A DNA stretch of 64,000 nt, taken from contig JAYWIR010000020.1 in NCBI GenBank assembly GCA_036172245.1, forward strand, positions 2,852,001-2,916,000. The letters are read 5' to 3'. The stretch comes from Raillietiella orientalis. Lineage: Eukaryota. This document shows, piece after piece, positions 1-64,000 of the stretch. The translations under genes and the position numbers were made by a program. Within the stretch, counting starts at the first letter, position 1; the number at the start of each line of letters is the position of its first letter. Under the pieces are notes generated by a model. The model did no database searches and had not been told where the DNA came from. It worked only from the letters and a program-made list of their open reading frames with translations.

Positions 1-1900
1 AGACGACATCTGAGCCAAACTGCTTTCGTCTGGAATTTCTTTCTTTTCCTTCCTTCTGCTATGTTCATCTCATAGCTTCCAGCCCGGCTTCGACACCGAT
101 GCTGATGCCGGGAGCCTCACCCACTCTCTTCGGACTCCGGGATTCGGGATGGGGGCTCGAAGTCGCTGCCTACGCTCTGCCGTTCAGTTTCGCTGCATCT
201 CCGCCGGGTCGTCTCGCAGGTTGCGCACAAGCTTTTCTATAAGGAAAGACTGGAACCTTCGGCATGCTCCTGGAACCGCTCAGCCGCGATCGGGAACTAC
301 TAATTCCGGTCCCGGGGCGCGTTTGACAGGGAGCAGCCGAAAGAACGTCAAGGCAGCTCCTTCTCGCGAGGAAGGGAAAGCAGAAGCCGTCTCGCGCAGA
401 GCCAGAGCCTGTCTTGGTGAATGGCGAGAGCAACGCGATGGCGGCGCCAAGTCGTCTCTTCCACGAAACCACAGGACGACAAAGGACGCTGCCACGCTCT
501 GAAGCACGTTCGAGCAAAGACACTTTTCTGTGCTCCCTGAGAAGCTGGCTGCGCGCTAGTTTTCGCTCCAGGTCAGATTGCCCTCGCCCATGCAAAAATC
601 TGCACCTGACGGATGCACGCGTTGCGTGGACGCCCGAAAGAGACTCGCCGGCGGAAAACTCCGAAGCACAATGGAAACTTTCACAAGTCGTGAGATCTAA
701 TGGAACACCGCGTTTTCGTGATCCTTTGAAAGCTGGAAATCCGATTGGGAAAAGGACTGCACGTGATGACGCCGATTTGTTACATAAGTATTTAATGAAT
801 CAAGCGCGGCTGGGGATCGGCAAAGGGTGAGCGAATTCTGTTTGTTCGTGTCCACCACCACGTGAGTGTGGCAAAATAGAAGCAGGCCTGGTTTCCTGCT
901 GGGAGCCTTCCGGATGATCTCTCCTTGAACCTTGGACCCGCTATCGATCGAGGAGCCACTCTCCCGAGAGAACGGGTCGTGAAGACTCTACAAGAGGAAG
1001 AGATTTCTGAGGCTGGAAGCGTCCCCCCACGCCTTCGCTTTGGAAGGGTTCGTGAGGACGAGCAGATCACGAAAATCAGGAGCTGCTGCTTCACGGATGG
1101 CACCTCCTTTGACGGCTGTTTCCCTCCTTTCCCTTTTGTATCGACCTTAAACTGAAGACTGACCGCACGACATGGCAACTGGCAAGGGACAGCTCCGCGG
1201 AAACGGCGGCGACGATCTGTCCGCTCCCACTCTGACGGCAAACAAACGAATGGCTTCGTTTAGATGCGAACGATAAGTTGCCCTGAGATAAGAGAAGACA
1301 CGGTTGGCCTCTGGAATCGAGGGAGAGGGAGATCGAGGAAGTACAGGACTGCGTTCCCAAACTACCAACTTGGTCGGGAACTGCATATCAAGGGTGGTCA
1401 CAAGCGCGCATGCGAAAAGAAAAAAAAAAACAGGGACCAACTTGCCAGATGGCGGGGCAGGCACAATTTGAACGAGGGTTCGGGTTAAACCGACTAGTCA
1501 TCGACGGTCACTTTTCACCCTTCAATGTCGATCGAGATGCGCAGCAGATGATGCGCCAGGAAGCATCCTTTGCAAGATATCTTCCAATATCCTCCTTGCC
1601 CATCCGTGGGTATCAAGGAAAGAAGACCCTTCTTTTCCACCCCGATGCAGCCCGAACTCGCCTCCAACGCCCTCCGGCATGAAGAGGTTCGCTGTCTCGC
1701 AACGGAGTGCAGGCATGGGCCCGCGACTTCGTGATGTCGCACGTCCTTTCGTTGGCTGCCGTAGCGGCTGCGAAGTCGGCAAAGGTCCTCGAGGTCTTGG
1801 CGGGGAGGCCTAAGTGGAGGCGGCCGTCAGTCAGTTCCACCGCAGAAGCGGCAGCAGGTTCGGCCTACCTCCACTCATTCTCGGGAAAATGCCATTCGTC
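1..1900 (-). mobile_element. Decayed Ty3/Gypsy LTR-retrotransposon gag-pol remnant
   Basis: Frameshifted minus-strand motifs occur in Gypsy order: gag with degenerate zinc knuckles (~1540-1660), RT start (THVVVDTNKQNSLTLC, ~825-875), integrase core end (TRPGTGISSSRSRLSGSRSMPKVP, ~250-325) and integrase C-terminus (GSYEMNIAEGR, ~48-80). Most of RT/RNase H is missing and no LTR was seen. Confidence 0.45.
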
Positions 1901-2540
1901 CAGAGAGGATCCGTTGACACACAATACCCAAGATTAGCCAACATTATTATTATTATTATTTGGGGGGGGAGGGAGAGAGGGGAATAACTTGTCAGTAGTT
2001 GAGACCTCTGCCTTCTTATCATAATGAGAAGCTGTAGGAATCAGGTGAAATTGCTACATGGGTTGGAATTTTGACAACGTGCCTGCAAGAGTTGCCATAG
2101 CAAAATCGTAGACATTCAGGATTACTAAATGAGCTCTACCAGAGCCTAAGAAGACTTCGCACCTCAGACTTCGCACATCCCAGCGTCAAGATAGAAACAT
2201 CCCTGTGTTCAGCGAGAGACTTATCTAGCTGGTTGCAGCGGAAAGCTCAATGTTTTCACAGCATCCTCACAAAGCAAACGAGAACGATCTTGGAAACCAC
2301 TGTCTCTACGACACATTCGATGCCTTCTCCGACTTCATTCACCTTTTCTTCTCTTGTTTTACTCTACTCGGACTAATATTGATCAGCTTGTTGCTTTGTT
2401 TTCATGATCTTTTCAAAGCAGTTCTTCCAGAGGAAAGTAGTCTTTTATCTTTTTTTCTATTTTTTAAAAAAACTGTCAGTAGCGACCTCGCGGAGAGATC
2501 GTTCCTATGCCTAGGATGATTACTACTCGGTTATGCGGAA

Positions 2541-3440
2541 GCATTTCGTTACGTAAGGCAGCGAAGATACATTGATGTAATGGGACCGTGGGTTCTACCA
2601 CGCGCGATGAACCTGCCGAAGAGCGGCACGCAGACCGGCGAGGACCGCTTCGGCAGCGTGGGGGAAGGGAAAACAAAACAAAAACAAACAAACAAACGAA
2701 ACAGGGGAGGGGAAATCGTACACGGGGAGGGAAGACCGAGAAAGGGGTCACACGGTACGCTGCCAGGCTCCCTCTGCATCCTGTTTCCCAGAGTGCCGGC
2801 AAGTTCCGTCCGTGTCTCGCCCCCAGGTGGGGTCATCTCGAGGCGATCCTCAGGAAGATCCGCGCCCAGTGGATGGCGTCCCTGCCGTTTCGGCCTCCTC
2901 TTCCGGCGTCCCAGGCCGCCGTGATCCCGCGGAGATGGCGAAGGACTGCGGGGAACGCACCTTGAAAACGTCCCTGGGGCTTCCCTCCGAACGTCGCTGG
3001 GGCCATTCCTAGAGTCGCCGCGAGGCGATCCCAAAGGGATGTGAGGGCAGCACGGTCCAACAGCAGCGGGAAGATGGAGACCCTCGCGCACCAGTCGCAC
3101 TCCTCAGTGTCCAGTGGTGAAGGCGCGCTGCGCACGGGATTCCCCCATGCAACACCAGCAACGCCAACACGTGCCACTCGAGGAGGAGGGCGCCACTGCT
3201 CCAGCACGCTGCGGGGGGAGCAATTCACCTACTCCGGGGGGATGTCGAGCAGCTCACCCCAGCGTAGAAGTCCTTGGAGTGGGACACTCGGGGTGGCAGC
3301 TGTCCGTCACTTCCCGAGCTGTCCGCGCCCCCAGAAGCTTCGTCTTTGCTGGTAAGCAGCATGTCACTTGCCGGGATCATGCTGTCCCTTGCATTTTTCA
3401 GGGAGGGCAGCACCGGAGCAAGGGGGGTAGACGAGGTCCA
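2541..3440. repeat. 900-bp inverted duplicate of 26481-27380
   Basis: The reverse complement matches 26481-27380. Only three substitutions were noticed, all within ~45 nt of the outer end, and the ORF-track translations of the two copies are otherwise identical. Confidence 0.95.
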
Positions 3441-4964
3441 CCGCATGAACTTGAGCGGTTCAGAGACGACTTCGGGGATGAGATGCGGTTTGAGATTCTC
3501 TTGAGCGGGTTGCGGACCTTTGCATCTCCGAAGAATTGCGAGCGTTGCAGGTGGACTCACTTCGCCTCGTTCGCTCCATGGATCTTCCCTCAAGCGAAGG
3601 CCGACTCCTGGAGCCGGGCAGTGTAGTTCGCGAGGAGGCAGGAGATTCAGGTGTCCTCCTCCACAAAGGCAATCATGCTTCTCAGTTGAAAACCACAATA
3701 CCTCAAACTGGTTGATGATTGGTCACGAGGACCGAAGGCAGCCTCTCGCAGCCGGTTGCTCTCTTCGCGAAGTGCCGTGCTGGAGCGCCCCAGAGCGTGG
3801 TCCATGCTCCCGCCGCGGGGGTGAGCCTTCTGAATTGGAGCTGACTCTCCATCCTCTCCATCGTGAGAGGGTCCAGTCCACCATCCTTACGCAGCGCTCA
3901 CAAGTCTTGCAAGCAGACACGAGACCTCCGTGTGCCCCAAAGGGCTTTTCTCAGGAAGTTCTCGGTCTTTCCCTTGATGACTGGAGGGGAGGGGCAAACA
4001 AAAAGCAGGGGGCGAAGGAGAGGGGCCACAAAAGTGTCCCACACCACGGTCCGTTCCGGCCAGTAGAACTTGCCTCCTAGGAACGGGCCGAGCGCCATTT
4101 CTACCTTCTGAAGACAGCTGCACCAGGCTTCTGCTACGCAGAAGTCCCCCAATGGAACACCGAGGTACTTCACGTACCGCCTGTGAGGATCCCCAAGCGA
4201 TCCAGTCCGACCGTCTTGCCCACGTCGCACTGACCGGCACCAAGAACGACTTCGCCCTGCCCGCCTCCAGGCCTGCTCCCCGACTTGACAACTCGAGAAG
4301 AAGCGCTCGAGCGCTGACGCCGGGGTGGACCCGGGGAGCAGCAGCAGAAGATCGTCCGGTAGGCCGACACTGCAGGCGTGCTTAGGCACGAGCTCGGCAG
4401 GGTTGCCAGAGTCTCCCCGTATGCTCTCAGCACCAGATCGAAGTGGACACTGAAGACCAGGAGGGGACTCGGGCTGTCACCCAGTCTTACGCCGCGGCGA
4501 ACGGGCACGCCACGCACGTGCCTTAACGAAACAAGTGTTAATGAGCGCCAATAGCAGCGCAGATAGGCCGGGAGTCACATGCGTTCCAGGAGCTCCAGGA
4601 GGAGTTCCTGGCTCGACGCAGCAGTCGAAAGCTTTGCGCAGATCGACCGCGAACGCGAGGGCTCCAGGGCGCGTCTGATCCTTGGTGGCAGAGGAGAATC
4701 CAGGATTCTCATGACCCGCTGGTGCAACCCGCTGTTGCGACTAGGGATGCTGGACGATGGGTTCTTCCGTTCTTGCTCCTTTCCCTCCGGCTTTTTTCTC
4801 TCTCTTCGAGTTTCCTTTGTTTCTGGCTTGGCAAACAAACCGTTCGCCTCCTTGAGTGGGGCCCGGAAAGTTCTTCAGCACTACCTACGAGCTACTTTTT
4901 GCAAAGAAGCTTCTGATGTGACCAGCGGAGCACTGTGCACGCCACTCGAGAGCCTTCCTGGACT

Positions 4965-5235
4965 CGTAGGAAGGCTCCGGAGGAAGAATTCCGTTCCTCT
5001 CTTACGCTTGGGGAGAAAAATCCCTAAGGAAACCTCTTCCTTGTTCTCTCCGGAGGGATCCAACAGAGGTGGGGCCACTCCCTCGTTTCCTCTCCGAAGG
5101 GAACCCGAAATTTCCAGATTCCTCTGAAGGGCCGCTCCTCGAAGGGAGCAGCGCACTTCTTGACTCTCTCGAGAGAATCCCGCCACGGAGTCGATTCTGG
5201 GTAGGATTGGAACCCGCGGCGCGCGGTTCTTTTTC
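4965..5235 (-). mobile_element. Truncated copy of the hairpin-rich tRNA-headed SINE-like element, nested in LINE copy 1
   Basis: The minus strand reads GCGCCGCGGGTTCCAATCC (B-box-like), then GGGATTCTCTC...CTGCTCCCTTCGAGGAGCGG...GGAGTGGCCCCACCTC...TCCGGAGAGAACAAGGAAGAGG, which aligns to 25915-26260. Confidence 0.65.
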
Positions 5236-6031
5236 ATCTTCTTGGTATGGTGGATCCTCGAAGGCTCTTGGCACGAGTCAGGCACAAGTCCCTAGCGATA
5301 CTCTTCGAGGTCGGTCACCAAAAGAATGGGATTTCCGGCGCAAAGCAGCTGGGATCGGGATGTTTTCTCATCGAGATGATTGCTCTAGGAGATGTCTCTT
5401 TTCTCCAGCAACCCTCAAGAGTTCCTGTGCTTGGCAGTCGGGAAAGGCGGCTGTTGGAAGCATGGGATGGCGAAACTCTGTGTGTCTCCGCGAAGGCTGC
5501 CTTCGGTACTATTGAATTCGGGACTGCCGCAGCCGGCACGTCGCGGATGAGACACCAAGCACGTCGAGGCCGAGACCTCACAACGTGACCGGACTACAAG
5601 AGAACCGCCTTAGGCTTCGAGGCAGCAGCACCCTTCCCGCGCGCTCCGCTCGCTTGAAAGCTCGTCCAGAAGAGATAGCGCGCCCCGCGTGAAGGCGCCA
5701 AAGAAGTTCTTTTGCAATCTTGCTGCGCCTCTGTAGCCGGTGGAGGCAGGAGGAAAGTCGCGCGCCTGCGCTCGAGCGAGCAGGCAGAAGCCCAGCCACG
5801 AGGTGTGTATCGAGCGGATGCTCCAAAGTGATCGCAGCTGAGGCGCCCATTTTTTATTAGCTGGTCACCGCTCACTCTTGGCTCGTATTACGTTGCTCAC
5901 CTATCCCTACGTGCAGCAATTCCGAGGGAATTCCACCTCGAAATTCCTGCATCGAAAGAGCTCTTGCTGTTTCCTTTCCGAAATGTTTTCTGCCCTTAAG
6001 CAATGTTTTTTTTTTTTTTTCTTCTCAGCTA

Positions 6032-6630
6032 AACATCCGTTCGGCACCGAGATGGGGCGAAGCTGAAATTTCGGCAGCTCACGTGCAAGAAGAGTGCTGG
6101 AGCATCTCTATATACGATGCTTTCTGACAATCGACTGACGACTACCCCTACTACAACCCTACTGATCCTTTCTAACTCGATATGACCCTACCCCCACTGC
6201 TTCCTGTGTCTTTTTCTTTCTTTCTGAATGTCCTCCCTACGTCCTCGAGTAGCGAAAGCGCGAGGGAAAACAGAAAAATATTGCAGAGAGTCACCTCGGA
6301 CCCAGTTTCATGAGTCACCGCATCTCTTTATACGATCCTTTTCGCTTTTCCCACTCTCACCAAGGCAACGCTGGTCACTCTTAGTCTTTCAGTCGCACTT
6401 TAATCCATGTTAGAAACCTGGCTCTTAGGCAAGTGTCCACCAGAATTCAGGAAGAGCGTTCCGACTTTAGAAGGTTCCGAAGACCGCTCAAGAGCATATT
6501 GAAAGGGAAAGCGATACGAGAAGGGAAGTCCCATTCCATCTACTTGGAGGATGTTTTCGAGCCAGCACTCTTCTTGCACGTGAGCTGCCGAAATTCCAAC
6601 TTCAACCCATCTCGGTGCCGAACGGATGTT
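6032..6630. repeat. 69-bp inverted repeat pair (6032-6100 and 6562-6630)
   Basis: AACATCCGTTCGGCACCGAGATGGG...CACGTGCAAGAAGAGTGCTGG is the reverse complement of CCAGCACTCTTCTTGCACGTG...CCCATCTCGGTGCCGAACGGATGTT, with a few mismatches. Confidence 0.9.
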
Positions 6631-6640
6631 CACAGAGAGG
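6300..6640 (+). mobile_element. Mariner-like transposase C-terminal remnant
   Basis: SDFRRFRRPLKSILKGK...YLEDVF resembles the mariner C-terminal motif PSD(Y/F)HLFRSL..FL.GK...W(L/I)DEFF. Heavily decayed, no TIR found. Confidence 0.4.
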
Positions 6641-7140
6641 TTGCCGAGCTACGAGAACCCTCATGGATGTTCAGGAGCGTTCTTGGGGTGGCGAGCGGAC
6701 CCCACTAACCCATAGAGAACACCCAATGGGTACTTGGAAGCGGGCGTGTCCTCTCTCTGCAGGCACTCAGCAACAGCCTGAAATTTGTCCGCCTTCTTTT
6801 GCTCTGGCAAGGCAACAAATGGGGACCACAGTGACTTTCGGGATAGGGGAGTCGCACGGCCGAATGAGCCCTTTCACAGTTTGCCACTTTTCCCTACCAC
6901 GAGCGATTTGTTCCCGGGTGGAAACATGACGGCAGAAGCGGGAGCACCTTTCAGGTTTCAGGGGGAAGCACGCGTGCGTCCTTTGAATCCCTAAACCCGC
7001 ATTGCGCGATGCACTTCATCGTGCACGTTGGGCAGCACTTCCCGGAGGATGAGTGGAGCAAATGACAGGAAGCACCGTGAATGCGTTTGTCGCAGGGGAT
7101 GCGTGGAAGCACGACGAATGCCCTCATCTGGAAAGCTCAC

Positions 7141-7531
7141 AAACAATAAACACATGTGTTTTGTACATGGATTGATATATATTAAAAATATTACAAAAAA
7201 CGAACATGTGTGCTTATTATGCATATTAATATATATAGTGATGAATACACGAATTTATTTTAACATACATATTATTAATATACTACTGATGTAAAAATAT
7301 ACATATAGATGCTTATCATATATATTTTTAGACATAATAAATATGAATTAAATGGATAGATGAACGTTAAATTACTAAAAAATGATGGATAAAAAATTAA
7401 AAATAGTGAAAAAACGTATGTTATAAACGTACGTATTTATTTTTTGCGTCAATAATATATATATATACATGTTATTAATTATATTCGTAATATGCATTCT
7501 ATACATATATATATATGTACAATTATGCACA

Positions 7532-7579
<48 letters not shown>

Positions 7580-7735
7580 GTATATGCATATGCACAGTAT
7601 ATGTACTTATTGTGCATACATATATATGCACAATAAGCATATATTTTTTAATAATATTTCTAATATATATGAGCCCATATATAAATATGTGTATGAACAT
7701 CCATACTAAGTACGTATATTTACTTTTTGCGACCT
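7141..7735. repeat. AT-rich low-complexity block with (TA)n/(TATG)n microsatellite and imperfect inverted arms
   Basis: Sharp composition change; (TA)n(TATG)n at ~7532-7580; 7151-7226 resembles the reverse complement of 7624-7691. Confidence 0.75.
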
Positions 7736-7799
7736 TTCTAGATTGAGGCATTTGGGATTTCGGTCGTTCGTTATTTCGAAGCGGCCCCGTTTGGAAGAA

Positions 7800-8500
7800 C
7801 GTGACCACTTGGGGCCGACGCAAGCGGCGCGTCTTCAGGTCGTCGTCCTGTGCAGCACTGCTGTTCCAAAGCCCTGTCTGCCGGTAGATCTGCATCAGAT
7901 GGAGAGGATCCCCCGGATACCAGCCGACCGTTTCGCTCCGGATTGGATTTCGAAAAAGGTAGGCAGCTTAGCGCTGGGGAAGAATTCCTGCCGCAATGCT
8001 GCTGCTGCTCCTTTTTTCCTTCTTTTCTGGTGCTAAAGGAATTTAGAAATCTCACCAAAAGCGTGACTAGAAAGCCACGGGAGACTCCACCTCACACGCA
8101 GCAGATCTTCTCGTTCATCTACGAGGACCAGAAAGCGCAAAGCAAGCGTCTAATGGGTGTTTGCATCTGTTGATTTCACGTCTCCCAAGGTACGAGCAGT
8201 ATCCCGAGAAAACACCTTTGGAAGAACCTGCCCATCCGTTCGAAACTCGCTGCTTTGCAATGATGATTCCGCAGCTTCCATGGACCGATTTTGTGCTCGG
8301 TTCTGCTCGTCGAAAGACGACCTCTTGCATTTTTGTTCCGTGTTCTGAGGCAAAATGTTGGCAGCGAAAATTCTGATGGGGATGACTAGCAGTGTGAGAT
8401 TGCAGAGGACTTCTTCATGTCTTGAGGAAAGCTGTTTATTCATTTGTTTACCATCTTCCACGATTGGAAAATCTGCAGACCCTCACGAACGTCGCCCTCC
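7800..8500 (-). mobile_element. Gypsy-type gag remnant
   Basis: Degenerate match to the gag pattern F..R.Q...ES....L..LA..C.F...RD.L..G..D..I..RLL, spread across frames. Confidence 0.35.
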
Positions 8501-9049
8501 GTTTCCCTCTGCAGCGAAACGCGTCTAGAGACCGGGATGCAAGTCATCCCGAACCCAAAAGTCTCACTATCGATGTGTACGATTTAGATGTTTCCTCGGC
8601 CTATGAACAAAGGGAAAAAATTCGTAATTCGGGATTTCTATCTTAACTTCTGCTGAAAATAGAAAGAAATTGAAAGGAAGCATTCAAATTGAAACTGCGT
8701 GTGCGATTCTTCTGCAATCATGGAAAATATCGAAATATATATATATATTTAAATAAAAGGCGACTTTTGATGTTTTCTAACTAAAAATTTTTAAAGTAGA
8801 GTTTTGAATTTGATCTCAAGTCGGCTTCTTTGATGCACTGAAAAGAATCAGAACACTGGTGTCTGTTTTTCCGGGTTCCAGGATCGGAGGTACGTCCAAT
8901 CCTGGAACTTTTGCTGGCATGGACATCCGATTTTTTTTTTTTTTTTGTCTCTTCGTTTTGATTTCAGTGTACCAAAGAAGAAATTGCTGTTTCTTCAAGT
9001 TTCTTGGAATCTTGAGAACTCCCTGAGCTTTATCAGCTGCATCCACCTG

Positions 9050-9800
9050 CCAAACATCACGTTTCCAAATCGTCGATTTCAGTTTGCAATGGAATTAGAA
9101 GTGAACATCCGCAATTTTCTACACCTCACCGTCTGGTGCCGTCAAATCCCCTGAAGAGAATCCTGCCAACAGTCAGAGAGATGGGTTGGATCTTTTCGTT
9201 TCTTCTTAACGCTGCATGTGCTTCAACATGGCGGACAAGAGGAATATTTCTTCCCCACTTGATTTTCTCGCATTTTTTGTGTGTGTTTTATCAAGTCCAA
9301 CCAGGAGTAACCCACCGTTCTGAACTCGTCCTCAAAGAGCCACATTGGTACATCTTTCAATAGTTGCCCAGGTTGCCCTTGGACTCACTTTTTCAGCTGC
9401 CTGTTCACTTTTCAGAAATGTATTGACTCCATTAGTTTTACGAACTCTTCTTACGAATAGCAAGATTCGAGTGCTCTCTTCACTCTCTAAATTCATTTTC
9501 TTCTCAAGGTGGCATCTCGAAGATTTCCACCAAGACCACCTTCAAGTTAAGATGAAAGCAGAAACTGAATTCCGATGGAACTGACTATCCTTAGGAAGGA
9601 CTCGTCCTTAAAGAACGGAGTCAAGGCGCCATTCACCGAGTAGATGCCAGGTGGCCGGCTGCAACATGTGGTCCATGCAGCAAGCCAAAGTTTTCAAGAG
9701 GACCGCCGCGTCTTCGTGCAAAGCAGCCACCCTGTTGCAGATGGATTCGTGCCTGCTCCGTACGCGAGCTGCGGACCGCGACCTTGAACACAACGAACGC
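9050..9800 (+). mobile_element. RTE-like LINE C-terminal remnant
   Basis: Thumb-like LFRNVLTPLVLRTLLTNSKIRV, followed by degenerate RW and (W)AG..V..M motifs. Confidence 0.4.
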
Positions 9801-10119
9801 CAATTTCTTAAATTGAAAATTTATGATAGTCTGATTCTCCATTTTTTTTTTTTTTACCTTACGGTCACATCCCCTCTCTCTAGTTTCACAGGTTGAACTG
9901 TTAAGTTTCGTCATATTGATTTGTTTCCGGAGATAGACCCGGAGGAGAATGGGGGGAGAGACAGAAAAACGAGTTTTTTTTCTGTTACGAAACAAGACCG
10001 ACATCTACAAAGCATCAAACAGAACCAATACGGAGGCGGAACCCAAATCGCAGAACTCTGGAGGAAAACCTCGGCGACAGTTGGATCATGTTTTTCAAGT
10101 AGCTTCCAAAATAGTCCCG

Positions 10120-11450
10120 AAAGCGCCACAAAATGATGCCGCGGGGCTCGTGCTTAAAATGCGAGGAAGGTGGCCAAAGTATGGTGCTGCATCAAATGAC
10201 ACCTGCGAACGCTTTCGGGAAGCATACGCTTTGCTGATCACTTCAGCCTGTCGCTGGAAAGGCGGGGGAGATGTAACTTGCCGCCGGCATTTTCGAGGAA
10301 ATCACCAGCCAGCCTGCTTCTAAATGCACAGAGTGTTATAGCCGCAAGCAGGAAGTCCCAGCCGATTCGCCTCGAAACCACTTGCCCGCCATTTTCTTTC
10401 AACGTGCAGCCCAAGGTGCAAATCTCAAAGCACGCAAGTTGGCCTCAAGAGAAGATCACTCTCGATGCTGGACCTCGTTGAGTTTCCCGTCTTTCCGGCT
10501 GAAGATGAAAAGCAGGAGGAGAGAGATGCTAGGGTGGTGATAAATAAGGGATAGGTTCCTCAACAGTCAGGTCCGTTCCCCATCAGAACGGAGGGAGGAC
10601 AGAGAGTAATTTCTTCAGCAGAAGATGGTTCCGCGGCGAATAGGGAATAGGAAGGAAGTCAAGGTTCTGAACACAGGCGTGGAGAAGACTTGAGGCAAAT
10701 CTTTGGATCAGCTGCGTCAATTCGAGGGGGGGGGAGGGTAAAAGACAGAATTCCGTGGAGAAGAATTTTCATTGGAGACGCTTCGGGTGATGAAATAAAA
10801 GCAGATCCCAATCCATTTTGCTAGGGATGCTCTAGACATGACTTGGGATTGCTTCCAGCACATCCAGGGATGAAATAGGCGACCCACTTCTACGATCGGA
10901 AGAATTTCCTCCCTTATCATCCTTTTTCCAGTCTCTTGACTGGCTCGGTAACATCAGTGTGCGGATGAAAGAAGCATTTCTTGAATCATGGGGAAAGCAG
11001 TACTTTCATGTACGGATTGGCGATGACGATCGTCCTTTCCAATGAGTACTTTTGCTCAGCAAGGGTCACTGCAAACTCTTGAAGAGGAAACACACATGCC
11101 CACTCTACGGCATGACTCCGATCCCAACTGACAGCTTCCCTTTATGTGGAAACGGGCGACTGCGATTCGACGAGACGCCTCGCCGTTTTCAAATCTGCTT
11201 CCCGAGACCAACAGCCCACGGATGGGGTTTCTGCAGCTTCCCGTTTACCGCACGTTTCTTCGGATGAGATCATTCCCCAATTTCATGTTTCTTCCGAAGG
11301 CAAATGTCGATTCCAGAGATCATTCATTCCTGCTTCCGAAGACTTCGTGAGGCTGCACTACTCTTTGTGTAATTCGGTCGAGTGATCAGAGTTGGTCTGC
11401 ATTCCACCATCTTTCGCAGTCCTGGAGGCACGCCATCGTCCTGCATGCTG
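10120..11450 (-). mobile_element. R2-superfamily non-LTR RT fragment
   Basis: AEEITLCPPSVLMGNGPD (PI..EEI...APGPDG-like), SRVIF, VVSRRI, AF...G..EN and PKAFA occur in RT0-RT3 order. Confidence 0.6.
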
Positions 11451-12849
11451 AGATGTGATTTGGGCGAGTTTCGGGGATGAGGTACTTTCATCCTCGTCCC
11501 TTTTTTTCATTGCATCAGCCATCAGAGACGAACGCCGCCTGAACTTGAAAGAACGAAATGCACTCTCGAGTTACAGCTACAGTGTGCAGCTGCCTCCTGT
11601 TTGGAATGCGGTGCTCACAACGACCTGGTTCTCTGCATTTTCATTATGGAGAAAGGTGGAGATGAATTTTCTGATATCACCCAGATCGTATAAACGAGAC
11701 GGTGGGATGAAAAATAAACGAAAAACTAGAGTACAAAGAGAAGCATCAAGAGAAACTCCTGCAATTTCCATGGATACTGCATAGAACCGGAGGCATATTT
11801 TTGCATTATCTGCATCCATCATCGTGCTGGAAACCGAATCATAAGATGCATTCGGTGCTTTAAGCTGCACTTTCATCTTCCATCTCGACCTTCAGCTTCG
11901 AGATCACGCCTGTGATCCACTCTTTCATTACTTTGTCACTTCCCCATTCATTCCCTTTGCTTGTCAATCTTTTGCGAGTGCAGGGACTTATCGGAAAAGT
12001 GCCCCGCGACCCATCATCCCTTATTTATTACCACTCTGGTCTTTCTCTCTTCTTACTTTTCATCTTCAGCCAGAAAGTAGTTGGATGACTGCTCCGAATT
12101 CTGAAGGGATACGTGATAAACAAGTTCTTTGAAAAAAGAGGAGGCAAAGGAACACACACAAAAAAATATATATATAAAATCGCTCCCCCCCCCATTAAAG
12201 TCGCATTAGCTGACTTGCCCTGCCCTGCAGCGAGGGCGTAGAACAGCGATTTTCATTAGTTGTCACGAGAGTGGGGAACAAATATTTTTCGCCCTAGGTC
12301 CGTTTCGCGTTCGGTCTTCCCACTTTCGACCGCGCAGGAAGAACTTTTTGGAGGCGGCGCCGCTCGCGATTCCGCCCGTCGACCTGCAATGCCCTGCCGA
12401 CGGACAGCGCCGATGCCGAGAGAGCTCAGGATGGGGGGAAAACCATGGGGGTTTCCTCCAACTTTTGGAAGACACGAGCAAGAGAACCTCCTGAGGCTGC
12501 TAGGGATGCGCGGCGGAGCCAGGAGCGAAAACACCACGGAGGAGGCTCGCGAGAGAGTAAGGACGCTTCTTTTAGAGATTAAATAAATACATTTATCAGC
12601 TTCAACAAGAGAACCCGCCATTTGTGTGTGTGTATGTGTGTGTGTTTATTTTTTTTCTAATGCCTCGACTTCGCGAGGACGCAAACTGTCGAGATTCCGA
12701 CCTTCGTATCGACGAAGCATCGAAAAAGAAAGGAAGAGCACAAAAGCCAGGTCCGCTGCATTGCAAAAGAAGTGTTTTTTTTTTTTTTTTTGAGAAGTGG
12801 GGGGGAGGGGGGGAGAGACAATGGAGACGTTGAGAGAACAGACGCAAAA

Positions 12850-13350
12850 CTCATTTCGAAGGCTTATTGATTCGAACACGAGGAAACGAAGGTCGCGCAG
12901 TGCAAGAGGGCGGGTCTGCTTCGTAGTCTCTTGGAAAAGCGTGGCTCCTTTCTTCAGCATCGGGATTAACAGCAGGCATCCAACGGAACCGCCGGCTTCT
13001 TTCACGCTAGAGACGTCTCCGCCGCCGCCTCCTGTTCCTTTCCCTTCAGCGGCAATTCTGAGCTCGACATGGGTGAGGGCTCACAGCATCCTCGCATCTG
13101 AGGAACGCCTGCCATAAGGCGGATCGCCCAGCCGCTGAGAAGGAAAGGAACTCTCTGGTCGGAAGACCCGACCTTTTTGAGTTTCAAGCTCAGGCCGAGG
13201 ACCAAACCCGGAACTTCGAGGCTGGAAGGAGGACCGAAACTGCAAGTCCCCGCAACGTTGCTTTGTGAAGCAATGGAAGCACTTCCGGTTACAGAATGGA
13301 GAAGTTTCGGAATTACCAACCATTTTTCGAACATGGCTGTCACTTCTTTC
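12850..13350 (-). mobile_element. LINE RT N-terminal fragment
   Basis: LLIPMLKKG...TRPLALRD...VFESI matches the RT1-2 motif I.PI.KKG...YRPISL...K.FE. Confidence 0.5.
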
Positions 13351-13499
13351 ATCAGGCCTTGCCATCATTTTCTACCCTTCTCAATACGAAACAGGAACTC
13401 CAGAGCCGCTGTTGTCCTAACGTGGTCTTCATCGTCAGGAAGCCTGGATGACGTTGCGACCATCTGACCGCCCTTATTCTTCGCTTCACCCTGTCTGCC

Positions 13500-16400
13500 C
13501 TCCTTCTGCATTTGGTCGTTGCAGTGGAACCAACTGCTCTCTCTCGAGCAATTGATCGAGCATCCGTTTGAGGCAGCGCTCCAGCACCCTGACCCGCGAG
13601 GCGTGCGCTCTTGCCGGAAGCTTCCAAGAGATGCTTGCTGAAAACTCGGCATCCGCTCCCCAGTGCCATTGACGTACAACGAATTGCATCTCAATTTTGG
13701 GAACTTCGGTGCCCTGCCAATGGGGAGACTCGTTCTTTCTCCTGAGTCCCTTCTTCCCGGTTTCCTTTGATCCTCTGAGTTCCAGCTTCCTTTTGGGCCG
13801 TCATGGACGAACTTTTGTATCCCGAGCGTTGCACGCTTGAACGAACCGTTCCTTTCGTGATGTCACCGCATCCTTCGACCGATTCAAGTGCTCTTTTGGT
13901 GATGGAAAGATGCTACTGACGACGACTCGTTGGGGCAAGCGATGATGCCTTCCGTCTCCCTGGAACCCCACATCCATCTCGCTGTTTGCAATCTGCTCCG
14001 TGAACGGGTTGATTCACCCTCAGGCCCTCGATGATCCCACTGGGTCTCCAGCGCGATGGTTGGAAATACGTGGATTCAAGATTCGTCCTGCACCACACAT
14101 CGGCGAGTGCGATTGGCACCGTCCCTGGCGTGCGCTGCTCTGCAAAGAGCGCGAGCGGCTCTCTTCGAAGATTCAGCGACCCTGAGCGGATCAACTGGCG
14201 GTCCCTGAAATCTCAAGATTGGGGGCGGCTGAACGTTGAGCGTACCGACCATCCGATGCTATTAATCTCAGGTCGCTGCCTTCGAATTCGGTCGGAATGA
14301 AGTGCAGCGGGAGGAAGCCGTACCTTTTCTTGCACTGGATCGTTCGCGAACTGGAGGTGATTTTCTTCCTGGTATCACTTATCGCAAGTTGCATCTCCAG
14401 ATGTGATCTTGAGCTCATTCTTCCCCACGAGAAAAACACACACACACAAAATTCCAGTTGACTCCTGCCCGTAGTCGAGACAAACAAGCTAGACGCTTGT
14501 TTGTCTCGACTACGCCACTGGACCTATTAACTTGGATCCTGGCGCCCATTCATCCCAAGTTCCCATTCTTCGGTGTTGTGTCTGAACTCTTCTCCACTAT
14601 CGAACGCAGTATTCCTCACAAGAACCCCTGCACTTCTGGATCTCATGAAGCTTCTAATGAAGTTTGAAACAGTCATCTATGGCGAAGTTGTCGGTCTTGT
14701 CTGGTAAACTGGAAAGGCCGAGACACGCCCCTGAAAGATCAGAACACACGTGTTCTTTTGCAGCCACCTTTGATACATCTAAAAACTTCTCGATGAGTTG
14801 TCTCGTGGCTGTTCAAGAATTTCCAGCTCGCTTTCCCGAACGTTCCCCGCCGCTTCGAATGCACAAGGTCGGGGAAAGGACATCCACCTTTTGCTTTGGG
14901 AACAACGAGAAATCCACTATGGTCACTGCTTTCGAGTGGTCTTCCATAATGAAAAGTCTAGACTGAACGGTTTCCTTGGATACCTGTGCTGTGCACCGCT
15001 GCCACCAAGGTCGGGATGCCTGGTTCACCGATCCTAAAAGTCTGTTCCCTTGGTGTCAACACCCGAGGAATTCGCGAAGCCCACTCTTTGCTCCGGACAA
15101 CTGCGCGACCAGATCAGCGCGGGGCTGCACAGAGTGACTTCCGAAGGCGTCTCTAGCCTTCGGGGAATCGGCTCAATTGCCGGATTGAAGAGCAGGGAAC
15201 TGAGTGGGCATCTCTTCTTTACTACCCTGAGAATCCGGGTGTTCCTCATAGCTTGAGATTCTGCCTTCACGAAGATTTGCGCATCACTGCACACATCTCT
15301 TTTTACTATTCCTTCAAGGGATCCTCCCACTTCGCTTTTTCCCAAAGGGTTCCTCCATACATGCAGCACTCCTATGAAGAACTATGCCGAGCACCTCAAC
15401 CGATCCTCCGAAGCACAAGATCGCTTCGGAGGACTTCACGATTCCCGCAACGAAAAGAATTTTTCACGTTCAGCTGGCGGGAAGAGTTCCTTTCGCTGTG
15501 GGGGAAAAATGACCTCTTTGATCAATGATTCACTCTCGGAAGCTTCGAGAGAGGCGAGTTCGCATACAGGCAGTATCATGCGAGTTCCACCTCTTGGCAA
15601 CGGTATCCACGCAGCTGTTCCTCCAACTCTGAACACTAATTCCTGCAGCAGAACTGCCCTTGAGTTTTCTTCCAGTACGCTGGCGTTCTCCCAATCCGAG
15701 GGCTCACTTAGAAAACGGGAGCGAGCATCTCTGCTTCTGGAACCGCATCTTTGGATGATGCTCCATCCGATCCAGAGCGGGGTCTTCTGCTTTGTGTATC
15801 ATAAGGAGCTGCAGCGTCCCTCCCTAAAGATTCATCAGGGAAGAGAGGCCATTCCTCCCGATCCTGATCTTTTTCGTTATTGACAGGTGACTCTGCGATC
15901 TCGTTGCGAGGGCTCTTGAGGGATGCAGTGATGTGAGGAAGGAACACGAATCTTCCGTGAACCAGGATCGAGAAGCGTCTTCATCTGACGGGAACTGCGC
16001 TTCTTAAAGCGCTGAACGTTCGCTTTATCTTCCTCTCTTTTCTTTGGTTCTTTCCGATCCCATGTTTGCATCCTTCCACAATCTGTGACTTGCTAAGATC
16101 GGCTCGGAATGAAAATCCGGGAAAACTTGCAGCTCTTCTCTTTGTGGTACCAGGACGCAGGATCCGCTTCCGATGTCGTGGAGGGAGCAGGAGACGTTTC
16201 TTCCGGCGGGTTCCTCGAGTCCAAAGCAGTTCTCAGGACATCGCAGCAGTTCAGGAAAAAATCATTGTTTTGAACGCGAACTGTTTTGGACCAGGAATTC
16301 ACGACAGTTGCGTTTGCGCACTCAGTCCCTGTAAATTGATACGGAAAGGAAGGGATGAGATGGAATTTGAGGAGGGTGCACGAAGTATAAACTCGATGCT

Positions 16401-16670
16401 CGGAAGGTTTCCATGGTACAGACGGAATTTTTCATTTCCGGATCGGATGCGTGATCTGCCTCTCATCCTGTCTGCAGCCAGAGGACTCCTCATCTCCCCA
16501 TTTTCCTTGAATTCCTCAAAAGGTCTCAGCTTGATTGAGCGGAACGGAAGGTGGCAGAGCGCCTGGTTCCTGAGAGGCGAAACCATTTCCTTGGTTTCCG
16601 GAATTTGCTCAAGAATCCTCACCCTTCCAAGCAGGTCAGCAGGGAAGCAGGGGGGACATCTTCGCTAGAG
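13500..16670 (-). mobile_element. R2-superfamily (REL-endonuclease type) retrotransposon fossil
   Basis: PGP-like RT0 (~16290), VKKRCPLSSLLFNPAIEP (GVKQGCPLSPLLFN motif, ~15170-15225), and degenerate CCHC and REL C-terminus at ~13600-14000. Many frameshifts. Confidence 0.65.
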
Positions 16671-18694
16671 CATTGAATCTGTAAAGCATTGAATCTGTTC
16701 GAAACGGGGGAACAGCAGAGGCACGCATTTCTCCAAACCTTGGATCCTTGAGATCATACATACATCCAAACGCTGCACGGAAATGGAGAGGCCACTCGGA
16801 GAATGGAGATGCAATTATGACGTAAATAGATGTTGCGTGTGCACCATAATTCTAATGCACGTGGGAACAAATCGTAAAAGAAAGGCGGGACAGCTTAAGA
16901 GTTGGCTGATGGATCGGAATGCTCAGTACTGGATGACGGATGAAAAAACTTCAAACTCGTGGAACTCATCGAGCCAACGGAACTGGTGGCCAAAGAGAAA
17001 CAGACAGCTCGGGTGCTCTGAGACCGTTGCAGGAAGGGGGAGAGGGGGAGGGGAAGGCAGAAAAAGAGAAACGAAATGGAAGGGCAGAATCGAACGATTC
17101 GGATTAGTCGTGGAAGTAGAGAACTTGGCCGTCAGGATGCAACAGAAGGAACGCGAAATGGCTGGAAGAGGTTGGTTGGCAAGACTGGAAGAAGCTGGAC
17201 GCACCGTGCACTGAACGAAAACGAATGAGGAATAGGTATTCCAGGGAAGAAGAAGGTGGGATCACATTTGAAATTAAAGATGGATGCTTCCATTGTCAGA
17301 AACTACTTTGTAGAAACTAGAATATGATAACCGTTTCCTCTTGTCTTGTTCTTCCTGCCGATTTTCTGGTCAAAGTTATCCGCCTTGACCCCTTTCCATC
17401 CCTCCACTCAGTAAAAATGGAATGCGTGATAGCAAAAGTGCAGACCCTTGAAGACCCTTCCTCGTCTCATCAGCACTGCGAGAGGAAGGTGCAGCGGTAG
17501 CTAAGGCGCATGCAACCCGCCGGCAGTGACCACGGAACTCGGGTTTCGAGACTCTCAGAACGTTGAAGGAGGAATTCTGAACTGAAAAAAGCGAACTGAT
17601 TGGTGGATCCGGTCTTAAAGCTACCGGTAGGGATGTGCAATCATCACCATGTTGTCTGGCGGCCTCTTGAGCGGTTTGGTCCTGATTTTATTCGACACGA
17701 GTAGGTTTGGTGTTTGGTGGGTTGTTTTACCGGGTGAAGGTTTAGATTCTGCAGCATAAGACGTCAACGCTGCCTTCACCTGCTACTTGCTCGGGGGAAC
17801 TTTAGAATAGGCTGTTTGCTTTCGTTTTCGTTTTTAAAAGGGCATCTGCGTGGCGAAAAAGGACGTCCCAGTCCTCATCAAGAAACCAGTGGTGGAACTG
17901 AAAAGTTCCTTCTGCAAAAAAAAAAGATTAGATGGAAAAAGTAGTAACAAAAACAATAAGAAAAAAAAACAGAGACAGTCAAACTTAATATGAGAGTCCA
18001 AGATAAGCAACGAAACCCCATATGTTTTCTGACCAGTGGTAAATCATTATGCTGTGATCCTCACGACGCAGTTTCCTTATTCTTGAAACGGCCGGGGTAT
18101 GTCCTCATGAAGAAAAATTCAGTGAATCGGCACCCGCTGGTTTCGCCTCTGCTTCTTCTTTTCTCTCTTGATGACTTTGAAAGACGAACTGGATGGACGT
18201 AAAGAGCGGACTGCTTTGTTTGTTTCTTTGACAAGTTTCCGGTCCAAGATGAAGACATCCTTGGTGTAACGTTCGCGTTCAGTGGTCCTTTCACAGCTTA
18301 ACGTTGTAAGCGGCCGAAAAACTCTACGCGTCACTAGAACCAATGCCCAGAGATTCGGGCGCATCCTTAGCAGCCAAAGATAACCCTTTGAGGCAATTTT
18401 TTTTGCTTTTTTTTTGGCTGATAATAATTTTAGACGATAGTCGCGTGGATTTTTGATGCTGATCGGTCGTTGTGTGGAAAACACGCACATAAACGAAGCC
18501 TCCCAGAATCCTTCTTTGTGTCTCACAAGTCGCAGAAAGTAACCTTTGTACCCCAATTAGAGTCAGGACTCGTAATTGACAATCGTAAGTGAATTCTAAA
18601 GCGTCCTGGACAGCAATCGAGTGCAGCGCACGTGACGAAGCACTTAAGGTGAATTCCGGCCTGCTTTCCAAGTCATGCAACTGTCTAAACTGCG

Positions 18695-18745
18695 ATAAGC
18701 AACGATTAAATAGGGCTGCTGATGTCCTATTTAATCGTTGCTTAT
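18695..18745. repeat. Perfect 20-bp inverted repeat with 11-nt spacer
   Basis: ATAAGCAACGATTAAATAGG-gctgctgatgt-CCTATTTAATCGTTGCTTAT. Confidence 0.95.
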
Positions 18746-18849
18746 TGAAGTTATAATATCGCCCGATTCGGCATCAGCGCTCATTTAAGCTCTCCCAATT
18801 TTTTTTCGAGCATCTGCAGTCGCTCCAGAAGAAATCATTCCGCATCTGT

Positions 18850-19650
18850 TTCCTCCCCGGAAAGTGGACCAGATTGAAAAACGGAAGCCTCCAAGTGAAA
18901 AGGACTGCGAGGCCTTCACTTGGCGCTTTTTCTGCACCTTCGCGCTGAAGACGGCTTTCTCAGGAGGCGACGTCGATTAGCGAATTCACGGGAAAAGTGA
19001 TCTCCACTTCTTCGAAAGCCACTATTAATCACAGATTGCAATTCGAATCCGTAGGTGTTCTTAATTTTGCGCTCGAAGTAATGCGGAAATGCAGTCCTTT
19101 CCAGCCTTCTAGAAGAGGCAGGAATGGTGGCAGTCGAAGAGACCCAGTTGCACACTTTCCAAGCATCACTTTCGGTTCTGCGCCCGCCATGGAAGCTTCC
19201 AGGAGTGCCAGCAGCATTGGCTTTCTGAAGGGGATTTGTCGGGGACGAAGTTTTTCCCGGTAATGACGATGGGCGACAAGGAGCCTTTGAAGTTTTCCGC
19301 CGGGAACAACATTGCTGAGCTCATTAGAAAGCTCCCCGAAGACACGAGGACGCAACTGTCAAAGCTTTCGCGTTGGTGCGGAACGTCTCTTGAGTGCGTG
19401 TCGCCCGCCGTGCTCTTCAGCGTCGCTTGCGCGCGTGTGTCGTCGCTCTCAGTGAGCTCAGATGAGCACGTGAACAGGAAAGTGCTCCGGTTTCACGTTT
19501 CGCAAAGTGGTGTTTGCACAAAGGGCACTCAAGAAAGGGTCCATTTGCCGACCGTCGAACGTTTCCCAGCTGGAAGACCCTCTCCTTTCGTCCAGAGATT
19601 ACGTTCCAAAATACTCTTGCAGATGTTCGAGAAAGCGCGGGGCATGCGCG
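18850..19650 (-). mobile_element. R2-superfamily thumb/CCHC fragment
   Basis: VGKW, HHFAKRETGAL (FHA..DGGLG-like) and ARRCRK occur in the expected order. Confidence 0.4.
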
Positions 19651-20442
19651 TTTTTCACCTTCCCCCCCCCCCCCCCCATTACGCAGGAAAATGCGTCGAT
19701 CCTCGCATAACGCGGCAAAGCAGCCTCCCGCGCGGGCGCGCAGAAAAAAGAAAAAGAAAAAAAGCCCGTGGATAACACATTTCCAGCTTGCGGAACGTGC
19801 GGTTCCAGTTCAGCTGATTTTAAAAAAGAACAGGATTCGAGCGGGTTGAATTTCATTTCATTCAAATTTTCGCGAATCAGGGAGGGAGAGAGCGAGAAGA
19901 TACATTTTTCGACAAGGAGGACGGCAGAGAGGATACCATAGAACCTGACTGAATCTAAATGCTTTTTTTTTTTTTTTTGGCTTTACGTTAAATAGTAATA
20001 AATAGACAGTTCAATTCTTTTCTTCTGGTTTCAAAGTGGAATAGTAATAAATATTCTATGGCTATAATTTTTCAAGATGCGTTTTGCTATAGGGCTCGTA
20101 TAACGCGGGTTCGCGTACTGGGGACCCCACGTTTTAAGAGGGCTTACTGCACTCCTCTAACGTCTTCCGCCTCCTTGTTCGCTCTGCTTCCGTCGACTGA
20201 ACGAAAGGCAGAAGGAGCAACCATAGTCTCCACTTTCCCTGTTGCTATGACACTGGTATACTGCACCGTACTGTACTTGTGGCGATCATAAGGACTCAAA
20301 ACGGGAAGTGAATAATCGGCTCAAAAATAAATGAAACTTTCAGAACTTTTCTAGAAGGAAGGGACTTACATTTGATGAACTCTTTTCTTATTCTATTTTT
20401 TTCTCTATCATATTTTTACTTCTCAGTTTGACACAGTTTATT

Positions 20443-20830
20443 TATAGCCCTTCTCATAATAGGCCAAAAGAGGTAAGATGAGGATTTATAGTAGTGCAGG
20501 TAAAGATGCCAGCAGCGTGTAGTTATGACTGAAGCAAAAAGCAATGGAAGCTTTGGATGAAGGAGAAAGCATAATTTAAAGCCTGGACAAACTGTAATTC
20601 TCGATAATGTTGCTTTCCATAAATCAAACAAAGTCAATGATCTTGCTGAGAAAGTAGGTGCTGAAATTCTTTATCTTCCTCCTTATTCACCAGATTTTAA
20701 TGAAATTGAGCACCAGTGGTTTCCTATAAAAAATAGAGTTAGCAAAAATATCCCTATTTTTAGCTCTTTTCGTCAATCTGTAGATTCTGCGTTCCTTTGA
20801 TTATTCCTGACTATTATGAGAAGGGCTATA
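20443..20830 (+). mobile_element. Internally deleted bacterial IS630-family insertion sequence (endosymbiont/Wolbachia-like), 388 bp
   Basis: Perfect 20-bp inverted termini TATAGCCCTTCTCATAATAG / CTATTATGAGAAGGGCTATA including the TA target. The N-terminus MPAACSYD..QKAMEALDEGES (ATG 20506, frameshifted) is fused to an intact C-terminal frame 20573-20800: NLKPGQTVILDNVAFHKS...LYLPPYSPDFNEIEHQW...VDSAFL*, with D-x34-E spacing. Confidence 0.92.
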
Positions 20831-21949
20831 ATTTGAAACCAAAAAACCAGCCATAAGAGCTCTTGCTTATTTTTGCAATTTCAGCAAAAACTTTGTTTTT
20901 GGATATTCTTTTCGCATGACAAACCGCGAGAGGAGTTGAATCAACATAAGAAATACCTGTTTCTTTTGCTTGCTCACATAACCATTGCAGCAACATTGCT
21001 AAATACCATAGAACCCGAGGACCTCACTCTAAGAATAAGGTATTGTAGAAGATACTTCAAAGTTAAGGCCCTTGAAGCCGGATGAGCACTGAATCCAGTA
21101 AGGAGGATTGGAGAAAATTTAGAAATGATCAGAACAGATCAGGGATGTGATAGGTCGAGCATCTAAATTAAGACACATTTATTAGCATGGCATAGGCGTT
21201 GAGGTTATTGTCATGGATCATTTCATCATCCGCCGGATCAATACAGCCCTTTTACCGAATGTTTGTGTCTTTCTGCCTACTCGGTCCGCCAACAGGTCAC
21301 TCGAAACTCAGCTTCTTCGACGAGACTTCAGGAAGATCGCTCTGTATTGTTCCTTTGGAGCCTCATGAGCTCGCTGCATCGATCAGCACTTTGTAATGAT
21401 TCTTGCATTTGAAAACTGCTTTACTGTGGATCTCACGGGATGCTGGTACCTTCTCCCGGTCGTTGTAATTGTGCACGCACTTCATCCTGTGCCAGTAAGG
21501 TCAGCTCCTTCGTTTCCCAAGTGTTCTTCCTGAGCTCCGGACTCTGTTTCTCATCCCTCCCCAATTCCTGCTGATGCTAATCGAACCTTTCGCACCTTAA
21601 CTTGGAACTTTAACGCAACATTTCGTCGCGAAGAATGCTTTTCAAAGTACGGGGGCTGGAAACAAGTCATCAACTGTGACAAGCAAAGGTCAGTCAGTGT
21701 TACAGTCGGACAGTCTCCAGTTCATTCCTCTGACCAATGAAAGCTTCTTCGTTTTCTTCACATTCCAAGGTATACCGAAAACCGAGATTCACGATGCCAG
21801 TGGGAAAATGGCTGTTGACTGGCTGGAAACCTAGAGGTGGAGATGGATGGAAACAGAGGAAGATGGAGATGAAGATTGGATGGAAGAAAGCAGAACCCGA
21901 ACTGAATATCCCGAAAAGATAATGCAATCAATGGACAACTTCACGCAAA

Positions 21950-23500
21950 GCAACAAACAGTGCCACAGCGATAAGATGGGGCCTACGGAAAAACTCAAAT
22001 GGTAACGTGCTAAACAACGGTAAGGGAGTCTGAAGAAACCATCCGGAGCAAAGGGCACGTTCTGATCCAAAGAATCAGGGATCCACAGTGCTCACGTGAA
22101 AACAAGAAAAGAAGAAAATGGAGCAAAATCAGTGTTCTCAAGCAAAGAAGTATAAGCTTTCACTTCATTGGCGCTTCGACGAGCAGTTCAGCAGACAGGA
22201 AATGCAAGACTCAAGCTGAACGAGGAAAGCGATGGACTTGGAAACCAAAAGGAAGATGCCTCGAGATGAAGAAACGATTTTTCTCTCGAAAATCGGGAGG
22301 GTGCACCTCTCTTTCGCCGCAACGGAGTCACTCTGTTCGGAGATCGGAGACTGAGCTCAGTCAATTCATCACTGTCTAGTATGAGGAGGAGTTCGAAGCA
22401 GAAACAAAGACAAATGGTGCTCATCGGAACCATTCTAACTCGCCTTCGGAATCCTCTAAAAATGTATCAGGATTTTTATTCACCTCTTTTTGAATTGGTA
22501 GGTGAGGTTGTGTCGACAGTAGTGGTGGAATGTGGATTGAAACACACCTATCCGAATGTTTAGATGAGTGTGTGTGTGTGTTTTTTCCCAAGTGTAAGGA
22601 GTGTTCCTGAAGCGTTGGGAATGGGTCCATTGAAAGATGACCGCCCGTTCGAACGGGATGGGAATTTCACGCGCGTACTTCTCAAAATCCTCTCAGTCGG
22701 AACTCGGTCTTCACATATTTGCCACCGCAGGAGAGGGGACAGCTGAAAAGCTTTGTTCGCGGAGGTCTTGCTGCCACCTACTGGAAGTTTCTCCCCCTCC
22801 CCCAAAATGGATTTCCTGGAGAATATTCGAGAGCACGACCCAAAGGCGAAACGGGGAAGGATATTACAGTCTGGCACTCGAGAAAGCTGTCAACCGACGA
22901 GAGTATTTCAGGGAATCGAAAGGAAAATTGAAATGACGAAGAGTAGCAGATAAACAAAGGAAAAAGGATTCTGAGGGAAGAAGGAAAAGCGCGAAGGGAA
23001 CAACAGTTATTCCCCAAAGCAAAAAACCCTTCATTCACAGCGTGGAGGAGATCCGACGGACAAGCTGTAAAGGTTAATTATCTTGGAGGCCTGGGAACAT
23101 GCGGTCATCCGTTTGGGGGAAGCGCACTTGCATTCGGTTGCATCAATACAAGTGGAAGAACGCAGCTGTTGCCTAGATTTACCTTCGCACAGGAACAGAA
23201 CGGGTTCCCCGTGAAGAGGAAGATGGACCTCCGGGAGGAATGGTGAACAAACCCGAATGTTCGTCGCCTCGTGTTGGACATGACGGCAACCGAGCAGAGA
23301 ACCTAATCGGAAGGGCGGTGGGGAGTCGACTCACGAGCGGAAGCGCCAGGAAACGCGCAAGGAAGGGGATTGGCGCAGCGGGAACTGGGGAGGAAATACG
23401 TCCAGCCCATTGCAGTCAGGGAAACACTTGGATTGCAGCGCCGACTAGGCATGCGCGGCAAGCGACGGAACGACCGCCACTGTATCTTGAATCCTAAATT
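21950..23500 (+). mobile_element. Decayed LINE reverse transcriptase (clade unresolved)
   Basis: Ordered remnants: FR (~22312), DF..LFELV (DF.KAFD.V-like), RRGDS (QGD-like), KDITVW (DDI-like) and VNYLGG (~23074-23090). Confidence 0.5.
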
Positions 23501-25579
23501 GGTGCGAATCCCATTCTGAGACGGGAGCTAAGGAACCCATTCTGCGCGTCCCCATCTCACAAGATCTCTCGCATTCCTAGCGCTCGCCGGACGCTGTCCA
23601 GCGATCGTTAAGGCCTTCCCTGGCGGAATCGTGAATTCGTGACCAGCCTCGAGTTTCGCAAATTTCAATCTGTCAATAATATTCAGGTCGTGATGCTCAT
23701 ACTGCGGAGACCGATGCCTTCGCTTTTCTTTTGCACCTGAATTGTCTTTGGCTCCATTTGTGAATTCCTGTTCTCCCTCGCTCTCTTCTCCACGTCCCCC
23801 GTTGGAATACCATCTTACAAGATCATGATGGGAAGAGGATGCGAGGTTGGTGCGCAGATTCTTCAAGAACTGTGGGAATGAGGAGCGGGCGGGGGATGCA
23901 AATCAGGACTCTTCCTCAGTGAGAAGTTCGGAAGTTGCTTCGTCGAGAGAACAAGGAGCACCGTTATACAACTGAAGCTTCTTCCTATGAAAACACTCCG
24001 TGCAAGAAGCAGGAATTTGATCCGAAGAGCGGAACGGAAAGTGTTCCCGTGGTCCAAGTCGCACAGTGTGTACGAAACAAGCAGGAGGCAAGTTCCGAGT
24101 GTCAGAACGAGATGGAACAAGGCCCTCTATTCTGGAAGTCCGGCAACGACAGGCGCGCACCTCGGCTTGACACCCGGTTGCGCCAGGGTGTTTACGCACA
24201 TAAAAGAAACTTGCAAGTCAGTGGCAGGACGCTTGGTCCCTCCCCGTCACAAATGTAACCATGGGAACCTGCCGAGAACCAGTGCGAAGGGCCGGCCAGG
24301 TTCGCCTCGGCAGCGGGGGATTGGGAGCGGGGAGGAGGGGGGGACGAATGAAACAAAAGAGTACGTACGCAAAAAATTGGGAGGGTTCGGGAAGGAATCA
24401 CCAGTTGCTGGAGGGTGTCCTCTGCATCCTGGATAGGATGACTGCAAGTTCCTGACTCTATCCTCAAAAACAGGACCGCGAAATGGATGGGTCCCTGGCA
24501 CCGTGGCCTCCTCTGGCATTGCCCCATGCAGCCACGATCCCGCATAGGCAGCTAAGTGATGCTAGGGATGCGGCCGGTGTGGGGGCTTTCGCGCAGGAAG
24601 AGGCGCTTCAGGATGTCTTTGGGGTTGCTCTCGCAGATTCCACAGGGACGCGGCAAAGCGCTCCCATAGGGACCGGAGGGCAACACAGTCCACGAGTAGT
24701 GGGGGAGGGCATCTCTTTCTCCGCACCTGCTGCAGTTCGGACTCGCACTCCCCCGGGTCCAGTGGTGTCGGCAGGTGTGGCACAGCAGTCCGCTGTGCGA
24801 TGGTCCCAGTGCAATGGCCTCATTGCAGGCGCATCTTGGAAGAGAAGCGCAGCAGCCATCCAGTCCAGGGAAACCCGGCAGTCCTCGAAAAACCTTCAGG
24901 GACCTTTCCACGTGCTAAAAAAGAGAGCACACGGGGCACCGTTGGAGCAAGAAATTCTCGTCCTTGGAACCGTACCCGTGAGAGCAGACCTTCCCAGGAG
25001 ACAGTGGCCAATGATCCGCGCCCGCGGGTTAAGAGCATCGCGCAGCAAAGCCCAGCTTCTAGGACCATGTCCTTTCAGAACAACGAGGTCTGCTTTTGCG
25101 ACGGCTTCGAGATTCGGCTCACAGCAGACGGTGGTTTGGAGCCTGTGAGGCACTGCCTTACCGTTTGCCTCCCTCTTGCCTCATGATCGGAAGGAACGCT
25201 CGTCGTCGCACCTGCTGGATGGGCCGGCGGCGGTCAGGGAGGCTGATTTCTGGAATGCTGATTCTCAGCGGCCTTCAGTAGACGGGAGCGCGCTCCCGGA
25301 AAGACTACGGAAAGAGGGGGGAGAAGGGGGGTTTGAAGAGGGTATTGCTCGCGTCCTATCGTAACCTCCCCCAATGGGGAGACCCCCAGCGACGGATTGA
25401 TAACTTGGCGACGAGGGCGCTGCCCATCCTGGAGCAGGTGCTCCCAACCTCCGGAGAAACGTCCTCATTGGGTGCGGTGGAATGCGTCGAGAAGATAAAG
25501 GACGAATTTCTCGAGGCTCCACCCTACTCTCCCCAAGCTGTGGTGCTCAAGATCTGACCAGGGACCAACAGATTGGAGG

Positions 25580-26260
25580 CCGCGTGGTTGCGATCCCCCC
25601 ACGCGTGGTGGCATCGAGCGTCGCGGGTTCAAATCCCGCCAGGGAAGGATCGACGCCGAGAAATGGGGGCTGCGTCGTGAGTTGCGAGTCCCCTCCCCTC
25701 CCCTCCCTCCTCCCCAGCAGGATGACGCTAGTCGGCCTTGTAAGCTTCGGGCACGGCTCCGATGGAAGCCGAGTGCCCTCGTTGACTGGCCGCGATTGAA
25801 AGTTCACCCTCCGGGATCCTTCCAGGAATCAAGGATTTGATTCCTGTTGTGCAAATTAAGCCGTCCTCATTCACCCCTCGGGGTGAGGGGCCCTCCACCG
25901 AGTGCCAGACGGAGCTGGTGGGATTCTCTCCTGTGTCCAGAAGCGCTCTGCTCCCTTCGAGGAGCGGTCTCCATAGACATTGGGAAGCGTCCCTTCGGCG
26001 CTCCCTTTAGAGGAGGAAAACCAGGAGCGGATCCCTTGCGGGTGCCCTCTGGAAAAGAAATTCCAAGAGTGGATCCTTCTCCGGGCTCCCTTCGGAGGAG
26101 AAGCGTGGAGTGGTCCCACCTCCGGGGGTTCCATCCGGAGAGAATAAGAAAGAGGATCCCTTCGGGGTTACATTCGGGGATAACCAGGACGATGGTCCCC
26201 TTCGAGGCTCCCTACCAAGCGCAACGGGAACTGACACTTTCCTATGGAGGCTTCCCGGAT
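25580..26260 (+). mobile_element. Hairpin-rich tRNA-headed SINE-like element nested in LINE copy 2
   Basis: B-box GGTTCAAATCC at 25626-25636; the body is colinear with 57853-58548 (e.g. CCAGGAATCAAGGA / CCAGGAATAAAGGA; GGAAGCGTCCCTTCGG; CAGGAGCGG.TCCCTTGCGGGT.CCCTC.GGA.AAGAAATTCC). Confidence 0.7.
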
Positions 26261-26480
26261 TCGTAAGTTGGCTCCTCCGCGGTTGACCCCTAACTTGAGG
26301 AGTGACACGCACCCTCAGGCGGCGAGCAGCAGTGTTAAAGTTCTTTAACATTGCTGCTCGTGAGGACTTGTCAAACCACCAGAAAGAATTCCATCATGGT
26401 GAACATCATTTCCATCAACAAGGCATCAACGCCAGCAAGTCTTCGGAGATGCCATGGTCCGCAACCCACTCAAGATACAA

Positions 26481-27380
26481 TGGACCTCGTCTACCCCCCT
26501 TGCTCCGGTGCTGCCCTCCCTGAAAAATGCAAGGGACAGCATGATCCCGGCAAGTGACATGCTGCTTACCAGCAAAGACGAAGCTTCTGGGGGCGCGGAC
26601 AGCTCGGGAAGTGACGGACAGCTGCCACCCCGAGTGTCCCACTCCAAGGACTTCTACGCTGGGGTGAGCTGCTCGACATCCCCCCGGAGTAGGTGAATTG
26701 CTCCCCCCGCAGCGTGCTGGAGCAGTGGCGCCCTCCTCCTCGAGTGGCACGTGTTGGCGTTGCTGGTGTTGCATGGGGGAATCCCGTGCGCAGCGCGCCT
26801 TCACCACTGGACACTGAGGAGTGCGACTGGTGCGCGAGGGTCTCCATCTTCCCGCTGCTGTTGGACCGTGCTGCCCTCACATCCCTTTGGGATCGCCTCG
26901 CGGCGACTCTAGGAATGGCCCCAGCGACGTTCGGAGGGAAGCCCCAGGGACGTTTTCAAGGTGCGTTCCCCGCAGTCCTTCGCCATCTCCGCGGGATCAC
27001 GGCGGCCTGGGACGCCGGAAGAGGAGGCCGAAACGGCAGGGACGCCATCCACTGGGCGCGGATCTTCCTGAGGATCGCCTCGAGATGACCCCACCTGGGG
27101 GCGAGACACGGACGGAACTTGCCGGCACTCTGGGAAACAGGATGCAGAGGGAGCCTGGCAGCGTACCGTGTGACCCCTTTCTCGGTCTTCCCTCCCCGTG
27201 TACGATTTCCCCTCCCCTGTTTCGTTTGTTTGTTTGTTTTTGTTTTGTTTTCCCTTCCCCCACGCTGCCGAAGCGGTCCTCGCCGGTCTGCGTGCCGCTC
27301 TTCGGCAGGTTCATCGCGCGTGGTAGAACCCACGGTCTCATTACATCAATGTATCTTCGTTGCCTTATGTAACGAAATGC
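26481..27380. repeat. 900-bp inverted duplicate of 2541-3440
   Basis: See 2541-3440. Confidence 0.95.
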
Positions 27381-29479
27381 CCCGGAGTAAGCGGGCGATA
27401 ATCATAGCGACCGTTCTGGAAGGATCTGCGATTTGAGGTGTTTGAAAAGAAGGGGGAAATGGGACCGTAGCATGGAGACGGGGATACGAGGGCGATCCCA
27501 TCGGCTTGCAGCGCAACAGGACTTTGAAATGCAACCTTCTTTGCCCCCGTTCGTCTTGCCAAACCACCTCCCAGGCACAAGCGGTGTCTCTTCTCGCACA
27601 GCCAACGTCTTTCTCTCACGCTCGAGATCACCACCCGGCGAGGAAGCGGTTGAAGAAGAGAGAAAGAAAAGGGAAGTGGTTAGTCCCTCCCCTTTTCTGC
27701 CCGGGCCCCGTGGTGCCTAGCGTAATGGCCATTGGCTTCATCGATCACGGGAGCACATGCTCAAAGAGCGAGCCCGGCACTTGCGACTGGAAAGGGTGTA
27801 TTGAATTGCGCCGCGGGCTATCTAGGAGCCCCTCACAAAGCGGCTTTCCGGAGCCGCGCCCGCATTCAACAATGGGGTCCGCCTGTCACAACATTGGTCA
27901 GGGGAAGAGGGAAATCGGATACGAACAATGGTACCTCGTGTCGACATCCTGTCTCCTTGAGAGAGCACTTGGAAAGTCGGTCCTAAATGCGCTCCCAGCG
28001 CGCACCGTTGCCATGGCAGATGTTTTCGAGCGGTCGTGTCCTGCTCGCTGGTCCCTCGGCGAGAACCCTCGGGGAGGAGGAAAGAGAAACGAATGGCGGG
28101 AGCGGAAGATGAGCGCGAGGATGGAGGGATCCCTCCAGAGGCAGGCAGCCAAGAGCCATATTTCTCTCTCCGTTGTCAGCGCAGACGGAAACATTAGGGG
28201 TCGCACCTTTCCAGGTCTCCCGGAGCGTTGATCTCCGATGCTGCCGAGGAACCTGGAGATGACAGAACTTGAGCTTGTGGTTACACCGAATGGTCCTTGT
28301 CCCTGCTTCCTCGCACCATCCTGATCAGGATTGTCCTACGATGCTGCGAGGTCATGACCCTTCCATGTCGAAGGGGAAGGGGAAAAACGAAATCCGGACC
28401 GGCTGAGACCAGTGGGAAAACGCAGGATTCTGGAACTAAAGACAAACTCTGACTCGAGCTCTTGAAACAGAGGTTTCTTCGTGCACCCAAACGTTCAGTC
28501 TTTTGTACGCACCAGCCAGGAGGTCGCGCAACGGTTATTGGTCAGCAGCTGGATGCCATCAACCGCATTCGGAGACCGGCATGATCTGCCAAGATGTTCA
28601 TCTAGGATGCCGGGATCACCGATGGTCTCGATTGATGGAATGAAGGTTCTGCATCACAAAGATGGCGCCTGCGCTCCCTGCACGGTTTGACGAAAATTTC
28701 CTGACATTGGATTCAACGACGCGTCCCTTCCCTAGAGTCTGTTTGCGCGTGCAAGCGACCGAACCGTGCCACTGTGCTTCCTGTTTTGCTGCATCAACAA
28801 GGCAGTGTGGACTGCTGAAGAGAGAACGACACTCTGGACGCATCATCCCTCCACCCAGAAACGAACTCTTTGAGGTGCGCCTATGTGCGGTGGATCTTTC
28901 CATTTCTTCTGCTTTTCTTTTCTTTTCTTTCTTTCTTTCTTTTTTTACCCAATTCGCCATCAGACGAATTCCACGAGACTTAAAGTGTGAGTGGAAGAGG
29001 ATGGATTCTTTTTGAAGTTGCTCCTGTCATCTCTTTAAGCTGTGATTCCGGTTTTCAAGATGAGGACTGTTTGAAATTGCTTGCTGAAAAGCCCTATTGG
29101 TCCTCGGAGTGATTCAGAATGCGAGGAATTTTTCCCCTTTCGTTCCATGGATAGCGCACATCAGCAGCCCATTTATTTGGGCCTGAACTGACACTGCAGT
29201 ATGCATCATCCTTTAAACTTCTAAAGGCATCCTCGACTGGTGAGGGTAGGAAGAAAGGTGTGCATCATTCCGTCATAAGGAATGGCGAAACTATTTAAGA
29301 AAAACATAACTGCATCGTTGGTACAAATTATGCTAACATCAGCAGAAGTATTTTTTTTTTTTTTTTGAAAAAATGAGATTCCTTTTTTTCTAAACATGTG
29401 ATCACTACTCATTTGTTTTCAAATGTGATATTTTCCTTATCTCTTCTAGTTTTTTTTTTTTATAGACTCTTGGCCTTTA

Positions 29480-29800
29480 CAAAATGCCTGCTTTCCAGAT
29501 GCGCTTCATCTCAAGGAATCACCTCAGCCTTGATTTCGTTTCCTATTTTTGGTTGCTTGAAGTTCTGCGGCATTCCAGACGTGCTCGGATTTTTCACATG
29601 CTGGAGTTGTTAAAAAGTGCCCATCTAGTAGGCCAGTTCGAAGCAGCAGTGGCAAATCTTCTCCCCAGTGTGTTCTTCTACCCCCAGATTCGGTATCCTT
29701 TCCCTTTGCGTCGTGGACCTCATTTCTTTACCCCTGCTTTCAACAGAGAATACAAAAATGAGAACGTGGAACGTCTCCCAAGTGGAAAGAACCACTTGGG
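29480..29800 (+). mobile_element. Possible Gypsy integrase remnant
   Basis: ANLLPSVFFY resembles the W...LP.VLFAYR motif; weak. Confidence 0.25.
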
Positions 29801-30042
29801 AGACGTCACGCTTAAAAGGATTGACGGAACCATCATCCTTTCGAGACTTCTCAAAGCTACTTGATTTTTTGGAAAAGCTGGAGAAAAAACTCCCGAGCAC
29901 AGTTGTCTTATTCATAATAAACTATCTACACAGCATTCTATAAGCTCTTTTTGCCGAATGAGTCATCAGAAAACCGAGCCATCAACAGCTGATAGATTAT
30001 TTACGTTAAGCTCCACCTAACCAATGCTCCAATACTTAACTA

Positions 30043-30366
30043 CAGTGCACATTCGATGTAGTCTCCTTTGATAAAAGAAACTTCGGCCGTAAGCAGCCCT
30101 GGTGGTTGTCAACATTTTCAAGTTCTCCGCCATTCGATGAAAGGAACTTTTCCCGACCGCGTTCAAGTCGAAGAGGGAACGAAGGTCAAAGTGCCGTGTT
30201 CGAAATGTAACGTGGACAAATCAGCAATTTCGAAAATCGTGAAAAACGAAGAGAACTCGGAGGCCCGCGGTCGCCTCACGCTGTGATGTTCCGAAACACC
30301 GAAGAATGGGGTGACCGACCATCCATTGAAATGTCCCGAAATGGAACGAGCTCCACATTCGTAATC

Positions 30367-30401
<35 letters not shown>

Positions 30402-31202
30402 ACAACAGCGGGGCTTGGAAAAAACCACCACGACAAACGAAATCTTGAAGTGGAAGGCCAAGGAAATTCATGTTCGGTTGGGATGGAATGGGGAATGTCC
30501 GGCAAGGGGTGGGTGGCAGCTGAGCAACTTCAAGAAAAGACATGGTAGTCGCCTATTGACCATGCCCGGGGAGAAACTGTCGTGCGAACGAAACTGGTGC
30601 CCTCACGGGATCCAGTTTTCTTAGAAAAATTTAGAGAGATGCTTGATGAAAACCAATATCTAATGGAGCAAGTCTGTAATCGTGAAGAAACAGGACTGGT
30701 GTACAAAGGATCACCAAATAAAACGAATGCTCATCGAAATGAAGTAACAGCCCCTGGGAGGAAAAATAGAAAGGAAAGGGCCACTTTGAAATACCTGCAG
30801 CGATGCCAAATTTGATATGGACAAAGTTATTGACCACTCATTCCATTTAGCTATGGAGTGGTCAGAAAGTGCCTGCCTTCCTGTCCGTGATGTTCTTCTC
30901 CCGAGAAGAATACCGGAAAAGGCAGTCGTGAAGAAGTTTGAATAAAATTTCAGATCGTATCGTCATCATCATTTACCATACACCATCGTTATTTTTACTT
31001 TTGCAATGTTCATTAAATTTGTTCATTCGATTACAAAAATTCATGCAGCTGTCCCACAATTTGGTTTCTTTCATTTAATTGTCCAAAATTATTTTTTTTC
31101 TATTTTGACACAACCCATCTCGATGCAATCAACAACCTTCTATAAAGGCAACATTTTTGAAATTTCGATTCCAGCAAAGGTGACTCTGTCGAATGAGCAC
31201 TG
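30043..31202 (+). mobile_element. Tigger/pogo-family DNA transposon, internally deleted
   Basis: TA-flanked imperfect TIRs CAGTGCACATTCGATGTAGTCTCCTTTG / CAAAGGTGACTCTGTCGAATGAGCACTG. Remnants of psq-HTH (VDKSAISKIVKN), CENP-B HTH (GW.LSNFKKRHG) and DDE_1 start (EQVCNREETGLVYK...APGRKNRKERAT). Confidence 0.85.
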
Positions 31203-32429
31203 TACCTGCATCATTCGACCGCATTCTTCGACATTTATGTTGGCAAGCTCTACCATGAAATCATCTTGTGGACGAGGTGACCAGGATCGGTTCGAGGTGT
31301 TGCTGACCACCCCACCCTTTCCAGGATTTGTTCCGAGATTGATTGGCAAATCAAGCGGATTTAGCAGCCTGATTATCAAACCCGGAGCAGGTGTCAGGAA
31401 TGATTGAGGAAACCAGCAACCGTGGCTGAAGCTGAACCCACAAGCTCAGAGATTGAAAAATAAAAATGAAAATTACAGATTCAAAAATGAAATTCAACAA
31501 AAAAATTACCAAGAAACAAAAATAAGTAAATAGCTTATGCCATGTTTTGACATATCCAGCAGTATGTTGTAGCATATTGCTCCATGATTGCAAGCTGATA
31601 AAGGATTTCTCTTTTTTTTTTTTTTTGGCTGATACTGAATTGAATCAGAAGGGATGTAAAGATTCAGAATTCGAAAGTCCAAGGTTGAGGACATCATTAG
31701 AGAGAACTGTAAAGTATGTATGATCTAAATAAACACAGAGAATTGCCTCTATGAATCTGAAGTTCACTCATCTTAATGATCAACTTTCAACTTAATGATT
31801 AGTAGTCGAAAAAGAATTCCTAGACTTTGCTTTTCTGTCGAGACATCTGAGAACGCACTTGAAGTTTCTGTAGGTTCCTGGTGAGGATTTTTCAGCTGGG
31901 ATTGCCAGAGACGCTAGGGCCAGGAGTTTAAATTCTACGAAAGTCCAAAAAAAAATCATGGGAAATTATAGGTAGAGAGAAAATACCAAAAAATTTTAAT
32001 GCAAAAAAAAAAAAATGACGCTCTTGGCACTTGGGAGAGAAAGACGAACAAAATCTCGTTCCTAGAAAAACGGATGTGTGGAGTCGTTACTCACTGTATG
32101 TTTTAGATGCCTAAAACGTTAAAAACACGTCGTCAGCATGGAAAGATCGAAGTTATTATCATGGATTATCATCCAGAGAGCTTGTAATGAATAGGAGCAC
32201 GAAATCAAACATGAAGCAACTGAAGCGTCGACCTTGATGATGCGCTTAAACCCTTTCAGAACTTCTTATTGACGAGGACGTTGAAGAAATCATGGGCTAA
32301 AATAACGTTTTGAAACCTTTCCGTGTCAGAGGTTTTGAGAAATCGGGAAATCATGCACCATGGAAATGAATCAGCTTGAAATTTAAAAGCACTGAGACCC
32401 CCACAAAAGTATTAGTTACTTTGGGGGTG

Positions 32430-33080
32430 TTCGTAGGGGTATGGAGTTGTTGGGAGCTGTAACGACTTCAACTGTATTAAAAGACGGTTATTAAAAAGCC
32501 CGTGATACTGCTGATGAAAGGCTGTCCCGATGCGCAAATAAATGAATACGAATGGTATGCTGATAAACTCGTAAGCAAAGGCTGTGCCTTCAGCAAAATA
32601 TTTCAAGGTTTCCGAATCTGCTGCATTGGAAAGAAAAAAAATTGGTGGCCTTACGGGTGATTTCTCCAAAATTCTAGACCCACGACACGGAGCCAATCCG
32701 ATGGAATGAGGAAACGTCTTCCCTGGAAAAGGTCGAATTAGATGAGAAAAAAGGATATTATGTATTGAATGAATCTACAGCTATCTCTAATAAGTGAGAG
32801 ACGACGGTGTTTTTATGATACTGAGTCTGTTTTTTGCTGTGAATCGCAGAAGACTATAAAAAGGTTAGGCAGGAGACTTCCTAGATTGCTGAGAGATCAA
32901 CACCTATATAAACTTTTGATTTGATATGTGATGAAATCATCGTGTAATCGAAATTCACTTTCGGAATCAACTACGGATAGCTCAAATGAATCTTGTCCCT
33001 CTCTCTAGAGCCATCAAAGATGTGAGTATATTGTTGAAAGTATGCCACTTCACATCCAAGCATCCCTAAGGTTACGGAGG
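32430..33080 (+). mobile_element. Probable Penelope-like RT remnant
   Basis: LMKGCP (G..MG.P-like), RDDG (YVDD-like), KFT and a K.P...YL...SHP-like segment occur in order; very decayed. Confidence 0.35.
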
Positions 33081-36000
33081 TGGTGGCAGGGGATCCTTAA
33101 GTTGATACGAAACAAGCGCAGGACCACTGTCCAGGTTGAAAAATTTCGACCAGAGCTCTGGGAAACATGACACTGAGGTCACCTCATCCTTCCACTCAGA
33201 AATCCAGATGAAATGCAATACTAGTGAAATGTCCTCAAAAGCAGCAAAGGATTTGTTGTTAGATGTCTGATTACCTCTCCAGTTCAAGTTTCCCTTCCAG
33301 CACTAAAAGGCACTCCTTAAAAACTCCTTTGGAATAGAAATGGATTGCATTAATTATTGTTTTCTGAGTATTTTTTTTTACACGAAATCTCCAGTAGAAG
33401 CATATCTCAACATCATCCCTAAATCATTCAGAGTACGTAACAAACTTGAATGTTGATGCGTAAAACACGATAAGAGGAAAGCATTTAAAGAAGAAGATAA
33501 CAAGAAAGCTGTTTTTGGAATGAAAAAAACACACACACAAAGATCATTTCTGGATTAGAAGAATGTCGGTAACATGCAGGACTCTTCAAAGTGATAGTGT
33601 TCAACGGTGGATGCCTATCGAAATGACGAATGAAGTAGGACAAAAATTTGGGAACTGAAAGATTCTCTTGTGCTTTCCTGAAGTGTTAAAATCCGATTGG
33701 CTTCGGCCGACCTTCACCGAAAGAAATGAAAATGCGATTATAACCAAAAAAAAACACACACACACACACACAAAAAAAAAAAAAACAACTTCTGAGTATT
33801 CAGATGACTTTGAAGAATTTTCTCCTTAGGAAATCAAGGGAATTTGCCGGTGACAAATGCACCGTTTGCATATACAAAACACCGTTTTTCCAAAATCTAA
33901 AAGTAGGACACTGTAGTTGAATGGAAGGCGTGTGTGTTTCCAAAATACCAGCGATTTGATGCGAGAAATCATCCTCCATTTTTAGAAAATGATTCGTTTT
34001 ATGAAATTGATTACATCTATCTAGCAAATTATGCTGCATTGGAAGATGAGCCGATTAGAGCAACAGTACTGTACGTAAGATGCAAGAGTAGTCACATGTT
34101 CCAGATTTCAGATGGCGATCAGCTGAGGAAAAGAAAACCCAACAGATCGAACGAAATCCCATGAAAGTCGTAGGTGATGCTCTCTCCTAGAAACTCAAGC
34201 AGCCGACCGAGAGCAAACGAATCGGGAAATAGAAGCCGGCATGAATCAGCCGGCTACCTGGCTTGGCCTGGAGTGGCCATAGCACAACAGCAAAGATTTG
34301 TTGCATCCGAAGGATCAGAGGAAAAGAAACAGACGATGGTTGTGAGGAAAGGCGGAATCGAAGATGGGGCCGAGAGGTGAATTTTGCGAGTGGTCAAGTG
34401 AAAACGGAAACTCTGGAGCGATTTAACGGAATTGTGGGTTCTTCGTGCCGACGCGTTTCACAAAGTTTCCCTGGTGATTCAATCCTGCAGTTTTCGTCGC
34501 ACGAGACTTCTTTGTTTAGGAAACATCTGACCTCCTGGAGATCCCTCATTTGCTTTCAATTATTACTACCTTCTCTGACAAAAGAAAGGGTTGTGTTTCG
34601 AACATATTGCACTTAGGTTCAGTGAAGAATGCTCCGTCACAGCAGGTGCTCTTTGATCATTCAAGACTCGGGCGAAGAAAGGGTGCTCTTCCCATCATCA
34701 GCGACAATTTGTGCTTGCTGAAAAATCATAAATGTAGCTATTAGAAAATAGCAATTCGCTGAATGGCCATTTTGTATCACCTGAGAATTAATTGCTAGCC
34801 GTAAATATTTAGTGTGTTTCCGAAAAATCGCCAGAAAATTGCAATTGCAGAATTGAAAATGCGAAGTGTTCCTAATGGCTGAAAGAAAATCCTAATGCGA
34901 AGCAGAAGATGATGATGAGTTGAAGTCCTCGAGAGTTGTTGCACAGCTGAAGCGAAAGGCATAAACTACTGAAAGGCAACAGGAATGTGCTAACCGTTTG
35001 GTATCCACTTAATAAATGCAAATCTAGAGAGCAGGAGATTGAACACTGACTGCACACATCGAATGACAGAAGACCAACACAAGCAATGTGAGAAGCATCA
35101 GTTGCATCTAATCAACAGGTGGTTCTTTTGAAAATCAACGTGTACAGAAATTAAGCCAAAATCTCGAAGATTTTTCTTTAAACCACAGGAGAATGTTCCA
35201 TCGTGTGTACTCTCGCTTCCAAGTTATCTTTGCCTGAAGAGGACTTGCTCTGTAACGCGTTGAAAAAAATCCAAAGTCGGATATACTGGTTTACTGAGCT
35301 CCAAATGCATAGAGATCAGAAGTTCTGTATGCACTTTTAGTAGAGGACGTGAACATGGAATGCACCATCGAAAATTCAGCACCGATAATTGTGCTCTTCA
35401 CTGTCAACTTTGAGAGAAAAAGTATAGGAAAAGAAAGGGAAAGACGTTGTTGTTCATTGAGACTGCCTTTGGCAAGGAAAAGGAAGCTAGAATGCGAGTT
35501 CTCCACAAAAGCAAGGTCCACAATCCAGCTTCCTTTTCTCGATCTCCATTGCTGTTGTCGGGGTTTTTCGCACTGATTTGTTCTTTTATGCACCACGCCA
35601 AGAATTTGAAAGGAAACTCGATTTTCAATAGAATGCAGTGTCGAGGAACTCTGTTTTTATTAAATCACGTTTTTCCATTAACAGGGAAGAAGACAGTGTC
35701 CAAACCCGGTTTCCAGAAATAAGCCAGATTTCTTTTTCATTTTATTGCCAATACTGAACTGCTTGGGTTTCATTTTAGTTTCTTCGCAATTAGGTGCTGC
35801 GGATTCTTAGTATGCCCTCCATCTTCCTGAATAAGATTTCTCTATCTTTGATTTTTGGAAGCTCAACTTGAAACCAAAGCTGATCCTCACTTGCGTGGTG
35901 GTGTTGCACATCTCCGAGAACTGCACTTTCACCCGAACGATTTTTAAACGCTAATTCGTTTCATGCTGCTGCTTTTTATGCTTATTGATACGATCGTGTT

Positions 36001-36989
36001 ATCAAATGGCAATACGAACAAGGTCACTTTACTGCTTGTACTCCTAAATAGGTGTGTCATTTCTTCTAGGTGAAACGTGCAAAAACCATTCCAAGAAATT
36101 CGCGCCGCTGCATTTTTGTTTCCCATTTTTGTTTCCTTCCGTGCTGCTCACGACGAATAAGAGCAAGTGAGCAGTAAGTAGTGGAAACGAAAAATTGGAC
36201 CACTTTGAATCGGCATTTTAAAGGGTTAGTTATGATGCGCCCAACTGACCAACCTACTTTAATTGAAAGGAATGTTTATTTCCCGGAGATAACCTCAACT
36301 CAGCATGGCCTCCCTGTTGCATGGTGTTGCACACGAAAGAGCAGCTTGCTGGTCTTACATGGCTACGTCCAACGCAAGCCTTCCTCGGTGCACAGAGAAA
36401 CCATGGTGTGGTAAGCTTTTTTTTGTAATCACCTATTACTATCCTATTACCCAGCACAAGTGGGGCGAAAACCTACAGATTACAACTTGGGAGAAATTTC
36501 TCTCAACAGTTTTGGCATGAATCTTTCGAGTCTAAGAGTAGAGCATTCACGGACATGGTGTCTCATCTCAAAGAATCTCAAACAAGCAGCTTTCCGAGCT
36601 CAGACCACATTCTTCAATTTTCTTTATCTGACTTCATTAGGGCTGCTAAGGTGCACCCACCACCTTTTGATGGAAGAATTCCTTCCAAAGGTCTTTGAAT
36701 CCAAGATGCTGCCAGTTTTTTTTTTTTTTTTTTCCCGTGAACTTTCTCTATAATGTTTCTCTATTCTGTTCTTTTTTATTCGTAATCGTGTGCCGTGTTT
36801 ATCCGTTTCCTCCCCCATCATACTCCACTATTCTTCAGGGACTCAAAGTACTCATAATCTCTTCTTTTTTTCTTTTCTGGAAAAAAACAAAGAAAAATTA
36901 TGCCTTTATATTATTTATGTTCTTTAAAATCTAGGTTTCCATTATAAAGAGTGGAAAACATAGAAGCCACTTTCCATCATAGTTCCATG

Positions 36990-38200
36990 TATCGTACAAA
37001 GGAAAAAAGCGAGCACTTTTCTCTCTCTGTAATGCGTGCCGATAGAAGCAGCGTAATGAACTGTGCTGACAACCACAAGGCTTTCCTTCTTGAGAATATG
37101 AAGTCGCTGTACCAAACAGGAACGGCTTACAGGATTCTTGCATGTAATCGACAGTGGAAATCGACAGTCAGTCAGTCGGGGGGAAGAGGAAGAGTGCAGC
37201 GTCGTTCTCCAAGGGTCCTGGAGAGGGATGTTTGCCACATAACGAGAATCGTTAGAAAATTCACTGTTCATTCAATGCAAATGTGGAAGAACGAAGAATT
37301 CAGTGGGTCAGAATGGATGCCAAGCAAGGAACAGTTCAGAAAGACAATTCCTTGGTCGCAGTGTTTTGGACGATACGCCTGCCACATTCGGCAAGGACTA
37401 AGGGAACCCATTCGGCGGGGGTGCAGCGTAACCCGTTGGTTTCCTCCTGCGGTGAAATGGCATGCAAAAAATGAAGCAGATAAGACCCAAGGGAGACCCA
37501 GCGTAGAGCAGCGCTCCCCAAACTATGCCCTGAGGAACACTGGTGTCAAGACGCGGAAAGTCAATAAGTGTTCCGTGCAAAATTACGAAAATTAATATAT
37601 TTTAAACGCTATTAAGTTTATTTTACTATTTTCATGTGTGTTTTGTTTTACATGATTGAAATTTGAGAATAAATGTTTGTTTTGCTTTCTTAACCATCAT
37701 ATTTACTGCTTGATTTATTTATTATGAATATCTACCTACCCGATAAAATAACCAAAGTATTCCGTTAAAATTTCAGGATTTGTGAAGTGTTCCGTCACTG
37801 GAAAAGTTTGGGAAACGTTACCGTAGTGCACCTGGAAACGCTGGGAATGAAACCCATCTCTCTACACGTGATACATGAGACAGTACAGTTTCTATAGAAA
37901 ACGACTGGCCTAGGAGAATTTCCGTGAAACAGATTCCGTGTGGATCATCCCAATAATATAATACGATTCCAAGTACAGCCCAGAAAAAAATAAAATTGGC
38001 TTGTGCTACAGAAACCGTTATGACCTAGCAGAAGACCTAACACAAGGAAGATGCGATAACCACTGCTGCTGAATCTTTAATTCGAAAAAAATAGGCGTCT
38101 GGAACTGCAAATGGATATGTGGCCAATGCTCTCCACCTCACACGATCGATCAGAAATTGAACCCGTAAAAAATCCATCCTACGAATAGACCAAAGTAGCT
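36990..38200 (+). mobile_element. Tc1-like transposase fossil interrupted by a hAT MITE
   Basis: GRGR...ERDVCHITRIVRK and FGRYA resemble the Tc1 HTH linker; a DNDPKH-like remnant (acgattccaagtacagc, ~37962-37980) lies downstream of the insert. Confidence 0.45.
37509..37820. mobile_element. Non-autonomous hAT (Charlie-type) MITE, 312 bp
   Basis: Termini CAGCGCTCCCCAAACT / AGTTTGGGAAACGTTA; 8-bp flanks GCGTAGAG and CCGTAGTG (6/8 identical, central TA); AT-rich interior. Confidence 0.7.
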
Positions 38201-38739
38201 GTTTCTAATTGCAAGTAATTAAGTGGTAACGAGCAATGAAGAAAGTGCTCAACTTCATGTTTCAAGGAGGTTAGCAGATACGTGAAACATTAAATGACTT
38301 AGCGAGGTAATGATACTAACACGAAAGTTCCCATTCTCAGCTTCTGATGCTACATGTAAAATGCTTCTTCCTACTCACCAAATCTCGGGCACAGTTGAAA
38401 GCTCCCGAAACTATGAGTGCTAGTGTGGGTTTCGATTTAGTGGGTCACATGTTCTATATGCATGTTATGCCTGCCATTGAAAAAACTAGTACTATAAAAA
38501 ACGCAGGTTCGCTTTTGCCCCCAAATTCATCCCAATGGATGCCTCCGACTTCACTTAAAAATGATCCAATCTTCAAGCTCTTCTCACATCAAAGTTACTC
38601 TCCACAAAGCCGAAATGAGCTCTAAAAGGGAGAAAGCTCGTCTGCTGAAAAAGCAACCAGAGTTGGTGCAATAAACATGCAATCTAAAAATACCCGTAAC
38701 TTCGAGTGCTCACAGAATATATTTTTTGAGGAGAGGTTT

Positions 38740-39800
38740 GTTTGAAGTCATTCTGCACGCATGAAGGCCGTGCGTGCGGAATCCGAGGCGTGCTCGCATA
38801 TTTCTTTGGGAATACTTGGAGAGCTCAGCTAGTAGTAGGCAAGGGCGAAGGTCACCTGAACATCTTCAGACGACAAGGAGGCCGATATATGTATTTGGTA
38901 TCCCTTTTTCCTCGAACACTTGTGAACGACTCAGGGGTACTCTCCAGAGGGCAAGCAACGTCTAGGATGACCATTCTTCCCTCGTCGCCCAGTGTCAGAT
39001 CCAGACAGAGACTCCAGGTATGAACTTGTTTTTAGGAAAGTCCTTCTTAACTTCTTTTGATCTCCATCTTCAATCAGTAAAACTCTGCGACATGTAGCGG
39101 AATGTTCAGGATAGAATGCCATAGACAGTGATTTAATACCCGAGGCAGCGTCTCATCCCTGACTTGGCATCCTCTGCGACAATCTTGAATGCGATATGCA
39201 ATCCTCCTGACAGGGGGATCGTGAGCTGGGAAGCATGAATGAATCTGACATCCGAATATCGGACGCACTTCCCTGAAGTAAGAAGCAGATCAAGCTCCGG
39301 TGGAATCCATGGCATGGCATGGCTTTTCCTTGTGATGAGGTTTGCTATCAGGGAATGCCACGCCTGACTGCACGGAAGATTGCGCATACTTGGTGCCCAA
39401 CTTCCTCCCCACGGTTGCATCGAATGTGCTGCTGACGACGAGCAGCCTGAGGCTTTTCGCCCGCAAACGTATGTCTTGCTACCATGCAAGACCATCTTGG
39501 TGTTTGCAGACTTCGTAAGTCCATTCTACTTCGGAATTTCACGGAAATTTCTCCAGGTACAAACTCACCCGAGTCAACATCCGTAGGCGAGATGGCAATC
39601 CCCTTTTTTGCTATTTGACGGAGAGTTGAGCGAGCGAGGATGCCAGATCCTAAGACATGCGAGAAACTTAGAGCAGTTGTCCTCCATAAGTATACCCGTC
39701 TCGTGCAGGACATTCATAAGGCCCAGACATCCTTTTGAGTTTTTCCGAATTTGTTGGCTGCCCGACTGGGAAGGTGAAGAAGACACCTTCTTACAAACCT
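38740..39800 (+). mobile_element. L1-like thumb-to-zinc-domain remnant
   Basis: RRQGG (EGGL-like), then CIECAADDE (CxxC..E zinc motif). Confidence 0.4.
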
Positions 39801-40100
39801 CTTGACATGGCTATTTACAAGAATCCAAACTTAGGGAATCCTCACATCCTCTGGAAATGGACCAGGCATGGACAGAAGGATACTTTCAGCGATTCTTTTC
39901 TAGGTGAACAATCCGCGATCAAAAATGGCCTCCGTCCTGGACAGTATTTCACCTTTCTTGGAGATCGGATGAAACGCCCAAACGACTTTTTCAAGTATTT
40001 GTGAGTCTCAACTATTTCCAAGAATGGGATGTCCATTGATACGAAAGGCAAAGTCGGTCTTGTAGTCCGTGGAGTGGCAGTAGAGAACTGTAGCGTGGTA

Positions 40101-40907
40101 CAGTACGCATTCGAGTCACCTTTGCTGGAATCGAAATTTCAAAAATGTTGCCTTTATAGAAGGTTGTTGATCGCATCGAGATGGATAGTGTCAAAATAGA
40201 AAAAAAATAATTTTGGATAATTAAATGAAAGAAACCAAATTGTGGGACAGCTGCATGAATTTTTGAAATCGAATGAACAAATTTAATGAACATTGCAAAA
40301 GTAAAAATAACGATGGTGTATGGTAAATGATGATGACGATACGATCTGAAATTTTATTCAAACTTCTTCACGACTGCCTTTTCCGGTATTCTTCTCAGGA
40401 ATAGAACATCACGGACAAGAAGGAAGGCACTTTCTGACCACTCCATAGCTAAATGGAATGTGATCAATAACTTTGTCAATATCAAATTTTTGAACCTTGT
40501 TACTCTCATCTAAATTTTCTTCTGCATGCTCCATAGGAGCGTTCGTAAGGGTATCCAGATCATGAACATGATTTCATTCATTTTCTCCTTCCGCCCATTC
40601 CATGATCTGTCACTTGCTACATTTTCTCTTATCATGAAATTGAATGGATATGTCATCTTCATCAGTAGAATAGCCGATCGGTAAGTTCAAACACAGCACT
40701 TTTACCTTCGTTCCCTTTTCGGTTTCACGTGAAATATCCAACTTTTGTCGAATAGTTAATTAATTTCTCTGATTTTTCCCCATCTTTAACGCAGTTGAAA
40801 AAATTTTCTTTTAGTGAATGACAGAAAACTGAAAACGTTGACTATATCAAGCGTTGCTTATGGCAAAAGTTTCTTTTATTAAAGGTGACTACATCGAGCG
40901 TGCATTG
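40101..40907 (-). mobile_element. Second Tigger/pogo copy, opposite orientation, larger deletion
   Basis: TA-flanked termini CAGTACGCATTCGAGTCACCTTTG and AAAGGTGACTACATCGAGCGTGCATTG; ~40112-40487 is the reverse complement of ~30808-31184 at high identity. Confidence 0.85.
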
Positions 40908-42894
40908 TACATACGGAAACCAGCAGAAATATCAGCGTAGCGGTAAAAGCTTTCTAGGAGTGCCAATCCTCTAGTGAGCTCCCTAGGTGAATCGCCAAGC
41001 ATTCCTAAGTGGTCGGCACACACCACAAGGGTTTCTACGAACGAGGTTCGCAGCCTCTGTAAAATTGGCTTTATGTCAGTGATGGACAGACATTTCCAGG
41101 GGATGATCAGACACCCACGGGGTATCCTTGCTTTAATCCCTTTCCAATCCTCAGATAAGTTTGCCCATCTGACTGGGCAAACGTAGTCGCATTAGCATAC
41201 AGATCTTCAATGAAAAACAAAAATTCTGTAGCTACTTGAAACGATTACAGTGAAGCCTGAATGACCTGATGCGAGCAGTCCCAAACGAATTTGCAAGCTG
41301 TATGGAAGTTGTACATAGTTCCCTGGATCCTCGTCTGGAGTCGCCCAAACGCGGTCAGAGTGGAAACTTGTTCTAGGACCCCATTAAAGGGAAGAAAATC
41401 CCTGAAGAGTGAGAGCATGCTATTCTCCATTATTGGAAAGTTTCCTTTTCCATGCAGTTTCCTTTTGAAAGCGGTCTCGAATTATTAAACCATCGGATAA
41501 CAAGATTTCGAAGCAACATATGGTTTTGGTGTTCTTTCACTATGAGGGAATCTTCTATCTCTTGAGACAAACACTAAATGCTAGTCTCAGTAGCTTTCTT
41601 TGGGAATTCAGTGGCCTCCATCCCGAATATGTAATCTTATCCAGCCTGGGTGCTGAATTCTCAGCATTTCTCAGTACCGATTTCACTTAGTTGTGAGTGG
41701 TGCCGAGATACTGGTTAATGCCGATCTTAAATAAGTATGTGGCATTCCCGTTTCTACACAAAGACAGAACATCCACATTCACAGGATAAAGAGGATGATA
41801 GCCAGTTGATGAGAAGTTGAAGCCAAAAACCACAGGGGCAGGATCTACCACTTAAACGAGATGAGACCAAGCTGCGAAAAGGCAACAGAATGATTTTGGA
41901 AGCAGGCTTCTGTTGAAAAATACAGCAGCTGTATCCAATCTGGCACACAAGGAAAATGCGAGAAAGTATGATGAACCTGCTCTCCTCCTCTCACCTAGAA
42001 TTCAGGTCTCTGTCTGAGCTCTGGTTGTTACTTTTCTGGAATCCTGGAGTCCCCTCAACATATCTTCGTTTCCAAAAATAAAAATGCACGGAGACCTGTG
42101 AATTCTTGAGCTGTACAAGGACCTTATGAACCAGCTGCTAGTCTCAACAACTATATAGCATAGTAATGTTCACTGGACACACCAAGTGTGACATCCTTCT
42201 AATAAAATCTCAGTGCCATCTCCAGGAACTTTCAAACAGATAATAATCCACAAAATGGACTCAATCCACAAGCAATGCCAGAACTTTGATAAAATAATGA
42301 TGGACTGTTGAGAAGGTTGAGACATTTTATGTTAATGTATGCAAAACAAAATTGTCTAATGAACACAACTGCCCAAAATGGTAATGCGGGATTTCTTTGC
42401 ACCAAAGAAATTAATAAATATATCAACCATAAAGCAAACCCAAACCATAAACTCTTTCATAGAGCTCCTGCCTGCTCTACAAAAAATGATTTACTGCATA
42501 TTTCAGACTAGAAACTCCTATATTGCTTTGAATTAACTGAACTAACACCCTCAAATGCCAAAGCTTTTTTAGACACACTTTAATTATAACATGGATATAT
42601 ATAATGTACGCCTGATGCAAAGGAGGATAAAACAGAGCTGGTAATCATAACACTGAAAACTATCAAGCCATCAGCGTTTAAATTTCTAAAATCTTTTGCA
42701 TGGATAGGAAAAAGGCAACAGTCTACAACTTTCACATGTATAACTTCACCTCAAGGTTCATTTCCTTCTCTATTACCAAGACCATATTACCATACAGTAA
42801 ATACTGGGACTTGTATCACATTTTGATACAGAAGATCCACTATCATTCAAAGACCAAAACAACTGTTCTGTTAGTTTCAAACTTTCACTTCAGA

Positions 42895-43451
42895 TCATTT
42901 CTTACTATAACCAATTTGCTTTTCTATTTTTTCAAGCAATAATTCAATTCTGCCTTTCATTATTGGTTGACCTTTCCTGTTTTTTTGCCTAAAAATTTTG
43001 TTTTTCTTCATTTTATATTCATGAATTTTCTTTAATTTTTCTTCTCTGGCCTGGTTTTTGGATTTGAGTTCATCTATTTTTGATTTTCTCTCTTTTTCTT
43101 TTTCCTCAAAAGCTTTCTTCGCTTTTTGGTATGCATATGAGTGTATATTTGATCTGAAATTTTCAATACCACATACGAAACATTAAAATATAGAACATTC
43201 ATACTTTGCCTTAAATTCATGTGCTTTATTTCTCGGTACTTGCACATTCTCAGAGCCTGTATGTTTTAAAAACTTTTGATATTTTCTGATGAGCTTTTGT
43301 GTTGTTCGATCCGAGACTGCCTCTCCTACCAAAAACATAAATTTGAGATAGTGCCATACTTACTTATTTTCGCCATTTACGTATTTATTTTTTAAGTTTT
43401 TCAATATCAGATTCAAAATTATTAAGCATACATAATCTTACCTCTGTGCAT
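42895..43451 (-). CDS. CCDC59: CCDC59/TAP26 (Fyv7-like rRNA-processing family) protein, ~129-130 aa, spliced
   Basis: Exons 43451-43442 (or alternatively 43376-43364), 43325-43205 and 43153-42895, all GT-AG and in frame. Lys/Glu-rich coiled coil ending in the family signature IFRQKNRKGQPIMKGRIELLLEKIE. Absent from the ORF track. Confidence 0.85.
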
Positions 43452-45079
43452 CTTATCGAATTTATTAAATCTCAATTTTCCAATTATTAATTTAAATGTG
43501 AAGCAACTATTTTACATACTGAGGGTATCGAGCATGCATAATTAATATTTGATCCTTAAGTAGGATACGGCAGATACGTGCACACACCACGCATAATTCC
43601 ATAACGTAAAAAAAAGCGCTTAGAAATGGTAATCCACTCAGCATTACCAAGTCTTAAATCACAGTGTTATAACAGCCACTGGAAAATCTCTAATTTTCTC
43701 AGATTAACTCAGACATCAACAAGAAAAAATTTGTGATGACATAAAACTCCTACACTTTTATTAATTCCAAAAGCAACAAATTGAAAACTGCTCCTTCAAT
43801 AATTTGGTTTTCTCTAACATAAGAAATTTAAGCGTATTTTTCATGTACACTTACTACAAAGGCAAAAAAGTAATTGAATAGGAATCACTGTTGGAGTCTA
43901 AAGCAGATACAATCAAAAGTTAACAAAATTATGATAGAATATGTGTTCAATTATGAGTATTTTCTGGTATTCAATACTCTTATTGTAACTGTTTCTCTGT
44001 TGGGAACTGAATTTTCATGAGATTCAGGAAGCTATTCACACCTTGCACATTAGTCGACATAAAGCACATCAGCATCGAGTGTCAGTAACCAAATCACGAA
44101 ATGTGCCAACAATCATGAAATAATCTAATTCGATTTAAATTATGATGGGAGGAATCCTGAATAAGAAACACACACGCGTGTATTGATTGTAATGTAGAGT
44201 ACTATCTTGAAACTACACTATATGCAAATTGTGATCCTTTAGATGAGAGTTCGATGATTAATGAGCTCAAGGATAACTGAATGACTAAACTCCAAAGTCA
44301 ATTGTGCTCACTACGATCATCAACACTGTAATTATAGTAGATCTAATGATGATTACAGATATGAATAAAGAACACTTGGAGTTTTTTGGAAGACATCCAC
44401 AATGACATCAACAAAAATCCTCGCTTCACAATAACTCCTTTGGATAAACTTAAGTATCAAAACAATACATAATATGAAATTAGCATTGTTTATTTTATTC
44501 TACAGAATCAAAAACTTGATATTGTGTAATGCAACTTGAAAAATCAGTTACGAACTGTAAATTTGCATTCAACTGTACCATGTCTCTCACTGATTAAAAA
44601 AAAAAGCCAGTTTCCATTCAGTTTTCTAGCTCAATCAGCTGTAACCGCATTCCAAGTAAAGTACGTAAAAATTTCGTTATCAATATGAATGATAGATCTC
44701 TTCAAGAGTCTTCACAAATATAGAGCTGTTTTTTTTTTTGATGAATTTTCAGAGATGTTCTGCTTAATGTGGCATGACTTTGTATTTGTACCACCCAATT
44801 TGCTTTCATGGGTGTCTAGATGGACTCAATCATATAATCTTGGAAGTTATCAAGCACTTAAATTCCAATGTCATCACTATTAACTAAAAGTGTCCCCAGG
44901 ACCGACAAGCGTGGGGTGAATTCATTAAAGCAAACTTTGAACAAATAACAGTCAGTCTTTTCTGTCCGTTCCATGTTTTCATCACTAGCAACTGCACTGG
45001 TTTTGTTTTCCACCGTTCATTTCACTTCCCTTTCTCACTTTTGCGTCTCTTGAAGTTTGGGTTCAGGGTGGGTGGGGGA

Positions 45080-45900
45080 GGGTTCCTTTTGCCTGGACGT
45101 AGCCGTCAATCTTCGTGAGGATGTAGCGATACGTCCAGGCTGGGACTCTTCCACAGTTCTTGATTCCTATCTCTTTTATCACCAGTCCTTTGAAGGTGTC
45201 CAGTTCCAGTACTCTTCGTCTTTGCCCTTCTGATCACAATTGCTGTGATGAAATGGGCAAACGTAGTTGGAACCATCTGGTTGTACAGGGGGACATTTCC
45301 GTTCCCATGAAACATGCCCTCCAGAATTTCGTCTTCTTGCTTCTCTGCAGGCCGGTCACCTCCTTCACCTCCCACCAATCAGAACGCAGCGTGGACCCAG
45401 GTGAACACGTGGAGCTGCTTTTCTTCCGCTCCACATGCCTTGCAGAGTCCATCCTGGGTGTTCCTGTTCCATTGTAGATGTCTCGAACCACTCAGGATCC
45501 CTCCCTAAAAGAACAGGAGGTCATCCTGGGTGTCCAGGGGAAGGTTACTCCTCCAGAGTGCAGCACCTACCACCTGCACGTTTGCATGCGCAAGTCCATA
45601 GCGGTTCGAGGCTGCATCAAGGGCGTCTTCGTTTTGATGTTTCTTCAGAGTTTCTTCCTTGATGTTGGCTTTGGTCATCAGCAGCCACGCCTGATGAGGC
45701 AGCTGTTCACCAAAGCTCCCGTGTTCTTTAACTGAAACTCCCTTTCATCTGCATGCTGAGGCGAAACAGTCACGCTTAGTGGCGGTTCCCACTGGTGGCG
45801 AACTGTTCGCAATGCTTCACTCTCAATCTTCGCCTCTTGTGTACCCAGGTGAAAGCCTCCCGGCGAACGGGGACAATGTAGGGTAGCACCAGGGCCAGTT
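45080..45900 (-). mobile_element. L1-like 3' (zinc-domain) remnant
   Basis: WWEVKEVTGLQRSKKTKFWRAC resembles the zf-RVT W......P.K.K.F.WR motif; GC-rich block within AT-rich flanks. Confidence 0.45.
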
Positions 45901-47739
45901 CTGCATCCCAGACTATCAACTAAAAGCTCATCAGTATGTTGTAAACAACCATTTCCCCTGTCATTGTTTCATTTGAATAAGTTTTCATTTGCAAGACAAA
46001 GATCGTTATCACTAAAGTAGGATTTCCATGAGGAAAGTGGGTGACTAATGAATAATAACCAGAAGTCAGCTTGAGTGCGTCGAATTTTTCATGACCCTGA
46101 ATACAGTTACTGTCGTCTAATCGAGTCATTTGTGTTCCAACTAAACACTGCTCATGACTTTGGACATAAGGAGATTTCAGAATTCAAGTATAAAAAGGTA
46201 TCTTTGATAAAGGAAGCTGTTAGTCTAATAACTATTTATACGAACTTAATGAAAGCAATCCACAGTTACCATGATCGTCGCCTTTTTCAATAGAAGTCTC
46301 GTCATCAGAAGAACTAAGTTCCGGAGTGGAGTACAAGTGACTGCGAGAAACATCTTGCTGAGCCTTCTAAAACAGAAGATCGAAACAAGAGTATGCAGAA
46401 GAGTTCCAGACTGCACCCTTCGCTATGCTCTCCAAAAGATTCAGGAAGTGAACACTTTCCTTAGTGCAAGGCCCTAAGTAAAACAGTAGTGTTAGTAGCC
46501 CATATACCCCTATCCTTTCCCTTGTGAAGCACATCTAACAGAGACAATGGTACCTTGGTTCCGTGAAGCAAAGAATGAAAGATAAGCATTTTAATATTAC
46601 GATGACAACACTGAACTGTCAGTTTGTTTGTCTTGTCCCTCAATGGATTCAGCACCCCAAGTCGAACTAAGAAAAAAGCTCAATGAAAATCTTGTCGAGT
46701 TCAGATGCTTTAGAAGTTTCCTTGTGATAGAAAACATTATTGCTTTCACCTGAATCCGAGCATGAATGAATCTGCATGAGTTGCATTCATTATTATATTG
46801 CGTTAGAAAATACCAACACTTACGCGAAAATCTGCTGATAATCGATTATGTTATGATTCTAATAACCAGCGAAAATATGATGTATTCATTGTTTTATATA
46901 GGCAGCGTGCAAAGATGCTTTCACATCTGAATTAAAAAGACGAAGTGAGTTGCGACATCTTTGAAGCTATTCGTAGAAGAAATATAAAATAAAATATTTT
47001 ATCATAGCAAAAGGAATAAGTTGTACCATTTACCACCAAAGTGATGAAGTATCCAGTAACTAAACGGGACCGAAAAATTGGAAACTGCATTTTTCTTTTA
47101 CAAAGCAAAATCCCTAATTGTTTAAGAATATGCACGTGCTTAAAAATGACAGTTAACCCACTATCACTGACAGTGTATAGCATTGATTGATAGTGCTTTC
47201 ATTTCACCGTAAAATTTGGGATTATTTAAGACTTTCTACAGGATATTTCTTTTACGGAGTGCAGCCATGTTTTCCGTTGCCAGCATTTATGTGGTTTCAT
47301 ACTGTCACAAGAATGGAACTGCACATATTTTAAAACAACGAAGCAATTCTCTGTTACAGTGTTTCACTTGATTCTCTAAAATAACCATAACTCTACAATT
47401 GACTGTATGTGCATGTCCTCATCCCTTTCTTAAGTTTGGATGCATGAGAGTGGACATATATTTATTTTGTCGACAATGAGGTTGCTTGCTTGTTGGAAAC
47501 TGCGAAATTCCATGCGCTCTCCACTTGTGTGCCGCTCTGATGATCATCATTCCAAATACAATATCTATTTCACTTTTCACCAATTAATTGGACTTAGCAT
47601 TAGCATTTTGCCATAAGATTAAAAACGTCAAATTAGCAAAGCAATGAATTGAGTTTTCGTCAGGGAACCCAGGAAACTGCGCTCGCCTGCTCCTAAACAA
47701 TGTATCTAGATTGGTTCGTTGTATGTATTTTCTGAGAAT

Positions 47740-48257
47740 ATGGAAGAATTATGCTTACGTGAAGCAGTTGTGAGGTTTGTACACTGTGTAAACTCGTTTG
47801 CAATTGAACAACGTACACGATTCAGGGTGAGTTCTGTGCACCAACGCAAGGTTAGCGAGCACGGGAAGCAGAACCTGTTCGATGGCAAAGATGATACCAG
47901 CTGGTTTTCAGATCAGGTGCGAAGCTCAGATTCTTACTCATAATCCGGTAGTTCAAGGGCTCTCCACAGTGGATTCTGATTGAGTTCCCATCCTTGGTTA
48001 CAATCAACCAAATAGTATTACAATTTCAAGGAGGATTCGCTGGCAAGTATTGCTGGATTGAGTGTTCAGGCACGGCTGCAGACGAGCTAAAGAGGAAGGC
48101 GTATTTTCATCCCCTCGACGATAACAGCGTGCAAAAATTTGAACTTCCGTCATTAAATGCAAAAATTTGTAAAATTGTTTTCGGTGAAAGTTCTGATTTT
48201 TATGGAAGAATAGTAGTATACAAAATATCTGTCAATGGAATAAAGTGTTCTGTTTAA
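47740..48257 (+). CDS. NR2C2AP: Nuclear receptor 2C2-associated protein (IFT25-like galactose-binding fold), 141 aa
   Basis: Exons 47740-47774, 47826-47916 and 47958-48257. Motifs RVSSV, GKQNLFD, W.SDQG.PQW..EFP, QFQGGF, P.DDNS.Q.F and DFYGRIVVY match the family end to end. Confidence 0.93.
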
Positions 48258-48808
48258 AAAGTTCCAGCTATAAGCAATCTTTAAAATGCAAATCCAAGTG
48301 GCAGAATTATATTTGAAAATAGGTTTTCTATGGAAACAAAATTTCAGCACCAGGGATTTGATTAAAATGAAGGTAATTTCAATCAATTAGCCATTATCCA
48401 TTGCTGCAATAATGGTAATTACTTAATAATTGAACATGCCTGTTTTTTCAAACTGTTCACAAAGTTGATTTCTGAACATGATTTTTCATAAATTTCAGTC
48501 TTATAAACCATTGATCAAATTCAGAAAGAAGCTGAATCTCCCTGGTCAGTTTAGGATTCAAAAAGTTCATTGCTAATTGTATTGCACAGGTGTACGGCCA
48601 AATACTTGCAGCAACACTGCACACAAAAAAATTTCTGCCCTGGAAGCATGGCAACTACCTATGCAGTACCGCCGAAAATCTTTGGAAATCCAGGAAATCG
48701 AAATTATAAATGTGAGGTCTTTTCATTCTTGTAGACACTATCAAGATTTTACACCAGCGTGGGGGGCCAGATTGATGTCATATTAAACCATAAGAGAGCT
48801 GCAGTAAA

Positions 48809-50159
48809 TCACACAACAAGCTTGTGTATTAACTTATGTTCATAGGCAGCATTCAGATTATGGGGATTAATAGGTAATAATTTAATGGGTAGGTCCCAGA
48901 CCATTGTCTCCACTGGCACATCATTAGGAGCCTGCCAGTGCTTATCATCACTCCGATGTAAAGGAATCAAATGCACAGCATTAACAAATTCAAAGTGTAG
49001 GCGCCAACTTAGAGAGACTACAGATAGCATTTTGATGATGTACAATTACCCTGAACATACCTAACTCTGTGTTAAATGATGGGGTTACATGCAGAGGAAT
49101 TGGTAACAACAGTTGTGTGCTGTGTAAGCTCACACATACTTGGTGGCAGTGTGAATGAGAAACAATCTGAGGGGGCTTCTCTGCTACTTTTTCTTCACTT
49201 TGAAGAGATACCAAAAACTACAAAAGCAAAAACTATTTTTGCATCCTTCATTCTTAACTCACTTGGATACAACTAACAGTTGACTGCTGCAAATCAATAC
49301 ATCCCATAATATCTTCTCCTAAGCGATAAATATGATGGCACAAAAACACACGAGCTACAATTCCTCTTGGACATGTAACATTGTAGGTCCTAAATGAGCG
49401 AGTTGAGACTAGGCTATTAATTTTCTGTAAAATTTCTTCCAAAGGCTCGCTCTGGGATTGAGTGCACAAAAATGGATTGCTTGGTACTCCAATTTCCGTG
49501 CTTTCACTGTGAACAGGTCTTGGCACTTCTACAAGCCCCATTTTGTCTGATGTAAGCACAAAAATAGGTATACGCATGAGCTTGATGGGTGAATTAACAC
49601 GTTGCATTCCAATGATTAATTTGTAGACATAATGCACTGCTCGACCTCTGTAAGATGGAGGAGCATCAAAGGGGATTCTTTCCTTGTAGTTGACTATTCC
49701 TTAAATTCTCTTATCTGTTTTACTGTTCTTCAACTCACAAGACTGAGCCTCTCCACAAGGCAGTTGCAAATCACAGAACAAAATCTTAGGAACAGTAGTT
49801 AGTACTATATGTCCTCGATCATCTTGAGAAGGAATCAAGGCAGTATCTACTACTGCTTTATCTACCAGTGTTTCATAACAGCAAGTGGTCTTACCAGAAG
49901 GTGGTAGGGTGTGAAGTGCCTCATTGGGATTAATCTTAATTTTATTCAAGTTCGCCAAACATTGACACTCAATTTGAACACTGGCCCAGGCCAACTGTTC
50001 CTTGCTGCAAACATGAATCAGGGAAGATGATTCACTATATTTCTCTGACCTGAAGTCCTCACTATTATCTCTAGGATTGGAAATTGTCAATGTACACTGC
50101 ACAAATTCTCCTGTGAGGAACACACATCGTGAATGTAGTTCTGCTGTTGCTATAATCAT
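48809..50159 (-). CDS. RGP1: RAB6A-GEF complex partner RGP1
   Basis: Predicted introns 50049-50005, 49894-49850, 49738-49694, 49262-49218 and 49060-49018. Motifs LAWASVQI, PKILFCDL, PPSYRG..V.YVYKL.IG.QRVNSPI, YRLGEDI.G, WRLHFEFV and WDLPIK. Confidence 0.95.
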
Positions 50160-50856
50160 CTGAATTTACAAATGCATTAAACTGTATCAATGAAGTAAAT
50201 GATGCTGACTGAAATTTGTTGGATTCCGCCTGTTTACGAAATGCTATAACCTCGCAGGCTGATATCGTACTCCCATAAATTGTACTGTTGCTTTGCCTAG
50301 CTACAATGAAAATCCTTTTTTCTTTAAAAAAAAAAAAAAAAATTGAAATTGTTTGCACTTACTTACTTAATTAATTATATTCTTTTTTTAAATTATGACA
50401 TTACTCAAGGGCACAACGGCTAACTCTGCGTTTCCCATCCACATGAGTTTTCGCCGTGCAGGGAGGCACATTAATGGAAAACACCTTCAGAAAACGGCAG
50501 ACGAATGTGTTGGAACACATTCACATCAAAATTAACAAATTGAACAGCTTCCCCCTGGCTGGTGCATTCATTAGCCTATAATAGAAACTGTCGTTAAATA
50601 CGTGCTAAGAGCATCAATCGTGTTAGTCGAGATAATTTCCTGCAGTGTTCCAAGCATAATCGGGTTTGTAAGACCGTAGGCAGTTGGTTTACTCGCATGG
50701 TAGGCGTTTCTGCATTTTTTTTTTTTTTCCTTTTTTTTTTTTTCTTGCTGGTGCTGACAGCTATATATGCGAGGAAATTCGCGAAAAAACAAAGTAGTAT
50801 TTACTCCATGGTTTTTGCGTGTTCATAGATGATGATGACAAAAAGTATCATTACAA

Positions 50857-53800
50857 ATGGCGAGTTCTTATGCTAATGGCTTGTCTCAGTACATGTGCAA
50901 AGGGAAATGTGGCCTTCCAGAGGTAAATTGACAATTACAAAAAAATTCTTTTGAAGGGCATGAAAATTTATGTTTTCATATCCATGTTTGTGCATTGAAA
51001 TTCACCAGAAATTTTTGTGCGTTAAGGAAAGCCATTTTTCGTTACTTGCAAGGTATTCATCCACGTCCTCTTTCAGAAATTTGATAACAAAGAAGTAGTT
51101 CATCAGAAAGTAAAATTACTGACAAAATGGTTTCACAGCAGTAAACATATAATATTTCATACCGGTGCAGGTATAAGTACGGCAGCAGGCATTCCAGACT
51201 TTAGGTAATCAAAGAAACAGTATTTCCTGCAAATATGATTTTTTTTTTTAATGTATTGTACGTTTACAACAAAATTGTATTTGCCTTACCAAATCGACAT
51301 GTTAAACTTTAGGTTTTTCCAATTATTATGGTATTACTCATCGGAAAATTCTGTGTTACTGCGTTATTCCATACGTGCTATGTGGATTAATTATTGAATT
51401 AATATACACAGCACGCAACACCAAACTTATGATATGGTTTCATAATTTTAATCAACCAAATCAGCAAAATCGATGATTTGAACGATTGATATGCATATCA
51501 AACACCAATTGTTCAAGTAAAGGCATTCACTTAAACATTTAGTTTGCTATTATTTATATAAAATCAAGAATTTCCGAAACCTTGGAAGTATACAGATTAC
51601 TAACTTGTTTCATTACCATTAAATATTTGGTCACCAAAATGTAAGCTCAGGAAGTTGATTATAAAATGAAATGATGAGACTATGAATTTATGTTTGCCGG
51701 ATTTTTAAAATTAGGAATTACTTAGGAGATTTCATTGCAGAAATTCTCTAAATTAAAATGGTTTTTAAAAGTCAAATGCCAGCATTCAGTCAGCTGTAGG
51801 TTGTCAGTAAGAATGAGTGAATGTGCCTTCGGGTTAGGGTAAATAGAGAGAAATGAAGGGCTGAAGATATTTATTGTTGGAATTGTAATATAAAGTGCAG
51901 TGCACATGATTTGTTAGTTTGGAAAGATCTTGCAGAACACTGAAAGCTATGAACATTAGGGTAGCCGAATTGTCATTCTGGTGTATAAAAATAACATGAT
52001 AATTACATTCATCAGCAATAGAGACAGATCAATAAAGTAGGTAATACACCTTTCTCTCGATAGGGAGTCACAAAACATAAGGATACAGAGATTAGTTTCC
52101 TTTTAGAGGTTCTGAAGTCAATGAAAAGACATTACACCTGCACAGAATTACTGTGCATGGATTAGAAGTCCATAATTTGTCACTTCATAAGCTCAGAAAG
52201 ACACAGCAGATAGTGATAAGTGCATGATGTTTTGATGACCAATTAACTGTTAGGGTAGATTTGTCAACTGCTTGCTGGATGGATTGCAAATTTCACAAGT
52301 GCATAGCCAGTAAGGGTTAGTTATGAAAAAGTAATGTTTTTGAAGTGCTTGAAAGATTAAGACACAAGAGATCATTTCAAATGTTGGCATTTGTTGAGCT
52401 TTCATGGTCAATCAGTGATTGTTCACAATAAGAAAGTCTAAAATTCAAAATAGAAAATCTGAATCATGTGTTCTACAAAGAATGGAGTTGGATGAATAAT
52501 GGTCTTGTTTTGAAAAAATTTTCACACATGGTTTATAGGACTTACAAAAAGCTAAAGCTGCAGTGGGGAAATGGTTTGAAAAAATTCTGTAATTTTTGTA
52601 AAAGTAAGATGAATTATTTTCACAAGAAGACACCTGTAAATATTATTAGATTTTGAAGCTCTTTGTTTTTTTTTTACTTGTATATCTGCTAAGAGTTAGA
52701 ATCTTTTGTGTGATACTACCAATGGAACTTGAGAAAACTAGAGTTATTGAAGCCATGATTAATAATAGACCTACTCATTTATAACAGTTATGAGGAATGC
52801 AAACTTGATAACATTCTTAACATAGAATTATGTACATAATGACATGTTGAACACAAATATTTGTGATATTGTTATTGTAGAATTGAAAAGGTTGAAAGTA
52901 AACAATGACTGATTAACTAGAAGTAACAAAAGTATAGCTGGAAAATCTATATTGTATGTTTACCTATATATCTATTGGCATGTAAAAGTATTCATGGATA
53001 AGGAGACATTATGATGGGAAAATGAAGTAAGAGAGAACACTCAAGTGAAGTTAAAATTGAGAGTACATTGTAACTAGATATTTAAAAAGCTGAGAAGTGA
53101 AAAGATCTCTAGGTAAAAAGAACCAGTACACAAAATGATAAATGCAGGCATAGATTTGCAGATGCACCACTAGTTCTGCAGAAGAAGAGTCACAAAGATG
53201 AGAAATGAAAGTGCAATGACAATTTATGCTTTATAATTATGTTTTAATGTAATCCAAGTTTGAAGCTAAACAAAGTTGCGATAAACTTCCACACCCAAAA
53301 GTTTGTGAACAAATACTGTAGCGTTTTTCAGGAGGATGCACATTAATTTCTTTATCGAGTCATTTTAGCATTTTTCAGTATTGAGTGTTAGTGGAACAGT
53401 GCAAGTGGAACCAGAGATAAAGCATAAAATTTGATAAGATGATAGTTTCAGAAGGGCAATAAAAATGAAAATCCAAAGTTGCTGTGCATCTTATTTATAA
53501 TGCTGCTCACACATTCAGATTTTTCATTTGAAATTGGCAGTTGACCTCAAAGGAGGGAGACAGTACCAGTGTAACGTTATTATTTTTTGTAAATTTCTCT
53601 CAGTTGGAGGTTTGCAAAGAGAAAAGATTAGATTTCATTCAAAACTGAAATAATGAAACTGATATACATGGAATTCAATGCAAACTACATCTGCACATTC
53701 TGATCAAAGTAGGTGAATCCATAATGTGTGAGTAAAAGAAAAGTAGTAGGTAAAAATCTGCTGATTTTTTTTTATTTAGCACCTGAATTTATATAGTGTT

Positions 53801-56391
53801 TAAAGAAAAATCGGAAATTTTAAAACTGGTTAGTTGCACTTGAGGATTTGGTTTTTGTGAAATCCTTCATTGAATGACATGATATAAGAACACAGTGTTT
53901 CATGTACCACATTTTTTAGTTTATAATGGTTATTTTGAACATAAAATAATTGCTGTAACTTTATAATCCTTCAGAAGATGACATACCATGCAAAAATAGT
54001 AGTAGTGATAAGACCAGCACAATATTTAAAAGCTTTCTGTTAGCATGTAGTCAGTTCTTCAGCTCATTAAACCATGAATGGTTCTTGTTATTTTAAACAA
54101 ATGTATTTTTCCTATTCAAAATTTAGATTTTTAGGTTCGCTGCATACAATTTGTAAATCATCCTATTTGTAAACCATCTTTGTTCTTTTTAAGTAAAATT
54201 TGCTTTCCTTTTGTGTAGCACTTAATTGAAAAATGAAAATTATAGAAAAATGAATGCTGAAGATTGAAAATGATTTGAAATAATGCTGAAGCAATTGCTT
54301 CAGCATAATTTCAAATTTCATCATTAATTGCATATTTTAATGTGACCTTTGCATTGGTGAATTTCAAGTTACTCTTTAATTAGAACATATTCAGTATTTC
54401 TTTCAAGTAGCCATACTGTGTTTCAGTTTGTCACATTATTCAATTGGAATAAAACCATAAATGAATATTTGGCACAGCAATTGTGATGTGGTGATAGAGA
54501 TCCAAATAATGCTTATGGTGATTTAATTATGAATATTATAACATGGATGTATCTGGAAATTTCATTAAAAAAATATTTTGACAATAAAAAAATGCTTTCG
54601 GTGAAGGAATTAACAATTATAAACATTTTTAAGCATGGTCAATAATTTTGTTAATTGGCTTTTGTGTACTTGCTTTTTTTACAGATGATCTGAATTGTTG
54701 CTTTCAGTAAAGTTAGTATAGAAATGAAAGGTAATTGCTTTAGTGAATTGTACGGTCTTAAGATGTTTACTATGGAATATTTTAAAATAATGACTCGAGG
54801 TATGGATGGGTCAGTATACATTTTGGTGTCAATGTCTTGATTTGAGTTTACAGACCACACACTATTCCTAGTTTTTTGTTTTCATCAAAGTGCGCTTATC
54901 TGATGAGGATCCATGATCTAGTTTTATGTTTTGTCATACTTTAGAAATATGTCATTTTTTATTATGAAGGAAAGAAAGAAAGTTATTTATGATTTTATTT
55001 GTATTTAGAGGTCCAAATGGAATATGGACTCTGGAGGCACAAGGGAAAAGGCTTGATTCAGAAATTTCTTTTGAACATGCCTTGCCCACTATTACTCATA
55101 TGGCCCTTGTGGCCCTATCTCACAAGGGTAAACTGATGACATGACATTTGAATGTTTTGAACACTGGATCATAATTTTAGGGCTGCTAAAGTATCTTATA
55201 AGCCAGAACATTGATGGACTGCACCTGCGATCTGGATTTCCGAGAAAACAGCTATCTGAATTGCATGGGAATGTATATGTAGCTCAGTGTAGCCGTTGCC
55301 AGCAGTATGTAATTTAATAACTATATGGATTTCCCTGTTTTTTCTAGTCAGTTTGTGCAAAGCAGAGCTGTTCCTACTGTGGGACAGAAATTAATTGGCA
55401 TTGATTGCCCAATGCTGAAAGACACAGGCAGGACATGCAGAGGAAGGCTACAGGACACTGTTTTAGACTGGGAGAGTCATCTGCCTTATGCTGATCTGAC
55501 TATGTCGGAAGCACATTCTTTGTAAGGAGCTGTGCTGCCTGATTGAAGAGAGCATAGATTGTATGCCTTGATTAACACTGAGGATTATGTAGCCTTTTGT
55601 TAGCATGCTTGTTTATTTAGTTAGACTCTTAATAGCTTTGATGATGATTTTGCATATGTAAAATTTAGAGACCTATCTTGAAATATGGCGTAACCTCTGA
55701 AAGATTGTAACCAATAAACCTCTTTTCTAGGAAGGCAGATCTACATATTTGCTTGGGAACTACTCTGCAAATAGTCCCTAGTGGAAATTTACCTTTATTA
55801 ACCAAAAAAAATGGTGGCAAAATTGTCATCTGCAATTTACAGCCTACAAAACATGTAAGCACTATCAGATGCTAATGCATCTTTAAAGATGCAATAAGCG
55901 TTGCATTTTGTTTTCATTGCAATCAAATTATTTGAATATACTCTTATAATTGTTTTTATTTCAAGGATAAAAAAGCTGATCTAATTATTAATACTTATGT
56001 GGATGACATGATGACTCTCCTGATGCAGGAATTGCAGGTGCCAGTACCTTCATATGACCCTGATGTGGATCTAACAAAGATACTGAGCAAAGAATTAGAA
56101 GCAAGCAAGCGTTTAGCACTCTCCAATTGGACTATTACCGAAGATATTCTCCGTAATAGACCTATTGTAAAAGTGGCCAAACGCAAGGATGGAGGAAAGG
56201 GTGCTTCAGGCAAGATAGCCAAATTGGAAGAATGCCAGTTAGCTGATAAAAGCGAAATGCTTTTGGAATCCAAACCAGCAAATATTGTCAGCTCGACCTG
56301 TGATTTTTCTGCCAGTGCAATGGATGAACTCAGCTCTCCAAGTGCAAAAATCCCTCATTTGGTTGAACATGTCATAGTTAAAAGCGCCTAA
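50857..56391 (+). CDS. SIRT6: NAD-dependent deacylase sirtuin-6, 386 aa, 7 exons
   Basis: join(50857-50922, 51077-51204, 55009-55127, 55181-55304, 55348-55521, 55731-55854, 55966-56391), all GT-AG and in frame. Motifs YANGLS...[44 protein letters not shown], four Zn cysteines, [21 protein letters not shown] and NLQPTKHD. Confidence 0.97.
51750..53230 (+). mobile_element. Very old RTE-like LINE remnant in SIRT6 intron 2
   Basis: VILVYK (I.LYKKG-like), VDLSTA (VD..KAF-like), NGV and later thumb-like remnants occur in order. Confidence 0.4.
54273..54316. repeat. 44-bp near-perfect palindrome without spacer
   Basis: ATTTGAAATAATGCTGAAGCAATTGCTTCAGCATAATTTCAAAT; one mismatched pair. Confidence 0.95.
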
Positions 56392-57279
56392 ATCTAACAT
56401 TCCTACCTGCCTATTCCATGATCTCATTATATGTATTAGGCAACTTAAAATGCATTTCTTTGTATACAGCATGTTTAAATGGTGCAGTCTAATTTCAAAG
56501 TATGTTATGAATAGCCAATTCAGTGATGAAGACAATCATAAGATAAGCATATGATCCAAAGATCAGTTAGCTTTTTGATTCAGATTTTACTAATTAGATA
56601 TTATATTTCATGGTATTTGTATCCAAAGATACAGTGCATGTGACTGTTTGAATCACATAGTTATGGGATCAAACATAAAATTTTATGAACACGAATAGTT
56701 TGCTTAAATTTTTTGTTTCCCATTTCGATTCTGTGTGATTGGATCATTACACATGCATTTCTGATTTCTGAACCATTTGAATAAACCCATGTCATTGAAC
56801 TCTCTTTCATTTAAGATACACAGAATTAATTTTCGGAATTTTTCCATATTTTTCTCTTAATCATAAAAGAAAAATAACCAAGAGGAACATTGTGGTCCAT
56901 ATGCATTTCATATCATGTTTAGTTTCGTTCTGTAGATTTTTGTAGAGTATGAATGTGGAATTTAACAAATGAGATGCTAGATTCAGGCATCTTTGGCCTA
57001 AGTAAGTTTTATGTTTTAGCAGGTTCAATTCTGAATTTGTTCAGTCTCTACAAAAGCGCATGTGCTTTTTTTGTGTTGCAAGAACCTTTTTAACTTTATC
57101 AAAGTAGGTTTCTTTGAGATCCTGCATTCTCGCTGTTACAAACTGGCATATTGTCTTCCTAGTTCATACTTTGCCTATGTGTATGAGAAACATTATACAA
57201 GTACTTATTGTGCAGCCACAATACTGTATGCCTGCATGCCCCATGAATTCACTTAGTTACAACAGGAAAAATGTAAACA

Positions 57280-58760
57280 TTGACGATGATTTTAGTGGAC
57301 GAGAAGAGGGCCTAGGAGTGTTGGGAGTACGGGCACTAGGAGTCTTCTGCAGATTCGAGCAACGGAAGTCAGGTGAAGTTTTAGGAAGATGTCTGGGGGA
57401 CCGAATGAAGAAGCAATCTTTGTAGTTCAAACTAACCTACGGAGTAGTGGTGATCAAGAAGCGAGGAAAAAGATACCTAAGGATTGACGGAGTAATTCTC
57501 AGGAACAGTTCGAATTGATGTTCAAGATTCCGACTTCGATGTTGAGGCATCAGGCAGGACGGTTGCGGGAGCCCCATGCTCTTTAGCATCTTGGACTTGG
57601 TGCTGAGAGTGTATAGGCTGACGCTGGCCAACCTGCCCAGTTCCTGCCCGGGCACGCCGGCTGTGACCGCTTATGCGGACTGTGTGCTTCTGTTGCCTAT
57701 GTCCACCCCATCGTCTATGTTCGAGGATATCTTCAACTTGATACACCCGTGCACATAAAAAAAACCTATGGTCTATGAATGGTCGTCTATGTGGGTGCAG
57801 GTGCCTCGTAGGAGGGACAGTTTGACCAAATCCGCATGAGATCCGCACAGGCAGGGGAGCCCGCGTGGCACCATGCGTCGCGAGTTCGAATACTCCGTAG
57901 GAAACTGACGCCACTCCTGCAATGGCGCTAGTTGGCCTACTCATTCGAACGTGGCACCGGCGGTGGATTAAGCCGGAGGCCCCCGATGAAGGCCGGAACA
58001 ATGGGAGACCTTCGGGTCCTCCCAGGAATAAAGGAGTGGGGAGTTCCCCCTCTTGTCGTGCAACGGAGAGCGGATCCCCTCACCGGGGAGACCCTTCCGG
58101 TTTCAAGATGGAGCAGGAGCCCTCACGGGCACCTCTCCAGTTGTTCAAAGGAGCGGGCCCTCCCCGTTGCGGGGGGAACCCTCCGAGTCGTCGCCTCTCC
58201 ACAGAGTGCAAGGAAGCAAGCGAGAGCGATTCCCTGCGGGAAGCTGCAGCGCCCCTTCTGAGTTTCGGAAGCGTCCCTTCGGGGTTCTCTTCAGAGGAGT
58301 GAACAGGAGCGGTTCCCTTGCGGGTTCCCTCCGGAGAAGAAATTCCTACAAGCGGATCCTTTCCGGGTTCCCTTCGGAGAAGTTGAAATGGAGAGTACCA
58401 CCCCCTCCCAGAAGGTGTCCCTCCGGAGAGAATGGGGAAGGAGATTCCCTTCGGGGTTCCCCTTCGGAGACAACCAGGGCAGGAGCCCTCACGGGCATCT
58501 CTCCTAGTTGTTCAATGGAGCGTACCCCCTCACCGAGGAACCCTTCCGGGTACTTCAAGTACCTTGGCGTGCTAGTGGGTGACTTCTCATGGCCTCTGGT
58601 GCAGCTGCAGCGAGTTGGCCCGGACGCAGCACAAGTTGCGATCAAGGAGAACTGGAACTAGTGGAAGACTGTTACAAGAAGAAGCGACGCAACAGCTCCA
58701 CCGGTGTATCTTGCATTGCTAAAGTGCTGAAGCCGGCCACTCCCACAGTCGATCGAGGAT
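57280..58760 (+). mobile_element. L1/Tx1-like RT fragment, copy 3 (same family as copy 1)
   Basis: GIRQ..CGSPMLFSILDLVLRVYRLTLANLPSSCPGTPAVTAYAD aligns with copy 1 (FDLVLRAYGETLATLPSSCLSTPAVSAY); YFKYLGV resumes at 58551 after an insert. Confidence 0.85.
57853..58548 (+). mobile_element. Hairpin-rich tRNA-headed SINE-like element nested in LINE copy 3
   Basis: Interrupts LINE sequence that is contiguous in copy 1 (GATCCTCACAGGC|GGTACGTGAAGTACC); B-box-like GAGTTCGAATAC at 57882-57893; internally repetitive body. Confidence 0.75.
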
Positions 58761-59049
58761 GTCGCAGTCCATGAACAGTGCGGGAGCGACTCGATCGCCC
58801 CGTACAGGCTACACTCACGAAAGCAGAGATAGTTCTTGGCCCGTTCCTCGTTGGCAGTTTGTCTTTTCGGAACGGGCTGTTACTGGTTCGCACAAGTCTT
58901 TCAGAATTCCTCAAGCCAGACCAGCGTCCATCACGCTACACATCCCCACGAGAACTTTTCATCAACTTATCTGCACTTTGGAAGCCAAATTCCACGCAGT
59001 GACTCCACATTCAAGTACACACAACTATTTCTCAGAGAAGAGCATTAGA

Positions 59050-62000
59050 TCACTGCCATGAACACAAATGCAAAGCATACAAACCGACAACCATGAATTG
59101 TCAACTGATCCCTGCATAACACAATTTTCCAAAAGGACAGTGGGAACCAGTGGGAGACCCTCAGCCCGTTCGTTGGAGCAGTTTACTCAACACTGACCAG
59201 CTTGGTGTATGATGCTGGCAGTGTATTCAGTGAAATACTTACTGAAAAGTGTCTTTTGGCGTGTCAAGAAATATTGTTTAGTCGACTATACCTTATAGAT
59301 CAGAAAGAAACAAGCACCGTTCTAACAGCTCGCATTGTCTTCAAACGTGAGCACCAAATGCCAATACGCATGTCTGTGAGGAGCATTTACGGAATGCCAG
59401 CGATAAACCAGCAGCGGTGGATCTTCGCAAACTCACCCTCGTGAAGAAGAGATTTTGCATCAGCTGCCGAAGATCTCCGCGACTTTAGCGTATTTGTCGT
59501 GTTGCTAGAGGCACGTGGGATGATCCGTACTCCTCGTTTGGTGGGGAATCCGTATTTTGTTCATTGGTTTAGGGAGACGAAACCTGAAATCAAAGATTGT
59601 TCGCGGAAAGGCAAGAAAGTAGTAGCTGCATCAGCTGTGCGCAGCTGAGTATTCGTTTCAGAACACGAAGGTACGGAATACGATGACTGGAGTGATTTTC
59701 CAAAATACGTAGTCATAGGAAGGATACGGAATACCAGAGATATAGGCAGCATGTAAAAGAAAGCCACTCAAACCCCTTTGCTTGTAAATTTCACGAAAGG
59801 TCGTGAATTGCTGGCTCACTGTTGTTGAGTGAGACAGAAGAAAGAGCTTCTGCACCCTCCATCCTTTGTTCTCAGTATAATCATTGTAATCGACGCATTT
59901 TCTTGCGTTCCACTGCATTGTATTGGATCGAAGCAATATTCAACCTTTCCGTAAATGCAATTAAGTTCCGATCGATTTCCAGAAATTTGGAGGAAATATC
60001 GACGCAGATGAAATCTGACGTCTCCGCTGTTTGGAATGCACCAGTTTTCAAAAGGAAGGTCCACCGAAAGGACTTGCAGAATATTCTCTGCAGAACAGCG
60101 ATGTGCTACTCCTTTCACGGGGAGAAATTCGAAAGATCTCGGGCAGGTTTCTTGTAACGCAGGTTCTTACGTAAACAAAAGTAAAAGAATGTAGTGTTCT
60201 AGAAGGTTTCCGCGTATAAAGCATTATTAATTTTATGGGATAATTTTATAGGTCTGCAACCACACAGCGCTGAAGGCAATGGTTTTTCTTTCGAGGTGTT
60301 GATCCGTTTCAATCAACACAACGCGCTCACACTTGCTACCCAGTTTCTTTTCTGGCCTGATCATCGTCCCCTTGCCGATCCTAGAAACAAATTAACTTTC
60401 TTGCTTTAAACCATATGCAAGGAAAGAAGACCTGATTGTCAAGGGTTGAACGATTCAATCACCTGCCATGCAGAAAATTCCATCGCAACAGAAAGTTCTC
60501 TCAGCCCAGGCGATCTTTGAAAGGAGGCTAGAGAGTTTTCGCGAGGAAGAGGGCTGCTACCTCCTTTCCCTAAACTCGAATGTGCCACAATAGCAGTTTC
60601 ATTGGGCGTGCACGCTATTTTGAAAAAGGGGAACAAACATTCAATTCGGAAGGAAGTGACACGGGGAACAAAAATATTCCTTTCTCCTCAAATCCGGGAA
60701 CATGCGTTCAACTCAGGAAGGTGCAGACAGTGTTTCCATGTTTGAAAATTCCAACGCCTGTAATGCTTGCCACTTTGAGCAGGTGAAAGCTCTCTCCAAT
60801 ACTCATCAGTGCGTACATCCTTTTTCACGTGCGTGCGAGGGTGCGTGTTTTGAGCACACTCTTGTTGTGCCCATCGGCATTACGCTGCCTTGTTTCTGCG
60901 CTCTCGTGTAGGCATCTTTCGTGATGAAAACAGAGATGGTCAAGAGGTTCCGTAGATGTAGACAGAGCAGTCAAGGAGATTTGTTCGCAGTTGTTTTCGT
61001 TCTTACATCCCGCAAGAATCGAAGAATTATTTCTTCAGAAAAGATGAATTGAATCACATGCAGCAAGCTGCTGTTGTCGCTGCTGATGTCTGTGCATTGA
61101 GTGGAAAACTTCCCATGCCTGCATGCGGAAGGATCCGCAATGTGCCTTCCACGCTTGAGAAGAGTAGTCGATGAAGTCCCTCTAGCCATGTGCATATTCC
61201 TGCATGTTGAAACGGGAAAGAAGGGTGGGAACCAGCTTTGCTTGAGATCTTGTGAATTTCAGACAAGTGCAGTGTCGCGAACCCCTTCTCGAGAGCAAAT
61301 CGCGCGCCATCGGCCTTGAGTAGAACGAAAAGCACATCTCCATGCGCACTGGTCGCACGCGCTTTCCGGCGGATGTCGTCACGTGCTCGAACTGATGCGC
61401 AGCAGAATCCGAAGGCGTCCCATCATCCTTTGTAGGATCTCAGTTCATCATGAGGCGTGTGGTAAAGAAATGTGAGGTGTGAGCTGGCCTGCACGATTTA
61501 GTTTGGGTTTCGAAAATGCGAGTGTTCGGTGCGAGGAAAAGTTGTGGCTGAACGGTAAACCAGCTAGTGCTGGAATTCTTGTTCTCTTTGAAGTGACGTG
61601 GCATAAAGGGAAGGGCCCAGAGGGTGCACTCGTGGAATGTCGTTGTTTTGCATTCAAGGAAAGTCAAGAAGCTTGCTGTGAAGGTATGGAAGGGCAACCC
61701 GTTAGTGCATTTGTGAAGCTAATGTTGCGTTAGTTTCTCTGGCACGTTCTGTGATGCCCATTCTTGAAAGAGCCGATGGATGGGGAAGCAAGGAGGTGTC
61801 TCAAGATTACGCTTCTTTTGATTACATCGTGCATTAACACTTGGACAGGTAATGGATGATTGCTTGGTGAAATGTAGTTTTTGCGGCGCTGCGAAAGTGT
61901 TGAGAATTCTGGCCCTTTTGCTTATCCTATGCTTTGTGATAGCAGGGCTCGCTGTGGTTAGATGAGTGCACGGGTGAACACGATCCTGGCGTATTTGATG

Positions 62001-63050
62001 GCAAAGGGCTAGATGGCCATGCCTGTTGCTTGTTGAAAGCGAAAGTTGGTTATGCAGTGGTTTCCAGGAAACACTGAGGTCAGATGACATGCTGGAAATG
62101 ATGTAATGGCCGTCAGTTGATGATGCAGAAATGTTGCATACAATTCTTTAACGAAATGATGCCTTGAAAAGAGCATGCATTTACGAAAGGCTTCAATAAG
62201 TGCAAAGTGTGCAACAATTAGGAGAATGGTGTGCAGTGGTTATGCTGACAGGTTGAGGATGCGGTTGTGATGTTCACGAGTTTCCCTACGTGGCAGTTAA
62301 GGAATTGCTTGCTCTTGGGGAAATATGGGTAAATCGACTGCTGGTTGTGTATATCTTATGGCCATGGGTAGTTCTGTGCGAGGCTGCATCCATCAGTGCT
62401 TTTGGCAGATGCAATTGGGCAAACTGCAATGTGATGCATCGTATGGTGGTCGAATGTAGCAGTTGAGGCGCCTGAAATACATGTTCGTAGTAAAGATTCG
62501 TAGATGTTAGCAACCACGTTGCACATAATCTTGTTTCTGGTAACTGACGCGCTTTGAAAAGCGGTCTGGTTGAGCTACAGGGTTTGTGGAAGCCAAAGGG
62601 ATTGCTTGACAAGGGAGGAGGTTGTTGGCGGAAGTGAGGAGGAGGTCAGATGGCATAAACCTTTTCATTGCAGAATTGTTTTCACGGAAGAGGGTGCCTG
62701 GTGAGCGTTAGTTTTTACATCAAAGCTGCGGAGATCTGTAGGATGATGAAGCGGGTAGAACGTGAGTCGCAATAGAGGTATGTGGACGGAAGTGTTTTTG
62801 TGCACAAAAAGATACCGGAATCAGTGGTACATATGCAGGTGTTGTGCATTCGGAGACGATCTGAATTTTCAGTTTATCAGAGAAAGATGACATCAGACTA
62901 GTTTGGAATGCCCTTTTCGTTTGGAGACGCATTTGTACCAATTTTCTTGCTTCTCTGATCCTTGAAGAAGAGGGAGTTAGAAATAATTGTGAATCGTGAG
63001 GTGGGAGGGTGTTTTCCGTCACATGGAGCTTCCGCGATCGTTACGAACGG
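59050..63050 (-). mobile_element. Near full-length but decayed R2-superfamily retrotransposon
   Basis: N-terminal zinc-finger-like SFCAQKHFRPHTSIATHV (~62760-62815), RT remnants (DNSSLL; LHLRNL for LD.RKAF; KHGNTVCTFL for KQGDPLSPFL), thumb (~60000-60060) and QHDK (RHD-like, ~59495-59512). Confidence 0.55.
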
Positions 63051-63329
63051 TTTCATGGGGCTAATTGGTTTATTAGCGAATTTCTGAGCAACATCCCTTA
63101 TCAATAATCTCCCTAACTGTACTAGCATGCATTAACTAATTTCTTAATATAAGCCCTCTCATCAACTGCAACCCCATAATAATCATCATAACATTTCAAC
63201 CCCTAAACATAAAATTCATTATACCCATCAATAATAAACCAATAAAGAGCCCTGCAATCGCTATATATTTCTCCATGCTGCGGCGAGTGAGCACGCATTC
63301 CGAGAGAGACTTGCATTCCTTACCAGAAT

Positions 63330-64000
63330 GACCTGGAAGCTGTTGTATTTGTATCAGGTGGATGTAAATACGAACGGAAATGGGACATGCAGTAGTTTTT
63401 ACTCTCCTTCAGTGCCATCAATTAGGATGAGGTTTTGTGTACTTGCATTCCCAGCGCCCCGGGTTTTACGGGAAATTACGTACTCGGAACGTGTGTACGC
63501 ATATGGGGATTCGTGGGTTACAATGAGCGGTGCGGGTCTTATGCAGATTAGCCAACGGTCGTGAAGTTTCAACCAATTGGAAGTTTGGGTTCGCTGAAAA
63601 AAATTATCTGGCTGATCGATTAGTTAGCGATGTAGCGGTGTACGAAGCGCACAGAGTTAGCGAGAATCCTGGAACGGACAGAGGAAACACCCTTGTGAAT
63701 AATGATTATAACGGTTTCCGGTTCTTTGAACGTGCCAGTGGTCTGCGAGGTTGCGTTGTGAGCTGTAATTAGATCTGTCGGATGCCTTCTTTTGGCAGCA
63801 AGGGTTCACTATTTGCAAGTTTATAGTGGCAACAGTTGGCGAATTGGTTGCTGTACTCAATTGGTTGAGCGCTTATGGCAAACGGTCTCATGTTGCAGTC
63901 TGGGAGGCTTGTTGGTGACGGCTCCTGTTGCGAAGCAAGTAAGTTTCAGTCTATCCGACGTAGGCAGCTATCGTGATCAACTGAGAACTTGCACAGAGAA
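63330..64000 (+). mobile_element. LINE RT fragment running off the window
   Basis: RVYAYGD (AYADD-like) followed by KFG..K and F.F remnants. Confidence 0.4.

Follow-up and report, generated by a model that had tools for sequence, protein, structure and literature searches.

Roughly 630 bp within a eukaryote-like contig (positions 20391–21022 of the window, our term for the whole stretch of DNA analyzed, 64,000 nucleotides from Raillietiella orientalis) most probably represent a small piece of a Wolbachia chromosome that became integrated in the genome of a eukaryotic host, a reading to which we assign a probability of about 80%. The recognizable Wolbachia-derived patch is a mosaic of three dead insertion sequence (IS) pieces. 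At its center lies the interval 20443–20830, which, judged from its sequence, is a Wolbachia-type IS630 element made non-autonomous by an internal deletion; it is adjoined by the tip of an IS256-family element on one side and by an internal fragment of an IS982-family transposase gene on the other (Table 1). For the IS630 derivative, transfer of DNA from symbiont to host is the best reading at the level of the assembly. An initial annotation of this DNA had proposed horizontal transfer from an intracellular symbiont, possibly by true transposition into host DNA; we retain the first part of that proposal and abandon the second, since both TA junctions of the element are bacterial.

Table 1. Features of the IS mosaic and of the surrounding window
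Feature	Position	Strand	Description
IS256-family tip	20391–20444	-	terminal ~54 bp; reads inward to lower coordinates; outermost ~8 nt of the inverted repeat absent
Mini IS630-family element	20443–20830	+	388-bp non-autonomous internal-deletion derivative, outer TA on each side included
Left terminal inverted repeat	20443–20462	+	first TA (20443–20444) probably the duplicated target
Transposase N-terminal remnant	20506–20570	+	MPAACSYD, in-frame TGA, then KAMEALDEGES in another frame
Transposase C-terminal remnant	20561–20800	+	open for 79 codons from stop to stop; second D and E of the DDE triad
Internal deletion junction	20570–20575		~546–550 bp absent relative to a 934-bp element
Right terminal inverted repeat	20811–20830	-	last TA (20829–20830) probably the duplicated target, within a TTA Leu codon of the IS982 fragment
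IS982-family transposase internal fragment	20831–21022	-	192 bp, ~64 codons, ending at GFKL
Rgp1 / RAB6A-GEF complex partner 2 exon	49257–49700	-	Pfam 1.2e-14

Architecture of the mini IS630 element

The initial annotation had read perfect 20-bp inverted termini beginning with TA at the ends of this element, and we found the same. The two arms (20442–20462 and 20811–20831) each comprise 21 nucleotides and are 100% complementary (20/20, or 21/21 over the full arms); terminal inverted repeats are a feature of the IS630 family. With up to three mismatches allowed, the terminal 20-mer TATAGCCCTTCTCATAATAG, which starts with TATAGCCC, matched the window exactly twice; both matches were exact, one on each strand, and lay at the ends of the element, and a match was present in 0 of 100 shuffled versions of the window. 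A TA dinucleotide lies on the outer side of both ends, a form shared by all 14 of the Wolbachia copies compared, whose flanks are unrelated, and this TA is either a duplication or part of the repeat. Wolbachia IS630 elements bounded by inverted repeats start with TATAGC and finish with GCTATA in all 14 cases, and because their flanks are unrelated, this is the pattern expected of TA duplication.

Between these ends the element is severely reduced. Our reference for the size of the deletion was a 934-bp Wolbachia IS of the same architecture (locus L001, positions 1322–2255, from the endosymbiont of Psylliodes chrysocephala), to which the mini-element aligns over the first ~128 bp and the last ~256 bp at 83%–84% identity. 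The alignment bears out the large internal deletion that had been noted at the outset. Sequence spanning the deletion junction was found in none of the 150 matches listed in a comparison with 60 Wolbachia-genus genomes, in 0 of 98 Anaplasmataceae genomes at up to three mismatches, and, as an exact match, nowhere in metagenome_contigs.

What remains of the transposase gene is broken at its N-terminus, again as first described. The residues MPAACSYD and the stop codon that follows them are encoded at 20506–20532, and KAMEALDEGES is encoded at 20538–20570 in a different frame; aligned to the Wolbachia copy L001, a T-to-G change makes the TGA, and the window is one base shorter. The C-terminal remnant is without a start codon and includes neither the DNA-binding domain nor the first D of the triad. 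It is identical to a Wolbachia IS630 transposase at 60 of 74 aligned positions, ungapped, and carries the transposase homology of the IS630 family in the form of a Pfam DDE_3 domain (62.9 bits; cut-off 28.6). The NCBIfam IS630 model also matches (65.1 bits, 7e-18, profile positions 218–292 of 299), with a score that lies under the full-length cut-off of 100 because only a fragment remains. By hand count, the C-terminal open reading frame (ORF) has D(34)E spacing between D15 and E50, which, as judged by the motif, we take to be catalytic residues of the DDE triad. Both the open C-terminal frame and the D34E spacing reported in the initial annotation are present, with 74 of the 79 open codons aligned. 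The element does not qualify as autonomous, in that a complete DDE triad and an intact transposase are missing: approximately 550 bp are gone, including the first D, and the N-terminal part is interrupted by a stop codon and changes frame.

The 79-codon open frame does not deserve annotation as a host gene. A 977-aa protein of the aphid Cinara cedri (P0010) contains an IS630-like DDE_3 domain that is 69% identical to the window remnant, and this protein may be a further case of an IS fragment from a symbiont that was taken for a host gene in annotation.

Wolbachia relatives of the element and its flanks

We scanned the 79-aa C-terminal peptide against one genome per prokaryotic species, which returned 58 loci. 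The best six of these (81% amino acid identity) all fall in a single genome, that of the Wolbachia endosymbiont of Psylliodes chrysocephala; the next-best loci are cyanobacterial (60%–68%), and the sole locus from a non-Wolbachia member of the Anaplasmataceae (L045) reaches 59%. A large protein database contained no protein more than 80% identical to the C-terminal remnant. Overall, the nearest Wolbachia copies are 76%–81% identical at the amino acid level and 83%–90% identical at the nucleotide level.

Comparison at the DNA level covered 60 Wolbachia-genus genomes, at species level, with five to seven candidates scored per genome, a depth at which weak matches may escape. A match was present in 50 of the 60 genomes, and all 150 listed matches lie within 20436–21020 of the window. 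Identity to Wolbachia IS630 copies is 83%–90% over the part left of the deletion (20443–20571) and 83%–86% over the part right of it (20572–20830); the best matches reach 87%–90% on the left and 86% on the right. The 20-nt end occurs exactly in 10 of the 60 genomes, including 31 copies in one of them (G002), and the reversed control pattern gave 0 matches in the same 60. Searches of other collections were negative: the 20-nt end had 0 matches in viral_contigs, the end extended by 3 nt had 0 in metagenome_contigs, and blastn of 20300–21200 against a plasmid collection returned no match.

Wolbachia has deletion derivatives of its own: three of the 14 IS630 elements bounded by inverted repeats are shortened forms, of 254, 783, and 860 bp. 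The shortest of these (L093, positions 204–457, in G002) resembles the window element in being short, bounded by inverted repeats, flanked by TA, and devoid of an intact transposase. The window element differs from such Wolbachia mini-elements in its deletion junction, and a second copy of it was found neither in the window nor in the 98 Anaplasmataceae genomes nor in metagenome_contigs. Another locus of G002 (L094) contains three IS630 ends on the same strand at positions 152, 602, and 1052, exactly 450 bp apart, which suggests a tandem array of a truncated element.

These relationships uphold the initial assignment of the element to a Wolbachia-type IS630 and speak against a relic of a eukaryotic Tc1/mariner transposon, an identity to which we give next to no chance. 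IS630 and Tc1/mariner are related superfamilies according to Gilbert and Cordaux, who surveyed prokaryotic transposable elements in eukaryotes (PMC3673617). Members of the two groups have TA targets and DD34E-like spacing. Yet both halves of the window element are 83%–90% identical in nucleotide sequence to Wolbachia IS630 copies, its ends are identical to theirs, and the NCBIfam IS630 model matches at 7e-18. The best matches of the C-terminal peptide are likewise Wolbachia IS630 proteins and not eukaryotic Tc1-like ones. With its closest DNA and protein relatives both being Wolbachia IS630 copies, we rejected a eukaryotic identity.

The initial annotation erred in holding that no other bacterial gene flanks the element. 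To its left, 22 of the 27 Wolbachia matches obtained in a search of 436–20435 fall within 20391–20444 and come from 14 of the 60 genomes. Identity of this IS256 tip to the Wolbachia copies is 86%–89% overall (49/55, or 89%, to L091; 48/54 to L090; 47/53 to L089), and ORF remnants of the L091 element match NCBIfam IS256 at 1.8e-16 and 4e-12. The tip is cut where the IS630 element starts, at a TA: all 10 Wolbachia termini compared continue into a conserved 9-nt tail (AACACTCCC in eight, AACATTCCC in two), and the window has the IS630 end instead. To the right of the element, the IS982 fragment scores 69.9 bits against Pfam DDE_Tnp_1_3 (cut-off 27) and 65.1 bits against NCBIfam IS982 (profile positions 50–116 of 243), and is 82%–90% identical to Wolbachia DNA, at best 170/189 to L099/L071. 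The left-hand TA thus falls within a Wolbachia terminal repeat of the IS256 family, and the right-hand TA is part of the leucine codon in the GFKL motif of the IS982 fragment.

The two flanks, an IS256 terminus on the left and IS982 interior on the right, are not contiguous with each other. We considered and rejected the notion that the mini-element simply interrupts one IS982 copy; the left flank neither continues the IS982 gene nor is an IS982 end. Such non-contiguous bacterial flanks need either IS-mediated rearrangement or insertion into IS debris that was already degraded, both of which are routine in Wolbachia chromosomes. The chimeric junctions themselves, IS256 tip to IS630 and IS630 to IS982, were each found in 0 of the 60 Wolbachia-genus genomes. 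At one locus of the Psylliodes chrysocephala endosymbiont (L066), a full-length IS630 (116–1037) lies ~50 bp from a full-length IS982 (1087–1959), an arrangement which indicates that IS630/IS982 neighborhoods exist in living strains, though its orientation differs from that in the window.

Route of entry and host context

The position of the two TA junctions bears directly on how the element reached its present site. Both are embedded in DNA of bacterial origin, which means that host sequence was not the target of its transposition; the flanks proved to be symbiont DNA, an outcome that the initial annotation had itself named as telling against the transposition part of its proposal. We therefore regard transposition of the mini-IS630 into nuclear DNA, be it host DNA or a Wolbachia patch already integrated there, as highly unlikely, and the same applies to its amplification in the host as a miniature inverted-repeat transposable element (MITE). 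Perfect termini, TA on both sides, and little decay speak for such an event; formally, the site before insertion could have consisted of an IS256 tip joined to IS982 in degenerate form, with one TA between them, and one paper proposes that Wolbachia ISs can bring flanking DNA into a eukaryotic genome (PMC10083226). Against it, the sequence that surrounds each TA junction is bacterial IS and not host DNA, and the perfect ends and the TA are equally explained by transposition in the bacterium before transfer. The element is present in a single copy in the window, which contains no intact IS630 transposase and no IS630-like sequence other than this remnant. The earlier idea of MITE amplification finds no support in the one copy present in the 64-kb window, in the absence of the deletion junction from 98 Anaplasmataceae genomes, or in its absence from metagenome_contigs. 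Mobilization after arrival in the nucleus, for example at a TA in an integrated Wolbachia patch, or the existence of a host MITE family elsewhere, accordingly has a very small probability in our estimate; if true, it would mean that an IS of bacterial origin had transposed within animal chromatin.

Passive transfer of a Wolbachia fragment accounts for the mosaic in a different way. The deletion and the present neighbors of the IS630 derivative would have been acquired inside the bacterium, although the three junctions concerned were found in 0 of 98, 0 of 60, and 0 of 60 bacterial genomes. There, full-length IS630 copies could supply transposase in trans, and IS-rich regions would be subject to constant rearrangement. 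Its later entry into host DNA would have been passive, with non-homologous repair as the presumed mechanism. The patch is probably inert in its present location: it has neither a start codon nor a DNA-binding domain, the first of the catalytic aspartates is missing, and no source of transposase is evident.

Of the two marks of a nuclear Wolbachia transfer, the patch shows derivation from Wolbachia; host DNA on both sides in one molecule is what the assembly suggests, given an Rgp1 exon and the absence of Wolbachia similarity from the remainder of the searched window. The window contains 84 ORFs that run for 120 aa or more between stops, and only the one encoding this exon passes the Pfam cut-off. 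Its single database match is a fish RAB6A-GEF partner protein; the identity is only 44%, which suggests thin coverage of the host lineage in the protein collection. A search of the window against Rfam produced no match. Against the 60 Wolbachia genomes, we found no credible similarity at 436–20390, 21023–41020, or 41021–61020. Seven weak matches (5 + 2) fall outside the patch. Those at 7488–7585 and 30366–30403 are simple repeats, and three further ones, at approximately 2422–2468, 7215–7257, and 7366–7420, have E values of 3e-4 to 8e-4.

Base composition sets the patch apart from its surroundings. GC content is 30%–39% over 20300–21050 vs 47%–59% further out, and the zone of low GC reaches a little beyond the recognizable patch, with shoulders at approximately 20300–20390 and 21023–21200 (GC 30%–41%). 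These AT-rich shoulders had no match in the Wolbachia genomes, and Pfam searches with 12 short ORFs from them gave nothing above cut-off. They could be donor DNA from an unsampled source or host sequence, and the insert may accordingly be longer than the recognizable patch.

We infer integration from the assembly, and a rival to it is an artefact in which the assembler wrongly placed reads of a live Wolbachia infection in a host contig. Repeats of the IS kind are a well-known cause of such errors. The patch is nevertheless only ~630 bp long and internal to the contig, and over 20 kb of sequence that is not Wolbachia lies to either side. Its pieces, of 54, 388, and 192 bp, are not intact IS copies with neighboring bacterial genes, and no other Wolbachia sequence was detected in the searched window. 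We consider an artefact of this kind improbable.

Several other repeats also occur in the window. A GC-rich repeat of ~900–925 bp is present in inverted copies (2516–3440 and 26481–27405) that are 99%–99.7% identical, lie 23 kb apart, and bracket the Wolbachia patch; the same ORF in both copies gives the same sub-threshold Pfam match, to "Megourin". Two further pairs are probably host repeats: an inverted pair of ~400 bp (30808–31206 and 40097–40489; 95% identical, ~9 kb apart) and a direct pair (25980–26188 and 58264–58478; 77% identical).

Age, donor, and comparison with known transfers

The remark in the initial annotation that the element is little decayed fits the pattern of substitutions that we observed. 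Between the window and Wolbachia copies, dN/dS is 0.16–0.32 for the IS630 C-terminal remnant and 0.12 for the IS982 remnant (compared with L066), and among Wolbachia copies themselves it is 0.18–0.41. As far as these coding remnants can tell, the divergence of the window from known copies looks mostly selected rather than neutral. Moreover, neither 20-nt end departs from the consensus form of Wolbachia; by our own arithmetic, 40 unchanged end sites would have a probability of ~0.015 under 10% neutral decay. Because dN/dS lies in the Wolbachia range and the ends are unchanged, the patch appears to have undergone little neutral decay since it left the bacterium.

The identity to the nearest sampled copies, only 83%–90% at the nucleotide level, argues that the donor is unsampled and suggests that it carried IS variants absent from the sampled Wolbachia genomes. 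A bacterium closely related to Wolbachia, and not a Wolbachia strain itself, could have been the donor. That it was some other intracellular bacterium sharing these IS families, such as another member of the Anaplasmataceae, one of the Rickettsiales, or a Cardinium-like symbiont, strikes us as unlikely. The modest identity (83%–90% nucleotide, 76%–81% amino acid), the horizontal movement of IS elements among bacteria, and the 60%–68% amino acid identity of cyanobacterial IS630 copies are in its favor. However, the best matches of all three independent pieces are in Wolbachia-genus genomes, where the 20-nt end is found letter-perfect; the one Anaplasmataceae locus outside Wolbachia (L045) stands at 59%; and copies within a single Wolbachia genome vary as much as the window does from them (window vs G002, 75%–82%; window vs G049, 72%–84%).

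Dunning Hotopp et al. are said to have reported on Wolbachia-to-host transfers in 2007. Such transfers are widespread, with an estimate of more than 70% of hosts cited by Miao et al. (PMC10083226). The same paper describes an ISWpi4-containing "sequence X" with Wolbachia flanks on chromosome 7 of Aphantopus hyperantus, for which IS-driven transfer is proposed. Like sequence X as described there, the window patch is Wolbachia-derived and AT-rich, lies in eukaryotic sequence, and contains an IS flanked by more Wolbachia DNA. Unlike it, the patch is very small (~630 bp), is built entirely from the debris of three IS families, lacks any ordinary Wolbachia gene, and has junctions known at the level of the assembly.

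The IS families on record for Wolbachia include all three of those found here (IS630, IS982, and IS256), which are abundant in wPel, and Cerveau et al. give the share of non-functional Wolbachia IS copies as 63%–100% (PMC3205602). Two IS630-family groups named in that paper, ISWpi10 and ISWpi11, are candidate relatives of the window element, which belongs to the same family and shares with sampled Wolbachia IS630 copies the 20-nt terminal repeat (10 of 60 genomes), the TA flanks, and a homologous transposase C-terminus. The window element departs from the sampled Wolbachia IS630 copies in being 83%–90% identical in nucleotide sequence and in having lost ~550 bp of its interior. Its flanks share families with ISWpi16 (IS982) and ISWpi15 (IS256) of the same source, a likeness at the family level only, and unlike these two ISs they are fragments, of 192 and 54 bp.

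The window case is best read as one more small nuclear Wolbachia transfer, unusual only in being pure IS debris. It is no demonstration that a bacterial IS transposed in the genome of a eukaryote, and it makes a small addition to the catalog of symbiont-to-host transfers. If the contig is sound, a Wolbachia strain with variants of IS630, IS982, and IS256 that are unsampled among the 60 species-level genomes was, or still is, present in the host lineage.
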